A DNA stretch of 63,723 nucleotides, the filler included, from Collodictyon triciliatum (lineage: Eukaryota), in assembly GCA_043381765.1 (NCBI GenBank). It is 9 parts of 9 records of this genome, joined end to end, with 100 filler letters (N's around TTAATTAATTAA, not from the genome) between each part and the next. Parts side by side here need not be neighbours in the genome. Positions count along the whole stretch, not along the records: positions 46,292 to 52,320 come from JBHJMP010003130.1; 8 more parts are not named here. One strand, written 5' to 3'. Shown here in pieces: positions 1 through 63,723 of this stretch. Below the pieces are notes generated by a model. It was given only the letters and a program-made list of their open reading frames with translations. It searched no databases and was not told where the DNA came from. Within the stretch, counting starts at the first letter, position 1; each line of letters starts with the position of its first letter. A program made the position numbers and the translations under genes.

Positions 1-700
1 CGATATTTTGTATCGAAAGAATTTGGAGTAGGCCATAGCCATCGAGAACTGCATAGACTGCGCACCGTTAGACGAGCGTTCGTTCTTGAGGCGGAAAAAG
101 AATGGTGACGGGATGTCGTATGAGATTGGTCTGCGTGAGCGCCATTTTCCTTTGTTATTCAGGACGGCTGTGGTTGGCTGTGCATCGTGTGTGAAGAATG
201 CGGTGGAGCCTGGCGTTGTGATGTATGAGCCGTCCTCTTTGAATGAGATTTCTCTGATGGTAGCCGCGTTGCCTTCGTGAACCTGTTTGATGATGCAGAA
301 GCCTTTTTGGTTGTCCCAGCATATTTGTCCTGCTGCCAATGGCTCGTTCAGGGGTATTTTCATTTCGCAGTGAGTATACAGAATCTGTCAACGCCAGAGC
401 AAAGGCTATGATGTATTTGGAGGTGTTCGTGTGATTGTTCTTTGTTGCAACTGTGTTTTGAAGTCTGCACACAGTTTGGTGATGAGTTTCCACATCCCAA
501 TTTGCCAAAACCCTTTCGGCTCACGAGCGTTGTGATAATTTTCTTGGAAAACAACAGACAAAGAAACCAAAACTCTTTCTTTATATATTCCACATTTGAT
601 AGATCTATACCCAATCTGTATTTCCTCTTTTCCTTCGCGGAATTCTTCAGGGAATGTTTCTGGGCTTCTTGCATCGCCCAGGCTTAAAACGCTTCGTGCT
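1..700 (-). mobile_element. Degenerate non-LTR (L1/Tx1-like) retrotransposon ORF2 fragment, from RT-thumb-like region to just before zf-RVT; runs off window start
   Basis: The minus frame is open from 363 to 1 and ends ...MQFSMAMAYSKFLSIQNI, an FSxxxAY-type motif that usually precedes zf-RVT. It matches LQFSMSMVYS..VSMQNH at ~32850-32900. Upstream, frameshifted YIKKEFWFL...TTLVSRKGFGKLG resembles the RT thumb. Stops and frameshifts present; no introns. Confidence 0.55.
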
Positions 701-795
701 TCTTGTTTCACGGCTGCTGCAATATTCCTCCAACAAAGGCACGCCGGTCAACAATCGGGCACAACAGTCCGCGGATTCCGGAGTCAAGAGACAGG

Positions 796-941
796 CCAAA
801 ACAAAACAAAACAAAACAAAACAACAAAACAACAAAACAACAAAATAAAACAAAAAAACAAAAAAACAAAAAACAAAAAAACAAAAAACAAAAACAAAAA
901 AGAACAAAGAACAAAAAACAAGGCACAAAAAACAAAAACAA
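796..941. repeat. Imperfect (CAAAA)n / A-rich microsatellite
   Basis: Tandem caaaa/caaaaaa units read directly. Confidence 0.9.
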
Positions 942-1257
942 GGCATCGATGAAAAAGGATATGCACCTTTCAGAACCATAAGAGTGGCGTTTATCTGATG
1001 TTAGGGTCATGTTAAAGCGTTTGAAAACTTGGCACGGTTACTCTTTCGAATTCCCTTTTGTTCATTTGTGTATTCATCCGTGAACAAAAAAGAAAAAACG
1101 AAGTCGCGCACGATATCACTTCCATGACTCTTGTTGTAGTCCGCACGACACAAGCCTGTTTGAACAGCCCATCTTCCTCAACTGACCAATCAAATGAAAC
1201 AAACAGATATTTCTTTTCCTTAAGAAAAAAAAGAATAAAAAGATGATGCTTCTTAAT

Positions 1258-4200
1258 ATGGGCTCGACCCATATCTTCACTGGGAGAACAGAGAAGGAGG
1301 ACAGCGAAGTGGAGATTGTGCAGGAGGAAGACTTCAACAAGGGCTTGGCTGTTGTCCAGAAGGCGAACTTTGTGGATGGTATGAAAGCAGTTTTATTCAA
1401 ACGCAACGGGGGTTTTGGCTTCGGATTTATGTCTATTGAAATATCACAACCCTATGCATTTTTTTTAATTGTAGAGTAGAGAGGCATCTTCAAAAGGAAT
1501 AAACAAATTAATTCTGCCTAGAATGAAATACTCACAAAGAATATCTGAATAGACTCTGACACTTGCTTACTTGACATTCTGGATTCTGCCGGCCAAGAGG
1601 AATACAGTTCAATGCGAGATCAGTACACTCGCAGTGGCCAGGGCTTCTTGATTGTATGCGCGAATGTTATATCCAGTTTTTAATTTCTTTTTCTTTTTCT
1701 TTTCCTTTTTCCTTTTCATTTTCATTTTCATTTTCTGAACAGGACAATCACTCAAAATCAGGTATATTCCATCACATCACGTTCCTCGTTCGAAGAGGTT
1801 GTTGCCATCCGCGACTTGACACATCGCATCAAGGGAACCACAGATGTGCCGATTGTATTGTGTGGGAACAAGGTGGATTTGTCATCATCAAGATGCGTAT
1901 CACAATCGGAAGGTGAACAACTCGCCCGTTCATGGAATGTGCCTTTCTTTGAGACATCCGCCAAGACGAGGTGCGTGTGTTCATACTTGTTTGAGTAGAT
2001 TCACGACTCACATATGATCATTTTCTATTTGCATCCTCTCTTATTCATTCTTTTTCTGTATCCATCATTGCAGTCAACAAATCCAATAATATACTGATAG
2101 GGTAGCAATAAATAAAGCGAAATCTGGCATGATGCAGTCAGTAATATATTTTCGATGCATAGACTCAACGTTGAAGAAGCCTTCTTTGAGCTTGTGCGTC
2201 ACATCCCACGCACTGGAAAGGAATATAAACTTGTGATCTTGGGTGGAGGAGGTGTGGGAAAATCGGCCTTGGTCATCCAATTTATTCAGGTGCAGTAATA
2301 TCATGTTGTAATTTTTTTCTTAGTTCCACACACTCAATTTCATCCATTTGACGTATTAAAACAGTAACATAAGCTTCTTTTTTTTTTCTTTTTTTCTTTT
2401 TTTACTGGGCACCATATTGGTTGCTTTAATAACCATTTGTTTCTAGAATCACTTTGTTGATGAGTATGACCCGACAATTGAAGACAGCTACCGCAAGCAA
2501 TGCGTGATTCCAGGACTTAAGTAATAGCAATATTCGACGTCACATCTCATTTTCTGAACTACTGAAAAAATATTTTCAAAATTAACTCCCAATGATGTTC
2601 TTTTTTTTTTAAAAAAAAAAATAAAAAAATAATAAAACCGACACTGATAATAAATATATGATTACATTTATCAAATGCAGACGTGCAACGAAGGAGTCAG
2701 GCTTCTTCAAATCGTCCGGCTCCTCACGTCGTTCGGAGAAGGAGAAGGATAAATCCGGGGTTATGTCGAAACTGAAAGGCCTCTTCTCACGACCGTCATC
2801 ATCTTCTTCTTCGAAACCGTCTGCAGCAGAGTCAAACCAAGCAGAGCCAGAATCCTCACAAACCCCTGAGTCTCCTACACCAACACTATCGACCTCATCC
2901 CCGTCGTCCAAAACAGTCAAAATATCGAAGATGGATCCAAATTTCTTTTGTTTGAGTCTTGGGACGCTCGCAGACTCTGTAGGCTTTGTCAAAGGTGCTC
3001 CAGTATTTTGTCTGAGTTGCAAGGCAGTCTTTTCTCATATGTCCACTCTCCAAGAGGGAAACTTGTGGAAATGCGATTTCTGTGGCAAAGCAAACTCAAT
3101 TGCTTCTGTACCTGAAGACCAGAAGCCGAAAGAAAGCAGTGTGGATTACATATTACACGAGGTTGCGACCAAGACTGACGAGGGTCACGATGCAAGTATT
3201 GAAGCAGATTCGTCGGCACCTATGAAGGCTGCATCATCGACTGAGGCAAATGGCTTTGTCATTGTTTGCATCGATAATTCGGGGTCCATGAGTACGGCCG
3301 TGAATATTCCTGATATTCAGCAAGAATGGAATCAGCTGCGAGGAAGAGAATCAGCGGCGCAACAGCAAAGCCGGCTGACTTGCCTGAAACAGGCTATCAT
3401 CACGCACATGGAGCGCCTCAAGGTTTGTGACCACTGCACTCCCGATCCAAAGGGATTCTATCGCATTTATTCTTTTGGTTAGTTTTTTTTTCCTATTGCA
3501 TGCATTTTTTTGTGACATCCTGTCCGTCTTATGCATTCTTTACTCTCAATTGTAGATTCAGGAGCCAGAAAAGAAAGTGATTCTCCTTTCATTTGAAGTC
3601 GAAGTTCGCTTTTATGGAGATGGTACCATTCCTATTGAAAAGATCGACCGTGCTACGTATGATAGTTGGGAGAAGCTTTTGGAGACGGGGCTCAAGCTCT
3701 CCACTAACTTTAAGCCAATATCTGAGAGTTTCGACTCTTTGAAACAGAAGGTGAAATTTGGCTCTTTTTTTTCTGGTGAATCCTAGTTTATCTTACTCTG
3801 GATGATCTCACCAAACCTCTACTATATTTTTTGGTCTGTTTATTGATGTCCACAACTTTTTTTCTCTTCTTTTTCGTTGGTTTGTTTTTCACCAAAAATA
3901 AAATTGATGACAGATCGAATCGTTGTCTCCGATGGGCTCTACCGCTCTTGGGCCGGCATTAACTGTGGCTTTGGGAGTCGCATCAAACGCGCGCGGCTCT
4001 GAAATCATCGTCGCAACAGATGGAATGTCAAATGCTGTGCGTTTATACATTCTTGAAATTTATATATTTGTATTGTTTCCTTTGCATTTTCCCCTCCTTC
4101 CCTAATGATTATGCCAACAGGGGATAGGAAAAGTTGGGAGCGGTGCCGACGACGGGTTTTACGAGAAGGCAGGGAACTACGGACGGGAAAATGGTGCAAC

Positions 4201-5884
4201 TATCAATATTATCGGAATCGAAGGAGCTGACTGCAGGATGGATCGCCTGGGCATTTCCGCTGATTTGACCAGAGGAAACGTAAGATGAGCTGAATCTGTC
4301 ACCAATTCATCAGTACAGGGGTTTCATTCGCGGGTTATTATGCTTTGTATATGCTCTGGCGGTATTAGTGTCGAAATAAACACGACTTCGACTTAGCAGA
4401 TTTACACTGACATCAAGTCGGCTATTGTTTCCATACTTTCACCTCTCTAAACTCATATTTTTCCAAAGGTCAATATTCTGAAGCCGTCTGAACTGCGACG
4501 TGAAATCCGAAATATCAGCCAAAACCCTGTGATTGCCACGGCTGTAACAGCAAAAATCATCTTTCCCAAAATGTTTTCTATCATGGACACAAACAACTTA
4601 GGCAAATCCAAGTAAGAAAACGGAGCTTTGTTAAGTTCTTTATCATGTATACTTTATCTGCAAAGGGTGACTCTTGTGCTTATGTTCCATTAACATGCTC
4701 ACTATGTATCATATGTTGATGGCTGATGCATGCAAATGAAACAGAGGTGGCCTTTTTTCTCAGGAGCAAAGCCGAAATGTCGAAGAGCTGAGCATCGGTA
4801 ACGTGCTTAGCCAGCACGATATGACATTTGCGTTTGAGGTATCTCAGAAGTATTCTGCAGCCCAAGTACAATCATTTGCATCCTCGTGCGGAAATAAGAT
4901 TCCTGTCCAAGTCGTGGTACATTTCACACGTACTGATGGCTCTAAACTTGTTCGTGTCAGGTGTGCCAAGAAAAGAATCATTCTCTACAAACAAACAAAA
5001 AACCAATGTTATCGATCCATAACCCCACTTGATTTATCACCAAGAAAAGATGCATCTTTACTTCAGCATAAGCAAACACTTGTGATAATCAGCCTATTAA
5101 ACGTAAAAATTCATGGTGAATAATAGCACTGCTCTTTTTGACTTCACCGAGGACCGTAAGGTTGCTGAGGAGGGCATCGATGTGGCCGTCATTTCGTTGT
5201 GTGCCCTTCAATCATCATCAAGACTGGTCTTGGAAAAGAATGACATACAAGAAGCCCGCAATCGTCTGTTTGCCGCTCAGAAGCTGATTGACCGCGGTGC
5301 AAAGACGAACATCCAACAGGTTACATCGGTTTTATATATAATAAAAAACGATTTATTTTCCCTTTTTCAAGACGACTCATTAAAAAAAAAATTTAAAAAT
5401 ATCGAGGGGTGCTTACTTTTCTCTACTGAATAACCACTACAGGAAGAACAGTATTGGTTTATCGCACAATCGGATGAGTTTGATAGCGTCCTGAAAGGAT
5501 TGCAACGAGTGAGTGATATTTTATTTTATTCAACGAAAATAACATCCAAAAAAAAAAATTAAGAAAGGAATATATGGGCAAAGACAGATGACTTTATGCT
5601 CAATACCAGGTCTTAGTTCTGGAGTATCGTTGTACGAATATTCTTTCGCAAGGGTCGCCAGTTGCGCTTGAAAAATAAAAATTAATTAATAATAAACGCA
5701 TATTCATTAGGCTCCAAAGGGCGCCCGCAACGACTCTGCAACAAAGATTCTTTTCAAAACAAAAACCTCGAAGCTGGTTGATTTTCTTGGTGGCGAGCGC
5801 AAAGAACAGATTGTCAAAGTCCGTAATCAAAAGACCGAGGCAACAAAGGCTCTCCGCGAGCAGTATTACGCATACCAATCATAA
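1258..5884 (+). CDS. Circularly permuted Ras protein (cpRAS) with Sec23/24-like Zn finger and vWA domain, multi-exon
   Basis: Exons: 1258-1378; 1553-1653 ([21 protein letters not shown]3); 1762-1970 (NKVD G4, ETSAK G5); 2163-2289 ([15 protein letters not shown]1); 2447-2520 ([13 protein letters not shown]2); 2681-3423 (CLSC..WKCDFC Zn finger, DNSGSM MIDAS); further vWA exons ([19 protein letters not shown]). Stop TAA at 5882-5884. The introns traced are GT-AG and in phase. Alternative ATGs at 1243 and 1246. Confidence 0.93.
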
Positions 5885-6497
5885 GACTGCTTGGTGTACC
5901 ACTATTTCCCATTCCTTTACAAAATCTATCTTTCTTTCTTGACTATTTCATTTCACACACACACTCACACACTCTCTTACTCTTTCTATCTTGTTCTCTG
6001 CCCCAAATATCACAAAATGTGATCTTATGTTTTCCTCCATCTTTTCTCCCATTTCATTTTCATGCATCTCGAAACTCTTCTCGGTATAATCATGCCAATC
6101 AGCCTCCGAATCGATCTCGGACAGAATCCCTCTTCACTGACACTCCTACGGGCAATAATGCCAACCTCAGTGGATGCATTCTGAATCATCCGATATACGA
6201 ATTGCGGACTAATTGGGCTTTATACAAAGCAAAGAAGAAAGCAACAACAACAAGAACAAAACAAAAAAAGAAAAGAGAAATATTTATAAGCACAGGTCGA
6301 TTTGCGAGCAAGAAAATGAAAAACCCACAATGCAAATTATGTCTGTTTTGCGCAGATTCACCCATCAACAGAAAAAACAAACAAAACAAAAAAACATGAT
6401 GGTTCGCGCTTGACTAATATCACAAATCACCATCGAGGATGCGCTTCCGAGTCATCAGAATCGCAGCGTGGCGTTGGTGGCGTGAATGCAACAGACA

Positions 6498-8360
6498 TCA
6501 TTTGTCCCACTTTGCCGCCGGGGCCGGACTCTTTGGACTCGTCAGACTCGATGAGGAGCGAATGGACTTCATCGACGCGTGGACGGGAGGGTCTGTGTTG
6601 TGCATCGGACTTGCACTGACAAACTTCCCAGGAGAGGCGACGGCGTAGTTGATTGTGTTTGGCGTCTTGCGCTTGCGGAGATACGTGGCGAGAAAAGCAG
6701 CGAGTCCCACGCCAATCACTCCGGCAACAACAGACCCGATGATTACGGGGATGCTCGAGTCCTTGCCAGAGGATGTCTTTGATGCAGACTATGAGTCCGG
6801 TGGATGTTGACGTGAATGGCGGAGCATGTCGAGACAATCAAGGGAATAAATACGATTAATCAAACCAATATACATAACACCCATGATATCCAACAAAAAA
6901 AAATCTAAAAAAATGTAAGGGAAAGAACATATGGGGGTAATGCAAACATATTTTATCATCTTACGTTCTCTCCGAAAGAGACAGCAGCCTCGCCATCTTG
7001 TTTGACGCTCAATACACCCAAGTTTTTAACATCCTTGAATCGAAAATCATAAGGGGGTTTAAAAAATAGTGTTGAGCAAAGTAAAAGATTTCGTTTAGAT
7101 TCATGTCAATTAGCTGTACGCAAGAAAGATAGTTGCTCTTGTGGAATTATGCAATATTCATCGATGTACTATCATTTATTACAAAATCATACTTTGTGGC
7201 CAGAGGCCACCGCCTCTATGACTGATTTAACCGTGCCGTCAATAAAAAGTATATTGGTGGATGTGATAGACATATTCACAACATATGAATCTCCTCCTTT
7301 CTTCATTTTTTCGCCGAGATTTTCTGTATGTAGCCCATCGGTCTTCTCCTCATCGGGGCGTTCCTCACCCACGAAAGAATCCTTCTCTTCATTTTTGGTT
7401 TGTTGAGCGACACGCATTACGATTGAAGGGTCAGAACGGAATTGATACATAACCTTCAAAAACCGAAAAGAGTCAAAGTATTTGGCGTCCCCGGAGACAG
7501 AAAAGCTCAGTGTCCTCATTTTGAACACTAAGTAGGGAGGTTATCACGTGAAGTAAATTAAGCCAATAAATTGGCGTATGCAGGCATCGTTTGGGAGAGT
7601 TTTTTTAATAATAATTTTTCTGATGAATAGGGCAGTATCACAATCAAAACGGATAGAATCAATTAAATAGTAAGAAAATAAAAGGAAAAGGAAATTCTTG
7701 ATAGCGAGAAAAAAAGGAAAGGAATGAAGACTATCGCAAAGACACTCAATCTGAATAAACGAATTTATTATGTGTGGCTATGTAAGAATTCTCTTTTCTT
7801 TTTTAAGTATGAAAAAAAACCTTTTTCGGAGGGAGAAGGGCTTTCTTTGACTGATAGAGACAGGGACTGGGATTGGGGCTGGGATTGGGACACTTTTGTG
7901 AAAGATTCAGGCTGATGACTTGCGGAGTGAGTCAAAAGGGAATGAACAGTTGGTGACGCAGTCTCTGTGAGGGGTTTCCTGGTTGGCATCTCGCTTTCGC
8001 TTTCTGTTTGACTTTGGCTATGGTGAAAAAATACAGCCTTGTGGGCCTCTATCACATTTGAATCACTGTTCTTGTCATCGTCGCGCATATCTCTATTCTT
8101 TTTAATTGCGTTCGGCACAGACACTGTTTTCTCACCATTCCGGTACAAATGTGTCTGCGCGTTTTGTTTTTCGTCCACTGATGCAAAGTGATACATGGTT
8201 ATGCGGGGGTTATGCATATCGTTCTGCAGGGCGGCCTGATTCGCTGCAGAAAAGGCTTCCTCATAAACGTATATATTTTCTGCCGAAGTGGCTTTGCTAG
8301 TTAGCGAGCGGTGCACGAACCATATCCCCGATGCAAGTGTGATGAGGGTTATCTGATGAC
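6498..8360 (-). CDS. Uncharacterised single-pass membrane protein, multi-exon; start uncertain
   Basis: Exons at ~7800-8360 (S/Q/T-rich), 7190-7528, ~6965-7035 and 6498-6792. The last encodes a TM helix IPVIIGSVVAGVIGVGLAAFLATYL followed by basic RKRK and a short S/P-rich tail. Confidence 0.6.
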
Positions 8361-9113
8361 AGAAATTGTACTGGATTGAGTTGTGATTCTTTGATGTTTC
8401 TTTCTCTGTTCGCTTGTTTTGGTTTGGTTTATTTTATTTTATTTATTAATTTATCTATTTATTCTTATTTATATATGATATATTATTTATTTATATATTT
8501 ATATTTATTTATTTATTATTTTGATATTATATTTATCTAACTATATAGATAAATATAATATCATTATTTTATATTATTTATTTATATTTATATATTTATT
8601 ATAAATTTATATTTATTTATTTATTTAATGTTTATTTATTTTTTATTTATTTATTTATTTGTGATCATGTAAAGTTGTGAATTTTTATGCTGTATGGCTC
8701 CTGGGCGCATGAGAAGAAAATAAAAACCTCTGCGTGGACTATTTTTTCTTTAAAGAAGGAGAGCGAAAAATGAAAAAGGAAAGAAAAGAGAAAGTGAAGG
8801 AAAATTTGCCCACCAGAGAGATCTTCGAACGTGTGAGCGAGTTGCCCGCCGGGGTCATTTTTCCTTGGCTGCTCACTTGGCCTTTTGGGCTCTAAAATGA
8901 ACTAGAAAAAAAAAAAAGAGATGAATCGACGAACTCTTTTCTTCCTGCCCATATTCGTTCATCTATTATTTGTTATTCTTTATTTTTGCTTCTTTTTTTT
9001 TGATGTTCTTGTTTTTGGTAGCCTTTTCCGAGGTTGAGAGGAAACAAAGACGACTGTATGTATATATGTATATATATCTAAGTCTTCTTCAAAGCAGAAA
9101 AACAGAAAAAAAA

Positions 9114-9195
<82 letters not shown>

Positions 9196-9295
9196 NNNNN
9201 NNNNNNNNNNNNNNNNNNNNNNNNNNNNNNNNNNNNNNNTTAATTAATTAANNNNNNNNNNNNNNNNNNNNNNNNNNNNNNNNNNNNNNNNNNNN
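9196..9295. other. Assembly gap with artificial TTAATTAATTAA linker; same at 18376, 27640, 36932, 46192, 52321, 57215 and 61670; plain N gap at 20807-21531
   Basis: An identical 100-nt N44-TTAATTAATTAA-N44 block appears eight times; the linker puts stops in all six frames. Confidence 0.98.
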
Positions 9296-10190
9296 TACCA
9301 TTCATCGCAACATCACATAATCAAGCTGATGAAATCCGGTTGGTGTGAAAAGAAGGCTCCAACATCTTGAGTGATTGCAAGGCTATCCCGATTTATTCGA
9401 AAAAAAGAGGTTCGGTACCGATTCCGTCTCTTTTTACTGGCTGTTGTCAGCGAAGAGACATGTTCGATGGTAATACTTGATTATTCGCCCATGTCATCCG
9501 CAACACTTAATTGGTTTTAGAGTCGTTGGTGGATTTGCCAGAACTGAATGTTACGCAAGAATCCTACAAATGCGATTTTTTTACGTTAATGGTGTCTCTT
9601 TTTTCCCTTTTTCTTCTTTCTCTCTATTGGTGCGAATAGGTTTCTTGTTTGATGGAACTCGTTTTGTGTTGGAATGAAAAGTCTGGATGTCAGCATATTT
9701 GGGATATCTGCAAGAAGGATTATTTTGCCAATCTCAAACAGAAAGGATTCTTTTTCTTCCTCCTCCTCAAAAAAAGAGGACTTTGTTACTCATGATTCTG
9801 CAGAAGGTTTCATTCGCTTGCATTTAATTAGAAAAAATACGCCTTTTACAGGGATACAATACATCTTGCAGCTCTGTCCAAACTCAGCCGTTCAAGAAAT
9901 ATGCATCTTTCTGACACATAGTCCAACAATGGAATATAATTATAGAGCGAGATAGAAAGGTGCAGTCCTTGTAAAAGTAGCTTCATTTCTTCCATTTTTC
10001 TTCTGTTGATATAAGAGTCCGAGGTTGCAATCAGGATTCACCGATAAAAGAGTCACATCCTTTCGACAGTAGCTTCGGACTTCCATCACACTCCGCGGTT
10101 GGCTGCTTTTTTTTCTTCCCAAGATATTAGTAGAGCAGAAAACTGGTTATGACTTTTCTCGAAGGTGTACAACACAGTCATCGTTTTTCA
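9296..10190 (-). pseudogene. Possible decayed LRR (F-box/LRR_CC-like) coding relic
   Basis: Minus-strand fragments LLDYVSERCIFLERLSL and LQSLKMLEPSFHTNRISSA*LCDVAM resemble cysteine-containing LRRs. Many stops and frameshifts. Confidence 0.3.
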
Positions 10191-10529
10191 AGAGGCGTTT
10201 GGTGGGCCGCATTACCTTTATCGCAGTTTATCATGTTGGAATGATTGATGTAGAATCAGTTCCTCGAAGCGAGATTGATTGTGAAGGAAGATGAATGATG
10301 TCGGGTTATTGCGCGTAATCATCCTGGGATTTATTGCAAAATGATATTATCAAATAATCAAATATAATCAAACTAAATATTGACATCCATTTTTACTATT
10401 CGGCATTATCATAAGTACACACAATTAGTTGCGATTAATCTGTTTACTTTTTATTTAATCAGACTTTTCTCACTCTGCCTTTTCATCCTCCTTTGATAAT
10501 TTTTCTTTTTCATTCTCTCCAATCGTATT

Positions 10530-12330
10530 CTCATTCACTTTTGCCACACATTTGGATGCGGTGATTGAAATGCTCGCAAACATAGATTTTCTGATTCAGT
10601 CCAAAGCAGACTCACATCTGATAATAAAAGTGTCCATAATTTGATGAAGACTGCGACGATGTGCCGAAAGTGTGAACAATGACATTGTCTCTTGTCGTGT
10701 CATAAACGCGGATGTGATGGTATCCATGTTCACTCACCACAATTGTGTTGTTCGGACCTTTTGCAATCGAAACATGACCCGGCACATTATTGATTCTGAC
10801 AGTGCGCATACATCACCCCATCACATAATAAATATTGATTTTGCCTCCGCCGCATCCAATCACACACACTTCGCTCTTTGCAGTCACGCAAATGCCCTCC
10901 GGGGATGCGATTCCTTCATCGCCAGAGGATGCTGTCGCAAACGAGCGTTCGTACTCAAACACACGGTCGAACTTGTCCACTTGATTCTTGCTAAGGTTTG
11001 TGACATAAAGATTGCCTTCGCTGTCAAAGCATGGATTAAACGGATTGGAGAATCCGCCAAAGTCACTGGAATCTGTGCTTTGTGCGCTTCTTTTGCGACC
11101 CGACTGGATTGTCTCAATCATCTTGAAGTTATCATCAAAGATTTGTACACGATGATTAGAAGAGTCACAAACAGCGATGCATCCATCATGTGAAATGGAG
11201 ATTCCGATTGGATTGCTGAATTTACTTAAGCCTGAGCCATCCGTGCCAACCGTGCAGAAAAAGCTCAAATCCTCATTCAGCACTTGAACGCGGTGGTTAC
11301 AACGAACAACAACGAATATGTTCATAGTCTTTGGATGAGCTGCGATTTCCCCATGGATTAGAAAACTGTTGGGCTCCACTTCCATTTGAACCGACCTTCT
11401 TCTGAAACACGTAATCTTTGATGTTGTATTTCCACGGCTTCTGATACAAGTCTATGTCCATTCTCTTCTTCATTTCCTCCCCCTCTTTCATCTTCCCTTG
11501 CTCCATATTTGCAATATGTTCCTTCATTACGCGATGCTCCTGTACCTCACTCTCCGGCTCTTACATGTGCTTGTCTGTCTCGTTCATGCGTCTGCCACTC
11601 GGCGTTTTCTGTTCACAGCTCTTCCAAGACCGACTCACACTTTGCGTGGATTTCCTCCAGCACACGCGCCCCGCCTTCTCCTATCACAACGATGCCGCCA
11701 ATCTCGATGCTTGCTTACGGCTGCTCTACATCCACATTGCCGACTTCTTCGATGTCTATCTGCAAAGCTGTGCGAGCAAACATGGCGATCTTGAAAAGCT
11801 AGGTCACGAGTCCGTCGCGCTCGTATATCTCCTTGGGCTTTCTGAGCATGGAAATGGAGTGCCATAGAATGTTCTCTGATACCGCCATTCGATGCTATAT
11901 GTACTTGGTTTTTCCTGCAAGGCTACGATAGCCTGAATTCATTATCATCATCATTTTCCATGTTTAGTGAATTATGGATACAATCACACAACATAAAAAA
12001 AACCAATTTAGATTGCCAATACCGGACAATAACGATGATAAAAGGATTGATTACAGTTTCTTTCAGCTTCTCCTTCAGCTGTGCTGCTTTCTGCACAACA
12101 TCATCGTAAAATTTGTCGATCTTTGCATTTTGGTCTCGCTCCTCAGCATCAATCTAAGGAATTGAATATTCGAGGAAATAAACAGAAAAGAAGAAACATA
12201 TATAGCTTGAGCACTTCATGAATATACATTTTTCATTTCGCTCTCGACTTTTGACCTGATTTCAGCCCTTGCGTTGTTTTTCTTTCCATCTCCCCAATCA
12301 AGTCGTCATCCTTGATAGCATCATAATCGA
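10530..12330 (-). pseudogene. Coiled-coil + NHL-repeat beta-propeller (TRIM-NHL-like) pseudogene
   Basis: NHL repeats: GSGLSKFSNPIGI..IAVCDSSNHRVQIF, FSNPFNPCFDSEGNLYVT, IYVCEHFNHRIQ. Frameshift near 11350 (FSNPWG / EIAAHP), in-frame TGA at 10813 and 10612, and in-frame TAG/TAA/TGA at ~11550-11800. Upstream coiled-coil exon IDAEERDQNAKIDKFYDDVVQKAAQLKEKLKE at ~12055-12155. Confidence 0.8.
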
Positions 12331-12690
12331 TATTCTTAACTTTGATATATTCGTGCGTTTTGACGGTTTTTACATCTTGAAACCCACATTTATCACACAT
12401 TTCAGCTATGGGTCAGGATTGCTCGCAGATAAGGACGATGAGAAACTTTTGAATAATACATTCGCTGTGGTATTATCACCTATATATTATAGAGGTGATA
12501 ATACCACATTCGCGCATATTTACGACATGTTTTGCTCTGGCCTCAAGCAGTATGCTATTCAAAAAAAAAAAAATGTTATTCCCAGAATGTGATAAATTCA
12601 CAACAAAACTTTGTAATTGCGAGCTATTATTTTCAAAAACCAAAAAGGAAAAACAAACAAGTTAAAAGAAAAAAATATAAGGGAATTAAA

Positions 12691-12887
12691 GAAAAAGAAA
12701 AAGAAAAAGAAAAAGAAAAAGAAAAAGAAAAAGAAAAAGAAAAAGAAAAAGAAAAAGAAAAAAGATAAAGAAAAAAGAAAAAGAAAAAAGAAAAAAGAAA
12801 AGAAAAAGAAAAGAAAAGAAAAAAGAAAAAAGAAAAAAGAAAAAGAAAAAAGAAAAAGAAAAAGAAAAAAGAAAAGAAAAAAGAAAG
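12691..12887. repeat. (GAAAAA)n purine microsatellite
   Basis: Tandem gaaaaa units read directly. Confidence 0.95.
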
Positions 12888-13066
12888 GATGCAACAGAGA
12901 TCGATCAGGTTTGCTTTCATTTTTATGGATTTATTCTGTTTTCATGGAGCGTCCTTGTGGCAAAAAAGCGGAGGTCTGCTTGAAAAAAACCCAGAGAATC
13001 TTCCATCTAAAATGAATATAGTTAACGAACATATATCAATATGCATTTATTATACTACTTACCTTG

Positions 13067-16000
13067 TTAAGCTGTGGCTTTCTGTCTCCATTCAGCTGCT
13101 TTCTCGGTGTCCTTTCCAACACCCCATCCATTCTCATAGCACTCAGCAACAATAGAAACAGCTTGTGGATGTTTGTGTTTTTCACCAATTTTGTCTCCCC
13201 ATGTCTTGTATGTCAGAATGTCTTCCTTCATTCCGGCCATTTCCTTCAAAAAATTGAATGCCTCCTTTGAACCCTGTTGAACCAGTTCCTTCAGTTTTTC
13301 AAAGTCTAATGATAATTTCAAAGGAGCGATAACTTTCCAAAATTGAGCTCTCTCATTGTCCTTCTCAACACCCCATCCGTTTTCATAGCACTCAGCCATC
13401 ATCTGAGCCTGGAACTTAGTGAGCTTACCCTGCTCACAATAGACAGCAAAGTCCGCATCAAAGGAAGCAGCACCGATTGAAAGTAGGAGGGATTTGTTTA
13501 GTTGACTTAATCCTGTGACATTTCTGATTTGGATGTTTCCACCTTGCAGCTTTCTTGGGCCGATAATCTGGACTGTCTTTGCATCTTGGATTCTGTTGGT
13601 GTCAATCATGTTCATCGCGTCACTTGTTCTGTTGAATACTGCGATGACTTCCTCAGGCTTTTCTTTCTTGACGAGGTATTTTCCTTGGGTGTAAGTCACT
13701 TCTGATTTTTGCAGACTGTGTGTTTGGTTTCCTGTGGCTACATCCCAAATAATTATTGTTTTATCACCACTTCCAGAAGCCAGCCAATTTTCATCATTCG
13801 GTCCTTGAATATTGCAAATACAAATTAATTCGCTTGTGTGACCCTCTAATGTTTTGGTATGATTTCCAGTGGCTATATCCCAAACACGTATTGTTTTATC
13901 ACGACTTCCAGAAGCCAACCATTTTTCACCATTCGGCCCTTGAATACTGCAAACACTCTTGACACCTTCTGTATGTCCTTCTAATGTTTTGATTTGGTAT
14001 CCTGAGGCTACATCCCAAACACGTATTGTTTTATCTTGACTTCCAGAAGCCAACCATTTTTCACCATTCGGCCCTTGAATACTGCAAACACTCCTGATAC
14101 CACCCCAATGACCTTCTAATGTTTTGATTTGGTTTCCTGTGACTACATCCCAAATACGTATTGTTTTATCATTGCTTCCAGATACCAGCCAATTTTCACC
14201 ATTTGGTCCTTGAATACTGCAAACACTAGTGACAAAATCTGTATGACCTTTTAATGTTTTGATTTGGTGTCCTGTGACTACATCCCAAATACGTATTGTT
14301 TTATCATAACTTCCTGAAGCCAGCCAATTTTCACCATTCAGTCCTTGAATGCTGCAAACACAATTGACACCGTCTGTATGTCCTTCTAATGTTTTGATTT
14401 GGTTTCCTGTGGCTACATCCCAAATATGTATTGTTTTATCATCGCTTCCAGATGCCAGCCAATTTTCACCATTAGGTCCTTGAATACTGCAAACACTGAT
14501 GACACCGTATGTATGATCTTCTAATGTTTTGATTTGATTCCCTGTGGCTACATCCCAAATACTTATTGTTTTATCAAGACTTCCAGAAGCCAGCCACTTT
14601 TCACCATTAGGTCCTTGAATAGTGCAAACACAATTGACACCGTCTGTATGTCCTTCTAATGTTTTGATTTGGTTTCCTGTGGTTACATCCCAAATACGCA
14701 TTGTTTTATCTTCACTCCCAGAAGCCAACCAACTTTCACCATTCGGTCCTTGAATAGTGCAAACACTTCTGACACCGTCTGTATGTCCTTCTAATGTTTT
14801 GATTTGGTTTCCTGTGGCTACATCCCAAATACGTATTGTTTTATCCCGACTTCCGGAAGCCAACCAACTTTCACCATTCGGTCCTTGAATAGTGCAAACA
14901 CTTCTGACATAACCTGTGTGTCCTTCTAGTTTATCATGAGGAATTCCAAATTTCACATTATTCATATTCGCATTATCAAAAACACAGTCACCAAGCATCG
15001 AATTCGTGAAATCAACACCATCCAAGTTGGCACCAGTGAGATTTGCACCATCAAGGATTGAGTTATTGAGATTTGCATGTGGAATTTTGATGTTTGATAA
15101 ATCCATTCCACCAAGCGAAAAATTCATGAAATTCAAAAGTGTGATTGCATCAGATGCAGCCTTTGATTTGCTCTCATCAGTCTTTGACATATAGACAATT
15201 CTGAATAACGATGCAATAATTTGCTCACGATTCCATTCCTCATCTAGTTTTGTATCATCAAGAGTTTCACAGATGAATTCCTTGACTCTTGTTAACTCGA
15301 CAGGCTCTTTGAAGATTCCGATTTCTTTTGAATGGACGGACAAGTATTCGCACGAATTTAATGTTCTGGAGTGAATCCATCCGACTTTATCAGCAAATCT
15401 GTCTCTCATCTCAGTCCAGAATGCCATTGCTTCCTTGTGCTGCTTCAGTTCCTTGTAAGTCTTGTCTGCATTCTCACAAGCCACCCAGCAGTCCCAGTTT
15501 TCATAGGACTTTTCATCATGTCTGACAGCAGCTGTTTTGTAAAGCCGAATGACGGCTTCATGCTCTTTCTTGTCCTTCATGAGTTCCGCAATCCTTGTAC
15601 ATTGTGAACCATCTTTCAGTGACATGATTGTCTTAGTCTTCTTTCTGATAGCAGCTGCCTTCTGGAAGCAATCAACACATTGAGCAGAACTAGGTGCATG
15701 TAGATTAGTGAATATATATGTATTGTTTTTTATAACTATTAATAATAATATTCGATTTCTTTTAATATAAAGAAAAAAACCTTTGAAGCTCAAAGTTTGT
15801 TCGGCCAACATTCTCAAGGGAAGTCGCATAATCTGCATGCTTTTCGCCCAGTGTTCTCATGCGAATATCCAGCGTCTTTGTATAGGCCTCCAAAGCACCC
15901 TTAAAGCTAAGATAATTAGAGTAAATAAATTAATCTTTTCAATTAAAAATATGTAATAATTAATAAAAAGAGATACTCTTTCAAATCATGGCTGATGTCT

Positions 16001-18375
16001 CCAATCATTTCATAGCAAGCTACAACATTCGGATGATTTTCACCCAGAGCAGACATGAAAATATCCAGCGATTGCTTTAATGAGGACAAGGCCTCAGTTT
16101 TCCTATATAAGATAGTCATTGATATTTATTAATTTAGTTAGAATAATTGTATATAAAAATCTTCACCCCAAATAGGATACAAATGAAATACATAAAGCCA
16201 CGTTCATCTTTAAAAAATTGAAGGAAAGGAAAGTATTGCATGTAAATATCTGTAATTTAGAAATTCCAAACTTTCCACTGGCAAGATGAACACTCGCAAT
16301 GAACTGGATTGTCGAGGCAACAGATGCATGCTTGGCTCCAAGCGATTTTTCAAGGATAGATTTCGCCTTTTCGAAGTTTTCAATAGACTCTTCATACCTT
16401 GGTGATTCAATCATATTAATATTTCTCAAAAATATCACAACTGTATTTAAAATAAGCTTTAATCGAATAACTATATGCTACTTTTTCCCAGCCAGAGAGA
16501 CATGGCCATAGTTCTGGTACGATGTTGCGACAAGAGGATGCTCGCTTCCGACTTTCTTTTGGCGGATTTCCATGGCCTTTTTGTATTCAGCCAGAGCTTG
16601 CTCATTCCTATCGTAAAAAATTCATCAGCATACTTATATATTTACAGAAATAAAGGCAGGATATTAACGTCGAGTATATATGAATCAATTATTACTTTGA
16701 CTGCTTCACGTAGATGTCTCCGAAGCGGTCATGTGATTGGGCCACTTGCAAGTCGTTCTCGCCCAATTGTTTGATTCTCAATTCCAGTGATATCTTGTAT
16801 TCACCAAGAGCTTCATCAATTCTATTTCATAAGAAAAATCAGAATAATTCCTTTTTGAAACATTATTCATAATTTATTTTACAATTGAAAGAGAGCCTTA
16901 CTTGTCTTGTTGCTGGTAGATAATTCCCATCTCTTCATGAATGGTAGCGATACGCAGCAAATCATCTGCATTTTTCTCAACGACGTCGAGACATTTCTTG
17001 TAGTAGACCATGGACTGAGCCCAGCTGTTTAATTTTTATTTTATTTTAGAAAAGTTGCCATTATAAATAATCATAATTTCATGTCTTAATTAACAATCAT
17101 TAACGTTTTTTATTTTTATTTTTTTACTTTTGGAGGTTCTTGTAGACACGACCAAGATTCAGGTAATCAACAGCCTTCTCATCTGTAATTTGATAGATTA
17201 TTGAATATCTCCATATATAACTCATATTCATGACATAAATTCATCAAAAAGACAATAAATTGCATACCTTCTGTCTGATGCTTTCCAAGACGCACATTCA
17301 GAACAGACAACAAGAACGAATTCTCAAAAGACTCCAAGAAAAATCCAACAAGCAGGTCTCCCACATTATCCAAAGACTGAAAAAAACAAAATTAATAGAT
17401 AAATCATGATTCATAATTATACTTGTGAGTAGTCACCTTCAAAAAGTACAATAATTAATAAAATTACCTTAGCCAAGCTTCCATAAGCATCCTTGTAGTT
17501 CGCCGCTCCACTTGCGTTGATTGCTCTCCAGCATGTAAAGAACTCGTAGCGATAGCGACCGCCAAGCATGATGGTGATAACCTATGAAATATTTAAAAAA
17601 ATAAGTGAATGACATTTCATTATGAGTGAAAACAATTAAATAAAAATAAAGAAATTACATGTTTTTGCCTCATGTATTCGACAAGCAGGTCAAACGAACT
17701 GCCCTTCAGAAGCTGGTAGCATATTTCAGCAGCAAGCTCCTCATCCGCGTCAGAAGCCTCAGAATACTGGCCAAACAGCCATTTTCCGTATTTTTCGTGC
17801 GTTTTTTCCATCTCTTTCCCTTCGGAGAAATAAACCTTTTCAGTGGTCTCCAGCAGCAGCTGGTGGAAGTACATGTATCTATGATAGATAATAATTAGCT
17901 TTATATCCAAATCAAATAAAACCAAAAACACAGATTACCGAAAGAAAAGACTGAGAAATAACACCAACCTTCCATTGCGAACGAAAAGCGACTCGATGAG
18001 GGTAAAGAAGAAGGATTTCCTATTTTAATGAATAAAAGATAAGTTAAATAAGAAAAGAAAATGAGAAAGGGTAAACCTATTAATTCTGTTAAAATTCAAG
18101 AGTAAGCAAACCATTCAGCAAGCTCGAATCCTGTGCCAATCGCGTCTTTCATGTAATTGTCCAGGTCACCTTCACTCAGGCCGATGCGGGAAACAAATAG
18201 AACCTTCATCGAGAGGGAGACATACTCGACCTTCATTGTCTCTTTTCCACCAATTGTGGACACTGTAATAAAAAAAAACAATCAACAAAAATTGCTATTA
18301 TAATTTGCACATTTTATTTTTATGAAATATGTACAATCAATACTCACCTTTCCTGTCAAACTTCAGTTGCCAGCG
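13067..18375 (-). CDS. TPR + pentapeptide repeat + WD40 repeat + Sel1-like repeat protein; probable STAND/NACHT-type, N-terminus cut by gap
   Basis: Small exons at 15.8-18.4 kb encode a winged-helix-like region (FVSRIGLSEGDL, YMYFHQLLLE) and kinesin-light-chain-type TPRs (LGENDLQVAQSH, GSEHPLVATSY, LGAKHASVASTI, LGEKHADYATSL). Terminal exon 13067-15689 encodes pentapeptides (ANLNNSILDGANLTGANLDGVDF), 9 WD40 repeats and two AECYENGWGV Sel1-like motifs. Confidence 0.88.
13720..14930 (-). repeat. Coding tandem array of nine 135-bp (45-aa) WD40 repeats
   Basis: The (c)atcccaaa anchor recurs every 135 nt from 13741 to 14821. Unit consensus LEGHTxxVxSVCxIQGPNGExWLASGSxDKTIRIWDVATGNQIKT. Confidence 0.97.
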
Positions 18376-18475
18376 NNNNNNNNNNNNNNNNNNNNNNNNN
18401 NNNNNNNNNNNNNNNNNNNTTAATTAATTAANNNNNNNNNNNNNNNNNNNNNNNNNNNNNNNNNNNNNNNNNNNN

Positions 18476-18580
18476 TGATTGTGTGTTTGATTGTGTGTTT
18501 GATTGTGTGTTTGATTGTGTGTTTGATTGTGTGTTTGATTGTGTGTTTGATTGTGTGTTTGATTGTGTGTTTGATTGTGT
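18476..18580. repeat. 12-bp minisatellite (TGATTGTGTGTT)n, intronic
   Basis: About 8-9 perfect tandem units next to a gap. Confidence 0.95.
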
Positions 18581-18601
18581 TCAGTAAGTTGTAGAAAGTA
18601 C

Positions 18602-20756
18602 CAGGCGTTTGTCAAACATGTACTTCAAGCCCTCCTGGACGAGCTGATGAGCACGGCAGATGAGCTTGAGATTGTTCGTGTAGCAGAACTGTATTTTTTT
18701 CCAAGAAAAAATAAAGAAATATACACTTCGATGAGAAGGCTTGGATAGGCAGGATATAAGAAGGAGAAAACTTGGAGATTTCGGAACGCATGGATTCTAG
18801 AGTTGTTGTAGTGGTATGTATGTCCTTTATAAAAAAAAAATGACAAAATACGAAAGAATATATTATGATGTTTCGTCAGTCTTTAATCAAGCAGTGCAAG
18901 GTAATTACCTCTTCAGTTACTTTGGCACCGAAAATCCACCCAGCACCGCGAGGGCTAAAGAAGGAGGAAGGTTGAGCTTGACGTATTTGGATTAAAAATA
19001 AACCGGGAATAACTTCGGCAATCCTCATCCCTTCTATCTTAACTTGATAACCAGATGATATCATATGACATGGGATGGGTGACAGGCGATGGTTTTAACT
19101 AGGGAAAGGGACAAAGACGCTCAAACCTCATGGCCCATGACTCGATGTCTTCAGGATCGGACCACATGAGGTCTTCAGTAGACAAATAGGGTTGGTTAAT
19201 AAGCAGATGAATTATTCAAGCATCCAGTTGCAAATCATTTTGTAAATGAACTTGTCAAAGAAAATAATGAAATACCGCAGAAGGGTCCTTCGTGTGGAAT
19301 TTCGACATTCCTAGTAATAGTTCTGATTTGGTCGATGGTGCGGAGGTCTGGCAGTAACTTTGTGAGTTTAGAACTGCAAGAAAACTGCCTCATATATAGC
19401 TGCTGCCTTGGGTACTAAAATAATTCTCCCCTTCATAGTGGTGTAGCTGAGAATCAAGAGCTTACCAGGGGAGAGTCCACCATGTACACAGAAAATTCCA
19501 CCGTCAACGATCTAGTCGTGTATCATACAGAATATAGAATTAATGTCGTGGAGTATATATGTGGTATTGATAAGTCACTGGGAAGAAAAAATGGGAAGGG
19601 AAGGGAAAGACATAGCTAAACTTACAGCACCGAGCGTCAAGAGATCGAATACTTCTGTGCACCACTTCCAGGCGTTAGCGTTGCCGTACTTGGACTGGCA
19701 TTCATCGTAGAAACCGTACACTTGAGTGATTTGACGGCACTCGTGATTTCCTCGCAGAAGAGTGACGTGATCGGGGTACCTTTAGGTTATTTGATATGAG
19801 ACTATCCGCATAGGTAAAAGCTAGTTGTGTGCTATCAAAAAAACTGCGAATTCAACGTTTCGAATGAGGGAGGGAGAGAGAGAGTATGACATTGAGTGAT
19901 AAGATGACTAAATGTTTAATTCTAGCTTAGGAATGCCACAAACTTGACTTTGTACGCAAGGAGAAGGGAAAAGGTTTCCAGAGAGTAGTAACCGCGATCG
20001 ACATAATCTCCCTATTAAATAAAAAGGACATCATACAGTGCATGATATCGAATGCATGCACTATGCACAGAATATTGTAATGAATCACATATTATAAAAA
20101 GAAAAGGATAATACGGCTAGTCTTTCAGGTTGACTTAAACAGGTGCATGTTGAGGTATAAAAAAAAATGTGACAATGAAAGCCCATGAAAGGAGGGAAAA
20201 TAAGCAGTACGTTCGACAAAGATGGTTACCATGAAGATGTATTTAGAGTTTTCGGGCTCTCCGCCGTGCTTAAAGAGCTCCAGGAGGTCCCAGAATTGAC
20301 CGTGGATGTCTCCGCAGATCGTCACTGGTGCGCTGACTGGCTGCACATTTGACTCTTCCAAAAGAAGCTCCTTCACCTACACAGTCGAAGTGCAAAATAA
20401 CTGTGAGTTGGACTCTTTTTTTTTCTTTTTTTTTTTTTGTTGATGTTTGTTTTTTCGCCTCTGAAAGATGTGGGAGCTGTAGTTTACACATAGAGAGCTA
20501 ATTGTAATAATGTTCGAAATAGAGGAGCTGGAGGGATGAGGGTTGCACATTAGAAGTAAAAGACTAGCCGGGTAAAGGAAGTCGCTAGGAGAAGAATATC
20601 AGGAGAACGAAGAGGTAAAGTATATGGTATTCTGATTTCCTAGTCGGATGGCTATGTCCTATTCTAACTTACACTTTCACAGAGCTTTTTCAGATCACGC
20701 TCAGGCAAACTCTTGCATTCGCGAAGGTGTGCGATCCACTTGTCAACTTCAGCCAT
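18602..20756 (-). CDS. PPP6C: Ser/Thr protein phosphatase 6 catalytic subunit (PP6/Sit4 type), multi-exon; 3' end cut by gap
   Basis: ATG at 20756, [11 protein letters not shown] motifs GDIHGQF, GDYVDRG, LLRGNHE, HGGLSP, DLMWSDP. PP6-type [26 protein letters not shown] and [16 protein letters not shown]. Confidence 0.93.
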
Positions 20757-21790
20757 ATAAAGTCTGCTTTTCGACGCTCTCTGATCTTTCAAAAACTGAG
20801 GAGTTCNNNNNNNNNNNNNNNNNNNNNNNNNNNNNNNNNNNNNNNNNNNNNNNNNNNNNNNNNNNNNNNNNNNNNNNNNNNNNNNNNNNNNNNNNNNNNN
20901 NNNNNNNNNNNNNNNNNNNNNNNNNNNNNNNNNNNNNNNNNNNNNNNNNNNNNNNNNNNNNNNNNNNNNNNNNNNNNNNNNNNNNNNNNNNNNNNNNNNN
21001 NNNNNNNNNNNNNNNNNNNNNNNNNNNNNNNNNNNNNNNNNNNNNNNNNNNNNNNNNNNNNNNNNNNNNNNNNNNNNNNNNNNNNNNNNNNNNNNNNNNN
21101 NNNNNNNNNNNNNNNNNNNNNNNNNNNNNNNNNNNNNNNNNNNNNNNNNNNNNNNNNNNNNNNNNNNNNNNNNNNNNNNNNNNNNNNNNNNNNNNNNNNN
21201 NNNNNNNNNNNNNNNNNNNNNNNNNNNNNNNNNNNNNNNNNNNNNNNNNNNNNNNNNNNNNNNNNNNNNNNNNNNNNNNNNNNNNNNNNNNNNNNNNNNN
21301 NNNNNNNNNNNNNNNNNNNNNNNNNNNNNNNNNNNNNNNNNNNNNNNNNNNNNNNNNNNNNNNNNNNNNNNNNNNNNNNNNNNNNNNNNNNNNNNNNNNN
21401 NNNNNNNNNNNNNNNNNNNNNNNNNNNNNNNNNNNNNNNNNNNNNNNNNNNNNNNNNNNNNNNNNNNNNNNNNNNNNNNNNNNNNNNNNNNNNNNNNNNN
21501 NNNNNNNNNNNNNNNNNNNNNNNNNNNNNNNAAAAAATATTGATCAATCTTCTTCACTAAGAAATCTAAGCACCACACGAAAGAGAAAAGGAGGGAGGAG
21601 AGAGAGAAGAGAGGAGAGAGAGAAGAGAGGAGAGGAGAGAGAGAGGAAGATCGCCCCACAGGATAAACAGCGCGTGTCCCACTCTTTGCCGTTGCGCAGC
21701 GAGTGGTCGAGAGACACTCCTTCTCTTCAGTGGTGTGCCTTAAGAGTCTTGGCTCCACTGTCTCTTAGACGCAAGGATGCCTGCCTCATG

Positions 21791-24700
21791 CTATCGTCTT
21801 GAGACCCGGCTTCGCTCCGGCAACGTGGCTTCTTGTGCCGCGTGGATCTTTGGATTACTTGCTCGGTTGGCCTCGCAGTGATCTTCCTTGCCCACTTTCC
21901 CGTGGCTTCGAACAAGAGCGAGAGATTGCAGACAAGACAGGGTGATTTTTGAAAAAGAAGAAACCATACGCAGAAAGTGCCTTGTTAAAGGTTTTTTTCC
22001 AGAGGAAAAGCCTTTTTCGATTTGGAATTGATGTCAACAATAGGTGTGGTTGTGGTTCCTGCTTGAAGGAAAATACACTTGAGGTACAATTGTGAATCAT
22101 GTGATTAGTAATGTTCCTGCCGTATGGTAGGCCATTCCTTTCCCTGTCTCAAGACCATATTAATTATGTATAATATACAATATTATATATATAATATAGG
22201 TACATTAAAATCATAAATAGTTTATAGTGAAAATTTTGTCTTATATTATATAAATTCCAAATTTGGATAAACCAACAAGGCATGAATATTCCCTAGATCA
22301 CCTCCCACGCAAAGGCCGCGGTTCTGTGGCTAAGCGCCCACGATTTTCTAACAGCGGCAGTTTTTTCTTGTCTCGTACAATACACAAATTTGAATTACCT
22401 GCTAGTGCTTTGAGTAAGCTGATTTTTATTTCTTCAAGTCAGGTAGGATAAAATAGGAACAGAGAGAAAGAGAAAAAAGAGGATAAAGTAATAGGCGAGG
22501 TATGAATGAGAATGACAAAGAAAATCAAGATTTTGGGGTTTCTGCTTCGTGTCTCTTTTTCGATTCGGATTCATCACGCTCAAAATCTTGCAAGACGATA
22601 ATATCTTTAAGAGATTCTTTAACCCTTGTATCAGACAAGAGTCTTTCCAAACACTGCAAAACAGCGAATTTGTCAGGTTAGGAGGGGTGTTTAGCCATCA
22701 AATATTTCACTTTTTTTTAAATGATACACGTTCTGTGGTTAATGTTACTAAATCGGAGGATTTACCAATGCGCGATTTTCTGGGGTAAGGTCGTACACTG
22801 TGACAGAATTTACGTGTGAAATCTGGAGACAAAAATTATAATTTTGAGATAAATATTAGAACAATATGCAATACTTATATATATATATATATAAATCATC
22901 CTTGAAAAATGGAACATATAAATATTAGAAAACTAAGAAGCATAGTGATGAAAAAAGCATAACAGACCCTTGGTGTGGAATAAGACTTTGCACTATCTGG
23001 CCTTGTGCTTTGAAGCTCAACCTATTTGTAGATAAAAGCACATTCAATTGATCTTCATAATAGATTCAAATATACTGCTAATGCAGTATATAGTGACACG
23101 TCTATCCATTACTACATAACTTTGAATCAAATTAAGAAAAAATCTTTTAGTATATAGCAGTGCTGACATCTAATTCCTGTCTTCTTAGGTGCTTTGTACA
23201 CTCAAGCTCCTCCAATATGGAAGTGAATAGGGAATTGCGTAGATTTAGTTCCTTTTCTATGCCCTGTTGTATCTCCCTTTTATAGAAAGAAATATCATAT
23301 TAAGGTAAAAAAGAAAAAAGAAAGAAAAAAGAAAGAAAAAAGAAAGAAAAAAGAAAGAAAAAAGAAAGAAAAAAGAAAGAAAAAAGAAAGAAAAAAGAAA
23401 GAAAAAAGAAAAAATAGGAGAAAGAAGGAAAAAGAAGGAAAAAGGAAGAAAGAAAAGAGCACCATTTAATACTATGTTTTCGCCATTTAATTCGATTCAA
23501 TGGAACAGGGTATTTAATTTTATAATTTTTTATGTATGTTGTAGTTGGAGTAAACATTACTTAATCTGGTCCATTATTTTGTCTAATAGATGCCTAAGAC
23601 GACGTACTTCATCTTGGAAATGTTTTTCCGGTTCTATTTTAAATGCAAAGAGTGAGCAGAACACAACATCAAAAAAGTTTTTTTTTTTTAAAAAAAAGTC
23701 ATAATTTAATTGCGACTGGTTTTTCCCTTTACCAATAGGATATCTCGGTGACATGGGAACCTCCAGCATATTTGCTGGGTATGGTAGCTTCATATTCTTG
23801 TACATGATTTCCTTGGCCAGCTCAGCTTGACGCTAAATTAGAAAAGAAATAGAAAGAGAAAAAGAAAAAGGAAAAAGAAAAAGGAAAAAGAAAAGACAAC
23901 AAAAATCATGTTAGAAATTAAAACCAATAAATTGGTACAAATATCCCACTGTATCACCTTTAACCTAGTTTTTTTTATACATCTTATGGATAATGTAATT
24001 TCCATGACAATTAACTGATTTTGTAATCCAAATTGAAAATATGACTTCAAAAGTATGCTTACCCGAATCCCAGGACCGCTTACTGAGTACGACGACGTGG
24101 TGTACAACTCTTTCATTCGTGCGTTTTCTCTTTTGACAGTGAGAAGTTCTTTGCTCTGTTGGATTATTTCACTCTTTGCCCTAAAATTTATTCAAATGTA
24201 AAGTAAAACACAAAATACACTGCGTGTTCACAAGAAAAAACCAATATGTTCACTATGAGGGGCTTATATCATGATTGGTTACATGTCAAATTGTTGTTGC
24301 AATTGACCTCGGTGGTGACTAAGCTGAATAGATGATATCGATAAGTTGTAAAGTTTCAGTACAAAATCACCAGTCTGGAATAAATTATCACTAGACGTGA
24401 TTATTAATTTAATTTTGCTTCAAATATCTTTTGCTAGCTTTAACTGACCTCTTCAAGACTAGATTTTGCATTGAGAATGTCTACATCATATTTCCCTCTC
24501 CTTTCGGATAATCTTTTGTATTCCTCTTCGTACAAGCTGATAATCTCCTTTTTTTGGGCCTCAAGGGCCTCTTTATCCCTCTTTGCTTGTTCAAATCCGT
24601 TCTGAAGATCTTTACCAAGAATAGGCTCTAATGTCGATTTGGAAAATTCATAAGTAGCACATTGTCCATATTTGCACATTTATCACAGCCATCACATAAT

Positions 24701-25880
24701 ATCGCAACTAAAATAAAGTCGTAAGAATTAATTTTTTTTGAAAAAAATGATAAAAAAATCGAAGTTGTAGTTACGAATAGCCTTTTGTGAGATTTCTTCG
24801 TGAATGGTTGCTATTCTGGTTACTATGGCTCCATTAACTTTCCGTAATTCTGCAACTTTGGCGGCTATTGGACAATATTTGGGATGTATTTTATGTTTAT
24901 TCTCACCATGTAATTAGAAACAAAATAAAGATATTAGCCACTCATCATTTTTATGTAATCGACCTCATCCCTCCTTTTTTCCTTAAGAAAGATCTATACT
25001 TTTCATTTTACAGAAATTGGATTGAAGATAAATGAAAATACTGACCTTCTTTAGTAAATGCGGCGTTGCTTTTGGTCTTTGCAATTTGTAACTAAGAAAT
25101 TTAACTTTATCAAAAATATGTATGACGAAATACAGAAAGTGTGATTGTCATTTTCAACCAAAGTAAATATCTCAATAACCTCATCAGCCAGCTTAGCAAT
25201 ATCATCGCGAGCTAGCTTCTCTCTCTTCATAAACTCAACCTAAATCATTCAAAAATATTGATCAGCTCAAGAGGAACAAAACATTTTAAAAACTGTTTAC
25301 AAGGAGACGTGTAAATATAGACCATGATTCTCTCCCCTTCCATTCTTTTCAAGTTGTTCTCATGAGTCAATTCAGCGCATTGAGACTCTAATTCATGCAT
25401 CATTTCGTTTATGACGATAGTGGACTCTTTCCATTTTTTCTAAATGTGATGTTAAGATGTCACCCAAATACCCTTTCTATTCCTACCGTTGCAAGCACGG
25501 ATAAAAACAGGGATGTGAAATATTAGTGTTACACTGTTCATCAACGACCTTGTTACTTCTACCATCGAATTCAGCTTCGACATTCCCTAATTCAATAAAT
25601 AAAATAATCATAAAAATAGGTGATGTAAATGCAGCGTTAAAACTAGGAATGCACGTGTCAGTAATTGAATTAAAATGAATTATTCCTATGATTTACAATA
25701 AATTTCGCACTCATAAATAATGGGAAAATAGGTTGAGAATAAATTGCTCATTCAAAGTAAATAAAATATTTTAAAGCTGGAATTACTGGTGCCACAGGCT
25801 CATGTGCTTCTGAAGGAATACTTGGGGCGCTATGGCAACATTTAGATTTAACAGGGAAAATAAAGGATGGCTAGCTTGTA

Positions 25881-25911
<31 letters not shown>

Positions 25912-27480
25912 CAAAACAAAACAAAACAAAACAAAACAAAACAAAACATATTGAAAATTTACTTGGACAGTTCTTTCAGAATTCCACTCATAGCTTTATA
26001 TTTTCTTTGCTTATCCTCTGCAATTTCAATCATTTTCGTCATACTTAAGCGGAATATCATATTCATGGATAAATTAGTACTTCTTTGGAGAAACAAACAA
26101 ACAAACAAACATGCAAAAACAAACAAAAACAAACAAAAACAAACAAAAACAAACAAAAACAAACAAAAACAAACACAAAAACAAACACAAAAACACACAA
26201 AAACACACAAAAAACAAGGAAGCAAGCAAATGGGTAGACGAAAAATTACGACAAAATACACAGTAAATCTTCGACTAGTCACAACATAATCTTAATTCAT
26301 ATTTGCAAGTATTACATGACTTCTTCATCATCTGGGATGTACGCCTCTTGTTTCTAGGTAGAACAAGGGGTGATTGTAGTGGTGGGTTACTCATAAGTTA
26401 CAATTTAAGATCTACATCGCATATAAAACTAATTACCTCTATTCTGGGCCTTCTAGCACTCTTTATGAAACTGATATCCTTCTCTTTTAGCTCATCCATC
26501 TTAAAAACATCTTTCTGTAAATAGGAATTTAGTCAAATTAACTGAAGTGGCGTATATTCAAATACCAGATATGGTATAATATTATCGAAAATTTAGTAAT
26601 CGTACATCCATCATACGAGAAGCCAGCCCGATACTTTGGCCCTATGAATGTAAATATGGTATACTACTCCAATGCATATATTCTTAATTAAATGTAGAAA
26701 TCAGGCGAGTTACGAATTTCAAAAAGATATTTCAGTTACCCTGGCTATCGACGATACTTCATCACGACCGGGTGCCATTGGATTGGAATTTCTATGAAAT
26801 TAAATGGGACAGATTGAAAAAGGATAACATAATTTTCAAATAGTCAAAATAATACATTAAGCAGGTAAATAATATTTTTATACCTGATGAGATTTTATGC
26901 GGGGAAAATATACAAATATTCAAAGAAAAGTAAGACCCGTATTTCTCAGAGCGATATCCATGTCAATTCATCATTTTTTGTATACCTCTGCGTAGAAAAG
27001 TATGGACTATATGAATAAAATGACTGAAGCATTAATTATGTACCTCAGTTCACTTCTAAGAGATTGTGCTCTTGCTCGCATCTCTTCTAGAGTTCTCGTG
27101 GTGGGTTGGCCTTGGTCATCTTTAATAACTACACTGGATATCCCCTAATTCCATATATTGGGTTTTAAGAGAGTCAGTTCCAAAAAAACAACATCGGGAT
27201 AATCAAATGCCCGAATAAGTGATTGGACTAGGTATATGGAATATTATGAAGAGGAGAAATTGAAAAACAGCCATAAGCTTTTCCCCTTCGCTCTAATCGC
27301 GCTACAAAAAGGAAGAAAAGAAAAAAAAAGGAAATATGTGGATTAAAAACCAGAGGAAAATCAAAGATATACTTTTTTTCCAAAATGGAGTGATATGGGA
27401 TGCGACGGCTTCTCTGGTGTCGAATTGGATGTACTTCCTAATCTTTTGTTTTTCCGCTGGAGTGTTCGCCCGCTACTCTT
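21791..27480 (-). CDS. Uncharacterised multi-exon coiled-coil protein; ends approximate
   Basis: Chain of short in-phase GT-AG exons, e.g. TLEEMRARAQSLRSELR, KDVFKMDELKEKD, MTKMIEIAEDKQRKYK, VEFMKREKLARDDIAKLADE, EQAKRDKEALEAQKKEIISLYEEEY. No family motif recognised. Confidence 0.6.
25884..26216. repeat. Two intronic microsatellites, (AAAAC)n at ~25884-25947 and (CAAA/CAAAAACAAA)n at ~26090-26216, flanking one small exon
   Basis: Tandem units read directly. Confidence 0.9.
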
Positions 27481-27540
27481 CGTAGGGTGTGGGGCCTATC
27501 AAATTGATTTTTGCTTGAAACAAGCAGGAGGATATAGATA

Positions 27541-27639
27541 AAGAAAAGAAAAGAAAAGAAAAGAAAAGAAAAGAAAAGAAAAGAAAAGAAAAGAAAAGAA
27601 AAGAAAAGAAAAGAAAAGAAAAGAAAAGAAAAGAAAAGA
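27541..27639. repeat. (AAAAG)n microsatellite at contig end
   Basis: Perfect tandem units running into a gap. Confidence 0.95.
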
Positions 27640-27794
27640 NNNNNNNNNNNNNNNNNNNNNNNNNNNNNNNNNNNNNNNNNNNNTTAATTAATTAANNNNN
27701 NNNNNNNNNNNNNNNNNNNNNNNNNNNNNNNNNNNNNNNCAGAGTCTCATATGTGTAATATTGATGGATATTCAGCCAGCATGAATGCTTTACT

Positions 27795-30256
27795 CACAGT
27801 GTATCGAACGGCACAAATGCAGGCACATAGGGCGTGGTCAGGCACATCGGTTGGCGCGTTCCATATAGCCTATTTATAAATAAAAATAAAAATGCATCCG
27901 AAGTTGTCATGATTCATTTTTCATTGAAGATAAATTTTAATATTTTTCCCTTTATTATATTGAAAGACTAGAATAAGTGTCACATAATATTCACTAACCA
28001 CAACCGCATCGCCGATAAAGTCGACCACGGTTCCACCTGTTGCTATGATGATGCTAGAGACCTCTTCTAGATAGTCCTCCAATATCTCGACAAGTGCCTC
28101 TGCTGATATGGACTCAGATAACGTCGTGAACCCTTCGATATCTGTAAACAAAAGCATTGAATTATGGTGTGTTTCGCAAGCAGCTGGGGTTTCTTTCCCC
28201 TATAGCTCTATTTCTGATACTTCAAATAAGGAAATATGATTATCTGGCTTCATCAATCCATAAATGAGTGACCTGTAAACATCACCGTCACGTTCCTGCG
28301 ATCTAAAAACAGCTGGCCTTGGTTGTTTGAGTCTGCGACTATTCTCTTGACAACAGCCATGGGTACAAACTTTCCGAAGGACTGCAAAGCTGTGTCCATT
28401 ACCTGGTGTTAAAAAACGGTTGAGCTTCACATTTTTGAGTTTTCAACATAATTGTTTTCGCAGTATAAAAAATTGTTCCAACCTGGAATGAAGATTGAAT
28501 CATTCGAATCTCACGCAATGTAGAGCTTGAGTCACCCTGGTTTCAATTGTTTGATTCGAATCAATTGCTCATCTCACATATAGAGCACACGATGAGCTAG
28601 TTACTTTTAGCTTCCATTTAAAACTTATGTAATGTCTTTTGAAAATTTCGGTAAAAATATTTATTATTTGCATCGTAATATTTTATGATTATTACCGATA
28701 CTCTTTTCTCAAAGTTGAGCTTGGATATGTTTTGCATGGCTTCTGCGACCACTTTCAATGGCCTGAGTTACAAAAATAGTTGAAAAATGTTTTCTTGAAA
28801 TATGAAAAATATTTAAGCACTCATATGTTTTATACAATCTCTATATAAATACTCTACCTGCTGATGTAAGTCGACACAACCATTGTGATAACCAGTGTGA
28901 CGACAAAAAGCACAGCGGTAAGTACTGATGATAAAATAATCATGCTGTCGATTTTTCCAAAAATGTCGTCTCTTGGAATCAGCACCACGATAGTCCATTC
29001 GATTCCACCTCGAGGGTCGATTAGAGTTGAAGCCAATGCAAAGTATTGAGTTTTTCCATGCTTGAAAGAATAGGACCTTGTATTTGTTAAGGGTCTGATG
29101 TGTCCATTTTCGTCCTTGTCCAAAGCGTTTGCAGACTTTATCATAAGGCTGTTTTCTGTCTGCAAGTACGTGTAATGTCTTCCTGTCGAATCAACAAAAG
29201 GAGCACCCAAAGTGTTTGCGATTACCTTCGTGTCCTTCTGTAATATATAAGCAAATCCATTTTCGCTTGTCTTTATTGTGTCGAGTATATCTTGAACTAC
29301 ATACAAATACATTTCAACAGAGACAACTCCGATAATTATTTGGCTTGTTTTGTAGTCATATATAGGCCGGACTGCAGTTACTCCAAGAATAACTCCATTC
29401 GGGTTCCATGATGAATATACAGCTCCCCATGTGGGACCTTTCGCTTTTGTTGCTGCGATATACCAAGCTCTTTTTGTCACATTAAAGTTTGGGAAAGCAT
29501 TTATGAGGCGCATTTCATTTGTGGGACTCGCAAGTAAGGAGTTATTAATTGGTGAATAAAATGCTAGTGTATTATTCGTTGACTTATCAAAACATCCAAT
29601 GGATGGTACTCCAAAATCATTCCACATTCCAACCAATCCAAAATCAGTTGCCGATCCGTAGAAAGCCTTGGGTATCTTGTTAGTTCCGTTTGTCACCCCA
29701 AAAAAAGCTCTTCTTGCAGCATAAAAGTTGCAATGGTCTCGAACATTTTCGATGGACCAGCCTTGCAGAGTTGAGTTCAGTGATCTTGCTAACTCATGCG
29801 GATTATCAAGAGCAGCTTGAACCTGACTCTTAATCCTCTCCATGGTTTGGTCTTGCAGTTGGTTCGAAATATTCTCTACTGCAGAAAATCCAAAGATATA
29901 GGAGGGTACAACGCTCACCAAGGCAACAGATACAACGGAGAAGAAGGACAGCAGTAGAATCGAGTTACGCAAAGATATTGTGCGTAGGATACTCTTCTTC
30001 AATTCGGTTTGTGACTGTTTCGAATAGTACCGTGTTGGATTAATTGCGATGGTTTGATAACTTGACTGGCAGAAATTTCTTAGCATATGAAAACATCGCA
30101 AAAACCTCACTTTATGCGATCAAGAAATATTAAGGATAAATCGGGGGGAAATATACTCACTTCGGTCCAGGCGTTATTATTTGGATCTTTGGGAGCGGGC
30201 GAGTCATCTGATGCCAGAGATATGCGCTGTTTGTTTTCTTGTGTGTGAGGTGTCAT
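27795..30256 (-). CDS. Receptor-type class III nucleotide cyclase (TM-Cache-TM-HAMP-cyclase); 3' part cut by gap
   Basis: ATG at 30256. The large exon ~30065-28858 has TM1, Cache motifs (FNVTKRAWY, PTWGAVY, IGVVSVEM, GFAYIL, EWTIVVLIP) and TM2. HAMP: RPLKVVAEAM..LREIRMIQSSF. Then SFGKFVPMAVV and catalytic VTVMFTDIEGFTTLSE..GGTVVDFIGDAV..AIWNAP..DHA. Confidence 0.92.
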
Positions 30257-32458
30257 TTTCTAAATAAGGTATGATATCACAGTAGAAAATTTAGTATCAT
30301 ATTATTCTTCAATAAACTAATCGCGGCATGTAATCCAAAGCATTTTATCAGAATAGGACAAATCGCGTCTTACAGTACATTTAATAAAAGAATAAGCGAC
30401 CGAAAAAGCGAGGTTGAATGAAAATGATTATTCTATATGGGATGACTCTTGATGTAGTTGTTGTATGTTTTTAGAATGTGAAGAAATTACGCATTCGTTT
30501 TGTTATCGACGTTATATTATTGAAATATTTTACTTTTATTTGTCGATGGTATTATTATGGCATTACTATGGTTTTTTTATTGATTATTATGATAATTATT
30601 TTGATGATTATTACTATCATTACAATGTATCATTATTACTCTGGAATTGCTATTATTGTTATTATTCCTGTTATTACTGCTTGTACAATTTTCATTATTA
30701 TTCTTGAATAAGTATATATCATTATCAATGTCCTAGACTATTGATATCGTGTGATATTGAATATATTTCATTTAGATTTTTGTGGATATTGAATAATATG
30801 CACAGTACTTTCTATGCTGAGTATTGGGCATTTGTTGTGTTGTCGGAGTGTTTTAGATTGAGCTTTTCGTGTGCCTTGCTTCTTTTTGAACCATCACAAC
30901 AACAGACCTCTGAATCCCGCGGTGAATTTATAAGTTTCAATTTCTTGGATTCTCTCTATCGACTTAAAACCATACAAAATCCCACTTATACTACTTACTA
31001 TGATTTTATACTTGCATGAAAATACAAAATAACATACATGAAATTTTTGGGCTATAAAAGAGGTTTTTGTCATATGCCTAGCTTTTGAACTCTCGAAAAA
31101 TCGGCATTGGTGCGTTTCTGGCTAAAATATGATACGTATAGCAGCCGCCTCAGTCTTAGTGCGCTATTATTAAGCCATTTAGCCACTCGAACATGAGTCG
31201 GCCGTTACTTTCGCAGGGCAACAAAGGCAATTTTTGGCGCGATTATTGATAAATTTCGATGTGTGTTGGCCATTTTGTCCAATTTTTCTTGAAGCTTCAG
31301 TAAGTTCGCGGCAAAAAATGTCATTTTAAAATATATATAAGCCTGTCATTTATTGAAGTTCTGCACTGCAAAGAATGTTGTGTAACGGCTTTGCACTGTT
31401 TATAGGTTCGCTGCGGGTGAAAAATTTAATTTTATGTCGAATTCTGCCGAAATATGAGGCGTGAACAATTATATAAGAATCAAATTGGTCCTCTACAAAC
31501 CCAAAATACTGATAGCGAAGAAACCAATTGATTTTTCGTATTAAGTTTGCAAAAATTTTATTCTTGAAGTTGAGCGATATTTTTCAAATACCCATCTTCT
31601 GCATTGAAATTAGGGACTTTTAATATTAAAATGAATAATTAACATATGTTCCATAAAAATATATATATTTCCATTCTTTGAGAAACATCATATTCAAATG
31701 ACTCAATTCAAGTTGTTATTTACATTCAATCTTTAAGATAAAGACAAATTACAAATATTTCACAATAATTACGTATCTTTTTTATATAACTTAAAACACT
31801 TTCATAAAGTTGCATTGTGTTACGACAAAAATTTTCACTTTTCCATTTGTTATGAGTTTTTTTCCTTTATTCGATTCAAATCCATTTGTTATGAGTTAAT
31901 ATAATCGCTCAACTAATATAACTGTTATTCTGCTGTTTTTTATTTCATATTTCTTATTAAAATGAGCCTTTGCCTATTATTTTCCTCTAAAAACTCAATA
32001 AGTATCAGAATTACATAAAAAAGCTTTTAGAAATTTTTGACACATGTATTTTGCATTGGGCTGTAATTGACTTTCTATTGAATTTTTTGATCTCATTAAA
32101 ATATGATTCTTATTTGGCTAATTTTTCTAATTAAAAATGTCTGAAAACTAAATTAAAACTTTTATATGAGCACTTCATAATTGACTTAATGATATCTTTG
32201 AAAAGTGTACCTTTATTATTGAGAAAGATACTAAATCAATCAGCTATTTAATTTCTGCAAAGTTTTTTGCATAACAAGGTGCATGAAGGATAAAATATGA
32301 CTTTTCGCATCTCATTTTGCTCACTAAGTGAAATTCTCAAGAGGTAACCTTAAAATTTCGAAATTGCACTTAAAAACTGTCTTTAATTTTGCCATTTCCA
32401 GTTCCGTTGAAAAATGTAATCCAACGAGAAGACAAAAAATATTTACAAGCATAATTTT

Positions 32459-33110
32459 TTAACTGATTTGGATTTTACAGAGTTTATGATGTTGTAGACC
32501 AAACAGAATGTTGGAAGTGCTGAGTCGATTGGGAACATAATCAAGCTCAGAGAGCATCTCGTGGGTAGATTCTGTCACTTTTTGAGCCAGAGAGCACTTC
32601 AAAAATGTGTGTTCGATAGATTCATCTCCACTATGGTACATGGTGCATTCTGGAGAGGTCGTTGCTGCGTGGACTACACGCACACATATCCACAGCTCTC
32701 TGTTGGATATATTGAGCAGTAGGGCGCGGTGTTTCGGGAGTAACTGAGTTATACGGACTTGCTTCCTGCTTTTGACTATCGACGGGTCTATACTACTATA
32801 TTTTCGGACCAACGACTCATTTTCTCCGGTTATTAAGGATTCGGACTGATGATTTTGCATCGAAACAGCTTGAATATACCATAGACATTGAGAATTGTAG
32901 ATAATCGGGTATAATTGACCGTCTTAGGTCCTTCAGTGGAGAGAAATAAATATTAACTTCAACATTATTTTTGACCAATTATTGGTCCTTGTGTCGTTAA
33001 TATCCTTATATTATGTTCTATTCATTTGATATGGCGCCATTATATAATTATTTTTGATTATTAGAATGGGTAGTATTTTTTTCGGATATATTTCATTTTG
33101 CTGGGGGCAA
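32459..33110 (-). mobile_element. Degenerate non-LTR retrotransposon ORF2 fragment with zf-RVT-like zinc knuckle
   Basis: PECTMYHSGDESIEHTFLKCSLAQKV..NILFG is a zf-RVT-type motif with one Cys lost. It is preceded, across a frameshift, by LQFSMSMVYS. Confidence 0.75.
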
Positions 33111-33720
33111 TTTTATGTTGGTAGAACTTTGAAACAGTCTATATTCTAAAGCTTAAAAACCTTCAATTATGTAATAAAATAAGATTTCAAAGTTTCAGTT
33201 GAATTTTTTAGGGAATTTTTATATTATGATTTTTTGCTATATTTAATAAGTATTAATTGACTTGACAATTTTTTCACAAAGACAGGTTCATAAATAATCA
33301 TAATTCTCTATAAAAACTAGGCAAAAATTAATGTCGATTGTTTGAGTGAGACTTATTATTGTATTTGAATGTTTTGTTGTGTAAGAAATTGAAATTATAT
33401 ACATAGATATTTGATAATTAAACTCTTATAAACGCAACCTATTCATCCTCCTATTCTTTTGTTACTGTCAAAGTGAAAAAAATAGCGATGAATATCGAAA
33501 TTGTGAAGACTATTTTAAAATTTTTTCGATCGGAGGGTATGAAGTATAATTTTTCTTTTTAGGGTTACAAATTTCTTATACAACATTTCTATATTTCTGA
33601 AAAAAGTTGTAAAAAGAAAAACATGTATTAGTTCATTATTGAATTTGTTTTCGTCAAGGCATAGAGAGTATGATATTTTCGGCAAAATTTGGTATTCACT
33701 CTACGAACTGATAGGCACAT

Positions 33721-33721
33721 A

Positions 33722-33816
<95 letters not shown>

Positions 33817-33835
33817 TAATAATATAATAATAATA

Positions 33836-33870
<35 letters not shown>
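33721..33870. repeat. (AAT)n microsatellite
   Basis: Read directly. Confidence 0.95.
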
Positions 33871-34010
33871 TACGGTATTCTGTTTGAAAGTTGTGTATTC
33901 TTTAATAAATACATGTTATGTCAGCTAATTACTGAACAAAATTTGCTTTCATAAACTTTGAATTTTAGAAATTTATGATTAAAAAACGTTGCAAAGTTTA
34001 TAATTCATGT

Positions 34011-34424
34011 TTATTTTTTTGTAGCAGATGCTGGTGTGTTACTAGAGGTCATTTTTGAGTCGTCCTCGGTAGAACTAATACTTGAAGATAGTGGCGAAGC
34101 AAGCACAATATCAAGGTAATTGAAAGGGCGAGGGGTGTACTCATAGTTGGATATTGGATTGTTTTTCTGGAAAAGTGGCGATAAGGGTGAGTATTTCATG
34201 GGTACTGCAGCGGGGTTTAAAGAGTTAATGTTCCTTTGGTGGAGTTTGGATTTCACATGTTCTTTGTGTGCCTGTCCTGAAAATCCGCGCCATCTCGGGC
34301 AATTAGGACACATAAATTCAATTCGATGACGATTTGGATTAAGCTTGCATATGTTCAGGTGTAATTGGTGATTCCTCTTTGATGAAAGCTCCTTGGTGCA
34401 ATAAGGGCATTTAAATTTGACCAT
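34011..34424 (-). CDS. Small intronless zinc-finger protein (C2HC + C2H2/matrin-like), 137 aa
   Basis: ATG at 34424. CPYC-x12-H-x3-C, then CPNC...HKEHVKSKLH, then an S/P-rich tail. Confidence 0.6.
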   Translation of the reverse strand: MVKFKCPYCTKELSSKRNHQLHLNICKLNPNRHRIEFMCPNCPRWRGFSGQAHKEHVKSKLHQRNINSLNPAAVPMKYSPLSPLFQKNNPISNYEYTPRPFNYLDIVLASPLSSSISSTEDDSKMTSSNTPASATKK

Positions 34425-35179
34425 CTCAGTAAAATAGACTTCTTCCTATTTTTTATTTTCTGTATTTTTATAGTTTAGAATTCACCAATATTATGTTTTT
34501 CTAAGCTTTTCGATTGTCTGCATAAGACACTTTGGAACAAAAAATTATGGTTTCAATAAATTAAATGAATATTTTGATTTTTTGTCTTCTGTCGTACTTT
34601 GTGTAAATTTCGAGGTTGGTCGAAGTTTCTTTACTGATGCGGTTCGTAAATACTGAAGAAGCATTTTATTCTTTCTATATGCCACACGACTATCAACCAG
34701 CAAGAGGAAAATAAGTTCTCTTCAAAGCCGTCCAAGGTCTTTGCTGTTCCTGCAGCACAAGTTATGCAATTGATTTAATGAAGAAAAAATTAATCATAAT
34801 AACAAGAAATCCCGCCCATATTTAAATCCAAGCAAATTAGAAATTTCACTGAATATTCCTTCATTTATTCGTGCAATTCATTGAAGCTGGATGGAAAAAT
34901 GGAAATTGGTTTGAAGAATTCAAACCTTTTGCATTTTTTTCGTGCATTTCATACATACATTCTTTAAGCACTACATAACGCAATTCAAATAAATGCGTCA
35001 TAAGCGTCAATTTAAAGCGAGGTATAAAGAGAAATATAGATTCAGTCGTGTTAGAAATATATCGTGAAGCATGTATTGTAATTTTGGGGAAAGTTTTCTA
35101 ATAAATGTTAATCGCACCTGAGCTGCGTGCCCACGCCTGATGAAAATCCGAGCTTCCCACGCTTGAAGGAAAAGATCAG

Positions 35180-36395
35180 CCAAAGGCTTTGCAAGTTGCA
35201 GCCAGTTCTTCTAGTTCCAACACTGATGCGGAAAACCCCCAACTTTCATGCAAGTCTAGGAAGACCCGTGCAAGGAAGCCGCCTGCAAGTCTGTCTGATC
35301 GGACAGTATTTTTGCACGGGGTCGAGCAAGGTCTTTACAATAATAACAAGGCCCGCGGGCTAACAGATGCGCCTCATACTTGAAAGCGAACAAACTTTGG
35401 GAAGAGTCCATCCAACTGCGCCTAATGAACAGCGAAGGCCTTTGCCTGATCGCCTTCCGCACTGCAGTAAACGCCCGAAAAGCTTCTGGAGCTGAAGCAA
35501 GTAAGTTTGATTGATATTACGATCAGCTTCAGCAGAAGTAAATCAACAGAGACCTCGGTGATGCTCTACCAACTACCGCTGAACGTGTGGCCACAACTCC
35601 TTCGTGAGGAGCTAAAGCCGTTCAGAGAGACCCACGTGGAAATCAAAAGGGACAAAGGCTTCTTCACAGACACAGCCGTAGTGAGGCTTCTTTGTCACAA
35701 GAACCAGCTCCCTGCAAAGTTTACGGTCATGGGCAAAAAGCGTCCAAAGCGCATCCTCAAAGAGCGTCCACCAGCCGCGAACAACGAACGACAAGTAAAA
35801 CCTTCGCAAAAGAATACACCCGCCAAGCAGGCAAGCAGCAATGGGGTCAAGGAAGCCAAGGCCAGGCAACAACAGAGCCCGCAAGACTCACAGCAGATAC
35901 GCGCATACAGCGACAGCAGCGATGACATGGAATGAAATATCGGTTCCTCTTCAGAATCCTCGCACTCGAGCCCTCCACCGCCAACGCCGGACAAGCCCGC
36001 ACATCGCAAGACCCAAGAGCAGCGCATCTCCAAACCCCGAAAGAAATCCCCCTTAAACTACCCATTCAGACTGACGTGAATATGGTTAACATAGGAGGCC
36101 TCAAGGCAGTCTTCGTTACATATCCGAAAGGATACTCCAAAGCGAATGCAACACAAGAACCAGCGCCCACCAAAGATAGTCCGTTTACCCTGCCCCAGCC
36201 CGTCGCACCGAGAACCAAGGAGCATGAGCAAACAGCACAAGTCGAATCCAAGCTTGGAACTCCACACACTAAAGATAGTCTGAGCAAGCAAGAGCGCATG
36301 TTTCTAAAACCACGAACGCGTATCCATACTCCGGTTAAGCAAAGTCCACTGCCGGCTACGCATGGTCCCGAAACCAGGGGATGGTTAAGTACCAC
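35180..36395 (+). mobile_element. Frameshifted ORF1-like (RRM/gag-like) relic of an L1/Tx1-type retrotransposon
   Basis: GC-richer intronless block. RTVFLHGV..LCLIAFRT..VMLYQLPLNVWPQLLREELKPF..FFTDTAVVRLL..LPAKFTVMG resembles Tx1 ORF1 RRM segments and is followed by a P/Q/S-rich tail. Several frameshifts. Confidence 0.5.
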
Positions 36396-36399
36396 TTCC

Positions 36400-36931
36400 A
36401 TTTTTTATTCTCCCTTTCAATGTTGTGCATGATGGTGGAGATTTTGGCTTATTTCGCTAGCCATCGTTTGCATGGACGCTACTTGGTGGCCGGGTGGCGG
36501 AGAAGTAGTCGGTAATCAGGAATTGCATCTGCGATTTAGCACGTAGCCTGGGTCTTGTGCTTGCATGAGAGATACAAAGCGAGGTTTAATATCCTTCTCA
36601 GCCTCTTTCCACATGTCTCTTCCCACAGGGTCGGAGTAGTAGAGAACGTGCAGGTGGCGAAGAAAGCTGTTGAGGAAAGGGATTTGTATGATGTCATCCA
36701 GTTTATTATCAGGAATGGGTGGCTGGTTGTTGAGTCTTGCTTTGCGTGAGTATATGCGCGCTATCCACATAGTCCATAGCAAATGGCCTCGCGGCACTGC
36801 CCAGAATGTTTTTGCATCTGGGCGCAGCTGTTGCAGAGGCCCAAATATCGCCTGGATTGAGCCAACAGCCGCAGCCGTCTTGAGTGTCAGTCGGAGAATC
36901 TCACCGGCTATTTTGCGCAGGTTTTGAGCGA
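36400..36931 (-). mobile_element. 3' end of non-LTR retrotransposon ORF2 plus 3' UTR; cut by gap
   Basis: Frame open from the gap: AQNLRKIAGEIL..QAIFGPL..FWAVPRGHLLWTMWIARI, the post-zf-RVT LWxxWxAR motif. Stop at 36516. AATAAAAAA on the minus strand at ~36401-36409. Confidence 0.75.
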
Positions 36932-37031
36932 NNNNNNNNNNNNNNNNNNNNNNNNNNNNNNNNNNNNNNNNNNNNTTAATTAATTAANNNNNNNNNNNNN
37001 NNNNNNNNNNNNNNNNNNNNNNNNNNNNNNN

Positions 37032-37281
37032 ATGGTTTTTATATGGTTTTTTATATGGTTTTTATATGGTTTTTTATATGGTTTTTATATGGTTTTTTAT
37101 ATGGTTTTTATATGGTTTTTTATATGGTTTTTTTTCTATGGTTTTTTTTCTATGGTTTTTTTTCTATGGTTTTTTTCTATGGTTTTTTTCTATGGTTTTT
37201 TTTCTATGGTTTTTTTCTATGGTTTTTTTCTATGGTTTTTTTTTCTATGGTTTTTTTTTCTATGGTTTTTTTATGGTTTTT
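37032..37281. repeat. (TATGGTTTTT[T]n) 11-15 bp satellite
   Basis: About 20 units, changing from atatggtttttt to ctatggtttttt. Confidence 0.92.
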
Positions 37282-38151
37282 AATTTTGAAGCCTAGGTGG
37301 CATTATGTATCCTGTTGCTCGACAAGTGCACCGCCAAGGGCGAACGGGAACATTATCATTTCAGTCCTTCAGAAATGAATAATAGAATATTTTTATTTAT
37401 ATTTGCTTCACCGCGATTGTTTGGCTGCGTTTTTGCCGGATCCCACCTTGAAAGCACGACCACAAAATCAACAACAGTCTCAAAAAATAATCTTTGTCAT
37501 TCCGAAGAAGGTCAGTTAAAAAAAAAAGTTCTTGTTCATAGTCGCGTTTGCAGCAGCTACTTGCTCTCAAGAAACGAAGGGCACAGTGTACCTCGACATA
37601 TCGCGTCAGTGTCTTTTGTTTTGTTGCTGTTGGTTCCGTTTGGTTCGGATTCGCTTGGGATTGGAAACATAATGAATCTCAAAGGACGGAAGAGTGGCTG
37701 ATCAAAGCGAGAAAAAAAGGATCAGATTCAAAAATTCGAAATTGAGTTATCCACATATGCATGATACCGTACTTTTTTTCTTTTTTTTTTCTCTTTGATT
37801 TGGTTTCTCGCTTACAGGTTCATTCTATTTAGCACACGGCGATAGTTTATTGGACAATATGGAGGGCGCATGGAAAACAGTGCAAAATAATCCGCAGGTT
37901 TTGAATCAGCACAGAGGATGATAGAATTTCACAAAAAGCACAGTGATAAGCTGGATGAAAAAAAGAAGGAAGAGGAAAGGTTCGGCGAATCTAGTCAGAT
38001 GGGTTCGAATTCAGCGGAGACAAGGCAAACTGCGGTCTAAGGTTTGTTTCGTGATTCACTTTGTCAGATAATATCATTAGGGTTCGGTTATAATGATTGA
38101 AAATTGGTGACATCTGCTGTTGTTTAATATGCTTCTTGGTTATTTGTTATC

Positions 38152-41100
38152 TTACTCTTCGTCCAACGATTTCGACTCGCTATCAGGCTCAACAGCCATT
38201 CCGGATGCTTCACCCAGCGGATTTGCTGCCGCCGAGTGAACAGTATTGGCTCTCTACGAAACACACCATAAAAAAAAAACATAATGATGAATCTTGGTCA
38301 CTAAATATTATATGAGATTGACAGGATTCATGCTTCGGGATTGCATGAGTGTGCCACCTTGCTCACACGCAAAATGAATAAGAATATTCGTTCGAACTAG
38401 ATATGATTCAGTAGGCAAAGACTTGATGTCGACTGCTCACCACATTGCGGCCTGCCTTACGAAATTCGAATCCCAAGTGCTTCTTCCCAGCGAAAGAATT
38501 CCGACTAGAAAAAAAGAAAAATGATGGAACGAACAAATAGGGAAAAATAAACTTAAACAAAGTTGCCAGCTCGGGAAAAGAAGAAAGCTGACTCAGACTG
38601 ATACACAGGATGCAGCGACTGTCATCAAGTAAAGCAGGCGTGATACACTCTATCATGTTTGACGGTCACCTGTGCGAGTGTGAATTTGGTGTGATGTTGT
38701 GCTCCCCAAAAGAGCTCGAGTATGAATGCACGTCCTTTTTCGGCGCGATGTTTCCAGAGTACGAGGAAATGACCTCGAATGCTGGTGTGGCACCCTCTGG
38801 AATCGACAAGTCGCTGACTTGAGAACTTCGGAGGGGATGCAAGTCTTCTACGGCTAGACTTTTGTACTTTTCATCTCGCTTGATGATGTCGATTGGTGGT
38901 GTTTTCTTCACATGATGGGATGCTTCATGTATCCTTATCGGAGAAGGTGGGTCTAACTGGGCTTCTTCCAAAACACATGCTGCTCTTGGTGTAACCAACT
39001 CTAGCTGACTGAGCTGTGGCGGAACATCACCGTCAGTAGAAGCTGAATCTTTCTGCACAATCAATTGAATCTCGGTCTCAAGACTTAACTTGAGATGCCT
39101 CCATTGTGCTGCATCGGCGTGAAATTGTTGTTGGACCTTTTCAAACTCTACAATCAATCCGAGGACAAAAGGTAGAGTGCGAGTTGCTGGAAACGTTCTT
39201 TTGGAAGTAGCTTTCTCCTTGGTTGGGGTGCATGAGGAAGCCTCTTTTATTTGCACAGGACGACCTGGCGCTGGGCTGTTTGGTGAGAAGGCGTCTGATG
39301 AGTACAAATCAGCCAGTGCGGGGTTCAATGGGAGCACTGAATCGCTCTGAAACTTAGACATTATAAACGAGTCTGCCATCATCTTCTTTTTCAAGTTTGC
39401 AAGCTTCTCGAGAACTAATGCCTCTTCGGATGTACACTGAAAAGTGCGTCATGAAATATCACGTAAAGAATAAAAGAAAAATGAAAAACGAAAATAGTAT
39501 TTAGATGTGTTCTCCTGGTTGGATAGTTTTTTACTTTCTAATAACTTGGTGCATATCGGTGGCAATTCGCTAAAAACTAGAAAACCTGAATCTTCATCAT
39601 AGAGACTTCGGCATCCCGTCGAGAGTGCAAAAGGGATAGATAACTGTCAAAAGTATTTCGGAGTTCGCTATATACGAGCTGTGCAGACGTCTGTGTAATT
39701 GGAACGTCCGTTTATAAATCGGTATTAAATCTCTGTATTCAGGAAAAATCATTCATAAAATTCATACCTGCAGTTCGTTAAAAGCTCTGATAAAATTAGT
39801 AATTTGCTCATCGGCAGAACTCTCTTTCTGTATTTTATCTTCCTCTTTTGAATGCAATTTTTTGCGTCATGAGATTCATGAGGTCGTGCATTAGAGGTGG
39901 CAGTAAAGCAAAGGAGAAATACATATGATTGATTAATGTTAAAACTAGATTGTATCACGCTAAACCCTCTTCATATTTGAAAGGAATGTCAAAATTGAAA
40001 CCTTTGGAGTCAGCCTTGTTTAGAGATGCAAGATGGGCTCTAGTGTAAAAAAGAAAATTATGTGATCATCTCAATTTATGATGAAACCTGCGAAATGAGT
40101 TAAATGTCGAATACGTGATTGGTCTATTAACAGAAAAAAATAATAGAAATTCGAGGATGCCTTTACTTTTTTGAGTGAAACATTAATGTCATTTGAAGCA
40201 ATAAATATGTGAGCTCGTTGATGTGTGCCCCTGAAAGCAGAAATTTTTTTTATTTTACTTTACTTTATTTTAGTTGAGACTTGATTTGTACTGATGTGAT
40301 AAGCATTCGTTCGCTCAACAATAAACTCTTAAAAAATAAAAAAAGGAAAAAAAGACAGAAATATTGTTCTATAACCTCCGATTCACCATGAAAATATACC
40401 CTTTAGTGCCGATATCATCCACCAGGAGTGGAATTTACAAATCTTTGCATACTTTTCAGGATGCAAATAAAAATATGGGTCATATTAATTATCAATACAA
40501 TATTTATGTGGTAGCTCTCATGGCAATTGCAAATACAGTTTGTTTATTGTTTTTGATAAAATTGAAGATGAATAAATAAAATAGTATCGATATATTACGT
40601 TTTCGAGTGCAGCAAAGGTGATTCCTTTCTTTTTCAAGTCACACTTATTGGCCACTAGAAAAACTGGAACTGTGTCGAACAGAGACTCACTGAGCAGTCG
40701 GCGCCACTCATCCACAGCCTTTATGGACACGCGAATACAAAAAAAAAAAAATGTCATTACAAGCTATGGAAACCAGTGAAAAATGAAATATAGTACGCAA
40801 AGATACACCTGCATGCTAATCCGGTCAGTAACGTCGAATATTACAATTGCTCCGTCAACATCACGTAAAATCCGCTTCAAGTTCTTCCCGCGTATCTGAT
40901 TTTTTGAATATACATATATCACATTTTCATCAGTTGTCTTCCTTCCTTGAAGATAGGGGAAAGAGGAAGTAGGGTATTATATTGCAAATATAGGTAATTA
41001 TTCTGTGGAATCAAACGATTCGATTGAAAGTAAATCAGCTTAATCGGATTCTGAAAACAGTATGTGTCGCAAGTGATAAAGCTTAAATATTTGAATATGA

Positions 41101-41620
41101 AAGAATTTCGTGGTCCCATTTACCTCGGGATAGGCAACTTCTACGAAACGAATGCAGACATCGGAGTCGAAAGGGACAGGGAGATAGTCACGCGGAATTG
41201 GTCGGGTCGACACTTCACAACCGATGGTCGGAATCGTTGATGTTGGACGAAGCCCCATCAGGCGCTGTATCACAACACTTTTTCCTACACCCTTATGCCC
41301 AAGAACCTACATGAAATGCTTTATCATTGAGACTCTAATGTAGTTTGCAAACCACCTAGATGAGAAAAATGGTTGAGAGCGGTCCGTGTGCTTTGCATTT
41401 TGTCGCATGAAGATTTTAATATAAATTTATTTAATCTCTATTGAAAAAAAAAAACATAGACATCAAAAAAGTCGATTAAAAATGTAACAAGATAAAAAAA
41501 ATGCAAAATCGGTCATACGCACAAGTATCTTGAAGTCTTTCTCGTGTGAAACATAGAATCTGGTTGGTCTCTGCTCCCTGGAATCCGATGGAGGTGGCGA
41601 GACTTTATTACATGAAACAT
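38152..41620 (-). CDS. Divergent Rab-like small GTPase with long C-terminal extension, multi-exon; start uncertain, may extend to ~42160
   Basis: VLGHKGVGKS (G1), PTIG (G2), FVEVAYPE (degenerate G3), DGAIVIFDVTDR, LVANKCD (G4), WMISA (G5). Large S/P-rich exon at ~38670-39435. Probable stop after ..SKSLDEE at ~38152. Confidence 0.75.
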
Positions 41621-42925
41621 TTGATAAGCATTTATGGCTTGCCAGGCAGAAAAGAAAAAGAGAAGATTAATAATAAAAAAAAAAATAAATAAAAGAAAAA
41701 AGGGACAAAGGACAAAAGAGATTGTTGGGATTAGGGATTGTAACAATATACACTGCTTTGTAAACCCCACCTATCCACGTCCGAAAGCGAGACCAGAATC
41801 CTCTGCGCTCCGCCCGCTCTATTGAAATGGCACAATGTTTGAAATATCGGAATTGCCATGGGCTAAGAATGTAAAATAAAGATAAAATAAAAAAATAAAA
41901 AAACAAGAGAGAGAGAAAGAGAGAGACAAGGGATGTTGTGTTTCTCTGGTTTGTTTGGGACAACGGAGGGCTTACTGGGGAGATCAAAGGGCTGGCTTTC
42001 TTGAGGAAGGCTTTTCCTGTTGGATGCTGCCTGCTCTTTCGTGCGAGTGTGCAGATGCTGATCGCACGACATCGTCCTCCCAAACCTGCTTTGCTGCGTG
42101 TGATCGGTGCTGTTCGTTGTTGTGGGGTGTGTCTGTGCGATGCAAAGTCGTAGTTCATGCGCATAATCTGCGTTAGCATACTTTTTTTTGTTCGATGTAA
42201 TATTGAATTAGTGAATAATGAACAAATATGGAGTTTTTCGGATAAATGGACAATTTGAGAGGTTTGATTATTTAATAATAAAGATATGTTATATATTCCA
42301 GTAATGTACATCCAGATATGGTGCAGAGTTTCGGCGTTGTAGTTTTATGCTCAAAGAAGGCATAATCCCATTTCGTAACTTCCTTATTTGTAATGAAGAA
42401 GCAAGTTTGGAAGAGAAGATTGTGATGCATTTACCTTTTCTGTTGTGAGTGACGCCTGCACACGTGTGCTGATGAGGTTATGACGAGGCAAAGACCGCCA
42501 GTGAGCTGGTATTGCGTGTTGTGACGTGTGTTCATCAAATCTTGGTGCGCAAATGGAAGGAATCCAAGCGTAGAGAGCAACTTTTAAGGCAGGAAAGGAT
42601 AAAAAAAGCCAAGTGTGAGTGTGAGTGTAGCCATGTCTGTATCCAAGTCGGGGGCTTCAGTGCCTATATATGCGAGATGCATTTTCTTCCAGCGGCTCCA
42701 ATTCATCACAAATTAAAGCAAACTGAATTAGCAAGCACAGTTCCATTCGGTTGAAAAGGCTATGCACGATTTCACACACCCCTTTGTCTACGAAAATAGC
42801 ATAGTTAGTATCATTCCTAGACATGTATTGTGAATAACATAAAAATAACAATAACAACAACAACAACAACAACAATAATAATAATAATAATAATAATACG
42901 AACATTATACCGATCAGAAAGAAAG

Positions 42926-43513
42926 ATGGGCACACAAGCTTCGGATGGTTCTCATGTTCCGTTAGCTGGCGGAGAAATTGAAGCACGCGAGCTTATTCAC
43001 GAGCAAATAATTTGCTACCTACAATCCTCATGTATCATGACAGACAATCAAGAGCAGAACAGCAGCTTCGATGCAGTTGGGCGTGCCTTGCCTTTACGCT
43101 CGGTAAGGGAAGTCATCTTCCTAATTCGCACACACTCGCTAGCTTGTGATTCATGTCTCGGCGTTGCTATTCTGTACGCTCATAGATACATACGCACAAA
43201 AAATCTTCTCCTCACTCAGAGGAATGTCGCGCCGTTATTTTCTGTGTGTCTGGCTGTAGCAGCAAAGTGCGTGGATGATTTTGCGTTCAATAATCGCACA
43301 TTCGCAAATCTTGTGGCCCTTCCTGCCCCGCTATTTAATCTCTTGGAGCTCGAAGTTCTATCCGTGCTTCGGTTTCGTCTGGTAATCCCACATTCACGTG
43401 TAATCTCACTATTAGAGACTTTCAGATCAATATCTGTTCAGTTAGCACAAACTAATGCTTCTCTTGCTTCTCCTCCTTCGTCTGCATCATCAACTTCGGC
43501 CGAATCTTGCTAG
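42926..43513 (+). CDS. PHO80/P(U)-type cyclin, intronless
   Basis: CLGVAILYAHRY..LFSVCLAVAAKCVDDFAFNNRTFA..FNLLELEVLSVLRFRL matches the PHO80-like cyclin box. ATG at 42926. Confidence 0.88.
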   Translation: MGTQASDGSHVPLAGGEIEARELIHEQIICYLQSSCIMTDNQEQNSSFDAVGRALPLRSVREVIFLIRTHSLACDSCLGVAILYAHRYIRTKNLLLTQRNVAPLFSVCLAVAAKCVDDFAFNNRTFANLVALPAPLFNLLELEVLSVLRFRLVIPHSRVISLLETFRSISVQLAQTNASLASPPSSASSTSAESC

Positions 43514-44976
43514 TATATCATTTTCTCTATTTTACAAAAAAAAAAATTCACACTTTGCTGATCCGATCACAAACTCTAATGCTCTACGTTGATTTGATCT
43601 GATGCAAAAAACCTTTCATTGAACTTCAAAAAAAAAATCATGTTTTCCCGCATTGCTCTGCGATATATATTGTTTTCACGACTCCAATCGACGATGCCCT
43701 CGGCGAATCATTTTTAAACAAAGATAATTTACTTGAAATACAATCGTATCCTCGATTTAATTGTGCGAAGGAGTTTCGCTGCGGCTTGACTGCACTTGAA
43801 GATGCCTTTGTTGAATGCGAGGTTGTGCGATTGCTTTGTAATACCGAATATCACACGTCCTTGAATTGTTCTTAATCCCGAGGCCTGTGGTGGCGCAAGG
43901 AGGTAGCCCGTATGGTCGCTGTGGCACAAGAAGCTTCCAGAACACTCAATCCGTTTGGCATGATTTGCCCACGCTCGAAAAGGATAGACTGCTTGGGAAT
44001 GAAGAGCCCATTCGGGAAGCACGTCAAGAGGCTTGTTTCTTTATTGGTACTTGCCTACCTGAAAGAGAATCACTTGAGCGCCAACTCTAAGCGAAACTAT
44101 TACCAAAGACGAAGACACAATCCGAAAAAGTTGAAGACACACTTCCTATATAAGAATCTGGGGACGAATATGGTTGAGTTTTTTCGAAGACTTCACTGGA
44201 TAGGGCTATCCAAATCTTAAAGAGGCGGGCACTGATTGCGAAGATAGTCCCTCATAAAGAAGGAGGGATAAACCGGCCATGCAATTTTGGATGCAGCACA
44301 AGAAAATCAGGAGAATTTGTTAGCTATAGCAAGCCATGTATGGAAGCACTATCGTATCATTTTCCAGAAAATTGGGGGAATGTGGCAGTGGATGCTGCTT
44401 TTGGCAGAGAGAAGAAAATCAAATGGAGAATTTATTTATTTTGTCTGTGTGTTTGTGTGGTTATGCGTTGCTGTTTTGCAGTATTAAACAAGAAAGAAAG
44501 CAGTTGGTTGGAATTGGAGGGAATGTGGAAAGCATGTGGGCAGGCGTCTTTGTTTTTCAAGAGTTGCTTGGTCACGCCTAAAGAGAGCGCACAGCAGCTA
44601 CCAAAGACACAAAAATCTGCTTCTTCGAGCCCAAAAAACAAGCGGCAGGCAAGTCATCCACCGATTCAGAGCACAGTCGACAAGACTGCCGATACAAAAC
44701 CGTATCCCAGAAACTCCTCACCTTCTCTATTGAATCAAAAACATCCCAAAAGCATCGACATCTTTTCTCTCTTCCCAAAGAAAAGAAAGATTTTTTTTAA
44801 ACAAAAAAAAGCAAAGAGGGAGGACGAGGAAGACAGGAAACTCTGAATCTGACCCAAACAAAAACTCAACAAAAGGCAGATAAAGATCAACGAGCTTCTG
44901 GCCAACCAACGAAGAGCAAAATCACTAAACAAATCACTGCATTTCAACCCTCACAGACGCACACGCGAACTCACAG

Positions 44977-45753
44977 ATGACCACACCGACACAAACTATG
45001 GAGCTGAGCGGCCCAGACACAGAACGACTGCACCGGCAAGTTTGCAATTATCTGCGGTCCTTGACAGTACGCGGTGTGGACGAGGGTGGGATTCTAGACA
45101 CACGAGCGGCCAGCACGTTGGATGCAAGCATCTTCCACCTTGTGGAAAGCAAGCAGAGCGTGGAAGATATGCTTGAGATTGCGCATTCCTGCAGCGTAAC
45201 GAGTGGCGAGGCTGTGTGCATGGCCGTGCTCTACATGAACCGCTTCATGCACGCCACGCGTATCCCGCTGACTTCACGCACATGTCCGGTCCTGTTCATC
45301 GCCGCCTTGACTCTGGCCGCAAAGTATCTCTACGACACGCCCTACAACAACGCAACATTCGCCCGCATCGCTGCCCTCCCCACTGTCCTCCTCAACATGC
45401 TGGAGATTGAACTCCTCCGCGCGCTGCGTTTCCGTCTCCATCTCCATCCCGACCGCGTCCTCGCCCTCCGTGACGCGCTTCTCTCCCCAGAAGTTGCCCC
45501 CACAGACCCTGGCATCCCGGTTAATAGCAGTCTTAATGTCATCCGCTCTGCAAGTCCTGCTCTTGTCCACCCTGCACACCGCAGAGCCTCACGTGCTTCC
45601 CCGTCTCCGCACGCGTCTACACGGAGTGCCGCGAGTGCAGGTGCGAATCCAAATACTGATGCCGATGTTGATGCTGACCGGCCAAAGAATAATCCAGTGC
45701 AGAGGCGCTCCTTCCGGCTTAGGTCCTTCTTTTCGCGAGACTCGTCTTCATAG
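44977..45753 (+). CDS. PHO80/P(U)-type cyclin, intronless; paralog of 42926-43513
   Basis: VCMAVLYMNRF..LFIAALTLAAKYLYDTPYNNATFARI..LNMLEIELLRALRFRL, with an S/R-rich tail. Confidence 0.9.
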   Translation: MTTPTQTMELSGPDTERLHRQVCNYLRSLTVRGVDEGGILDTRAASTLDASIFHLVESKQSVEDMLEIAHSCSVTSGEAVCMAVLYMNRFMHATRIPLTSRTCPVLFIAALTLAAKYLYDTPYNNATFARIAALPTVLLNMLEIELLRALRFRLHLHPDRVLALRDALLSPEVAPTDPGIPVNSSLNVIRSASPALVHPAHRRASRASPSPHASTRSAASAGANPNTDADVDADRPKNNPVQRRSFRLRSFFSRDSSS

Positions 45754-46291
45754 ATTTTCCGATACATGCATTACTTTATGTTCACAATTCCTTCTTTTTT
45801 TTTTTGTACTATATATCTCCTGCACCGATGGTTTTATTCGTGGATTTAGACTTTTTGCTACTCCCTCGTCTTCTATTCTCCATTCGATATTAGGGGGGAT
45901 TCATAATTTCCGCTCCTTTCTCTTCGTTTTTTTTATGTGTGTGGTGAATACTTTGTCCGTGCTTCTATGTTGGATCAGTAGCTTGAGTTTGTTGATTGAT
46001 TTGGTTGTCCATTCATCATTATTCCTTTTTTTTTTCTGGCCCCATAAAAGTTCAATCTCTTTACGTGGCCATTTGACTGGCACTGTTATTGATGTGAATA
46101 AAAAAAATTGAAATAGGCAAAAAAAAAAAAAAAAGAGGGAGATTGATTGATGGGCTTTGTCCGCACACCAGGAAAACAGCCTTCATTGGGTNNNNNNNNN
46201 NNNNNNNNNNNNNNNNNNNNNNNNNNNNNNNNNNNTTAATTAATTAANNNNNNNNNNNNNNNNNNNNNNNNNNNNNNNNNNNNNNNNNNNN

Positions 46292-46420
46292 TTTTCCTTT
46301 TCCTTTTTCCTTTTCCTTTTTCCTTTTTCCTTTTTCCTTTTTCCTTTTTCCTTTTTCCTTTTTCCTTTTTCCTTTTTCCTTTTTCCTTTTTCCTTTTTCC
46401 TTTTTCCTTTTTCCTTTTTC
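46292..46420. repeat. (TTTTTCC)n microsatellite
   Basis: Read directly at a contig end. Confidence 0.92.
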
Positions 46421-46661
46421 TTTTTATTCTCTTTTTCTTTTTCTTTTTCTTTTGTTCTTTTTGTTCTTTTTTCTCTTTTCTCTTTTCTCATTTTCATACC
46501 TTTTTTCATGTCTTATTTTTCTTTTTTCTCGACGCTTCCGCCAAGCTCCTTTCATGCCCTTAAGACACAAACTCGTGTAGGGAAAACCCGGAAGGCTCTG
46601 CGTTGTCGCTGCGCATCTCGCTCTAGTTGAGAAGGAAGAAAACAAAAGTTACCGCAGAGCA

Positions 46662-49600
46662 ATGGCGTACGTCTCTCCATCCCTCTCGCAGCGCCACTTC
46701 CGACTAAACCTCCTTTTTCAACCCTTCCTTTCCGAAGTTCGCGCAACGGAATACACTAGTTTCCAACTCTTTTTTTTCAGCGCATCCAAGTGTTTGAGTA
46801 CACGGACTAAACTTTTTTTCCTTTGTCCCAATTGTCCTCCTGCGTGGCTCGATGCAGATCCGTCCGAACGCCAAACTACAAGTGGGGCCAGAGAGGCGAT
46901 TGGATCGTTCTTACTTTTGATATTCCGGACGCCTCCGAGTCCAACACAAACATCCTCTTCGAAACCGAAGGGCGCATGAATCTCTGCGTCCAGATCGATG
47001 AAAGGGTTTTAACCTCTACTATATCAATTATAGATATATACTATTTATCTCTTTATCTTTGCATAATGGCTCCCAAGGAGTTTAGTTTTCTACTTATCTC
47101 CTCGTTTGTATTGGTAACTAATGTGGTAGCAGCTGATGTTTGCATCAGTCGATTATCTTTTCCCTTATTCGAACCTGTCTATTTAATTTATGTGTATTCT
47201 ATGTAAAAAAAAAAAAAAAAAAAGAGAGAAAAAGACTCACTCGCCATTTTCTTCAAAGGCGGCGTATGGACTTGATCTGCAGTTATTCGCCCCCATCGCC
47301 GAAACGGTATCATAACACCAATCTTGCAGACATATCTTTTTCTTTAGGAAAAACTCCTTGGCTTGCATGATTTCTGTATCCAGTGCCTAAACCTATTCAC
47401 TCATTTGTTTGTGTCATAATCCATTGCCTTTGCGTGAATGAAGACGATATTTGAAAACGATTTTTTAATCGGTTGTTAAAGGAATCGTCGTGGCAAAAAG
47501 TTTCGAACAAGATAGTCGTTAGAATCAAAATGGCAAAGTCTGAAAAGTGGCCCTCTCTCCAGAAACCCGAGTTACCGAAGCCAAGAACGGAAAAGCCTGA
47601 CTTCGATATGGTCTGAAATCTACCTGCGCTATTTCTTCATTATATCCTAAATTAGTCGCAATGCCCCTTGAAATATCGTCTTATGCTCTGTGTTGATCTC
47701 TAGATGGAAATCAGCGACGATGAAAGTGATGACAATGAAGGTATTCTTCGCACATCTACCAATCAATCATTTACCATCACAATCCAATACTGATTTCAAT
47801 TTATCTCGAATAACATTCCGGTTTTCTCACAAATTTAATTTGAAATGAAGGTTTGGTGAATTCTTTTATGATTCAAGACTAATGTTTTTTTTTTTTTTGT
47901 TTTTGTTTTTTTAACTAGATATTAGGAATGTTTTGAAGGGCAGAAAGCCGTACGACCCACCGATGGAGCTGCCGAAAGAGCCTGCAAGTTTTTATTAATA
48001 TTCCAATTCATGGAAAAGAACCTTTTGACGGTATTAAAACGCAAAGTTAGGTTTATGGAACTCAATATAATATATATATATATTATTCATAGGCCTTGGA
48101 TGAAATTCTCTTTGAAAAAGTGACTTCTTTTGTTGGCTACAAACCCGATATTGGAGACTTCTTTGTCTTTTGCATGATTTGGGTGTCTGTCGCTGTGTGT
48201 CCATTCACGAAAGTTGAAGAGAGTTTCAACCTGCAAGCCATTCATGATTTTGAGTACCTTCGAACCAATTTTGACTCGGTAAGCTTCGAGTTCATTTGCT
48301 CAAATCCAAATATATCACTGTATTGTCCGTTTTCAACAAAGTTGTTCTACATATCAATTAACAGTCGAAAATGAGCGCTATTTTCCATAATTTTTTATAT
48401 AAACAAATCCCTCATTTGTTATTCTCATTCTTTCTGTTTCGCCGTGTGACACCTAGTACGACCACCACGAATTTCCTGGTGCTGTTCCGCGTTCTTTCTT
48501 TGGCGCTCTTGCTGTTTCACTTCCTCTTTCGCCATTGGCTGCCGTGTTACAGTCGTACGGAGGCTCCAAAATTGTGATGTTGATTCTGTGTTAGTTCAGC
48601 TACCATATCCTCAATTTTTTTTTTTTTTGTTGAGACATCGCACACATTTTGATACCATTTCGACTTTTGTTCAACTCATGAAATAAAATCTCCCCGTCGG
48701 CAATATAAACTTTTTCTTACGTGCAGCCAGAATGTTCCTCGGAATGTTGTCTTTGTCCGCATTGGTGTACTTTCGCATCCAGGTTTTGTTATCGATGCTA
48801 TCCCTTTTATCTTATCCTCTATATCGTCCCATACGCTTCCCTTTGGTGTTGATGAAAATTTCTTTAGATTACCAAACGCTTTGGAACTGAAGTGGGGAGC
48901 ATTTTCATGATTATATTTGCCACCCAATTTCATATGGTTTTTTACATGACCAGAACTCTGCCTAATACTTTTGCACAAATCCTTGGTAGGTTTCTAGATT
49001 CCAAGGGATATTTTTTGAAAGAAAAAGAGAAAGGATATGCGTCCAGTTATTTGAAAAACTTACCAGTGAATTGAACTCTGTTTTTTAAAACGATGCTGGA
49101 AATCTTGTTATTTTTCTCTTTCCTTCTTTTTGAACAGTTAATCTTGCGTACGCTTTCTGGTTCCAAGAAAAGTTTGAGCGGTCCTTGATGACACTGGCAT
49201 TCTGTTCGGTTGTACTTCGTAGCGAAGTTGCATTGCTGGTAAAGGCATAGAAACCCATAATATTGCCTATTCAACCCATGACTCCCATGCCTTCTATTTT
49301 TAGTTCTTTCTTTATAAAGAAACTCCTCGAAAAGATTGAAATCGACACCTCTATCAACCAAATTTTGAATTGCAGGCTTTTCCGATCATGGCTCACGGAA
49401 TTTATAAGAAGCGCACTACTATTTTAAATTTCTTCATATATGGCACAGCAGCAACAATATTGGGCCTAGGTATGAACATTTCAATCGTCAGAGTTTCTTG
49501 CTCGAATCCTTTCTGTTGAATAGTGTCAAATACAACAATATTTTGTGCGAATATGACTATTTTTTGGGAGATTCGAAAAAATGCAATAAATCTGACACTT

Positions 49601-50353
49601 AATCTTAAACTTTTGTTTGTTCTCTAGTTATCACCGTTGGTATGGATTCTTTCATGTGGAAGAGGCTGACATGGCCTGAGGGCGAGTCCTTCTACTTTAA
49701 CATCGTGGAGGGGAAAAACGTCGATTGGGGAGTAAGTACTTTCTCTTTTTTTTTCTTTTTTTTGATTTCCTGTTTTCATGCACTCCAGTAAGTGGAAAAA
49801 TGAATTGATGAGGACATTTTTTGAAGCAGGATTCATATCCTATTTTCACACTCACTTTACTTAACCCCAAGGTAATGCCATTCTATTGGTACTTTTTGAA
49901 TGCCCTTCCTCGCATACTGATGTTTTCAGCCTTTTTCATTCCTATCGTAAGTCATCAATGTCTATTTGAACCAGTTATTCCAACAATATCTTCATGCCAC
50001 ACATTTGGTTTTCGATCTTTCATGAGACAATTTCAAAGATACCAATATGCCTCTGAACAATCCAAAGTCGCATCACCAATTGCATTTTGCTACGCATACC
50101 GTTGACCCTTTTACACAGATAATTTTAATAAAGCATTTTCCCCGAATTCGCAGGGTGTTAAATACGACGCGCGCATGAGATTCATTCTTGCACCCGCTGC
50201 TTTTTACCTTGCAGTCTATTCCTTCGTGCCTCATAAGGTAACATTCCGGCTTAGAATGACATAGACTTTATCAAAATGCTCTGTCATTTTTTTTAACAAT
50301 ATAAGGAGAAGTAGTCGATTCTCCCATCGACTAAACTTCATTAATAATTTTTC

Positions 50354-50414
<61 letters not shown>

Positions 50415-50767
50415 CATTTTACTAATTCACAGGTGCATGATTAGGAGCTGCGCTTCATTTTCTATGTGATTCCTCTTCTCAACCTCGCATCGGCCGCAGG
50501 TATGACCTGGCTTTACCGAAATATGGCCAAGCGACGGAAAGAAGTTTTCGCAGCTTTCGGCGCACTAGTTTTGTGCGGGTTTCTCTCCTTCGCCTTTCTG
50601 ATTGCCTCGTCCTTCAATTACCCGGGTGGACGCGCACTCCAGACACTCCACTCCATCGAAACTCCGAAGATAAAGTCAGGTTTGCTGTTGAAAATATTAC
50701 CACTTTGGAGATTGCCGCACGTTTAATATATTTAAGTGTTTGTTGATAATGCTTAGTATTATAATAA

Positions 50768-50857
<90 letters not shown>

Positions 50858-51895
50858 GAATAAGAATAATAAGAATAATAATAATAATAAGAATAATAAT
50901 AATCATAATAATAATCATAATCCTTTTGGTGTTGTTCGATCATGTGCTGAGTAAGTACTCTAAAAAAGAAAGTGAGCACAATAGTTTGTTGGAGCAGCTT
51001 TAATTGATTCACATTTTGATAAAGCCGACGAGCATTTGTTGATGCCTTACGTCCACATCGACACGGCAGCCGCAATGACAGGCGTTTCAAGATTTATGGA
51101 GTTAGGTCATCCGTGGAGGTTATCTATACATTCTAATCTGAATTGTTTTGGTCTTGCATACCATTTTGTATCGTGGCTTTGATTTATCCTGCTTTCAGTA
51201 CTTTTGTGTAGTTATTCCTTCCTCTTTCTAATTTTTATTTGATAAATTATCTGTTCATCAGCTACAGCAAGGATGAAACTACGCAAGAGTATACGAAATT
51301 CACGCATCTTGTGACAGAAAGAGAGAGTGTGGGCGGATTCCAGGTTGCTAGTAATCGATTCTGAAGCAATCACATTTACAAAGACCAAATGAAAATTTTC
51401 CAACAATTTGCTAATGTTTTTTTAAAAAGAGAAGACAAATGCAACCCTTGCTGACACAGTAGATTATTCGCTTTATGCCATTAAGTGCTTTAACTGAAAC
51501 AGCAACAAATATTAGTTAATCCGCACAGTCGAGGGTTTCGATTCCAGCAAAATCTGGGTATGCGCACCTCGAAATCGCCTCGTTCTATATTGCAGTCTTG
51601 TTCCGATTTTATATCTATTTTGCATTTTCAGTTTTAAACCAGGGTAATGCGAGAACCCAGCACAAAACAGAGAATGAATACAACATAACAACAAAAATAA
51701 TTGATAAAAATCAAACAACCACGATACACTTCTAATCGTCCTTCTTCTTAGGCACTAGAATATCCGCTTGTGCCAAAGATTTACATCCACCGCAGAGAGG
51801 ATTTGGCCTATCTTGACCACGGTGAGCCGGAAAAACATAACCACGAAGGAGAGCACCACGAGGCTCACAAGAAGGATTTGGATGACGAGTTCTGA
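46662..51895 (+). CDS. ALG12: p23/CS-domain + ALG12 (Dol-P-Man alpha-1,6-mannosyltransferase, GT22) apparent fusion, multi-exon
   Basis: CS/p23 exons: PNYKWGQRGDWIVLTF, YGLDLQLFAPI, KWPSLQK..KPDFD, acidic SDDESDD. ALG12 motifs: PFTKVEESFNLQAIHD, YDHHEFPGAVPRSF, FYMTRTLPNTF, WPEG, FVPHKELRFIFYVIP, SSFNYPGG, HIDTAAAMTGVSRF. Stop TGA at 51893-51895. ALG12 identity is strong; the fusion depends on a GC-AG intron at 47984-48092. Confidence 0.85.
50355..50413. repeat. (TTG)n intronic microsatellite
   Basis: Read directly. Confidence 0.95.
50761..50920. repeat. (AAT)n intronic microsatellite
   Basis: Read directly. Confidence 0.95.
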
Positions 51896-52213
51896 ACAAT
51901 TAGCATTCGAGAAGCATCAAATAAAACGAGATGTTTCTTTGACGTAGGGAGCGGATATGACCCGGGTTTCTGGGTTCTCTTCTCTTCTTGTCTTGTGAAG
52001 TCTTGTCATGCCTCTTCTTGTCCTGTCTTATCATATTTTCAATTTTTTTGTCAAAGACATAGCATTTTTGTTTATCTGCCGGCTGTCTGACTTGTCTTGA
52101 ATTCATATCGATGCCTCTGAATCCACATCGAGCTCGTCTGTTTTACAGAATCAATTTTAATGATGCGATGCTTTCAGCTGCTTGATTTCTTGACTATGTA
52201 AGTATATCTTTTC

Positions 52214-52252
<39 letters not shown>

Positions 52253-52263
52253 AAAAAATTATT

Positions 52264-52306
<43 letters not shown>

Positions 52307-52421
52307 AAGAAATACAAAAANNNNNNNNNNNNNNNNNNNNNNNNNNNNNNNNNNNNNNNNNNNNTTAATTAATTAANNNNNNNNNNNNNNNNNNNNNNNN
52401 NNNNNNNNNNNNNNNNNNNNT

Positions 52422-52525
<104 letters not shown>

Positions 52526-52606
52526 TTATTATTGATTGAAATATTGATTGATTTATTGATTTGTGTATTTTACTTGTCTATAACGGTTTCTTACCTATTA
52601 TGAAAG

Positions 52607-55600
52607 CAGAGCCCAATAGACAAGCTAGACCGGACAGAAGACGATGAAGGTAGGCACCATTTTTTCCCTCATCACGAATCTCTTGCTTTCATACATTTTT
52701 ATTATTTGTCGTCAATTTCTTCGTTGCATGCTATGTATATTGCAGACTACTTTTTGAGAGCTCATTCTTTCTACTCTCTTTTTTCTTTTCTTTTTCTTTT
52801 TCTTTTTCTTTTTCTTTTTCTTTTTCTTTTTCTTTTTCTTTTTCTTTTTCTTTCTGTTATGTTTTGTAGTTGATAAATCGAACCAGATATGCCATGACCT
52901 AGTGACGCAGGGTTCCTGCTCTTTGGAAGGAAACGGATGCGAATATAGCCATGATGTTTGTTTGGTTTCTACTTGACTTTAAAATTTTTTAACTTCGATA
53001 CTATTTTATTTTCATCCGAAATGTTGAATTCTAAACTGCTCACAAACAAATCAAACAAAAAAACCAAGAAAAAGCTTCTGACCATCAGATGGACGACCAG
53101 CAGCCTTCAGAGAAAACCTGACAAGTATATTAATTGTGTTTTTTCTTTCATGCAAAATTACATAGCATACAATTAGGCAACTTTTTATCTGTCCGATTTT
53201 CTTTCACAAATGCCTGAGTTGAATTTTTCAAAGAAATTACAAATGAAAAGATTATTATAATTTCTAATTGCTTGTGAATCCCACGATTACAAAGATCCCC
53301 GGAAAGCCACCCCATTCAAAGTAAAAAAATTTTTATATGTATTTGAAGACATATATATTTAACAAAACAGCAGCATTTTTTTTTAAAAAAAAGGCGATGT
53401 AACATTTCTAACGTAATATTCGTTTACACCCACGGTTCGATCACTATCATTCAAAACATGAAATGGATATCAGAATCTTCGACCACGGTACCATTGTTAT
53501 TTTCCCCTCTGCAAACGTATTCGCACACATGAAACACGCTATCTGCAAAAGAAGACCGATACGCACCCATTTTGCATAATTATATCAGTTTATAACACAA
53601 CCCCTCGGTTGGTCAATCCTAGGCCTCACCAGCACAAGTTCTCCATACAAACACAAACTCTCACAGCAGCCCCAATATCCTCGCTATAAAAACACCGCCA
53701 GCTGGTCACACACCCGGCCAGAAGCCATCTGTCACGCTTGGAAGCAGCCATTATGTTCCGATTTACGCAGAACAAAAAACGAATCAACCCTCCACACAAA
53801 CTAATGCTGAATCCGCAATCATCACACCAACCAAATCAACCACGCAAACAAATCAGTCAACACACCCACAGCAACAGTTGAAATCTCAGTTGGACGCACA
53901 CAATTCAAATCATCACACCGTATGGCCTCTGAACTCACCTGCCTCGCTTCAACCACCATTTTCGTCGTCACCGCCAGCATCGCTTCCATCAGGCCACCTT
54001 ACGTTTCAGCAAAATCAGCAGGCCAACCAAGGCATCCAGCGCAACCGCCCTCAAAACGTCTTGGCCATCGAGACACCCACAAATTCTAATCACCCACGCC
54101 TTGAAAATCCTCTGCATACTCAAAACTCTCGCCCTGCATACATCCCAAGAGAAGAAACAGAATCCACCGGCCTCCCACCCTTTCTCTCGCCAGACCCGAC
54201 CCCTCCATCGTTTACGCGTCACACAAAAGCGCCACAGCCTCTTCCGACTACAACTCTGCAACAACCACAACAACCTGCACAAAACCCGAGTGGATTCGCA
54301 GGGACACCAACTCAGAAGCGATTCACAGCCCCGAACTCACAACATCTTAATTACATGGCCATGGACACGAATGAACAGGTGAGATACCCACGCATGCAGC
54401 ACCCTCACCAGAGCCACGGATATCCAATTTTCGAGCCGGATCTTCCCACCCAGCAAGGCGTACTAAATCCAATTCCAAAAGGAATGATTACCGAGCGGGT
54501 GTGTTTCTCTCTCTCTCATTTCTGTGCCCGTATATTATTTGTGTTTTCGTCGACCTCAGACTCCCTGCTGTCCTTTTTGTTAAAAGATGAATATATATCG
54601 TGTTTTTTGAACACCTTTATCTACACAGCAAACGTCATATGGCGGAGTCATCATGAGAACAAATGCGAGCCTTGTCGATAAAGAGTCGAGGGCTCTGGAA
54701 TATAGGGATATTTTGTTAGAAAAGTCTCTGAACGTATTGCGATATTCAGAGATGAGTAAGTAAATCTTATCCATTTTTTTTTTATTGAGAAGGCAAACAA
54801 AAAAATAAATCTGATTGACAAAAAAATTGTTGAAAAAATTATTAATTTAAATACTATTTGTGATGCACTGCCTCCTTCACTCATTTGGCGGATTGATTCT
54901 CAAACATCCTAATATATTAGTATCAAGCGACCAACACTTTTTTATCGACCACTATGAGAGTTTGGCAAATATGGACCCAATCCCACCTGGCAGAGACAAA
55001 AGAATGGCGGGTTTCAAGGTGAAAATACGAATGCTACTTCTTTTTTTTTAAAAAAAAAAAGCTCCATACAAGAACCAGCGTGTCTATACTTTACTTTTCT
55101 GCAGCTTTATTGAACAAAAAAGGAAAATATTAGACGTCCATCTTCAAGGTTCTGTCTGGACACGACGGACGAGTATATGCCTTGCGCTACATAGACGGAT
55201 TCAGAACTCCTAATGATAGTGTATTCCATAATTATGTGACGAGGTATTTATATAAAGTTGCAGCAAGAAAAGTTCAGCCATCGTGAACAAAAAAAAAATA
55301 CAATCCATTCATTGATTCCCCTTAGCATTATTACAATTCAACTTTTATTGATGAGATCATGTCTCTTTTTAGCTTTTTTAAATTTGATCATTTAGATGGA
55401 GACGAATTTCGCATCCTAATATCGTAAAATGCAAAGAAATTTTTCTGCACAACGATGCTAACAGTCTTGGGGATTCTATTAGTATGGGGTTTTTCTTCAA
55501 AAGCGCCATGGGTTCAACTTCTAGCTTTATTGAACGTTGCGCACTAAACTCGTTACATTTGCACATATGCAGCATTGTGCATTTTAAGCGAATATTATAA

Positions 55601-57132
55601 CGGTTCCATGAGCTTGGAACAGAAGGCAGGCAGATGATATCATAACTAAGCATATCTCATAGTACATTGCATTTTCTTAACTTTAGATTTAAAAATAAAT
55701 AACTATAAGATTCATATTTTGTAACCAGATTGCCTCGTCGCATGGAAGAGGAATTATTACAGAGGCGCTTCTTTGGACCGTTGCTTTTCAACTACTGAAC
55801 GCGCTTCGCGTCATTCATAAAAAGTGAGTTTACAGAATGATAATTAACGTAGACAAAAAATCGAGAGTTTTACCATTCTTTTATGTCTTAGATAAGTCAA
55901 CCAAACTTTTTGATACTTTTTCTATGTTTCTGGGAACTAGTGGTTTAGCATATCGCCTTTCGGAGTTGAGTCACATTCTGATATCTGAGGATAACAGGTA
56001 ACATTTATCTTTCTTTTTTTAAACCGACGAGAAATATTATCGTTCGACCCAATCACTTACTACTATTTGTTAACAGAATTCGTTTGAGTGGGGCTGGTCT
56101 GGCCGATTTTTTAACCCCAAGCAAGAAACCTGTGGAGCAACTCCAGGTCATTCTTTATTTGAAGGAACTTAGAAAAAAAAACATGTTTATTGAATTGACG
56201 AATGTTTCATTACTTTTTTTTCTTTTCATAGTTTGAAATCATAATGTGGCTATTGACTCTGAGACAAATGAATGAGGGAATGAATTGTCTTTTATATGAT
56301 ACTGAGAAACGAGTTTGTCAACATTTTAGCAAGATGACCTTGTGACTCTTGGTGCGACCCTCTTTTGTCTTGGCTGTGAAAATATTGGTGCGGCAGGAAA
56401 TATGTCATCCTATATGGATGTTTTCCGAAGCAAATGCTCCTCGGAACTGTCTGGTTTGGTGTTCTATCTGATGCAGGTAAGGTGTGGATGTATCTATGTA
56501 TGTCTTTTTAGAGTTTCGACTCTGTTGGCCTTTTCTGGTCTTTACTAGAGCTTCTTTATATTTTGAAGCATTTATGAGTTGGGAATGGATAGAACGTGAT
56601 GGTAAAAAAAACCCCCATCATCACTTGATAAATCCAGAACACCACCACAAAATCAGTCGAAGATATATTGCGCACTTACTCTAGCCAGCTTATGGACGAA
56701 TACACAAATTCACTCTGGTATACACAAATACCCAATCTACGCGAATAAACTTGTATATCATTATGGTTATTTGATATTTTTTTCCATTTTTTTGTAGACT
56801 GATTTTTTCTTTAGCTTGAGGGACATATTGGAAAATCGAATATCGCAAGACATTGAGAGTGCTCGACTTTTTCGTCTGATGGGTCTGATGCCTTTTTTTT
56901 TCTTCACGTTTTTTTTGATGGATTTTACAAAACTCTTCATTGGTTATCTGTCTCACGCCTTTTCTCAACATGCGCATTTGCTAATACGAACCTAGTAAAA
57001 CTTGGGGTCATTAACGAGAGACCCGACCATCCGTTCATTTCAAACTGGTCAGAGACAGGGGAACGGTGAGTTTTCTTTTTTCTTCTGTTTCTCTCTCCCT
57101 TTTTTTTTTTTTTTTTTTTTTTAAAAAAATTG

Positions 57133-57177
<45 letters not shown>

Positions 57178-58081
57178 ACGGCCGTTTTTTTTTTTTTTAT
57201 TTAAATTTTTTTTTNNNNNNNNNNNNNNNNNNNNNNNNNNNNNNNNNNNNNNNNNNNNTTAATTAATTAANNNNNNNNNNNNNNNNNNNNNNNNNNNNNN
57301 NNNNNNNNNNNNNNTTTTTTATTTTGGTTTTTGGTTTTTTTTTTTTTTTTTTTTGTTCCCCCTTTTTTTTTTTTTTTTTTGTTTAAAAATACTGGGTGAA
57401 ACGTTATATATTTTTTTGTTTTGTTTACTTTTTGTGACTACGGCCGTATTCGATTTCTTAAATGAAACATTATTGTACCAAACAGCTACATGTTGAAGCT
57501 ATTCAGAGATTTTGTTTTTCACCAGGTATACTATGTCTATTGCTTATATATAATCTCTTATTTCACAAATGTCGATTTTGGATTCGTGTCTATTGAAGAA
57601 ACGAATTCTTTCTTCATAGATTGACGAAAGCGGGAAGCCTGTTATTGATTTGGGGCACATTGTCGATTGTTTAAACAAGGTAAGCCAAGATTATGCTCCT
57701 TTCAATTTCAAAGTATTTTCAATCATCTGCTTCAATTTCAGAGGCTTTGTGAGAGTAACTCAGATTTCCTTCTTTTTTTTCTATATTTCTTGTATCGATC
57801 ATTTCCAGTTGGATGCGGGATGCGATGAACGGATTATGTTAATGGACAGAGAAGAAAAGAACATCCTAGTTGTCACGTTTGTACTTGCGCTCAGTTGAGC
57901 ATTTAACCTTACAAATCAAGAATTCACCGGCGTTTTTCTTTCTTTTTTTCTTTTTTTTTTTTATTATCTTTTTAATGATTGGGGCTATGTAAAGGCAAAA
58001 ATTAAAATTAGATACAAGGATTTGAAAAAGAGCATCGAGCAATCGTTTGATGAGCTTATGGCTTTCGGTCGATTATCGTAA
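52607..58081 (+). CDS. PAN3: PAN2-PAN3 deadenylase subunit PAN3, multi-exon; start upstream of or in the gap
   Basis: CCCH finger CHDLVTQGSCSLEGNGCEYSH, then a P/Q-rich linker, then pseudokinase (DGRVYALR, WRRISHPNIV, EALLWT, IRLSGAG). C-terminal knob: LVKLGVINERP..WSETGER, YMLKLFRDFVFHQ, DLGHIVDCLNKLDAG. Stop TAA at 58079-58081. Confidence 0.95.
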
Positions 58082-58595
58082 CAAGTGATATGGAATGAAA
58101 GTGGTCAGAGTTACTCGTATTTTCGTAGCTTTGTTATCAGTCTGTCGAAAAAAAATAAATGGTGGTAAACATGGCAAACCATTCTAAGCAGATTTTTATT
58201 TTTTTTTATAATCACAGGTGAATGCAAGAAAAACATGGACAAAGAATATCAGAAAATCAGACATGATTGCAAAAAATTGTCAAGATTGGTATCACACAAC
58301 AACACCAGAAAAAAAATACGCTAATGAACCCATGTGCCATGATTGCGTCGTCTTCTGTTCTATTCCCATCCTGCCTCCTGCACTATTATTTCAATAATTT
58401 AATGTCCCTCTTTCCTCCACTCATCTCTAATTGTTTTATTATTGCATAAGGCACCATTCGAACCAAACAAAAATCAAAGCTCTGCAGTTTCACATGCTCT
58501 TTTACCAATCCAAAAAATAATTAAACAAACAAAATTATCTGGAAAGCATGATTGCTGCAGCTGAATTATATATACATATATTCATATAAATCAGA

Positions 58596-58693
58596 AACAA
58601 ACAAACAAACAAACAAACAAACAAACAAACAAACAAACAAACAAACAAACAAACAAACAAACAAACAAACAAACAAACAAACAAACAAACAAA
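58596..58693. repeat. (AAAC)n microsatellite
   Basis: Read directly. Confidence 0.95.
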
Positions 58694-59032
58694 TAGAGAT
58701 TTGTTTTCATATGCAAATATAATCTCCGAGCGTCAGTATATTTTAATTTAACGGCGCAGTCGTTTACAACATCCACCTTGTTTGTTTGCTTTCCGTTTTT
58801 TGAAAACAAAAGATAGAATTACGAAGCCGTAAAGAATATTGTTGACTGGGTTATGTGAACAGCCAAAACCCAGCATATCGACTCCACCGCGCAATCTCCA
58901 CCGTTCGCTGGTGACCTGGCCATACATCATTTTATCATTTTAATACATCGATTGATGCGCCGTGTCTCCAAATAAAGAATGAAAGCTGTGTCGAAATCAT
59001 GAAGCGCTTCACAGGTGCGTAGAGAAATTACT

Positions 59033-60561
59033 TTATCCCAAATGCCAATTATCCTGCAGGAGACTATCCAGGATGAGTTTCCCGCGGTGCCCCCAAATCG
59101 GATGGGCGATGGCGGCCTGCTCGTCGGCGATGGTGTTTGCAGCAGCAGCAGTGGTGATATTCTTTTTGTCGGAAAGGCCGAGCACCTTAATTCGTCGATT
59201 AATCCAGACGTTACGATATGATTTTTTTTCTTCTTCGTTTCTTACACAATGAAGATTGTATTTTAAAATAAAAGAATGAAAAGGAAAAGAAGAGTCCAAA
59301 AAAAAAAAAAAGAAGGTATAAATATAGCGTGTTTTTTTATTTTTTGTTTCCTTTTTAATGTGTATTATCATCCATTTCTTGTTTACTGATATTTTCTCAA
59401 TGTGTCAGAAAAGAATTCATACCATTTATTAATATCATCATTTATTTATATATTATTTGATTTCATCTGTTTCATTTGATATGCACCTTTTTGGTCACAA
59501 CAAACACTGCGTTGTCCCACTCGCGGTCAAAGTGGCGAATCTTTGCTGGGTCGTTGTTGACATAACCAAATTGTTCATCGGCGCACGTGACAATTCCCAT
59601 GCGGTTTGCTTTATTTCAGAGGAAAGACAGGTGAATCATGAATTATATATTGTGTTCTTTCTATTTCACTCGTCATTTAGTACTTAGAGCTTCCCTAATT
59701 ATGTTTTCTTTCTATGGTCGGATTGACCTTATTATTGAAAAAGAAAAGAAAAAAGAAAAGAAGAAAAAAGAAATGAAAAGAAATGAAAGGAAGAAAGAGA
59801 CTTACCCAAAAAGTCCGGGACATAAGTGATTCCTCTCTTGTGAATGGCCTCGGCATCGCGTTTGTCGTCCAAGAGTTGATTATTTGCAGCACCGCAGATA
59901 ATTTTGGCACGAATATTTGGAATGGTGCTTATTTACGAACGATTGGGTAAAACAATAATGAGACTAATTAGCCATCGCCATTTCATATGCTTATTTACAA
60001 AATATGTGCAATTATTTAACTACCGCATGTGTTTATTGATGTGTAAAAGAGTGACGATAAGAATTATAGAGAAGCAAGTGACTGATTTATAGATAGTGCC
60101 AGAATATTAAAGAATAAATTAGAAAAAAAAACTACTGATTTCTTGTGGTTTTTCACCCAAGTTAATAAATAAAGAATAAGTCTGAAAATGAAGGTTAAAG
60201 GGAAAGGAGATGGACAGGACAATGATAATAATTCGCATACTTTGGATTAAGGGTTCCACCGAGGGCGTTTGGAGCGACGATATCGACATCTTCGGAAAGA
60301 ATCGAGTGATCACCTTCTTTGATATGGCGAACAGCAAATCTGGGGTCTGTAATTCTCTTCTTGACGTACTCAACGCGGTCAGCATTAATCTCCGCGGCCA
60401 CGACCGATTTGACTCCACGCTACATAGAAACAAAGATATATGTAAACAATAATTGAAAGAAAATATGATTGCAAAGACGGCAGCAGTTTAAGAACATATG
60501 GCATGAAATATGATAAGTCACAGATATGTAAATTTCTATTTACTTTGCTTTATTTTTTATG

Positions 60562-60640
<79 letters not shown>

Positions 60641-61440
60641 TAAAGCAACATAAAGATTGAGCGTTGCTTCATTGAACTACAAGGACACTCAATCTACAAA
60701 TAAGTGCGCATGCACAAATATCATGACAACCTTGAGCAATTCCTCGGCCATGAAGGTGCTGACGTTTCCGATACCCTGCAACGCAATTCTCTTGCCCGAG
60801 AGACTTCCCAGTCCCAAGTGGTCAAGTGCACCTTCCATGGCACAGACGACGCCGATGGCCGTCGGATGGGATGGATTCCCGCTGCCTCCGAGTTCAGGCG
60901 GAATGCAGGTTGTGAATCGCGTTTGTCGGTAAACCTGAGTCACATCGTCAACAGTCACGCCAGCGTCTTCGGCAGTCACGTATATCCCGCGAAGGGATGT
61001 CATGAAGCGTCCAAACTCTTGGAAAACAGAATCGCGAAAATCTCTGATGTAAAAGAATGCAAGTTAATATAAAAAGAAAAAAGAAAAAAAAAGGAGAGAT
61101 TACATCTAAGTTTAACAATCTTCACTTGCTCAGTCATTTCAATTTTCATATTTCCAAAAAAAAAAAAAACATATTTTATTAGGTCGCTCATTTTAAGTTG
61201 GTGTAGTGAAAAAAATAAGCATATATCTTAAAAATAAAGCGGAATGAAAACCTGCGAGCCCATAGCTCATCTAGTTGGGGGCTGCGTGCGATGACAGCCT
61301 TTCCTCCGCCCCACCAAAGCCCAGCAAGTGCATTTTTACGGCACATCCCAACACTGAGACGGAGTCCATCCCGGAGGTAGTCTTCCATTCGGGTGTATGT
61401 CCAGAGACGAACACCGCCTGCGCTTTGGCCTCGAACTTTC
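59033..61440 (-). CDS. Glu/Leu/Phe/Val dehydrogenase (leucine-dehydrogenase-like), multi-exon; 5' end cut by gap
   Basis: AGGVRLW..DGLRLSVGMCRKNALAGLWWGGGKAVI, YVTAEDAG, GGSGNPSHPTA, IALQGIGNV, DIVAPNALGG, ICGAANNQL, YVPDFLANRMG, HPIWGHR. Stop at 59033. Confidence 0.93.
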
Positions 61441-61769
61441 TTCCCCAGAGAAGAAATCCAGCATTAATGAATGTTAATTAATTATCGTTACTCTTGCATG
61501 ATGAGCCAGTTAGTATTCACTCGAATATATCGCGTCTTATTTTTTTTTCGTGCATACAGAGATGATAACATAAATGTATATATTTTGTGTTTTTTCAATT
61601 GATTGGAAATATAATCCGATCCTGAATTCAAAATGGTTGTAAAAGAAAGCGCTCTGTCCGCGGTGTAAANNNNNNNNNNNNNNNNNNNNNNNNNNNNNNN
61701 NNNNNNNNNNNNNTTAATTAATTAANNNNNNNNNNNNNNNNNNNNNNNNNNNNNNNNNNNNNNNNNNNN

Positions 61770-61863
<94 letters not shown>

Positions 61864-61905
61864 TGTATATTAATTGCTATCGGGCCTTTCTTGTGTGGTC
61901 TACAG

Positions 61906-63723
<1,818 letters not shown>

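What the first reader, a model, noticed from the sequence alone, without database searches (positions are those of the whole stretch)
13720..14930. Homogenised WD40 array with focused hypervariable codons: candidate NLR/HET-E-like diversifying receptor in a protist
Seen: nine 135-bp repeats are close to identical in DNA, including most synonymous sites, yet a few codons change radically. The SGS-x-D position reads R,E,L,D,Y,N,Q,R,G (CGG,GAA,CTT,GAT,TAT,AAT,CAA,CGT,GGT). The two residues after GHT read GY,DG,DG,YG,DG,DF,(W)GG,EG,SE. The residue after V/I/L reads R,R,N,I,N,T,R,K,I. Established: fungal HNWD/HET-E NLRs combine concerted evolution with positive selection at equivalent top-face propeller positions. 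Inference: this is a non-self or pathogen recognition receptor whose binding surface is reshuffled by repeat recombination.
Basis: partly seen in the sequence, partly recalled or inferred. Interest (0 to 1): 0.8.

Follow-up and report, generated by a model that had tools for sequence, protein, structure and literature searches.

The report
Repetitive WD40 sensor array, protist NLR-like gene
A protist gene related to NACHT-type signalling ATPases ends in nine very similar WD40 repeats that differ mostly at ligand-facing residues, a pattern already known from fungal and bacterial immune-like receptors.

Summary
"Close to identical" overstates it. Pairwise DNA identity is 75-90%, 57 of 135 nucleotide columns vary, and pS is 0.25.

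The change is focused. Codons 6, 7, 9 and 28 of the unit sit in the D-A loop, at the start of strand A and in the B-C turn of an AlphaFold model. Their dN is about 0.95, against an array-wide dS of 0.30. My own M2a-versus-M1a test gives p = 0.015-0.024 on four trees.

The gene runs off its roughly 9-kb contig. Its upstream exons match the module that follows a DUF4062-NACHT NTPase in Diphylleia rotans proteins, so an NLR-like architecture is inferred, not seen.

All nine units resemble one unit of the closest relative, which points to a young or homogenised array. Recombination, allelic variation and repeat-number polymorphism remain untested.

Two runs each hold hundreds of related short contigs, which suggests a multi-copy family.

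Verdict: a new member of a known kind (highly repetitive WD40 arrays with variable hotspot residues). A receptor function is plausible but unproven.

The parts
18348..18375 (-). Exon fragment at the very edge of the contig, with an open frame and no start codon. It is followed by a GTGAGT donor. It aligns to the 'RW(E/Q)xK(Y/F)' stretch that precedes the winged-helix-like segment in the NACHT-bearing relatives.
   Evidence: Sequence. Junction search. Alignments to P0121-P0124 reach the first residue of the fragment; the gain in score is small (123 versus 113 for P0121).
17182..18241 (-). Several short exons encoding the helical, winged-helix-like module. In relatives this module lies directly C-terminal of the NACHT/nSTAND1 NTPase. 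Exon borders were not resolved.
   Evidence: tblastn: P0003 aa 2-222, and P0121 aa 982-1206, P0122 aa 135-299, P0123 and P0124. No Pfam family for the largest exon.
15777..17177 (-). About six short exons, each encoding a TPR_12-type (kinesin-light-chain-like) repeat, separated by short introns. Exact splice sites were not resolved.
   Evidence: Stop-to-stop ORFs. Pfam TPR_12 matches in 5 of 6 exon ORFs tested, E 2.6e-7 to 6e-4, most just below the gathering score because each piece is short. Colinear tblastn of P0003 and P0122.
13067..15709 (-). Large last exon (approximate 5' border) including the stop codon at 13067-13069. It encodes a linker, pentapeptide repeats, the WD40 array, a second linker and Sel1 repeats.
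   Evidence: ORF 13067-15838. P0003 aa 466-1211 aligns to 15709-13334 at 39% identity.
14948..15133 (-). Pentapeptide-repeat segment immediately before the first WD40 unit.
   Evidence: Pfam PF00805, E 6e-11 (42.1 bits, cut-off 20.2). PF13599 matches at ORF residues 236-297.
13715..14929 (-). Nine tandem 135-bp (45-aa) WD40 units. Unit starts are at 14929, 14794, 14659, 14524, 14389, 14254, 14119, 13984 and 13849. The hot codons are columns 6, 7, 9 and 28 of each unit.
13070..13430 (-). C-terminal tail with two Sel1 repeats (approximate limits).
   Evidence: Pfam PF08238, E 7.7e-11, 2 stretches. The same tail occurs in Diphylleia P0003 and P0122.

Best explanation
This is the C-terminal sensor part of a multi-exon protist gene. 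The gene belongs to a family of NACHT-type STAND (NLR-like) NTPases known so far only as Diphylleia rotans transcripts. The family layout is DUF4062, NACHT/nSTAND1, a helical module, TPR_12 repeats, pentapeptide repeats, 45-aa WD40 units and a Sel1 tail. The contig ends inside the gene, so the NTPase itself is not in the window.

The WD40 domain is a young, highly repetitive nine-blade array. It was amplified from, or homogenised to, a single unit type. The framework is under purifying constraint (omega about 0.1-0.2). The residues of the D-A loop, the start of strand A and the B-C turn have diverged at or above the synonymous rate. On a WD40 propeller these lie on the top, ligand-binding face.

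Inferred mechanism, not shown: the varied top face binds a ligand, binding relieves autoinhibition of the NTPase, and the protein oligomerises and signals, as in other STAND/NLR proteins.
For: Array and hot codons:
- The array and its hot codons are. dN of the hot codons is 0.95, against 0.10 for the rest and an array-wide dS of 0.30.
- Own-script codon models on the IQ-TREE tree give M1a lnL -604.95 and M2a lnL -600.87. The LRT is 8.17 (p 0.017), omega2 is 2.7 for 13% of codons, and NEB posteriors are 0.999 for site 28, 0.91 for site 6 and 0.89 for site 9.
- The same test on star, NJ and NJ-without-hot-codons trees gives LRT 7.5-8.4 and p 0.015-0.024.

Structure:
- The AlphaFold model has 36 strands forming nine four-stranded blades, with pLDDT about 85-94 over the array.
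- Columns 6-7 end the D-A loop, column 9 is the second residue of strand A, and column 28 opens the B-C turn.
- The best fold matches are a 'highly repetitive propeller' (2ymu) and 8-bladed WD40 propellers.

Young or homogenised array:
- 9 of 9 units best match the same unit of P0003, at 0.57-0.71 identity.
- Internal identity is 0.76 here, against 0.33-0.46 in the three Diphylleia proteins.
- Columns that vary freely in Diphylleia units (15, 18, 31, 2, 5, 39; 2.4-3.4 bits) are invariant or nearly so here, at 0-0.5 bits.

Family:
- P0003 is colinear over aa 2-1211.
- The N-terminal module recurs behind DUF4062 plus NACHT/nSTAND1/NPHP3_N in P0121, P0123 and P0124.
- The frame is open to the contig edge and alignable there.

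Multi-copy:
- 485 contigs of run X1 and 432 of run X2 lay on 3.1 kb at 85-100% likeness.
- Up to 14-20 contigs cover single non-repeat positions.
Against: - No NTPase or effector domain is in the window. The link rests on homology of the adjoining module and on a 9-residue edge exon that adds only 10 score units.
- P0003 is called a complete ORF without an NTPase, so NTPase-less forms may exist.
- Comparing blades within one gene cannot separate ongoing diversification from fixed specialisation of each blade for one partner.
- The test rests on 9 sequences of 45 codons, and p is only about 0.02. Gene conversion can inflate such tests.
- Within the hot codons themselves pS is also high (0.45), so their own dN/dS is only about 1.4.
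- Lesser variable columns (38 and 41 in the C-D loop, 21, 33, 13) are not on the top face.
- Column 30 (D+1) is invariant.
- Internal identity (0.76) is below the 85% used for fungal high-internal-conservation repeats.
- dS of 0.30 shows there has been no recent homogenisation.
- PHI is not significant: p 0.14 and 0.05.
- The assembly is fragmentary and the family is multi-copy, so unit order and number lack independent support.
Confidence: 0.55

Rival explanations
1. This is a young but functionally fixed scaffold propeller. One WD40 unit was duplicated not long ago, and each blade then acquired and kept its own top-face residues to bind a single asymmetric partner. There is no ongoing diversification, no allelic hypervariability and no immune-type role.
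For: - Only within-gene comparisons are available.
- dS among units is 0.30, so the units have been diverging for some time.
- PHI gives no significant recombination signal.
- Column 30 is invariant.
- Internal identity is 0.76, and only 1 of 36 pairs reaches 0.85.
- Hu et al. 2017 (PMC5587647, passages read) describe highly repetitive WD40 proteins with diverse hotspot sites as products of recent repeat duplication, without invoking immunity.
Against: - The omega>1 class is favoured on four trees.
- Related contigs in other runs differ from unit 1 at columns 6, 7, 9 and 13, while the other listed changes there are synonymous. This is anecdotal: it rests on 14 array differences among the 40 shown of 538.
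- The family is multi-copy and linked to NACHT NTPases.
Confidence: 0.25
2. The pattern is neutral. The top-face positions are simply unconstrained (omega = 1) in a recently amplified array, and the apparent excess of replacements is noise, multiple hits or a gene-conversion artefact.
For: - Power is small and the p value modest.
- dN/dS computed inside the hot codons alone is about 1.4.
- 42% of informative site pairs are incompatible, so the tree model is violated.
Against: - M1a, which allows omega = 1, is rejected at p 0.015-0.024 on four topologies.
- Columns that are as free or freer in the Diphylleia relatives (15, 18, 2, 5, 31, 39) have hardly changed here. The variation is therefore not spread over all weakly constrained columns.
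Confidence: 0.12
3. The array is an assembly artefact. It would be a chimera or collapse of reads from many paralogous arrays, so the unit order, the unit number and the particular combinations of hot residues are not real.
For: - The window is a chain of short contigs joined by N44 + 12 bp + N44 spacers.
- The contig is about 9 kb and cuts the gene.
- Hundreds of related short contigs occur in other runs, and none spans the stretch.
Against: - There is a perfect 135-bp register with 0% indels and an uninterrupted 923-aa frame.
- The flanks are colinear with P0003 on both sides.
- Units differ by 10-25%, which 100-150-nt reads can usually tell apart.
Confidence: 0.08

Closest known systems
Fungal NWD/HNWD NLR-like proteins (Podospora anserina HET-E, HET-D, HET-R)
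   Same: - A NACHT-family context, here by homology only.
- A WD40 array with high internal similarity.
- Replacements focused on the residues flanking the consensus V (D-A loop and start of strand A) and on the residue before the consensus D (B-C turn).
- A site test favouring omega>1.
- A multi-copy family.
(Paoletti 2007, PMC1805685, passages; Dyrka 2014, PMC4986451, passages.)
   Different: - The unit is 45 aa, with a 3-residue longer A-B loop, rather than 42.
- Internal identity is 0.76, against about 0.85 and up to 100%.
- Only three of the four positions vary; D+1 is a fixed K.
- TPR_12, pentapeptide and Sel1 modules flank the array.
- No HET domain was seen.
- No evidence was obtained for repeat exchange, RIP or repeat-number polymorphism.
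- The lineage is an unrelated protist, not a fungus.
Highly-Repetitive (HR) WD40 proteins of prokaryotes, protists and fungi (Hu et al. 2017, PMC5587647)
   Same: - Internal repeat identity is above their 0.7 cut-off, by my own measure of 0.76.
- The framework is conserved and the predicted top-face hotspot sites are diverse.
- The best structural match is the 'highly repetitive propeller' 2ymu.
- Metagenomic P0001 shows the same pattern.
   Different: Their identity measure was not reproduced exactly. Most of their cases are cyanobacterial or fungal 42-aa units.
NACHT/NB-ARC-pentapeptide-WD40 proteins of Reticulomyxa filosa and cyanobacteria (P0094, P0097, P0006, P0013)
   Same: A pentapeptide segment is joined directly to a long WD40 array behind a STAND NTPase. 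Identity over the WD40 part is 37-41%.
   Different: They have no TPR_12 block, no Sel1 tail and 42-aa units. Their internal identity is about 0.61-0.62.
Animal NWD1 / NPHP3-type STAND NTPases
   Same: The relatives match Pfam NPHP3_N, NACHT, DUF4062 and TPR_NPHP3/TPR_12. That NWD1 and NPHP3 have these layouts is recalled, not tested here.
   Different: The combination TPR + pentapeptide + WD40 + Sel1 in one protein, and the repetitive array, are not features I know from the animal proteins (recalled).

Membership tests
STAND / NLR-like NTPase (NACHT clade) | Central P-loop NTPase domain (NACHT/NB-ARC) with Walker A and B motifs | not testable with these tools
   The contig ends at 18375, inside the gene. 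tblastn with P0121-P0124 finds no NTPase part in any other contig of the window. Relatives P0121, P0123 and P0124 have NACHT/nSTAND1/NPHP3_N directly upstream of the shared module.
STAND / NLR-like NTPase (NACHT clade) | Helical or winged-helix module following the NTPase, homologous to that of bona fide members | tested here: met
   Window 18230-17182 aligns to P0121 aa 982-1206, and equivalently to P0122-P0124. P0003 aa 1-240 is 67-68% identical to P0121 and P0122. The frame is open and alignable to the contig edge.
STAND / NLR-like NTPase (NACHT clade) | C-terminal superstructure-forming repeat sensor (WD40, TPR, ANK or LRR) | tested here: met
   TPR_12 exons, pentapeptide repeats, nine WD40 units and Sel1 repeats.
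Fungal HNWD / HET-E type | N-terminal HET (or other death/effector) domain | not testable with these tools
   The 5' part of the gene is absent. Relatives carry DUF4062 with CH, RRM or coiled-coil regions, and no HET match.
Fungal HNWD / HET-E type | High internal conservation of repeats (over 85% identity over at least 100 aa; Dyrka 2014) | tested here: not met
   Mean amino-acid identity is 0.76, and 1 of 36 unit pairs is at or above 0.85.
Fungal HNWD / HET-E type | Positive selection at four top-face codons (7, 9, 25, 27) | tested here: inconclusive
   The equivalents of 7, 9 and 25 (columns 7, 9, 28), plus column 6, are hypervariable. M2a versus M1a gives p 0.015-0.024. The equivalent of 27 (column 30) is invariant. 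The sample is small and within one gene only.
Fungal HNWD / HET-E type | Concerted evolution: repeat exchange within and between paralogues, and repeat-number polymorphism | tested here: inconclusive
   All 9 units resemble one P0003 unit, which fits homogenisation or recent amplification. PHI gives p 0.14 and 0.05. No paralogue or allele sequences could be retrieved.
Highly-Repetitive WD40 (Hu et al. 2017) | Internal sequence identity at or above 0.7, with variable hotspot sites | tested here: met
   Mean identity is 0.76, and 30 of 36 pairs are at or above 0.70. Hot columns 6, 7, 9 and 28. Their exact metric was not reproduced.

The most novel reading that the evidence does not exclude
A deep-branching protist lineage close to the collodictyonid Diphylleia carries a large, rapidly diversifying repertoire of receptors with the layout DUF4062-NACHT-TPR-pentapeptide-WD40-Sel1. 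Their repetitive WD40 arrays would generate new binding surfaces by unit amplification or exchange plus positive selection. That would be an NLR-type non-self, prey or pathogen recognition system that arose independently of, or is anciently shared with, the fungal HNWD and bacterial NLR-like systems.
Probability: 0.25. Interest if true: 0.65.

Novelty: new member of a known kind. Interest (0 to 1): 0.42.

Why it matters
Highly repetitive WD40, ANK or TPR arrays with hypervariable ligand-contact residues mark rapidly evolving NLR-like receptors in fungi and bacteria. Finding the same signature in a NACHT-linked, multi-copy gene family would extend the pattern beyond fungi, animals, plants and bacteria. 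This holds if the family belongs to a protist related to Diphylleia, in the CRuMs group (that placement is recalled, not tested). It would also give a concrete gene family in which to ask whether free-living predatory protists use STAND receptors for non-self or pathogen recognition.

No paper in the library links Diphylleia (the protist) with NACHT. As it stands this is one truncated gene with modest statistics.

Tried and rejected
- No whole genome is held for the window, so no genome-wide paralogue search was possible. There is no paralogue elsewhere in the window.
- A protein search with the C-terminal 212 aa returned 94 generic Sel1 proteins and no family member, with best identity 57% over 14% and 34-37% over about 50% of the query.
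- The JGI metagenome scan found 12 loci with best segments at 26-37% identity (one at 52% over 225 nt), so no close relatives.
- Sequencing runs: no run holds more than 0.11 of the sampled words, and no RNA holder is listed. Nothing can therefore be said about expression. No laid contig spans the array, so repeat number and order could not be compared between samples.
- The PHI recombination test was not significant.
- IQ-TREE on the family units timed out. The FastTree tree is poorly resolved and was used only descriptively.
Face assignment rests on the DSSP strand order and the known WD40 topology, not on measured distances.
- Literature searches for Reticulomyxa + pentapeptide and foraminifera + NLR/NACHT gave nothing relevant.
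- Supplements of Paoletti 2007 and Dyrka 2014 were not opened; Paoletti's table of residue combinations at the selected positions could refine the comparison.
- Earlier scan notes: none for this genome. One unrelated hit by sequence.
Full report
**What is there.**

The window is not one stretch of genome. It is a chain of short contigs joined by spacers of 44 N, a 12-bp stop-in-all-frames linker and another 44 N (N runs; linker read). The finding lies in the contig at 9296-18375.

On its minus strand a 923-aa open frame (13067-15838) contains one tandem array. It spans 13723-14928, with period 135, 8.9 copies, 86% matches and no indels. Cut in register, this gives nine 45-aa WD40 units at 14929-13715. 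Pfam reports 9 WD40 stretches, E 7e-91.

The description 'close to identical in DNA including most synonymous sites' is too strong:
- Pairwise DNA identity is 75-90%.
- 57 of 135 nucleotide columns vary.
- Only 11 of 45 codon columns are identical in all nine units.
- pS is 0.247, giving dS 0.30.
- Mean amino-acid identity is 0.76, range 0.60-0.89.

**Focus of the variation.**

I number the unit from its first residue, so the GH dipeptide is columns 3-4. On that numbering the most variable columns are 28, 9, 6 and 7, followed by 21, 33, 13 and 38.

Rates:

| Codons | pN | dN |
|---|---|---|
| Hot (6, 7, 9, 28) | 0.54 | 0.95 |
| Other 41 | 0.09 | 0.10 |

The array-wide dS is 0.30. The few synonymous sites inside the hot codons are themselves divergent (pS 0.45), so the ratio within those codons alone is only about 1.4.

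I wrote Goldman-Yang site models (F3x4). On the IQ-TREE topology:
- M0 gives omega 0.40.
- M1a lnL is -604.95 and M2a lnL is -600.87.
- The LRT is 8.17 (p 0.017), with omega2 2.7 for 13% of codons.
- Posteriors are 0.999 (site 28), 0.91 (site 6), 0.89 (site 9), 0.77 (site 38) and 0.66 (site 7).

Star, NJ and NJ-without-hot-codons trees give LRT 7.5-8.4 and p 0.015-0.024.

This is modest support. It rests on nine sequences of 45 codons and a poorly supported tree. In addition, 42% of informative site pairs are incompatible, and gene conversion can inflate such tests.

**Where the hot codons sit.**

An AlphaFold2 single-sequence model of ORF residues 296-790 has mean pLDDT 75.7 and pTM 0.67, with pLDDT about 85-94 across the array. 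It shows 36 strands arranged as nine four-stranded blades. The tail beyond the ninth unit is unconfident.

Reading the DSSP string in unit register:
- Strand A is columns 8-15.
- Strand B is columns 21-27.
- Strand C is columns 32-36.
- Strand D is column 42 to column 1 of the next unit.

Columns 6-7 therefore end the D-A loop, column 9 is the second residue of strand A, and column 28 opens the B-C turn.

Paoletti et al. 2007 (PMC1805685, passages read) place the four positively selected HET-E/NWD codons in exactly these two elements, on the top of the propeller. Codons 7 and 9 flank consensus 8, and codons 25 and 27 flank consensus 26. Here columns 7 and 9 flank V8, and column 28 precedes D29. 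The fourth equivalent, column 30, is an invariant K.

The lesser variable columns 38 and 41 lie in the C-D loop, which is the other face by the standard WD40 topology. The clustering therefore holds for the strongest sites, not for all.

I had no model coordinates, so no distances were measured.

Foldseek's best hit is 2ymu, 'a highly repetitive propeller structure'. It is followed by 8-bladed designed and natural WD40 propellers, with TM about 0.8 on the target. Sequence search of the PDB agrees.

**What gene this is.**

Upstream of the big exon, short minus-strand exons encode TPR_12-type repeats. Pentapeptide repeats (PF00805, E 6e-11) abut the first WD40 unit, and two Sel1 repeats end the protein.

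Of 6697 hits in the first protein search, almost all match only the WD40 part. P0003 is the exception, at 39% identity over 86% of the query. It is colinear with the window from 18221 to 13334.

Searching with P0003's first 240 residues found 5 proteins, including P0003 itself, among 539 candidates. In them the same module follows a NTPase (Pfam; sequences):
- P0121: CH, DUF4062, then NACHT/nSTAND1.
- P0123: DUF4062, then NPHP3_N/AAA_16, then TPR.
- P0124: RRM, DUF4062, then NACHT.
- P0122: NTPase tail, module, TPR, pentapeptide, WD40, Sel1 and more.

All are EukProt transcripts of Diphylleia rotans.

In the window the module maps to 18230-17182. The contig begins with a 28-nt open exon fragment followed by a GTGAGT donor. 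Alignments to all four relatives run to the fragment's first residue, although it adds only 10 score units.

So the gene is cut by the contig end. It very probably continues into a NACHT-type NTPase, but that domain is not in the window. P0003 itself is annotated as a complete ORF lacking it.

**Young or homogenised array.**

The Diphylleia proteins share the unusual 45-aa unit with the longer A-B loop, but their units are far more diverged. Internal identities for units scoring at least 20 bits:

| Protein | Units kept | Internal identity |
|---|---|---|
| Window gene | 9 of 9 | 0.76 |
| P0003 | 7 of 7 | 0.46 |
| P0122 | 7 of 11 | 0.33 |
| P0108 | 7 of 11 | 0.35 |
| P0097 (Reticulomyxa) | 9 of 14 | 0.62 |
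| P0094 (Reticulomyxa) | 9 of 16 | 0.61 |
| P0001 (metagenomic) | 10 of 11 | 0.80 |

All 9 window units are most similar to the same P0003 unit, at 0.57-0.71. The array therefore descends from, or was homogenised to, one unit type.

Columns that vary freely in the Diphylleia units (15, 18, 2, 5, 31, 39; 2.4-3.4 bits) are fixed or nearly fixed here, at 0-0.5 bits. The variation is thus not simply spread over all weakly constrained positions.

A PHI test for recombination inside the array is not significant, with p 0.14 and 0.05.

**Copies elsewhere.**

No run holds more than 11% of the sampled words. When laid at 85% likeness or better, two small runs of one study gave 485 and 432 short contigs on the 3.1-kb stretch. 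For the first, 49 were at 99% or more, 163 at 95-99%, 195 at 90-95% and 78 below 90%. Two freshwater or sediment metagenomes gave 57 and 42 contigs.

Single positions in the non-repeat flanks are covered by up to 14-20 different contigs. This points to a multi-copy family in related organisms.

Of the 40 differences shown (498 more were not shown), 14 fall in the array:
- 5 are synonymous.
- 4 hit columns 6, 7 and 9, plus one at column 13.
- 3 replace a unit-specific odd residue with the array consensus.
- 1 is a single change within a codon that would differ at several positions.

This is anecdotal. No contig spans the array, so repeat number and order have no independent support. Protein and metagenome searches retrieved no close paralogue, and no genome is held.

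**Comparison with what is known.**

The signature is established for three groups:
- The fungal NWD/HNWD family.
- Fungal NLRs generally, with a criterion of 85% internal identity (Dyrka 2014, PMC4986451, passages).
- 'Highly-Repetitive' WD40 proteins of prokaryotes, protists and fungi, with a cut-off of 0.7 and hotspot sites noted as diverse (Hu 2017, PMC5587647, passages).

The array here meets the second cut-off (0.7) but not the first (85%).

I found no paper in the library linking Diphylleia (the protist) to NACHT.

I therefore file this as a new member of a known kind. It is an NLR-like, WD40-sensor gene of a protist family with a focused, probably adaptive, variable top face. The selection claim is weakly supported. 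The claims of repeat reshuffling and non-self recognition remain untested.

Noticed in passing
window 9196-9295, 18376-18475, 27640-27739, 36932-37031, 46192-46291, 52321-52420, 57215-57314, 61670-61769: Eight identical spacers (44 N, a 12-bp linker with stops in all frames, then 44 N) show that the window is a concatenation of nine separate contigs. Neighbouring pieces need not be adjacent in the genome.
   Followed up: partly
window 18581-20376, minus strand (next contig): Multi-exon gene for a PP2A/PP4/PP6-like serine/threonine phosphatase catalytic subunit. Two exons match Pfam Metallophos; the subfamily was read by eye only. A 725-N gap follows at 20807-21531.
   Followed up: partly
window 10813-11385, minus strand (same contig as the finding): A 190-aa ORF with an NHL repeat (PF01436, E 3.8e-10), about 1.7 kb downstream of the WD40 gene's stop codon.
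   Followed up: partly
window 12642-12886: A long A-rich low-complexity tract (AAAGAA/AAAAAGA units, about 245 bp) just 3' of the gene's stop codon. Similar purine or A-rich microsatellites recur across the window.
   Followed up: no
P0001 (metagenomic protein, 1506 aa): It carries at least 11 WD40 units of 42 aa with internal identity 0.80. Variation is concentrated at the same positions (after GH, the start of strand A, D-1 and D+1). This is a textbook highly repetitive array behind pentapeptide repeats.
   Followed up: partly
P0122 (Diphylleia rotans, 1849 aa): This family member continues beyond the Sel1 tail into further domains. The precomputed Pfam list includes PF06701; I read that as MIB/HERC2 from memory. 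The family's C-terminus is therefore modular.
   Followed up: no

Follow-up and report, generated by a model that had tools for sequence, protein, structure and literature searches.

A p23-type CS domain putatively spliced to the mannosyltransferase ALG12 through a GC-AG intron in Collodictyon triciliatum

Results

A CS domain and an ALG12 module on one contig

The window, the whole stretch of Collodictyon triciliatum DNA analysed here (63,723 nucleotides), is a pseudomolecule whose pieces are joined via N44-TTAATTAATTAA-N44 linkers. A p23-type CS domain and ALG12 are both encoded on the + strand of one uninterrupted contig within it (46292-52320), which rules out scaffolding as the source of their proximity. 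p23 (Sba1, PTGES3) and the plant protein At3g03773 are soluble Hsp90 co-chaperones, and ALG12 is the GT22 family Dol-P-Man:Man7GlcNAc2-PP-Dol alpha-1,6-mannosyltransferase; to our knowledge no connection between these two textbook proteins has been drawn. Comparison with homologous proteins leads us to read the contig, with a probability of roughly 0.8, as a single 20-exon gene in which the CS domain (exons 1-6) would be spliced to a complete ALG12 (exons 7-20). The modelled protein of 659 aa is open throughout, with 19 introns of 85-345 nt, 18 of them GT-AG and one GC-AG. In the predicted mRNA, exons 1-6, encoding a p23/Sba1-type CS domain and acidic tail, would be joined to exons 7-20 by removal of 47984-48092.

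All exons lie on the + strand. In exon 2 no Met precedes TPNYKW in the CS frame, which calls for a short ATG exon further upstream; as the start of the fused gene we can only infer exon 1 (46662-46666), which reads ATGGC and is followed by the donor GTACGT. Exon 2 (46858-47005), with modelled splice sites, encodes the first half of the CS domain (..SVRTPNYKWGQRGDWIVLTFDIP..), exon 3 (47259-47306) its middle (AAYGLDLQLFAPIAET) and exon 4 (47482-47610) its end, with WPSLQ (W at 47548-47550) and the tail motif PDFD. The acidic tail (MEISDDESDDNE) follows in exon 5 (47704-47740), and exon 6 (47919-47983; DIRNVLKGRKPYDPPMELPKEP) is the final p23-type exon. Beyond the GC-AG junction intron (47984-48092; 109 nt, donor CCT/GCAAGT, acceptor TTATTCATAG/G), exon 7 (48093-48278) carries a linker, the first transmembrane helix (TM1, ~48159-48206), within which a Met is encoded at 48174, and the TKVEESFN motif of the catalytic loop. 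The remainder of the ALG12 module (48457-51895) is modelled as exons 8-12 (48457-48589, 48727-48782, 48868-48985, 49138-49238 and 49376-49469), 13-17 (49628-49731, 49872-49946, 50154-50237, 50445-50679 and 51025-51118) and 18-20 (51262-51343, 51516-51557 and 51752-51895, with the stop codon at 51893-51895).

The closest comparison for the whole model is P0076, the 651-aa ORF of an assembled transcript (isoform i3) of Diphylleia rotans, which encodes both a CS domain and Glyco_transf_22. By tblastn its residues 3-651 are placed in order along the + strand of the contig, exon 2 matching residues 3-47 at 49% identity. Identity to P0076 is 53% (73/139) over the CS domain and tail and 68% (324/480) over ALG12, and the stretch from the junction to the end of TM1 reaches 72% (21/29 aligned residues) against the 68% of the enzyme proper.

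The CS domain and its tail

Exon 2 alone, which holds half of the domain, matched Pfam CS (PF04969) with E 0.001 and 20.5 bits, slightly below the cut-off of 21.3, and the D. rotans ortholog P0076 scored above the cut-off (E 3.4e-5, 25.2 bits). A profile of fused N-termini that includes two of the window exons matched the Sgt1 CS domain (E 2.6e-12), At3g03773 (E 1.7e-11, the match reaching into the tail) and Sba1 (E 1.1e-6), with its DFD aligned to the Sba1 DFDKW. The likeness to p23/Sba1 lies in YKWGQR, WPSLQ and DFD with its acidic run, which align with the Sba1 motifs ..WAQR.., YWPRL and DFDKW..D.DE. Outside the locus, no other CS domain was found among 46 hand-picked ORFs of >=100 aa (178 listed) in the window, a small sample that says little about free-standing p23 genes elsewhere in the genome.

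PMC7864943 describes an aromatic pair in the proximal tail that binds Hsp90 (F121/W124 in Sba1, F103/W106 in the human protein), F121 being needed for Hsp90 binding and W124 inhibiting the ATPase. The position equivalent to Sba1 F121 is Phe in the window (47602-47604) and aromatic in 30/31 fused proteins; that equivalent to W124 is Met in the window and is Trp in none of the 31. The window CS domain thus keeps the Phe equivalent to that required for Hsp90 binding in Sba1 and lacks the ATPase-slowing Trp. It also differs from p23/Sba1 in its setting: rather than being a small soluble protein, it forms the N terminus of the modelled 659-aa membrane protein, held by a covalent link to a polytopic ER enzyme, and its tail would run into the linker and TM1 where p23 has a client-binding helix.

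The ALG12 module

Pfam Glyco_transf_22 (PF03901) was recovered from single exons of the window, the stretch 48868-48987 scoring 27.8 bits (cut-off 23.8) and two more exons matching more weakly, and from P0076 with E 5.1e-53 (residues 165-523). Residues 165-588 of P0076 matched chicken ALG12 (9s6t_A) with E 6.7e-91, compared with 1.2e-7 for ALG9 (9s6s_A), and judged through this 68% identical ortholog the window enzyme is closer to ALG12 than to its paralogue ALG9. The best named matches are annotated as ALG12, and across the entire enzyme the window lines up in order with P0076 and, by way of P0076, with 9s6t.

The window reads CPFTKVEESFN, keeping the catalytic Glu of the first lumenal loop; the first Glu of TKVEESFN, at 48216-48218, is the equivalent of the catalytic base E35 of GgALG12. 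The solved chain of 9s6t has Q at the first E of the motif, in agreement with the E35Q mutant (PMC13503287), the index of the deposited chain being off by 6, presumably because of a tag. The window thus shares with canonical ALG12 (chicken, PDB 9s6t; Nat Chem Biol 2026, PMC13503287) a full-length GT22 module and the TKVEESFN loop with its catalytic Glu. The two differ at the N terminus: the canonical ALG12 of animals, fungi and dictyostelids starts 10-40 residues before TM1, whereas in the window ~160 residues (CS domain, acidic tail and linker) precede it.

The junction intron and alternative readings of the locus

A sequence-only reading of this DNA had proposed that the p23-like exons continue into ALG12 through a GC-AG intron, and its coordinates were all confirmed: the final p23 exon ends ..MELPKEP at 47983 (reading ..IRNVLKGRKPYDPPMELPKEP), GCAAGT begins at 47984, the acceptor ..TTCATAG ends at 48092, and the frame then continues, stop-free from 48093 to 48278, into ALDEILFEKVTSFVGYKPDIGDFFVFCMIWVSVAVCPFTKVEESFNLQAIHDFEYLRTNFDS (ALDEILF..CPFTKVEESFN). 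An in-frame TAG (48090-48092) abuts 48093. The same reading had placed a stop near 47997 in unspliced p23, with under 200 nt before an ALG12 start within TM1; read through, the exon does continue with ASFY into a TAA at 47996-47998, four codons into the intron, and the first in-frame Met of exon 7 (MIWVSVAVCPFTK) is at 48174, 176 nt past the p23 stop.

Every pairing of a GT or GC donor with an AG acceptor in the interval between these exons was tested for an open frame without stops and a length differing by no more than 12 residues from the Diphylleia segment, and a single pair passed, 47984/48092. The resulting PKEP/ALDE aligns without gaps to Diphylleia PKVKPLDE, at equal junction length, and by these comparisons of frame and length the 47984/48092 junction is more than a chance match. 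A GC donor is unique to the junction intron among the 19 introns. Its AAGT at +3 to +6 is found in 2/18 GT donors of the gene. The G normally seen at exon position -1 is missing (CCT/GC), which counts against the fusion model.

When the junction is left unspliced both ORFs are present, and the locus could then be read as two separate genes, p23 running to the TAA at 47996 (..PKEPASFY) and ALG12 starting at Met 48174, with the in-frame splice a coincidence. A second Diphylleia ORF, P0002 (isoform i2, 484 aa, called 'complete'), also begins at the equivalent Met inside TM1, MLWISIAICPFTK, so not all Diphylleia transcripts encode the fusion. We nevertheless regard two separate genes as very unlikely. 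The 27 codons 5' of Met 48174 contain no in-frame ATG and have a TAG immediately upstream, and they are conserved at the protein level with Diphylleia across linker and TM1 (the 21/29 residues noted above), so they are coding sequence. A start at 48174 would leave just 8 residues before CPFTK, where chicken ALG12 and every homologue listed carry a complete TM1. The fused ORF is moreover seen in a transcript from the sister taxon and, within a single exon, in a metagenome locus (L005, described below). P0002 itself is exactly the ORF expected to be called on a transcript that keeps the intron, since a TAG lies just upstream of exon 7.

Unfused homologues have a short cytosolic N terminus, and a tiny first exon of its own would give ALG12 the same. 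A candidate mini-exon is present at 48010-48030 on the + strand (ATG GAA AAG AAC CTT TTG ACG, MEKNLLT), followed at 48031 by a donor, GTATTA, similar to GTATTC, GTATCA and others used elsewhere in the gene; a 62-nt GT-AG intron (48031-48092) would then join it in frame to 48093. ALG12 would be transcribed from ~48000 and p23 would end at the TAA at 47996, or the mini-exon might be an alternative first exon beside the fused form. This arrangement appears quite improbable, as an intron of 62 nt would be shorter than any of the 19 in the gene model and as the ATG at 48010 follows the p23 stop by just 11 nt, which would require a promoter within the final p23 exon. In Diphylleia the fused ORF passes from PPLELPKVKP directly into LDEQLFEAV, with nothing like MEKNLLT, and the second Diphylleia isoform starts at the internal Met without an upstream mini-exon.

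The closeness of the two reading frames on the same strand, with an ATTAAA (48034) between the p23 stop and the acceptor, would also suit an operon-like pair in which p23 is polyadenylated after ATTAAA and the AG at 48092 is a spliced-leader trans-splice acceptor. A message beginning at 48093 would, however, meet its first ATG at 48100, out of frame and opening an ORF of 7 codons, and its first in-frame ATG only within TM1, leaving the conserved codons 48093-48173 untranslated. No sign of spliced leaders was seen in the window, the Diphylleia fused transcript favours cis-splicing, and we judge an operon-like pair to be extremely unlikely. The fusion of CS and ALG12 through the GC-AG intron, as first proposed from the sequence, has strong comparative support in the junction of the Diphylleia transcript, in protein sets from other organisms and in the single exon of L005. 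Of four sequencing runs, two contained 0.23 and 0.20 of the sampled sequence words, a freshwater metatranscriptome 0.05 and the fourth 0.00; these shares speak neither for nor against expression or splicing.

CS-ALG12 fusions in other eukaryotes

Publicly available protein sets contain the pairing of CS with Glyco_transf_22 in several lineages. Proteins with the CS domain first were found in Ceratiomyxa fruticulosa, Pelomyxa schiedti (KAH3755916.1) and Palpitomonas bilix (A0A7S3LW66), and also in Prymnesium parvum, Isochrysis galbana and Calcidiscus leptoporus. These protein comparisons strongly support the view that ALG12 with a CS domain at its N terminus recurs across Amoebozoa, Haptista, Cryptista and CRuMs. 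A phmmer search with P0054 against 1.84 billion representatives returned P0091, P0092, P0095, P0099 and P0100, all full-length proteins, as matches running in one stretch from the CS domain through the ALG12 N terminus. With a query of CS plus TM1, the best 18 of 58 matches covered 61-98% of the query, and 7/58 had both Pfam families precomputed. Both families were detected at E <= 0.001 in 8/18 proteins scanned; P0100, P0123, P0134, P0108 and P0211, whose Pfam CS match falls short of this threshold, were counted as fused from alignment motifs. P0191, whose long N-terminal extension is not CS-like, was dropped as a candidate.

A metagenome scan with P0123, which did not recover that protein's own contig, yielded the locus L005, where the CS domain, tail, TM1 and CPYTKVEESFN..EFPG lie within one ORF (101-814) ending at a GTGAGA donor. 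As the ORF ends at a splice donor, L005 is genomic DNA and its junction is intronless. A metagenome scan with P0076 gave 501 pattern matches, none of them confirmed by tblastn.

The same two modules occur in the reverse order in the JGI protein P0093, in which ALG12 is followed by CS, one further TM helix and a ..KKKQ end. An HMM of the N-terminal CS domains matched its residues 556-663 (E 7.1e-11); hhalign of the fused N-terminal profile to P0093 returned only the ALG12 N-terminal match, the C-terminal CS domain being detected by the HMM. P0093 keeps the p23 W-D-N-W tail motif and differs from the window protein, where CS comes first and is taken to be cytosolic.

The distribution of the fusion is patchy within Amoebozoa, where Tieghemostelium P0007 and Balamuthia P0106 are unfused, and all 58 rows of the metazoan clade of our tree are unfused. 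This quick LG+G4 tree was built without P0123, whose enzyme part was shorter than the 430-aa limit, and without eight members of clusters that were near-duplicates. It places the window's ALG12 part as sister to Diphylleia (SH-aLRT 100). The fused label takes 6 changes, at least two of them forced by starred branches, and the tree is compatible with either a single origin or several origins of the fusion. The sequence-only reading knew of no described CS-ALG12 fusion, and we found no description in the literature searched; the fusion seems to be undescribed in print, although the architecture already sits unremarked in databases.

Discussion

Possible roles of an anchored CS domain

The topology of ALG12 comprises 11 TM helices, a cytosolic N terminus and a lumenal C-terminal domain (PMC13503287). 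If the window protein follows it, the CS domain would be cytosolic and joined by a linker of ~55 residues to TM1, and the enzyme module would act as ALG12 ordinarily does, transferring the alpha-1,6 mannose onto Man7GlcNAc2-PP-dolichol in the ER lumen.

A comparable layout is that of HACD3 (PTPLAD1), in which an N-terminal p23-like CS domain is carried on a multi-pass ER very-long-chain 3-hydroxyacyl-CoA dehydratase. Both would place a cytosolic N-terminal CS domain on a multi-pass ER enzyme, a likeness that is an analogy of layout only; the enzymes are unrelated, that of HACD3 being a PTPLA dehydratase and that following the CS domain in the window a Glyco_transf_22 (GT22) protein. HACD3 is listed among CS-domain Hsp90 co-chaperones in table 3 of PMC8694271. 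We tentatively suggest, as the likeliest of the roles that might be imagined for it, that the window CS domain could be a membrane-anchored protein-interaction or co-chaperone module that offers Hsp90 or clients a docking site on the surface of the ER, as has been proposed for the CS domain of HACD3. Against the Hsp90 part of this suggestion stand the absence of Trp from the W124 position in all 31 fused proteins and the patchy distribution of the fusion. The reverse order of P0093 very likely puts its CS domain in the ER lumen, given an 11-TM topology, and a lumenal CS domain does not fit a simple story of cytosolic Hsp90.

Were the junction intron retained, translation would end four codons on and release a free p23-like protein of ~147 aa. 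That the cell uses retention in this way is conceivable from the reading frames, though we consider it doubtful. A search of Diphylleia with P0076 residues 1-141 found no free p23 ORF at E <= 0.001 among 29 candidates of <358 aa, from a source proteome that may keep one ORF per transcript.

That the two modules meet in one protein in at least four deep lineages of eukaryotes, and do so in both possible orders, is a Rosetta-stone hint: the assembly of N-glycan precursors at the ER may be functionally linked to a p23-type chaperone or interaction module. On the broadest interpretation, which we think unlikely as a whole, the fusion would be an old partnership, repeatedly retained or re-invented, reflecting a real functional link between the p23 module and the C-branch step in building the lipid-linked oligosaccharide, with the weak GC-AG intron of collodictyonids acting as a switch between anchored and free p23.

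Database entries for such fusions bear misleading names, that of the Pelomyxa protein being 'GPI mannosyltransferase'. Because the junction intron is GC-AG, gene callers are prone to split this locus or to start ALG12 at the TM1 Met.

A p23-type CS domain and ALG12 are very probably joined in one gene

The window was found to be a pseudomolecule of short contigs, joined by eight N44-TTAATTAATTAA-N44 linkers (9196-9295, 18376-18475, 27640-27739, 36932-37031, 46192-46291, 52321-52420, 57215-57314 and 61670-61769) which carry stop codons in all six frames, and interrupted by one 725-N gap (20807-21531). As it is a string of short contigs, gene neighbourhood across the linkers is meaningless. The p23-type and ALG12 coding regions both lay on the plus strand of a single unbroken contig (46292-52320) and are thus truly adjacent, in a region that is AT-rich (about 37% G+C locally) and contains many spliceosomal introns, which mark it as eukaryotic.

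The sequence-only reading, which had proposed that the two are joined through a GC-AG intron, was correct in all of its sequence statements on this locus. The full gene model began with an ATG at 46662 and comprised 20 exons encoding 659 aa, with 19 introns of 85-345 nt (18 GT-AG and, at the junction, one GC-AG); exon 1 (ATGGC) we only infer. The last p23-type exon, reading ..DIRNVLKGRKPYDPPMELPKEP, ended at 47983, with the GCAAGT donor beginning directly afterwards at 47984, and unspliced read-through encoded ASFY and then TAA (47996-47998). The acceptor, ..TTATTCATAG, finished at 48092, its final three bases forming an in-frame TAG, and splicing to 48093 was in frame with ALG12, the first exon of which (exon 7, 48093-48278) was stop-free and read ALDEILFEKVTSFVGYKPDIGDFFVFCMIWVSVAVCPFTKVEESFNLQ.. 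with its earliest in-frame Met at 48174, within the hydrophobic segment. The junction donor has AAGT at +3 to +6, a feature of just 2 among the 18 GT donors, which fits the compensation usually seen at GC donors. The Pfam CS match on exon 2, which holds half of the domain, was slightly below cut-off (E 0.001, 20.5 bits), and Glyco_transf_22 was matched on three exons of the ALG12 part, passing its cut-off on one. Long microsatellites were seen at the contig's 5' end ((TTTTCC)n, 46292-46440), inside the intron preceding exon 16 ((GTT)n, 50340-50410) and inside the 345-nt intron following it ((AAT)n, about 50757-50900).

A Diphylleia transcript supports the fused N terminus

Three candidate N termini of ALG12 were compared: the p23 fusion, a mini-exon starting at 48010, which is a third model absent from the sequence-only reading, and the internal Met at 48174. 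With exon 7 as query against longer proteins, no Collodictyon triciliatum protein was found; matches were to a JGI protein (P0054), in which one ORF passes from a CS domain into CPFTKVEESFN, and to a close relative, P0002, which cluster look-up identified as Diphylleia rotans transcript isoform i2 (484 aa, start MLWISIAICPFTK). Isoform i3 from the same Trinity gene (P0076, 651 aa) had both a Pfam CS match over cut-off (25.2 bits) and Glyco_transf_22 (E 5e-53), read ..EPPLELPKVKPLDEQLFEAVTDYIGYKPDLGDFFVFCMLWISIAICPFTKVEESFN, and was collinear by tblastn along contig 46292-52320 over residues 3-651. When every GT/GC donor and AG acceptor between in-frame anchors of neighbouring exons was combined, requiring an open frame and a length no more than 12 residues off the Diphylleia segment, the p23/ALG12 exon junction had a single solution, 47984-48092. 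The spliced PKEP/ALDE aligned without gaps to Diphylleia PKVKPLDE, and identity to P0076 was 53% over the CS domain and tail, 68% over the enzyme and 72% across the 29 aligned residues that lead from the junction to the end of the first transmembrane helix (TM1). This last figure shows the 27 codons that precede Met 48174 to be conserved coding sequence, and since they have no start codon of their own they must join an upstream exon, which in the sister species Diphylleia is, as judged from P0076, the p23 tail.

Such conservation speaks against a trans-splicing operon of p23 and ALG12, which we regard as extremely improbable. Translation from Met 48174 itself is highly unlikely, as just 8 residues would then stand ahead of CPFTK, a position at which chicken ALG12 and every other homologue carry a complete TM1. 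The mini-exon starting at ATG 48010 encodes MEKNLLT, in frame to 48093, with a GTATTA donor at 48031 whose 62-nt intron to 48093 keeps the frame, but that intron is shorter than all 19 of the fusion gene, the promoter would have to sit within the last p23 exon, and neither Diphylleia isoform contains an equivalent of MEKNLLT; the mini-exon is improbable, and might at most provide a minor alternative form beside the fused product.

From a single gene, then, Diphylleia yields the fused 651-aa ORF and a 484-aa ORF beginning at a Met within TM1. With a stop immediately upstream of exon 7, the latter can be read as ORF-caller output from a transcript retaining the junction intron. Rather than a separate gene, it hints at retained introns or pre-mRNA in that species, and it is compatible with the junction intron being kept there too. 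In the window, the stop codon four codons into this intron means that the sequence permits a free p23 by intron retention. A search with P0076 residues 1-141 among proteins shorter than 358 aa (29 candidates) gave no free p23 ORF in Diphylleia at E <= 0.001, in a proteome that may list a single ORF for each transcript. Regulated use of retention to make free p23 is rather doubtful, and such a switch is impossible in lineages where the junction lies within a single exon.

The fusion is scattered among protists

A single-exon junction was found in a metagenome locus (L005), a piece of genomic DNA in which no intron splits the two modules at their join: its ORF (101-814) ran in one frame through CS, acidic tail, TM1 and CPYTKVEESFN..YDHLEFPG to a GTGAGA donor. 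The intron following this fused first exon was built of degenerate copies of a CCCCGAATTCG-like unit (820-960).

With P0054 as a phmmer query against 1.84 billion representatives, proteins of 644-723 aa were matched continuously across CS and on through the N terminus of ALG12. Both Pfam families were detected at E <= 0.001 in 8 of the 18 proteins scanned; further proteins narrowly missed this threshold yet had YKWGQ, W-x-x-LQ and D-F/W-D in common with them when aligned. The fusion occurred in Amoebozoa (Ceratiomyxa fruticulosa, Pelomyxa schiedti), Cryptista (Palpitomonas bilix) and haptophytes (Prymnesium parvum, Isochrysis galbana, Calcidiscus leptoporus). With a CS+TM1 query, the best 18 of 58 matches covered 61-98% of the query, and precomputed Pfam annotation named both families in 7 of the 58. 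The CS and Glyco_transf_22 architecture, which the sequence-only reading had suggested seeking in InterPro, is thus present in public protein sets. The sequence-only reading had known of no described CS-ALG12 fusion, and full-text searches, with a coverage lying mostly outside subscription journals, likewise yielded no description; database entries for the proteins bear plain or incorrect names, such as 'GPI mannosyltransferase' for Pelomyxa.

A rapidly built tree of 90 ALG12 modules placed that of the window as sister to Diphylleia (SH-aLRT 100) and dispersed the 10 fused rows over protist branches; the fused label had to change 6 times, with starred branches forcing at least 2 of these changes. 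The animal clade, with its 58 rows, was wholly unfused, as were Tieghemostelium and Balamuthia ALG12. The history may be either one old origin followed by losses or several origins.

The CS domain is p23-like in sequence and probably cytosolic

A profile of the fused N termini matched the solved CS domains of Sgt1 (2.6e-12), the Arabidopsis p23-like At3g03773 (1.7e-11) and Sba1 (1.1e-6), with PTGES3 weaker (2.6e-4), and the matches to At3g03773 and Sba1 extended beyond the CS domain into the tail. By these sequence criteria the domain is p23-type. Its W-x-x-L and D-F-D align with YWPRL and DFDKW of Sba1, in which, according to passages of PMC7864943, F121 is essential to Hsp90 binding and W124 to slowing of the ATPase. 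Among 31 fused proteins, including the window, the F121 equivalent was F or W in 30, and the W124 equivalent was W in none. If it binds Hsp90 at all, the domain probably does not affect the ATPase as p23 does.

A single hydrophobic segment separates the acidic tail from the KVEES loop, at the first E of which the solved chicken chain 9s6t_A has Q and the window retains Glu. From this single segment, and as no signal peptide was evident in the fusion protein of the window, we infer that the CS domain would be cytosolic, about 55 residues from TM1, with the ALG12 enzyme active in the lumen. HACD3 has a parallel layout, with a CS domain at the N terminus of an ER enzyme. Table 3 of a review (PMC8694271) counts HACD3 among CS-domain Hsp90 co-chaperones. 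It is possible, and we propose it only tentatively, that the domain serves as a membrane-anchored interaction or co-chaperone module, perhaps docking Hsp90.

The window's order was reversed in another JGI protein, P0093 (776 aa), where ALG12 was followed by a CS domain (residues 556-663, E 7.1e-11 with an HMM built from the N-terminal CS domains) retaining the p23 W-D-N-W tail motif, a further hydrophobic TM helix and a ..KKKQ end. On an ALG12 topology of 11 TM helices this CS domain should be lumenal, which counts against a simple cytosolic Hsp90 account. That both orders exist makes it likelier that the modules are functionally tied, but leaves the nature of the tie less obvious.

Other features of the window

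A 929-aa ORF rich in WD40 repeats (13070-15856, minus strand; Pfam WD40 E 7.9e-91) was unbroken, which is unusual against the intron-rich CS-ALG12 gene. A 421-aa ORF (28857-30119, minus strand) had a dCache_1 (Cache-type sensor domain) match under cut-off (E 9e-9) and an MCP-like PDC match barely over its cut-off; as these families are mostly bacterial, its contig may be a contaminant or carry a transferred gene. The ORF at 32462-32923 (minus strand; zf-RVT, E 1.2e-6) is probably a retroelement remnant. Further ORF pieces with Pfam matches lay at 2625-3479 (+), 10816-11451 (-), 42821-43510 (+), 44929-45750 (+) and 60692-61063 (-), the families among them being Sec23/Sec24 zinc finger, NHL repeat, cyclin-like (twice) and Glu/Leu/Phe/Val dehydrogenase; the two cyclin-like ORFs share one contig.
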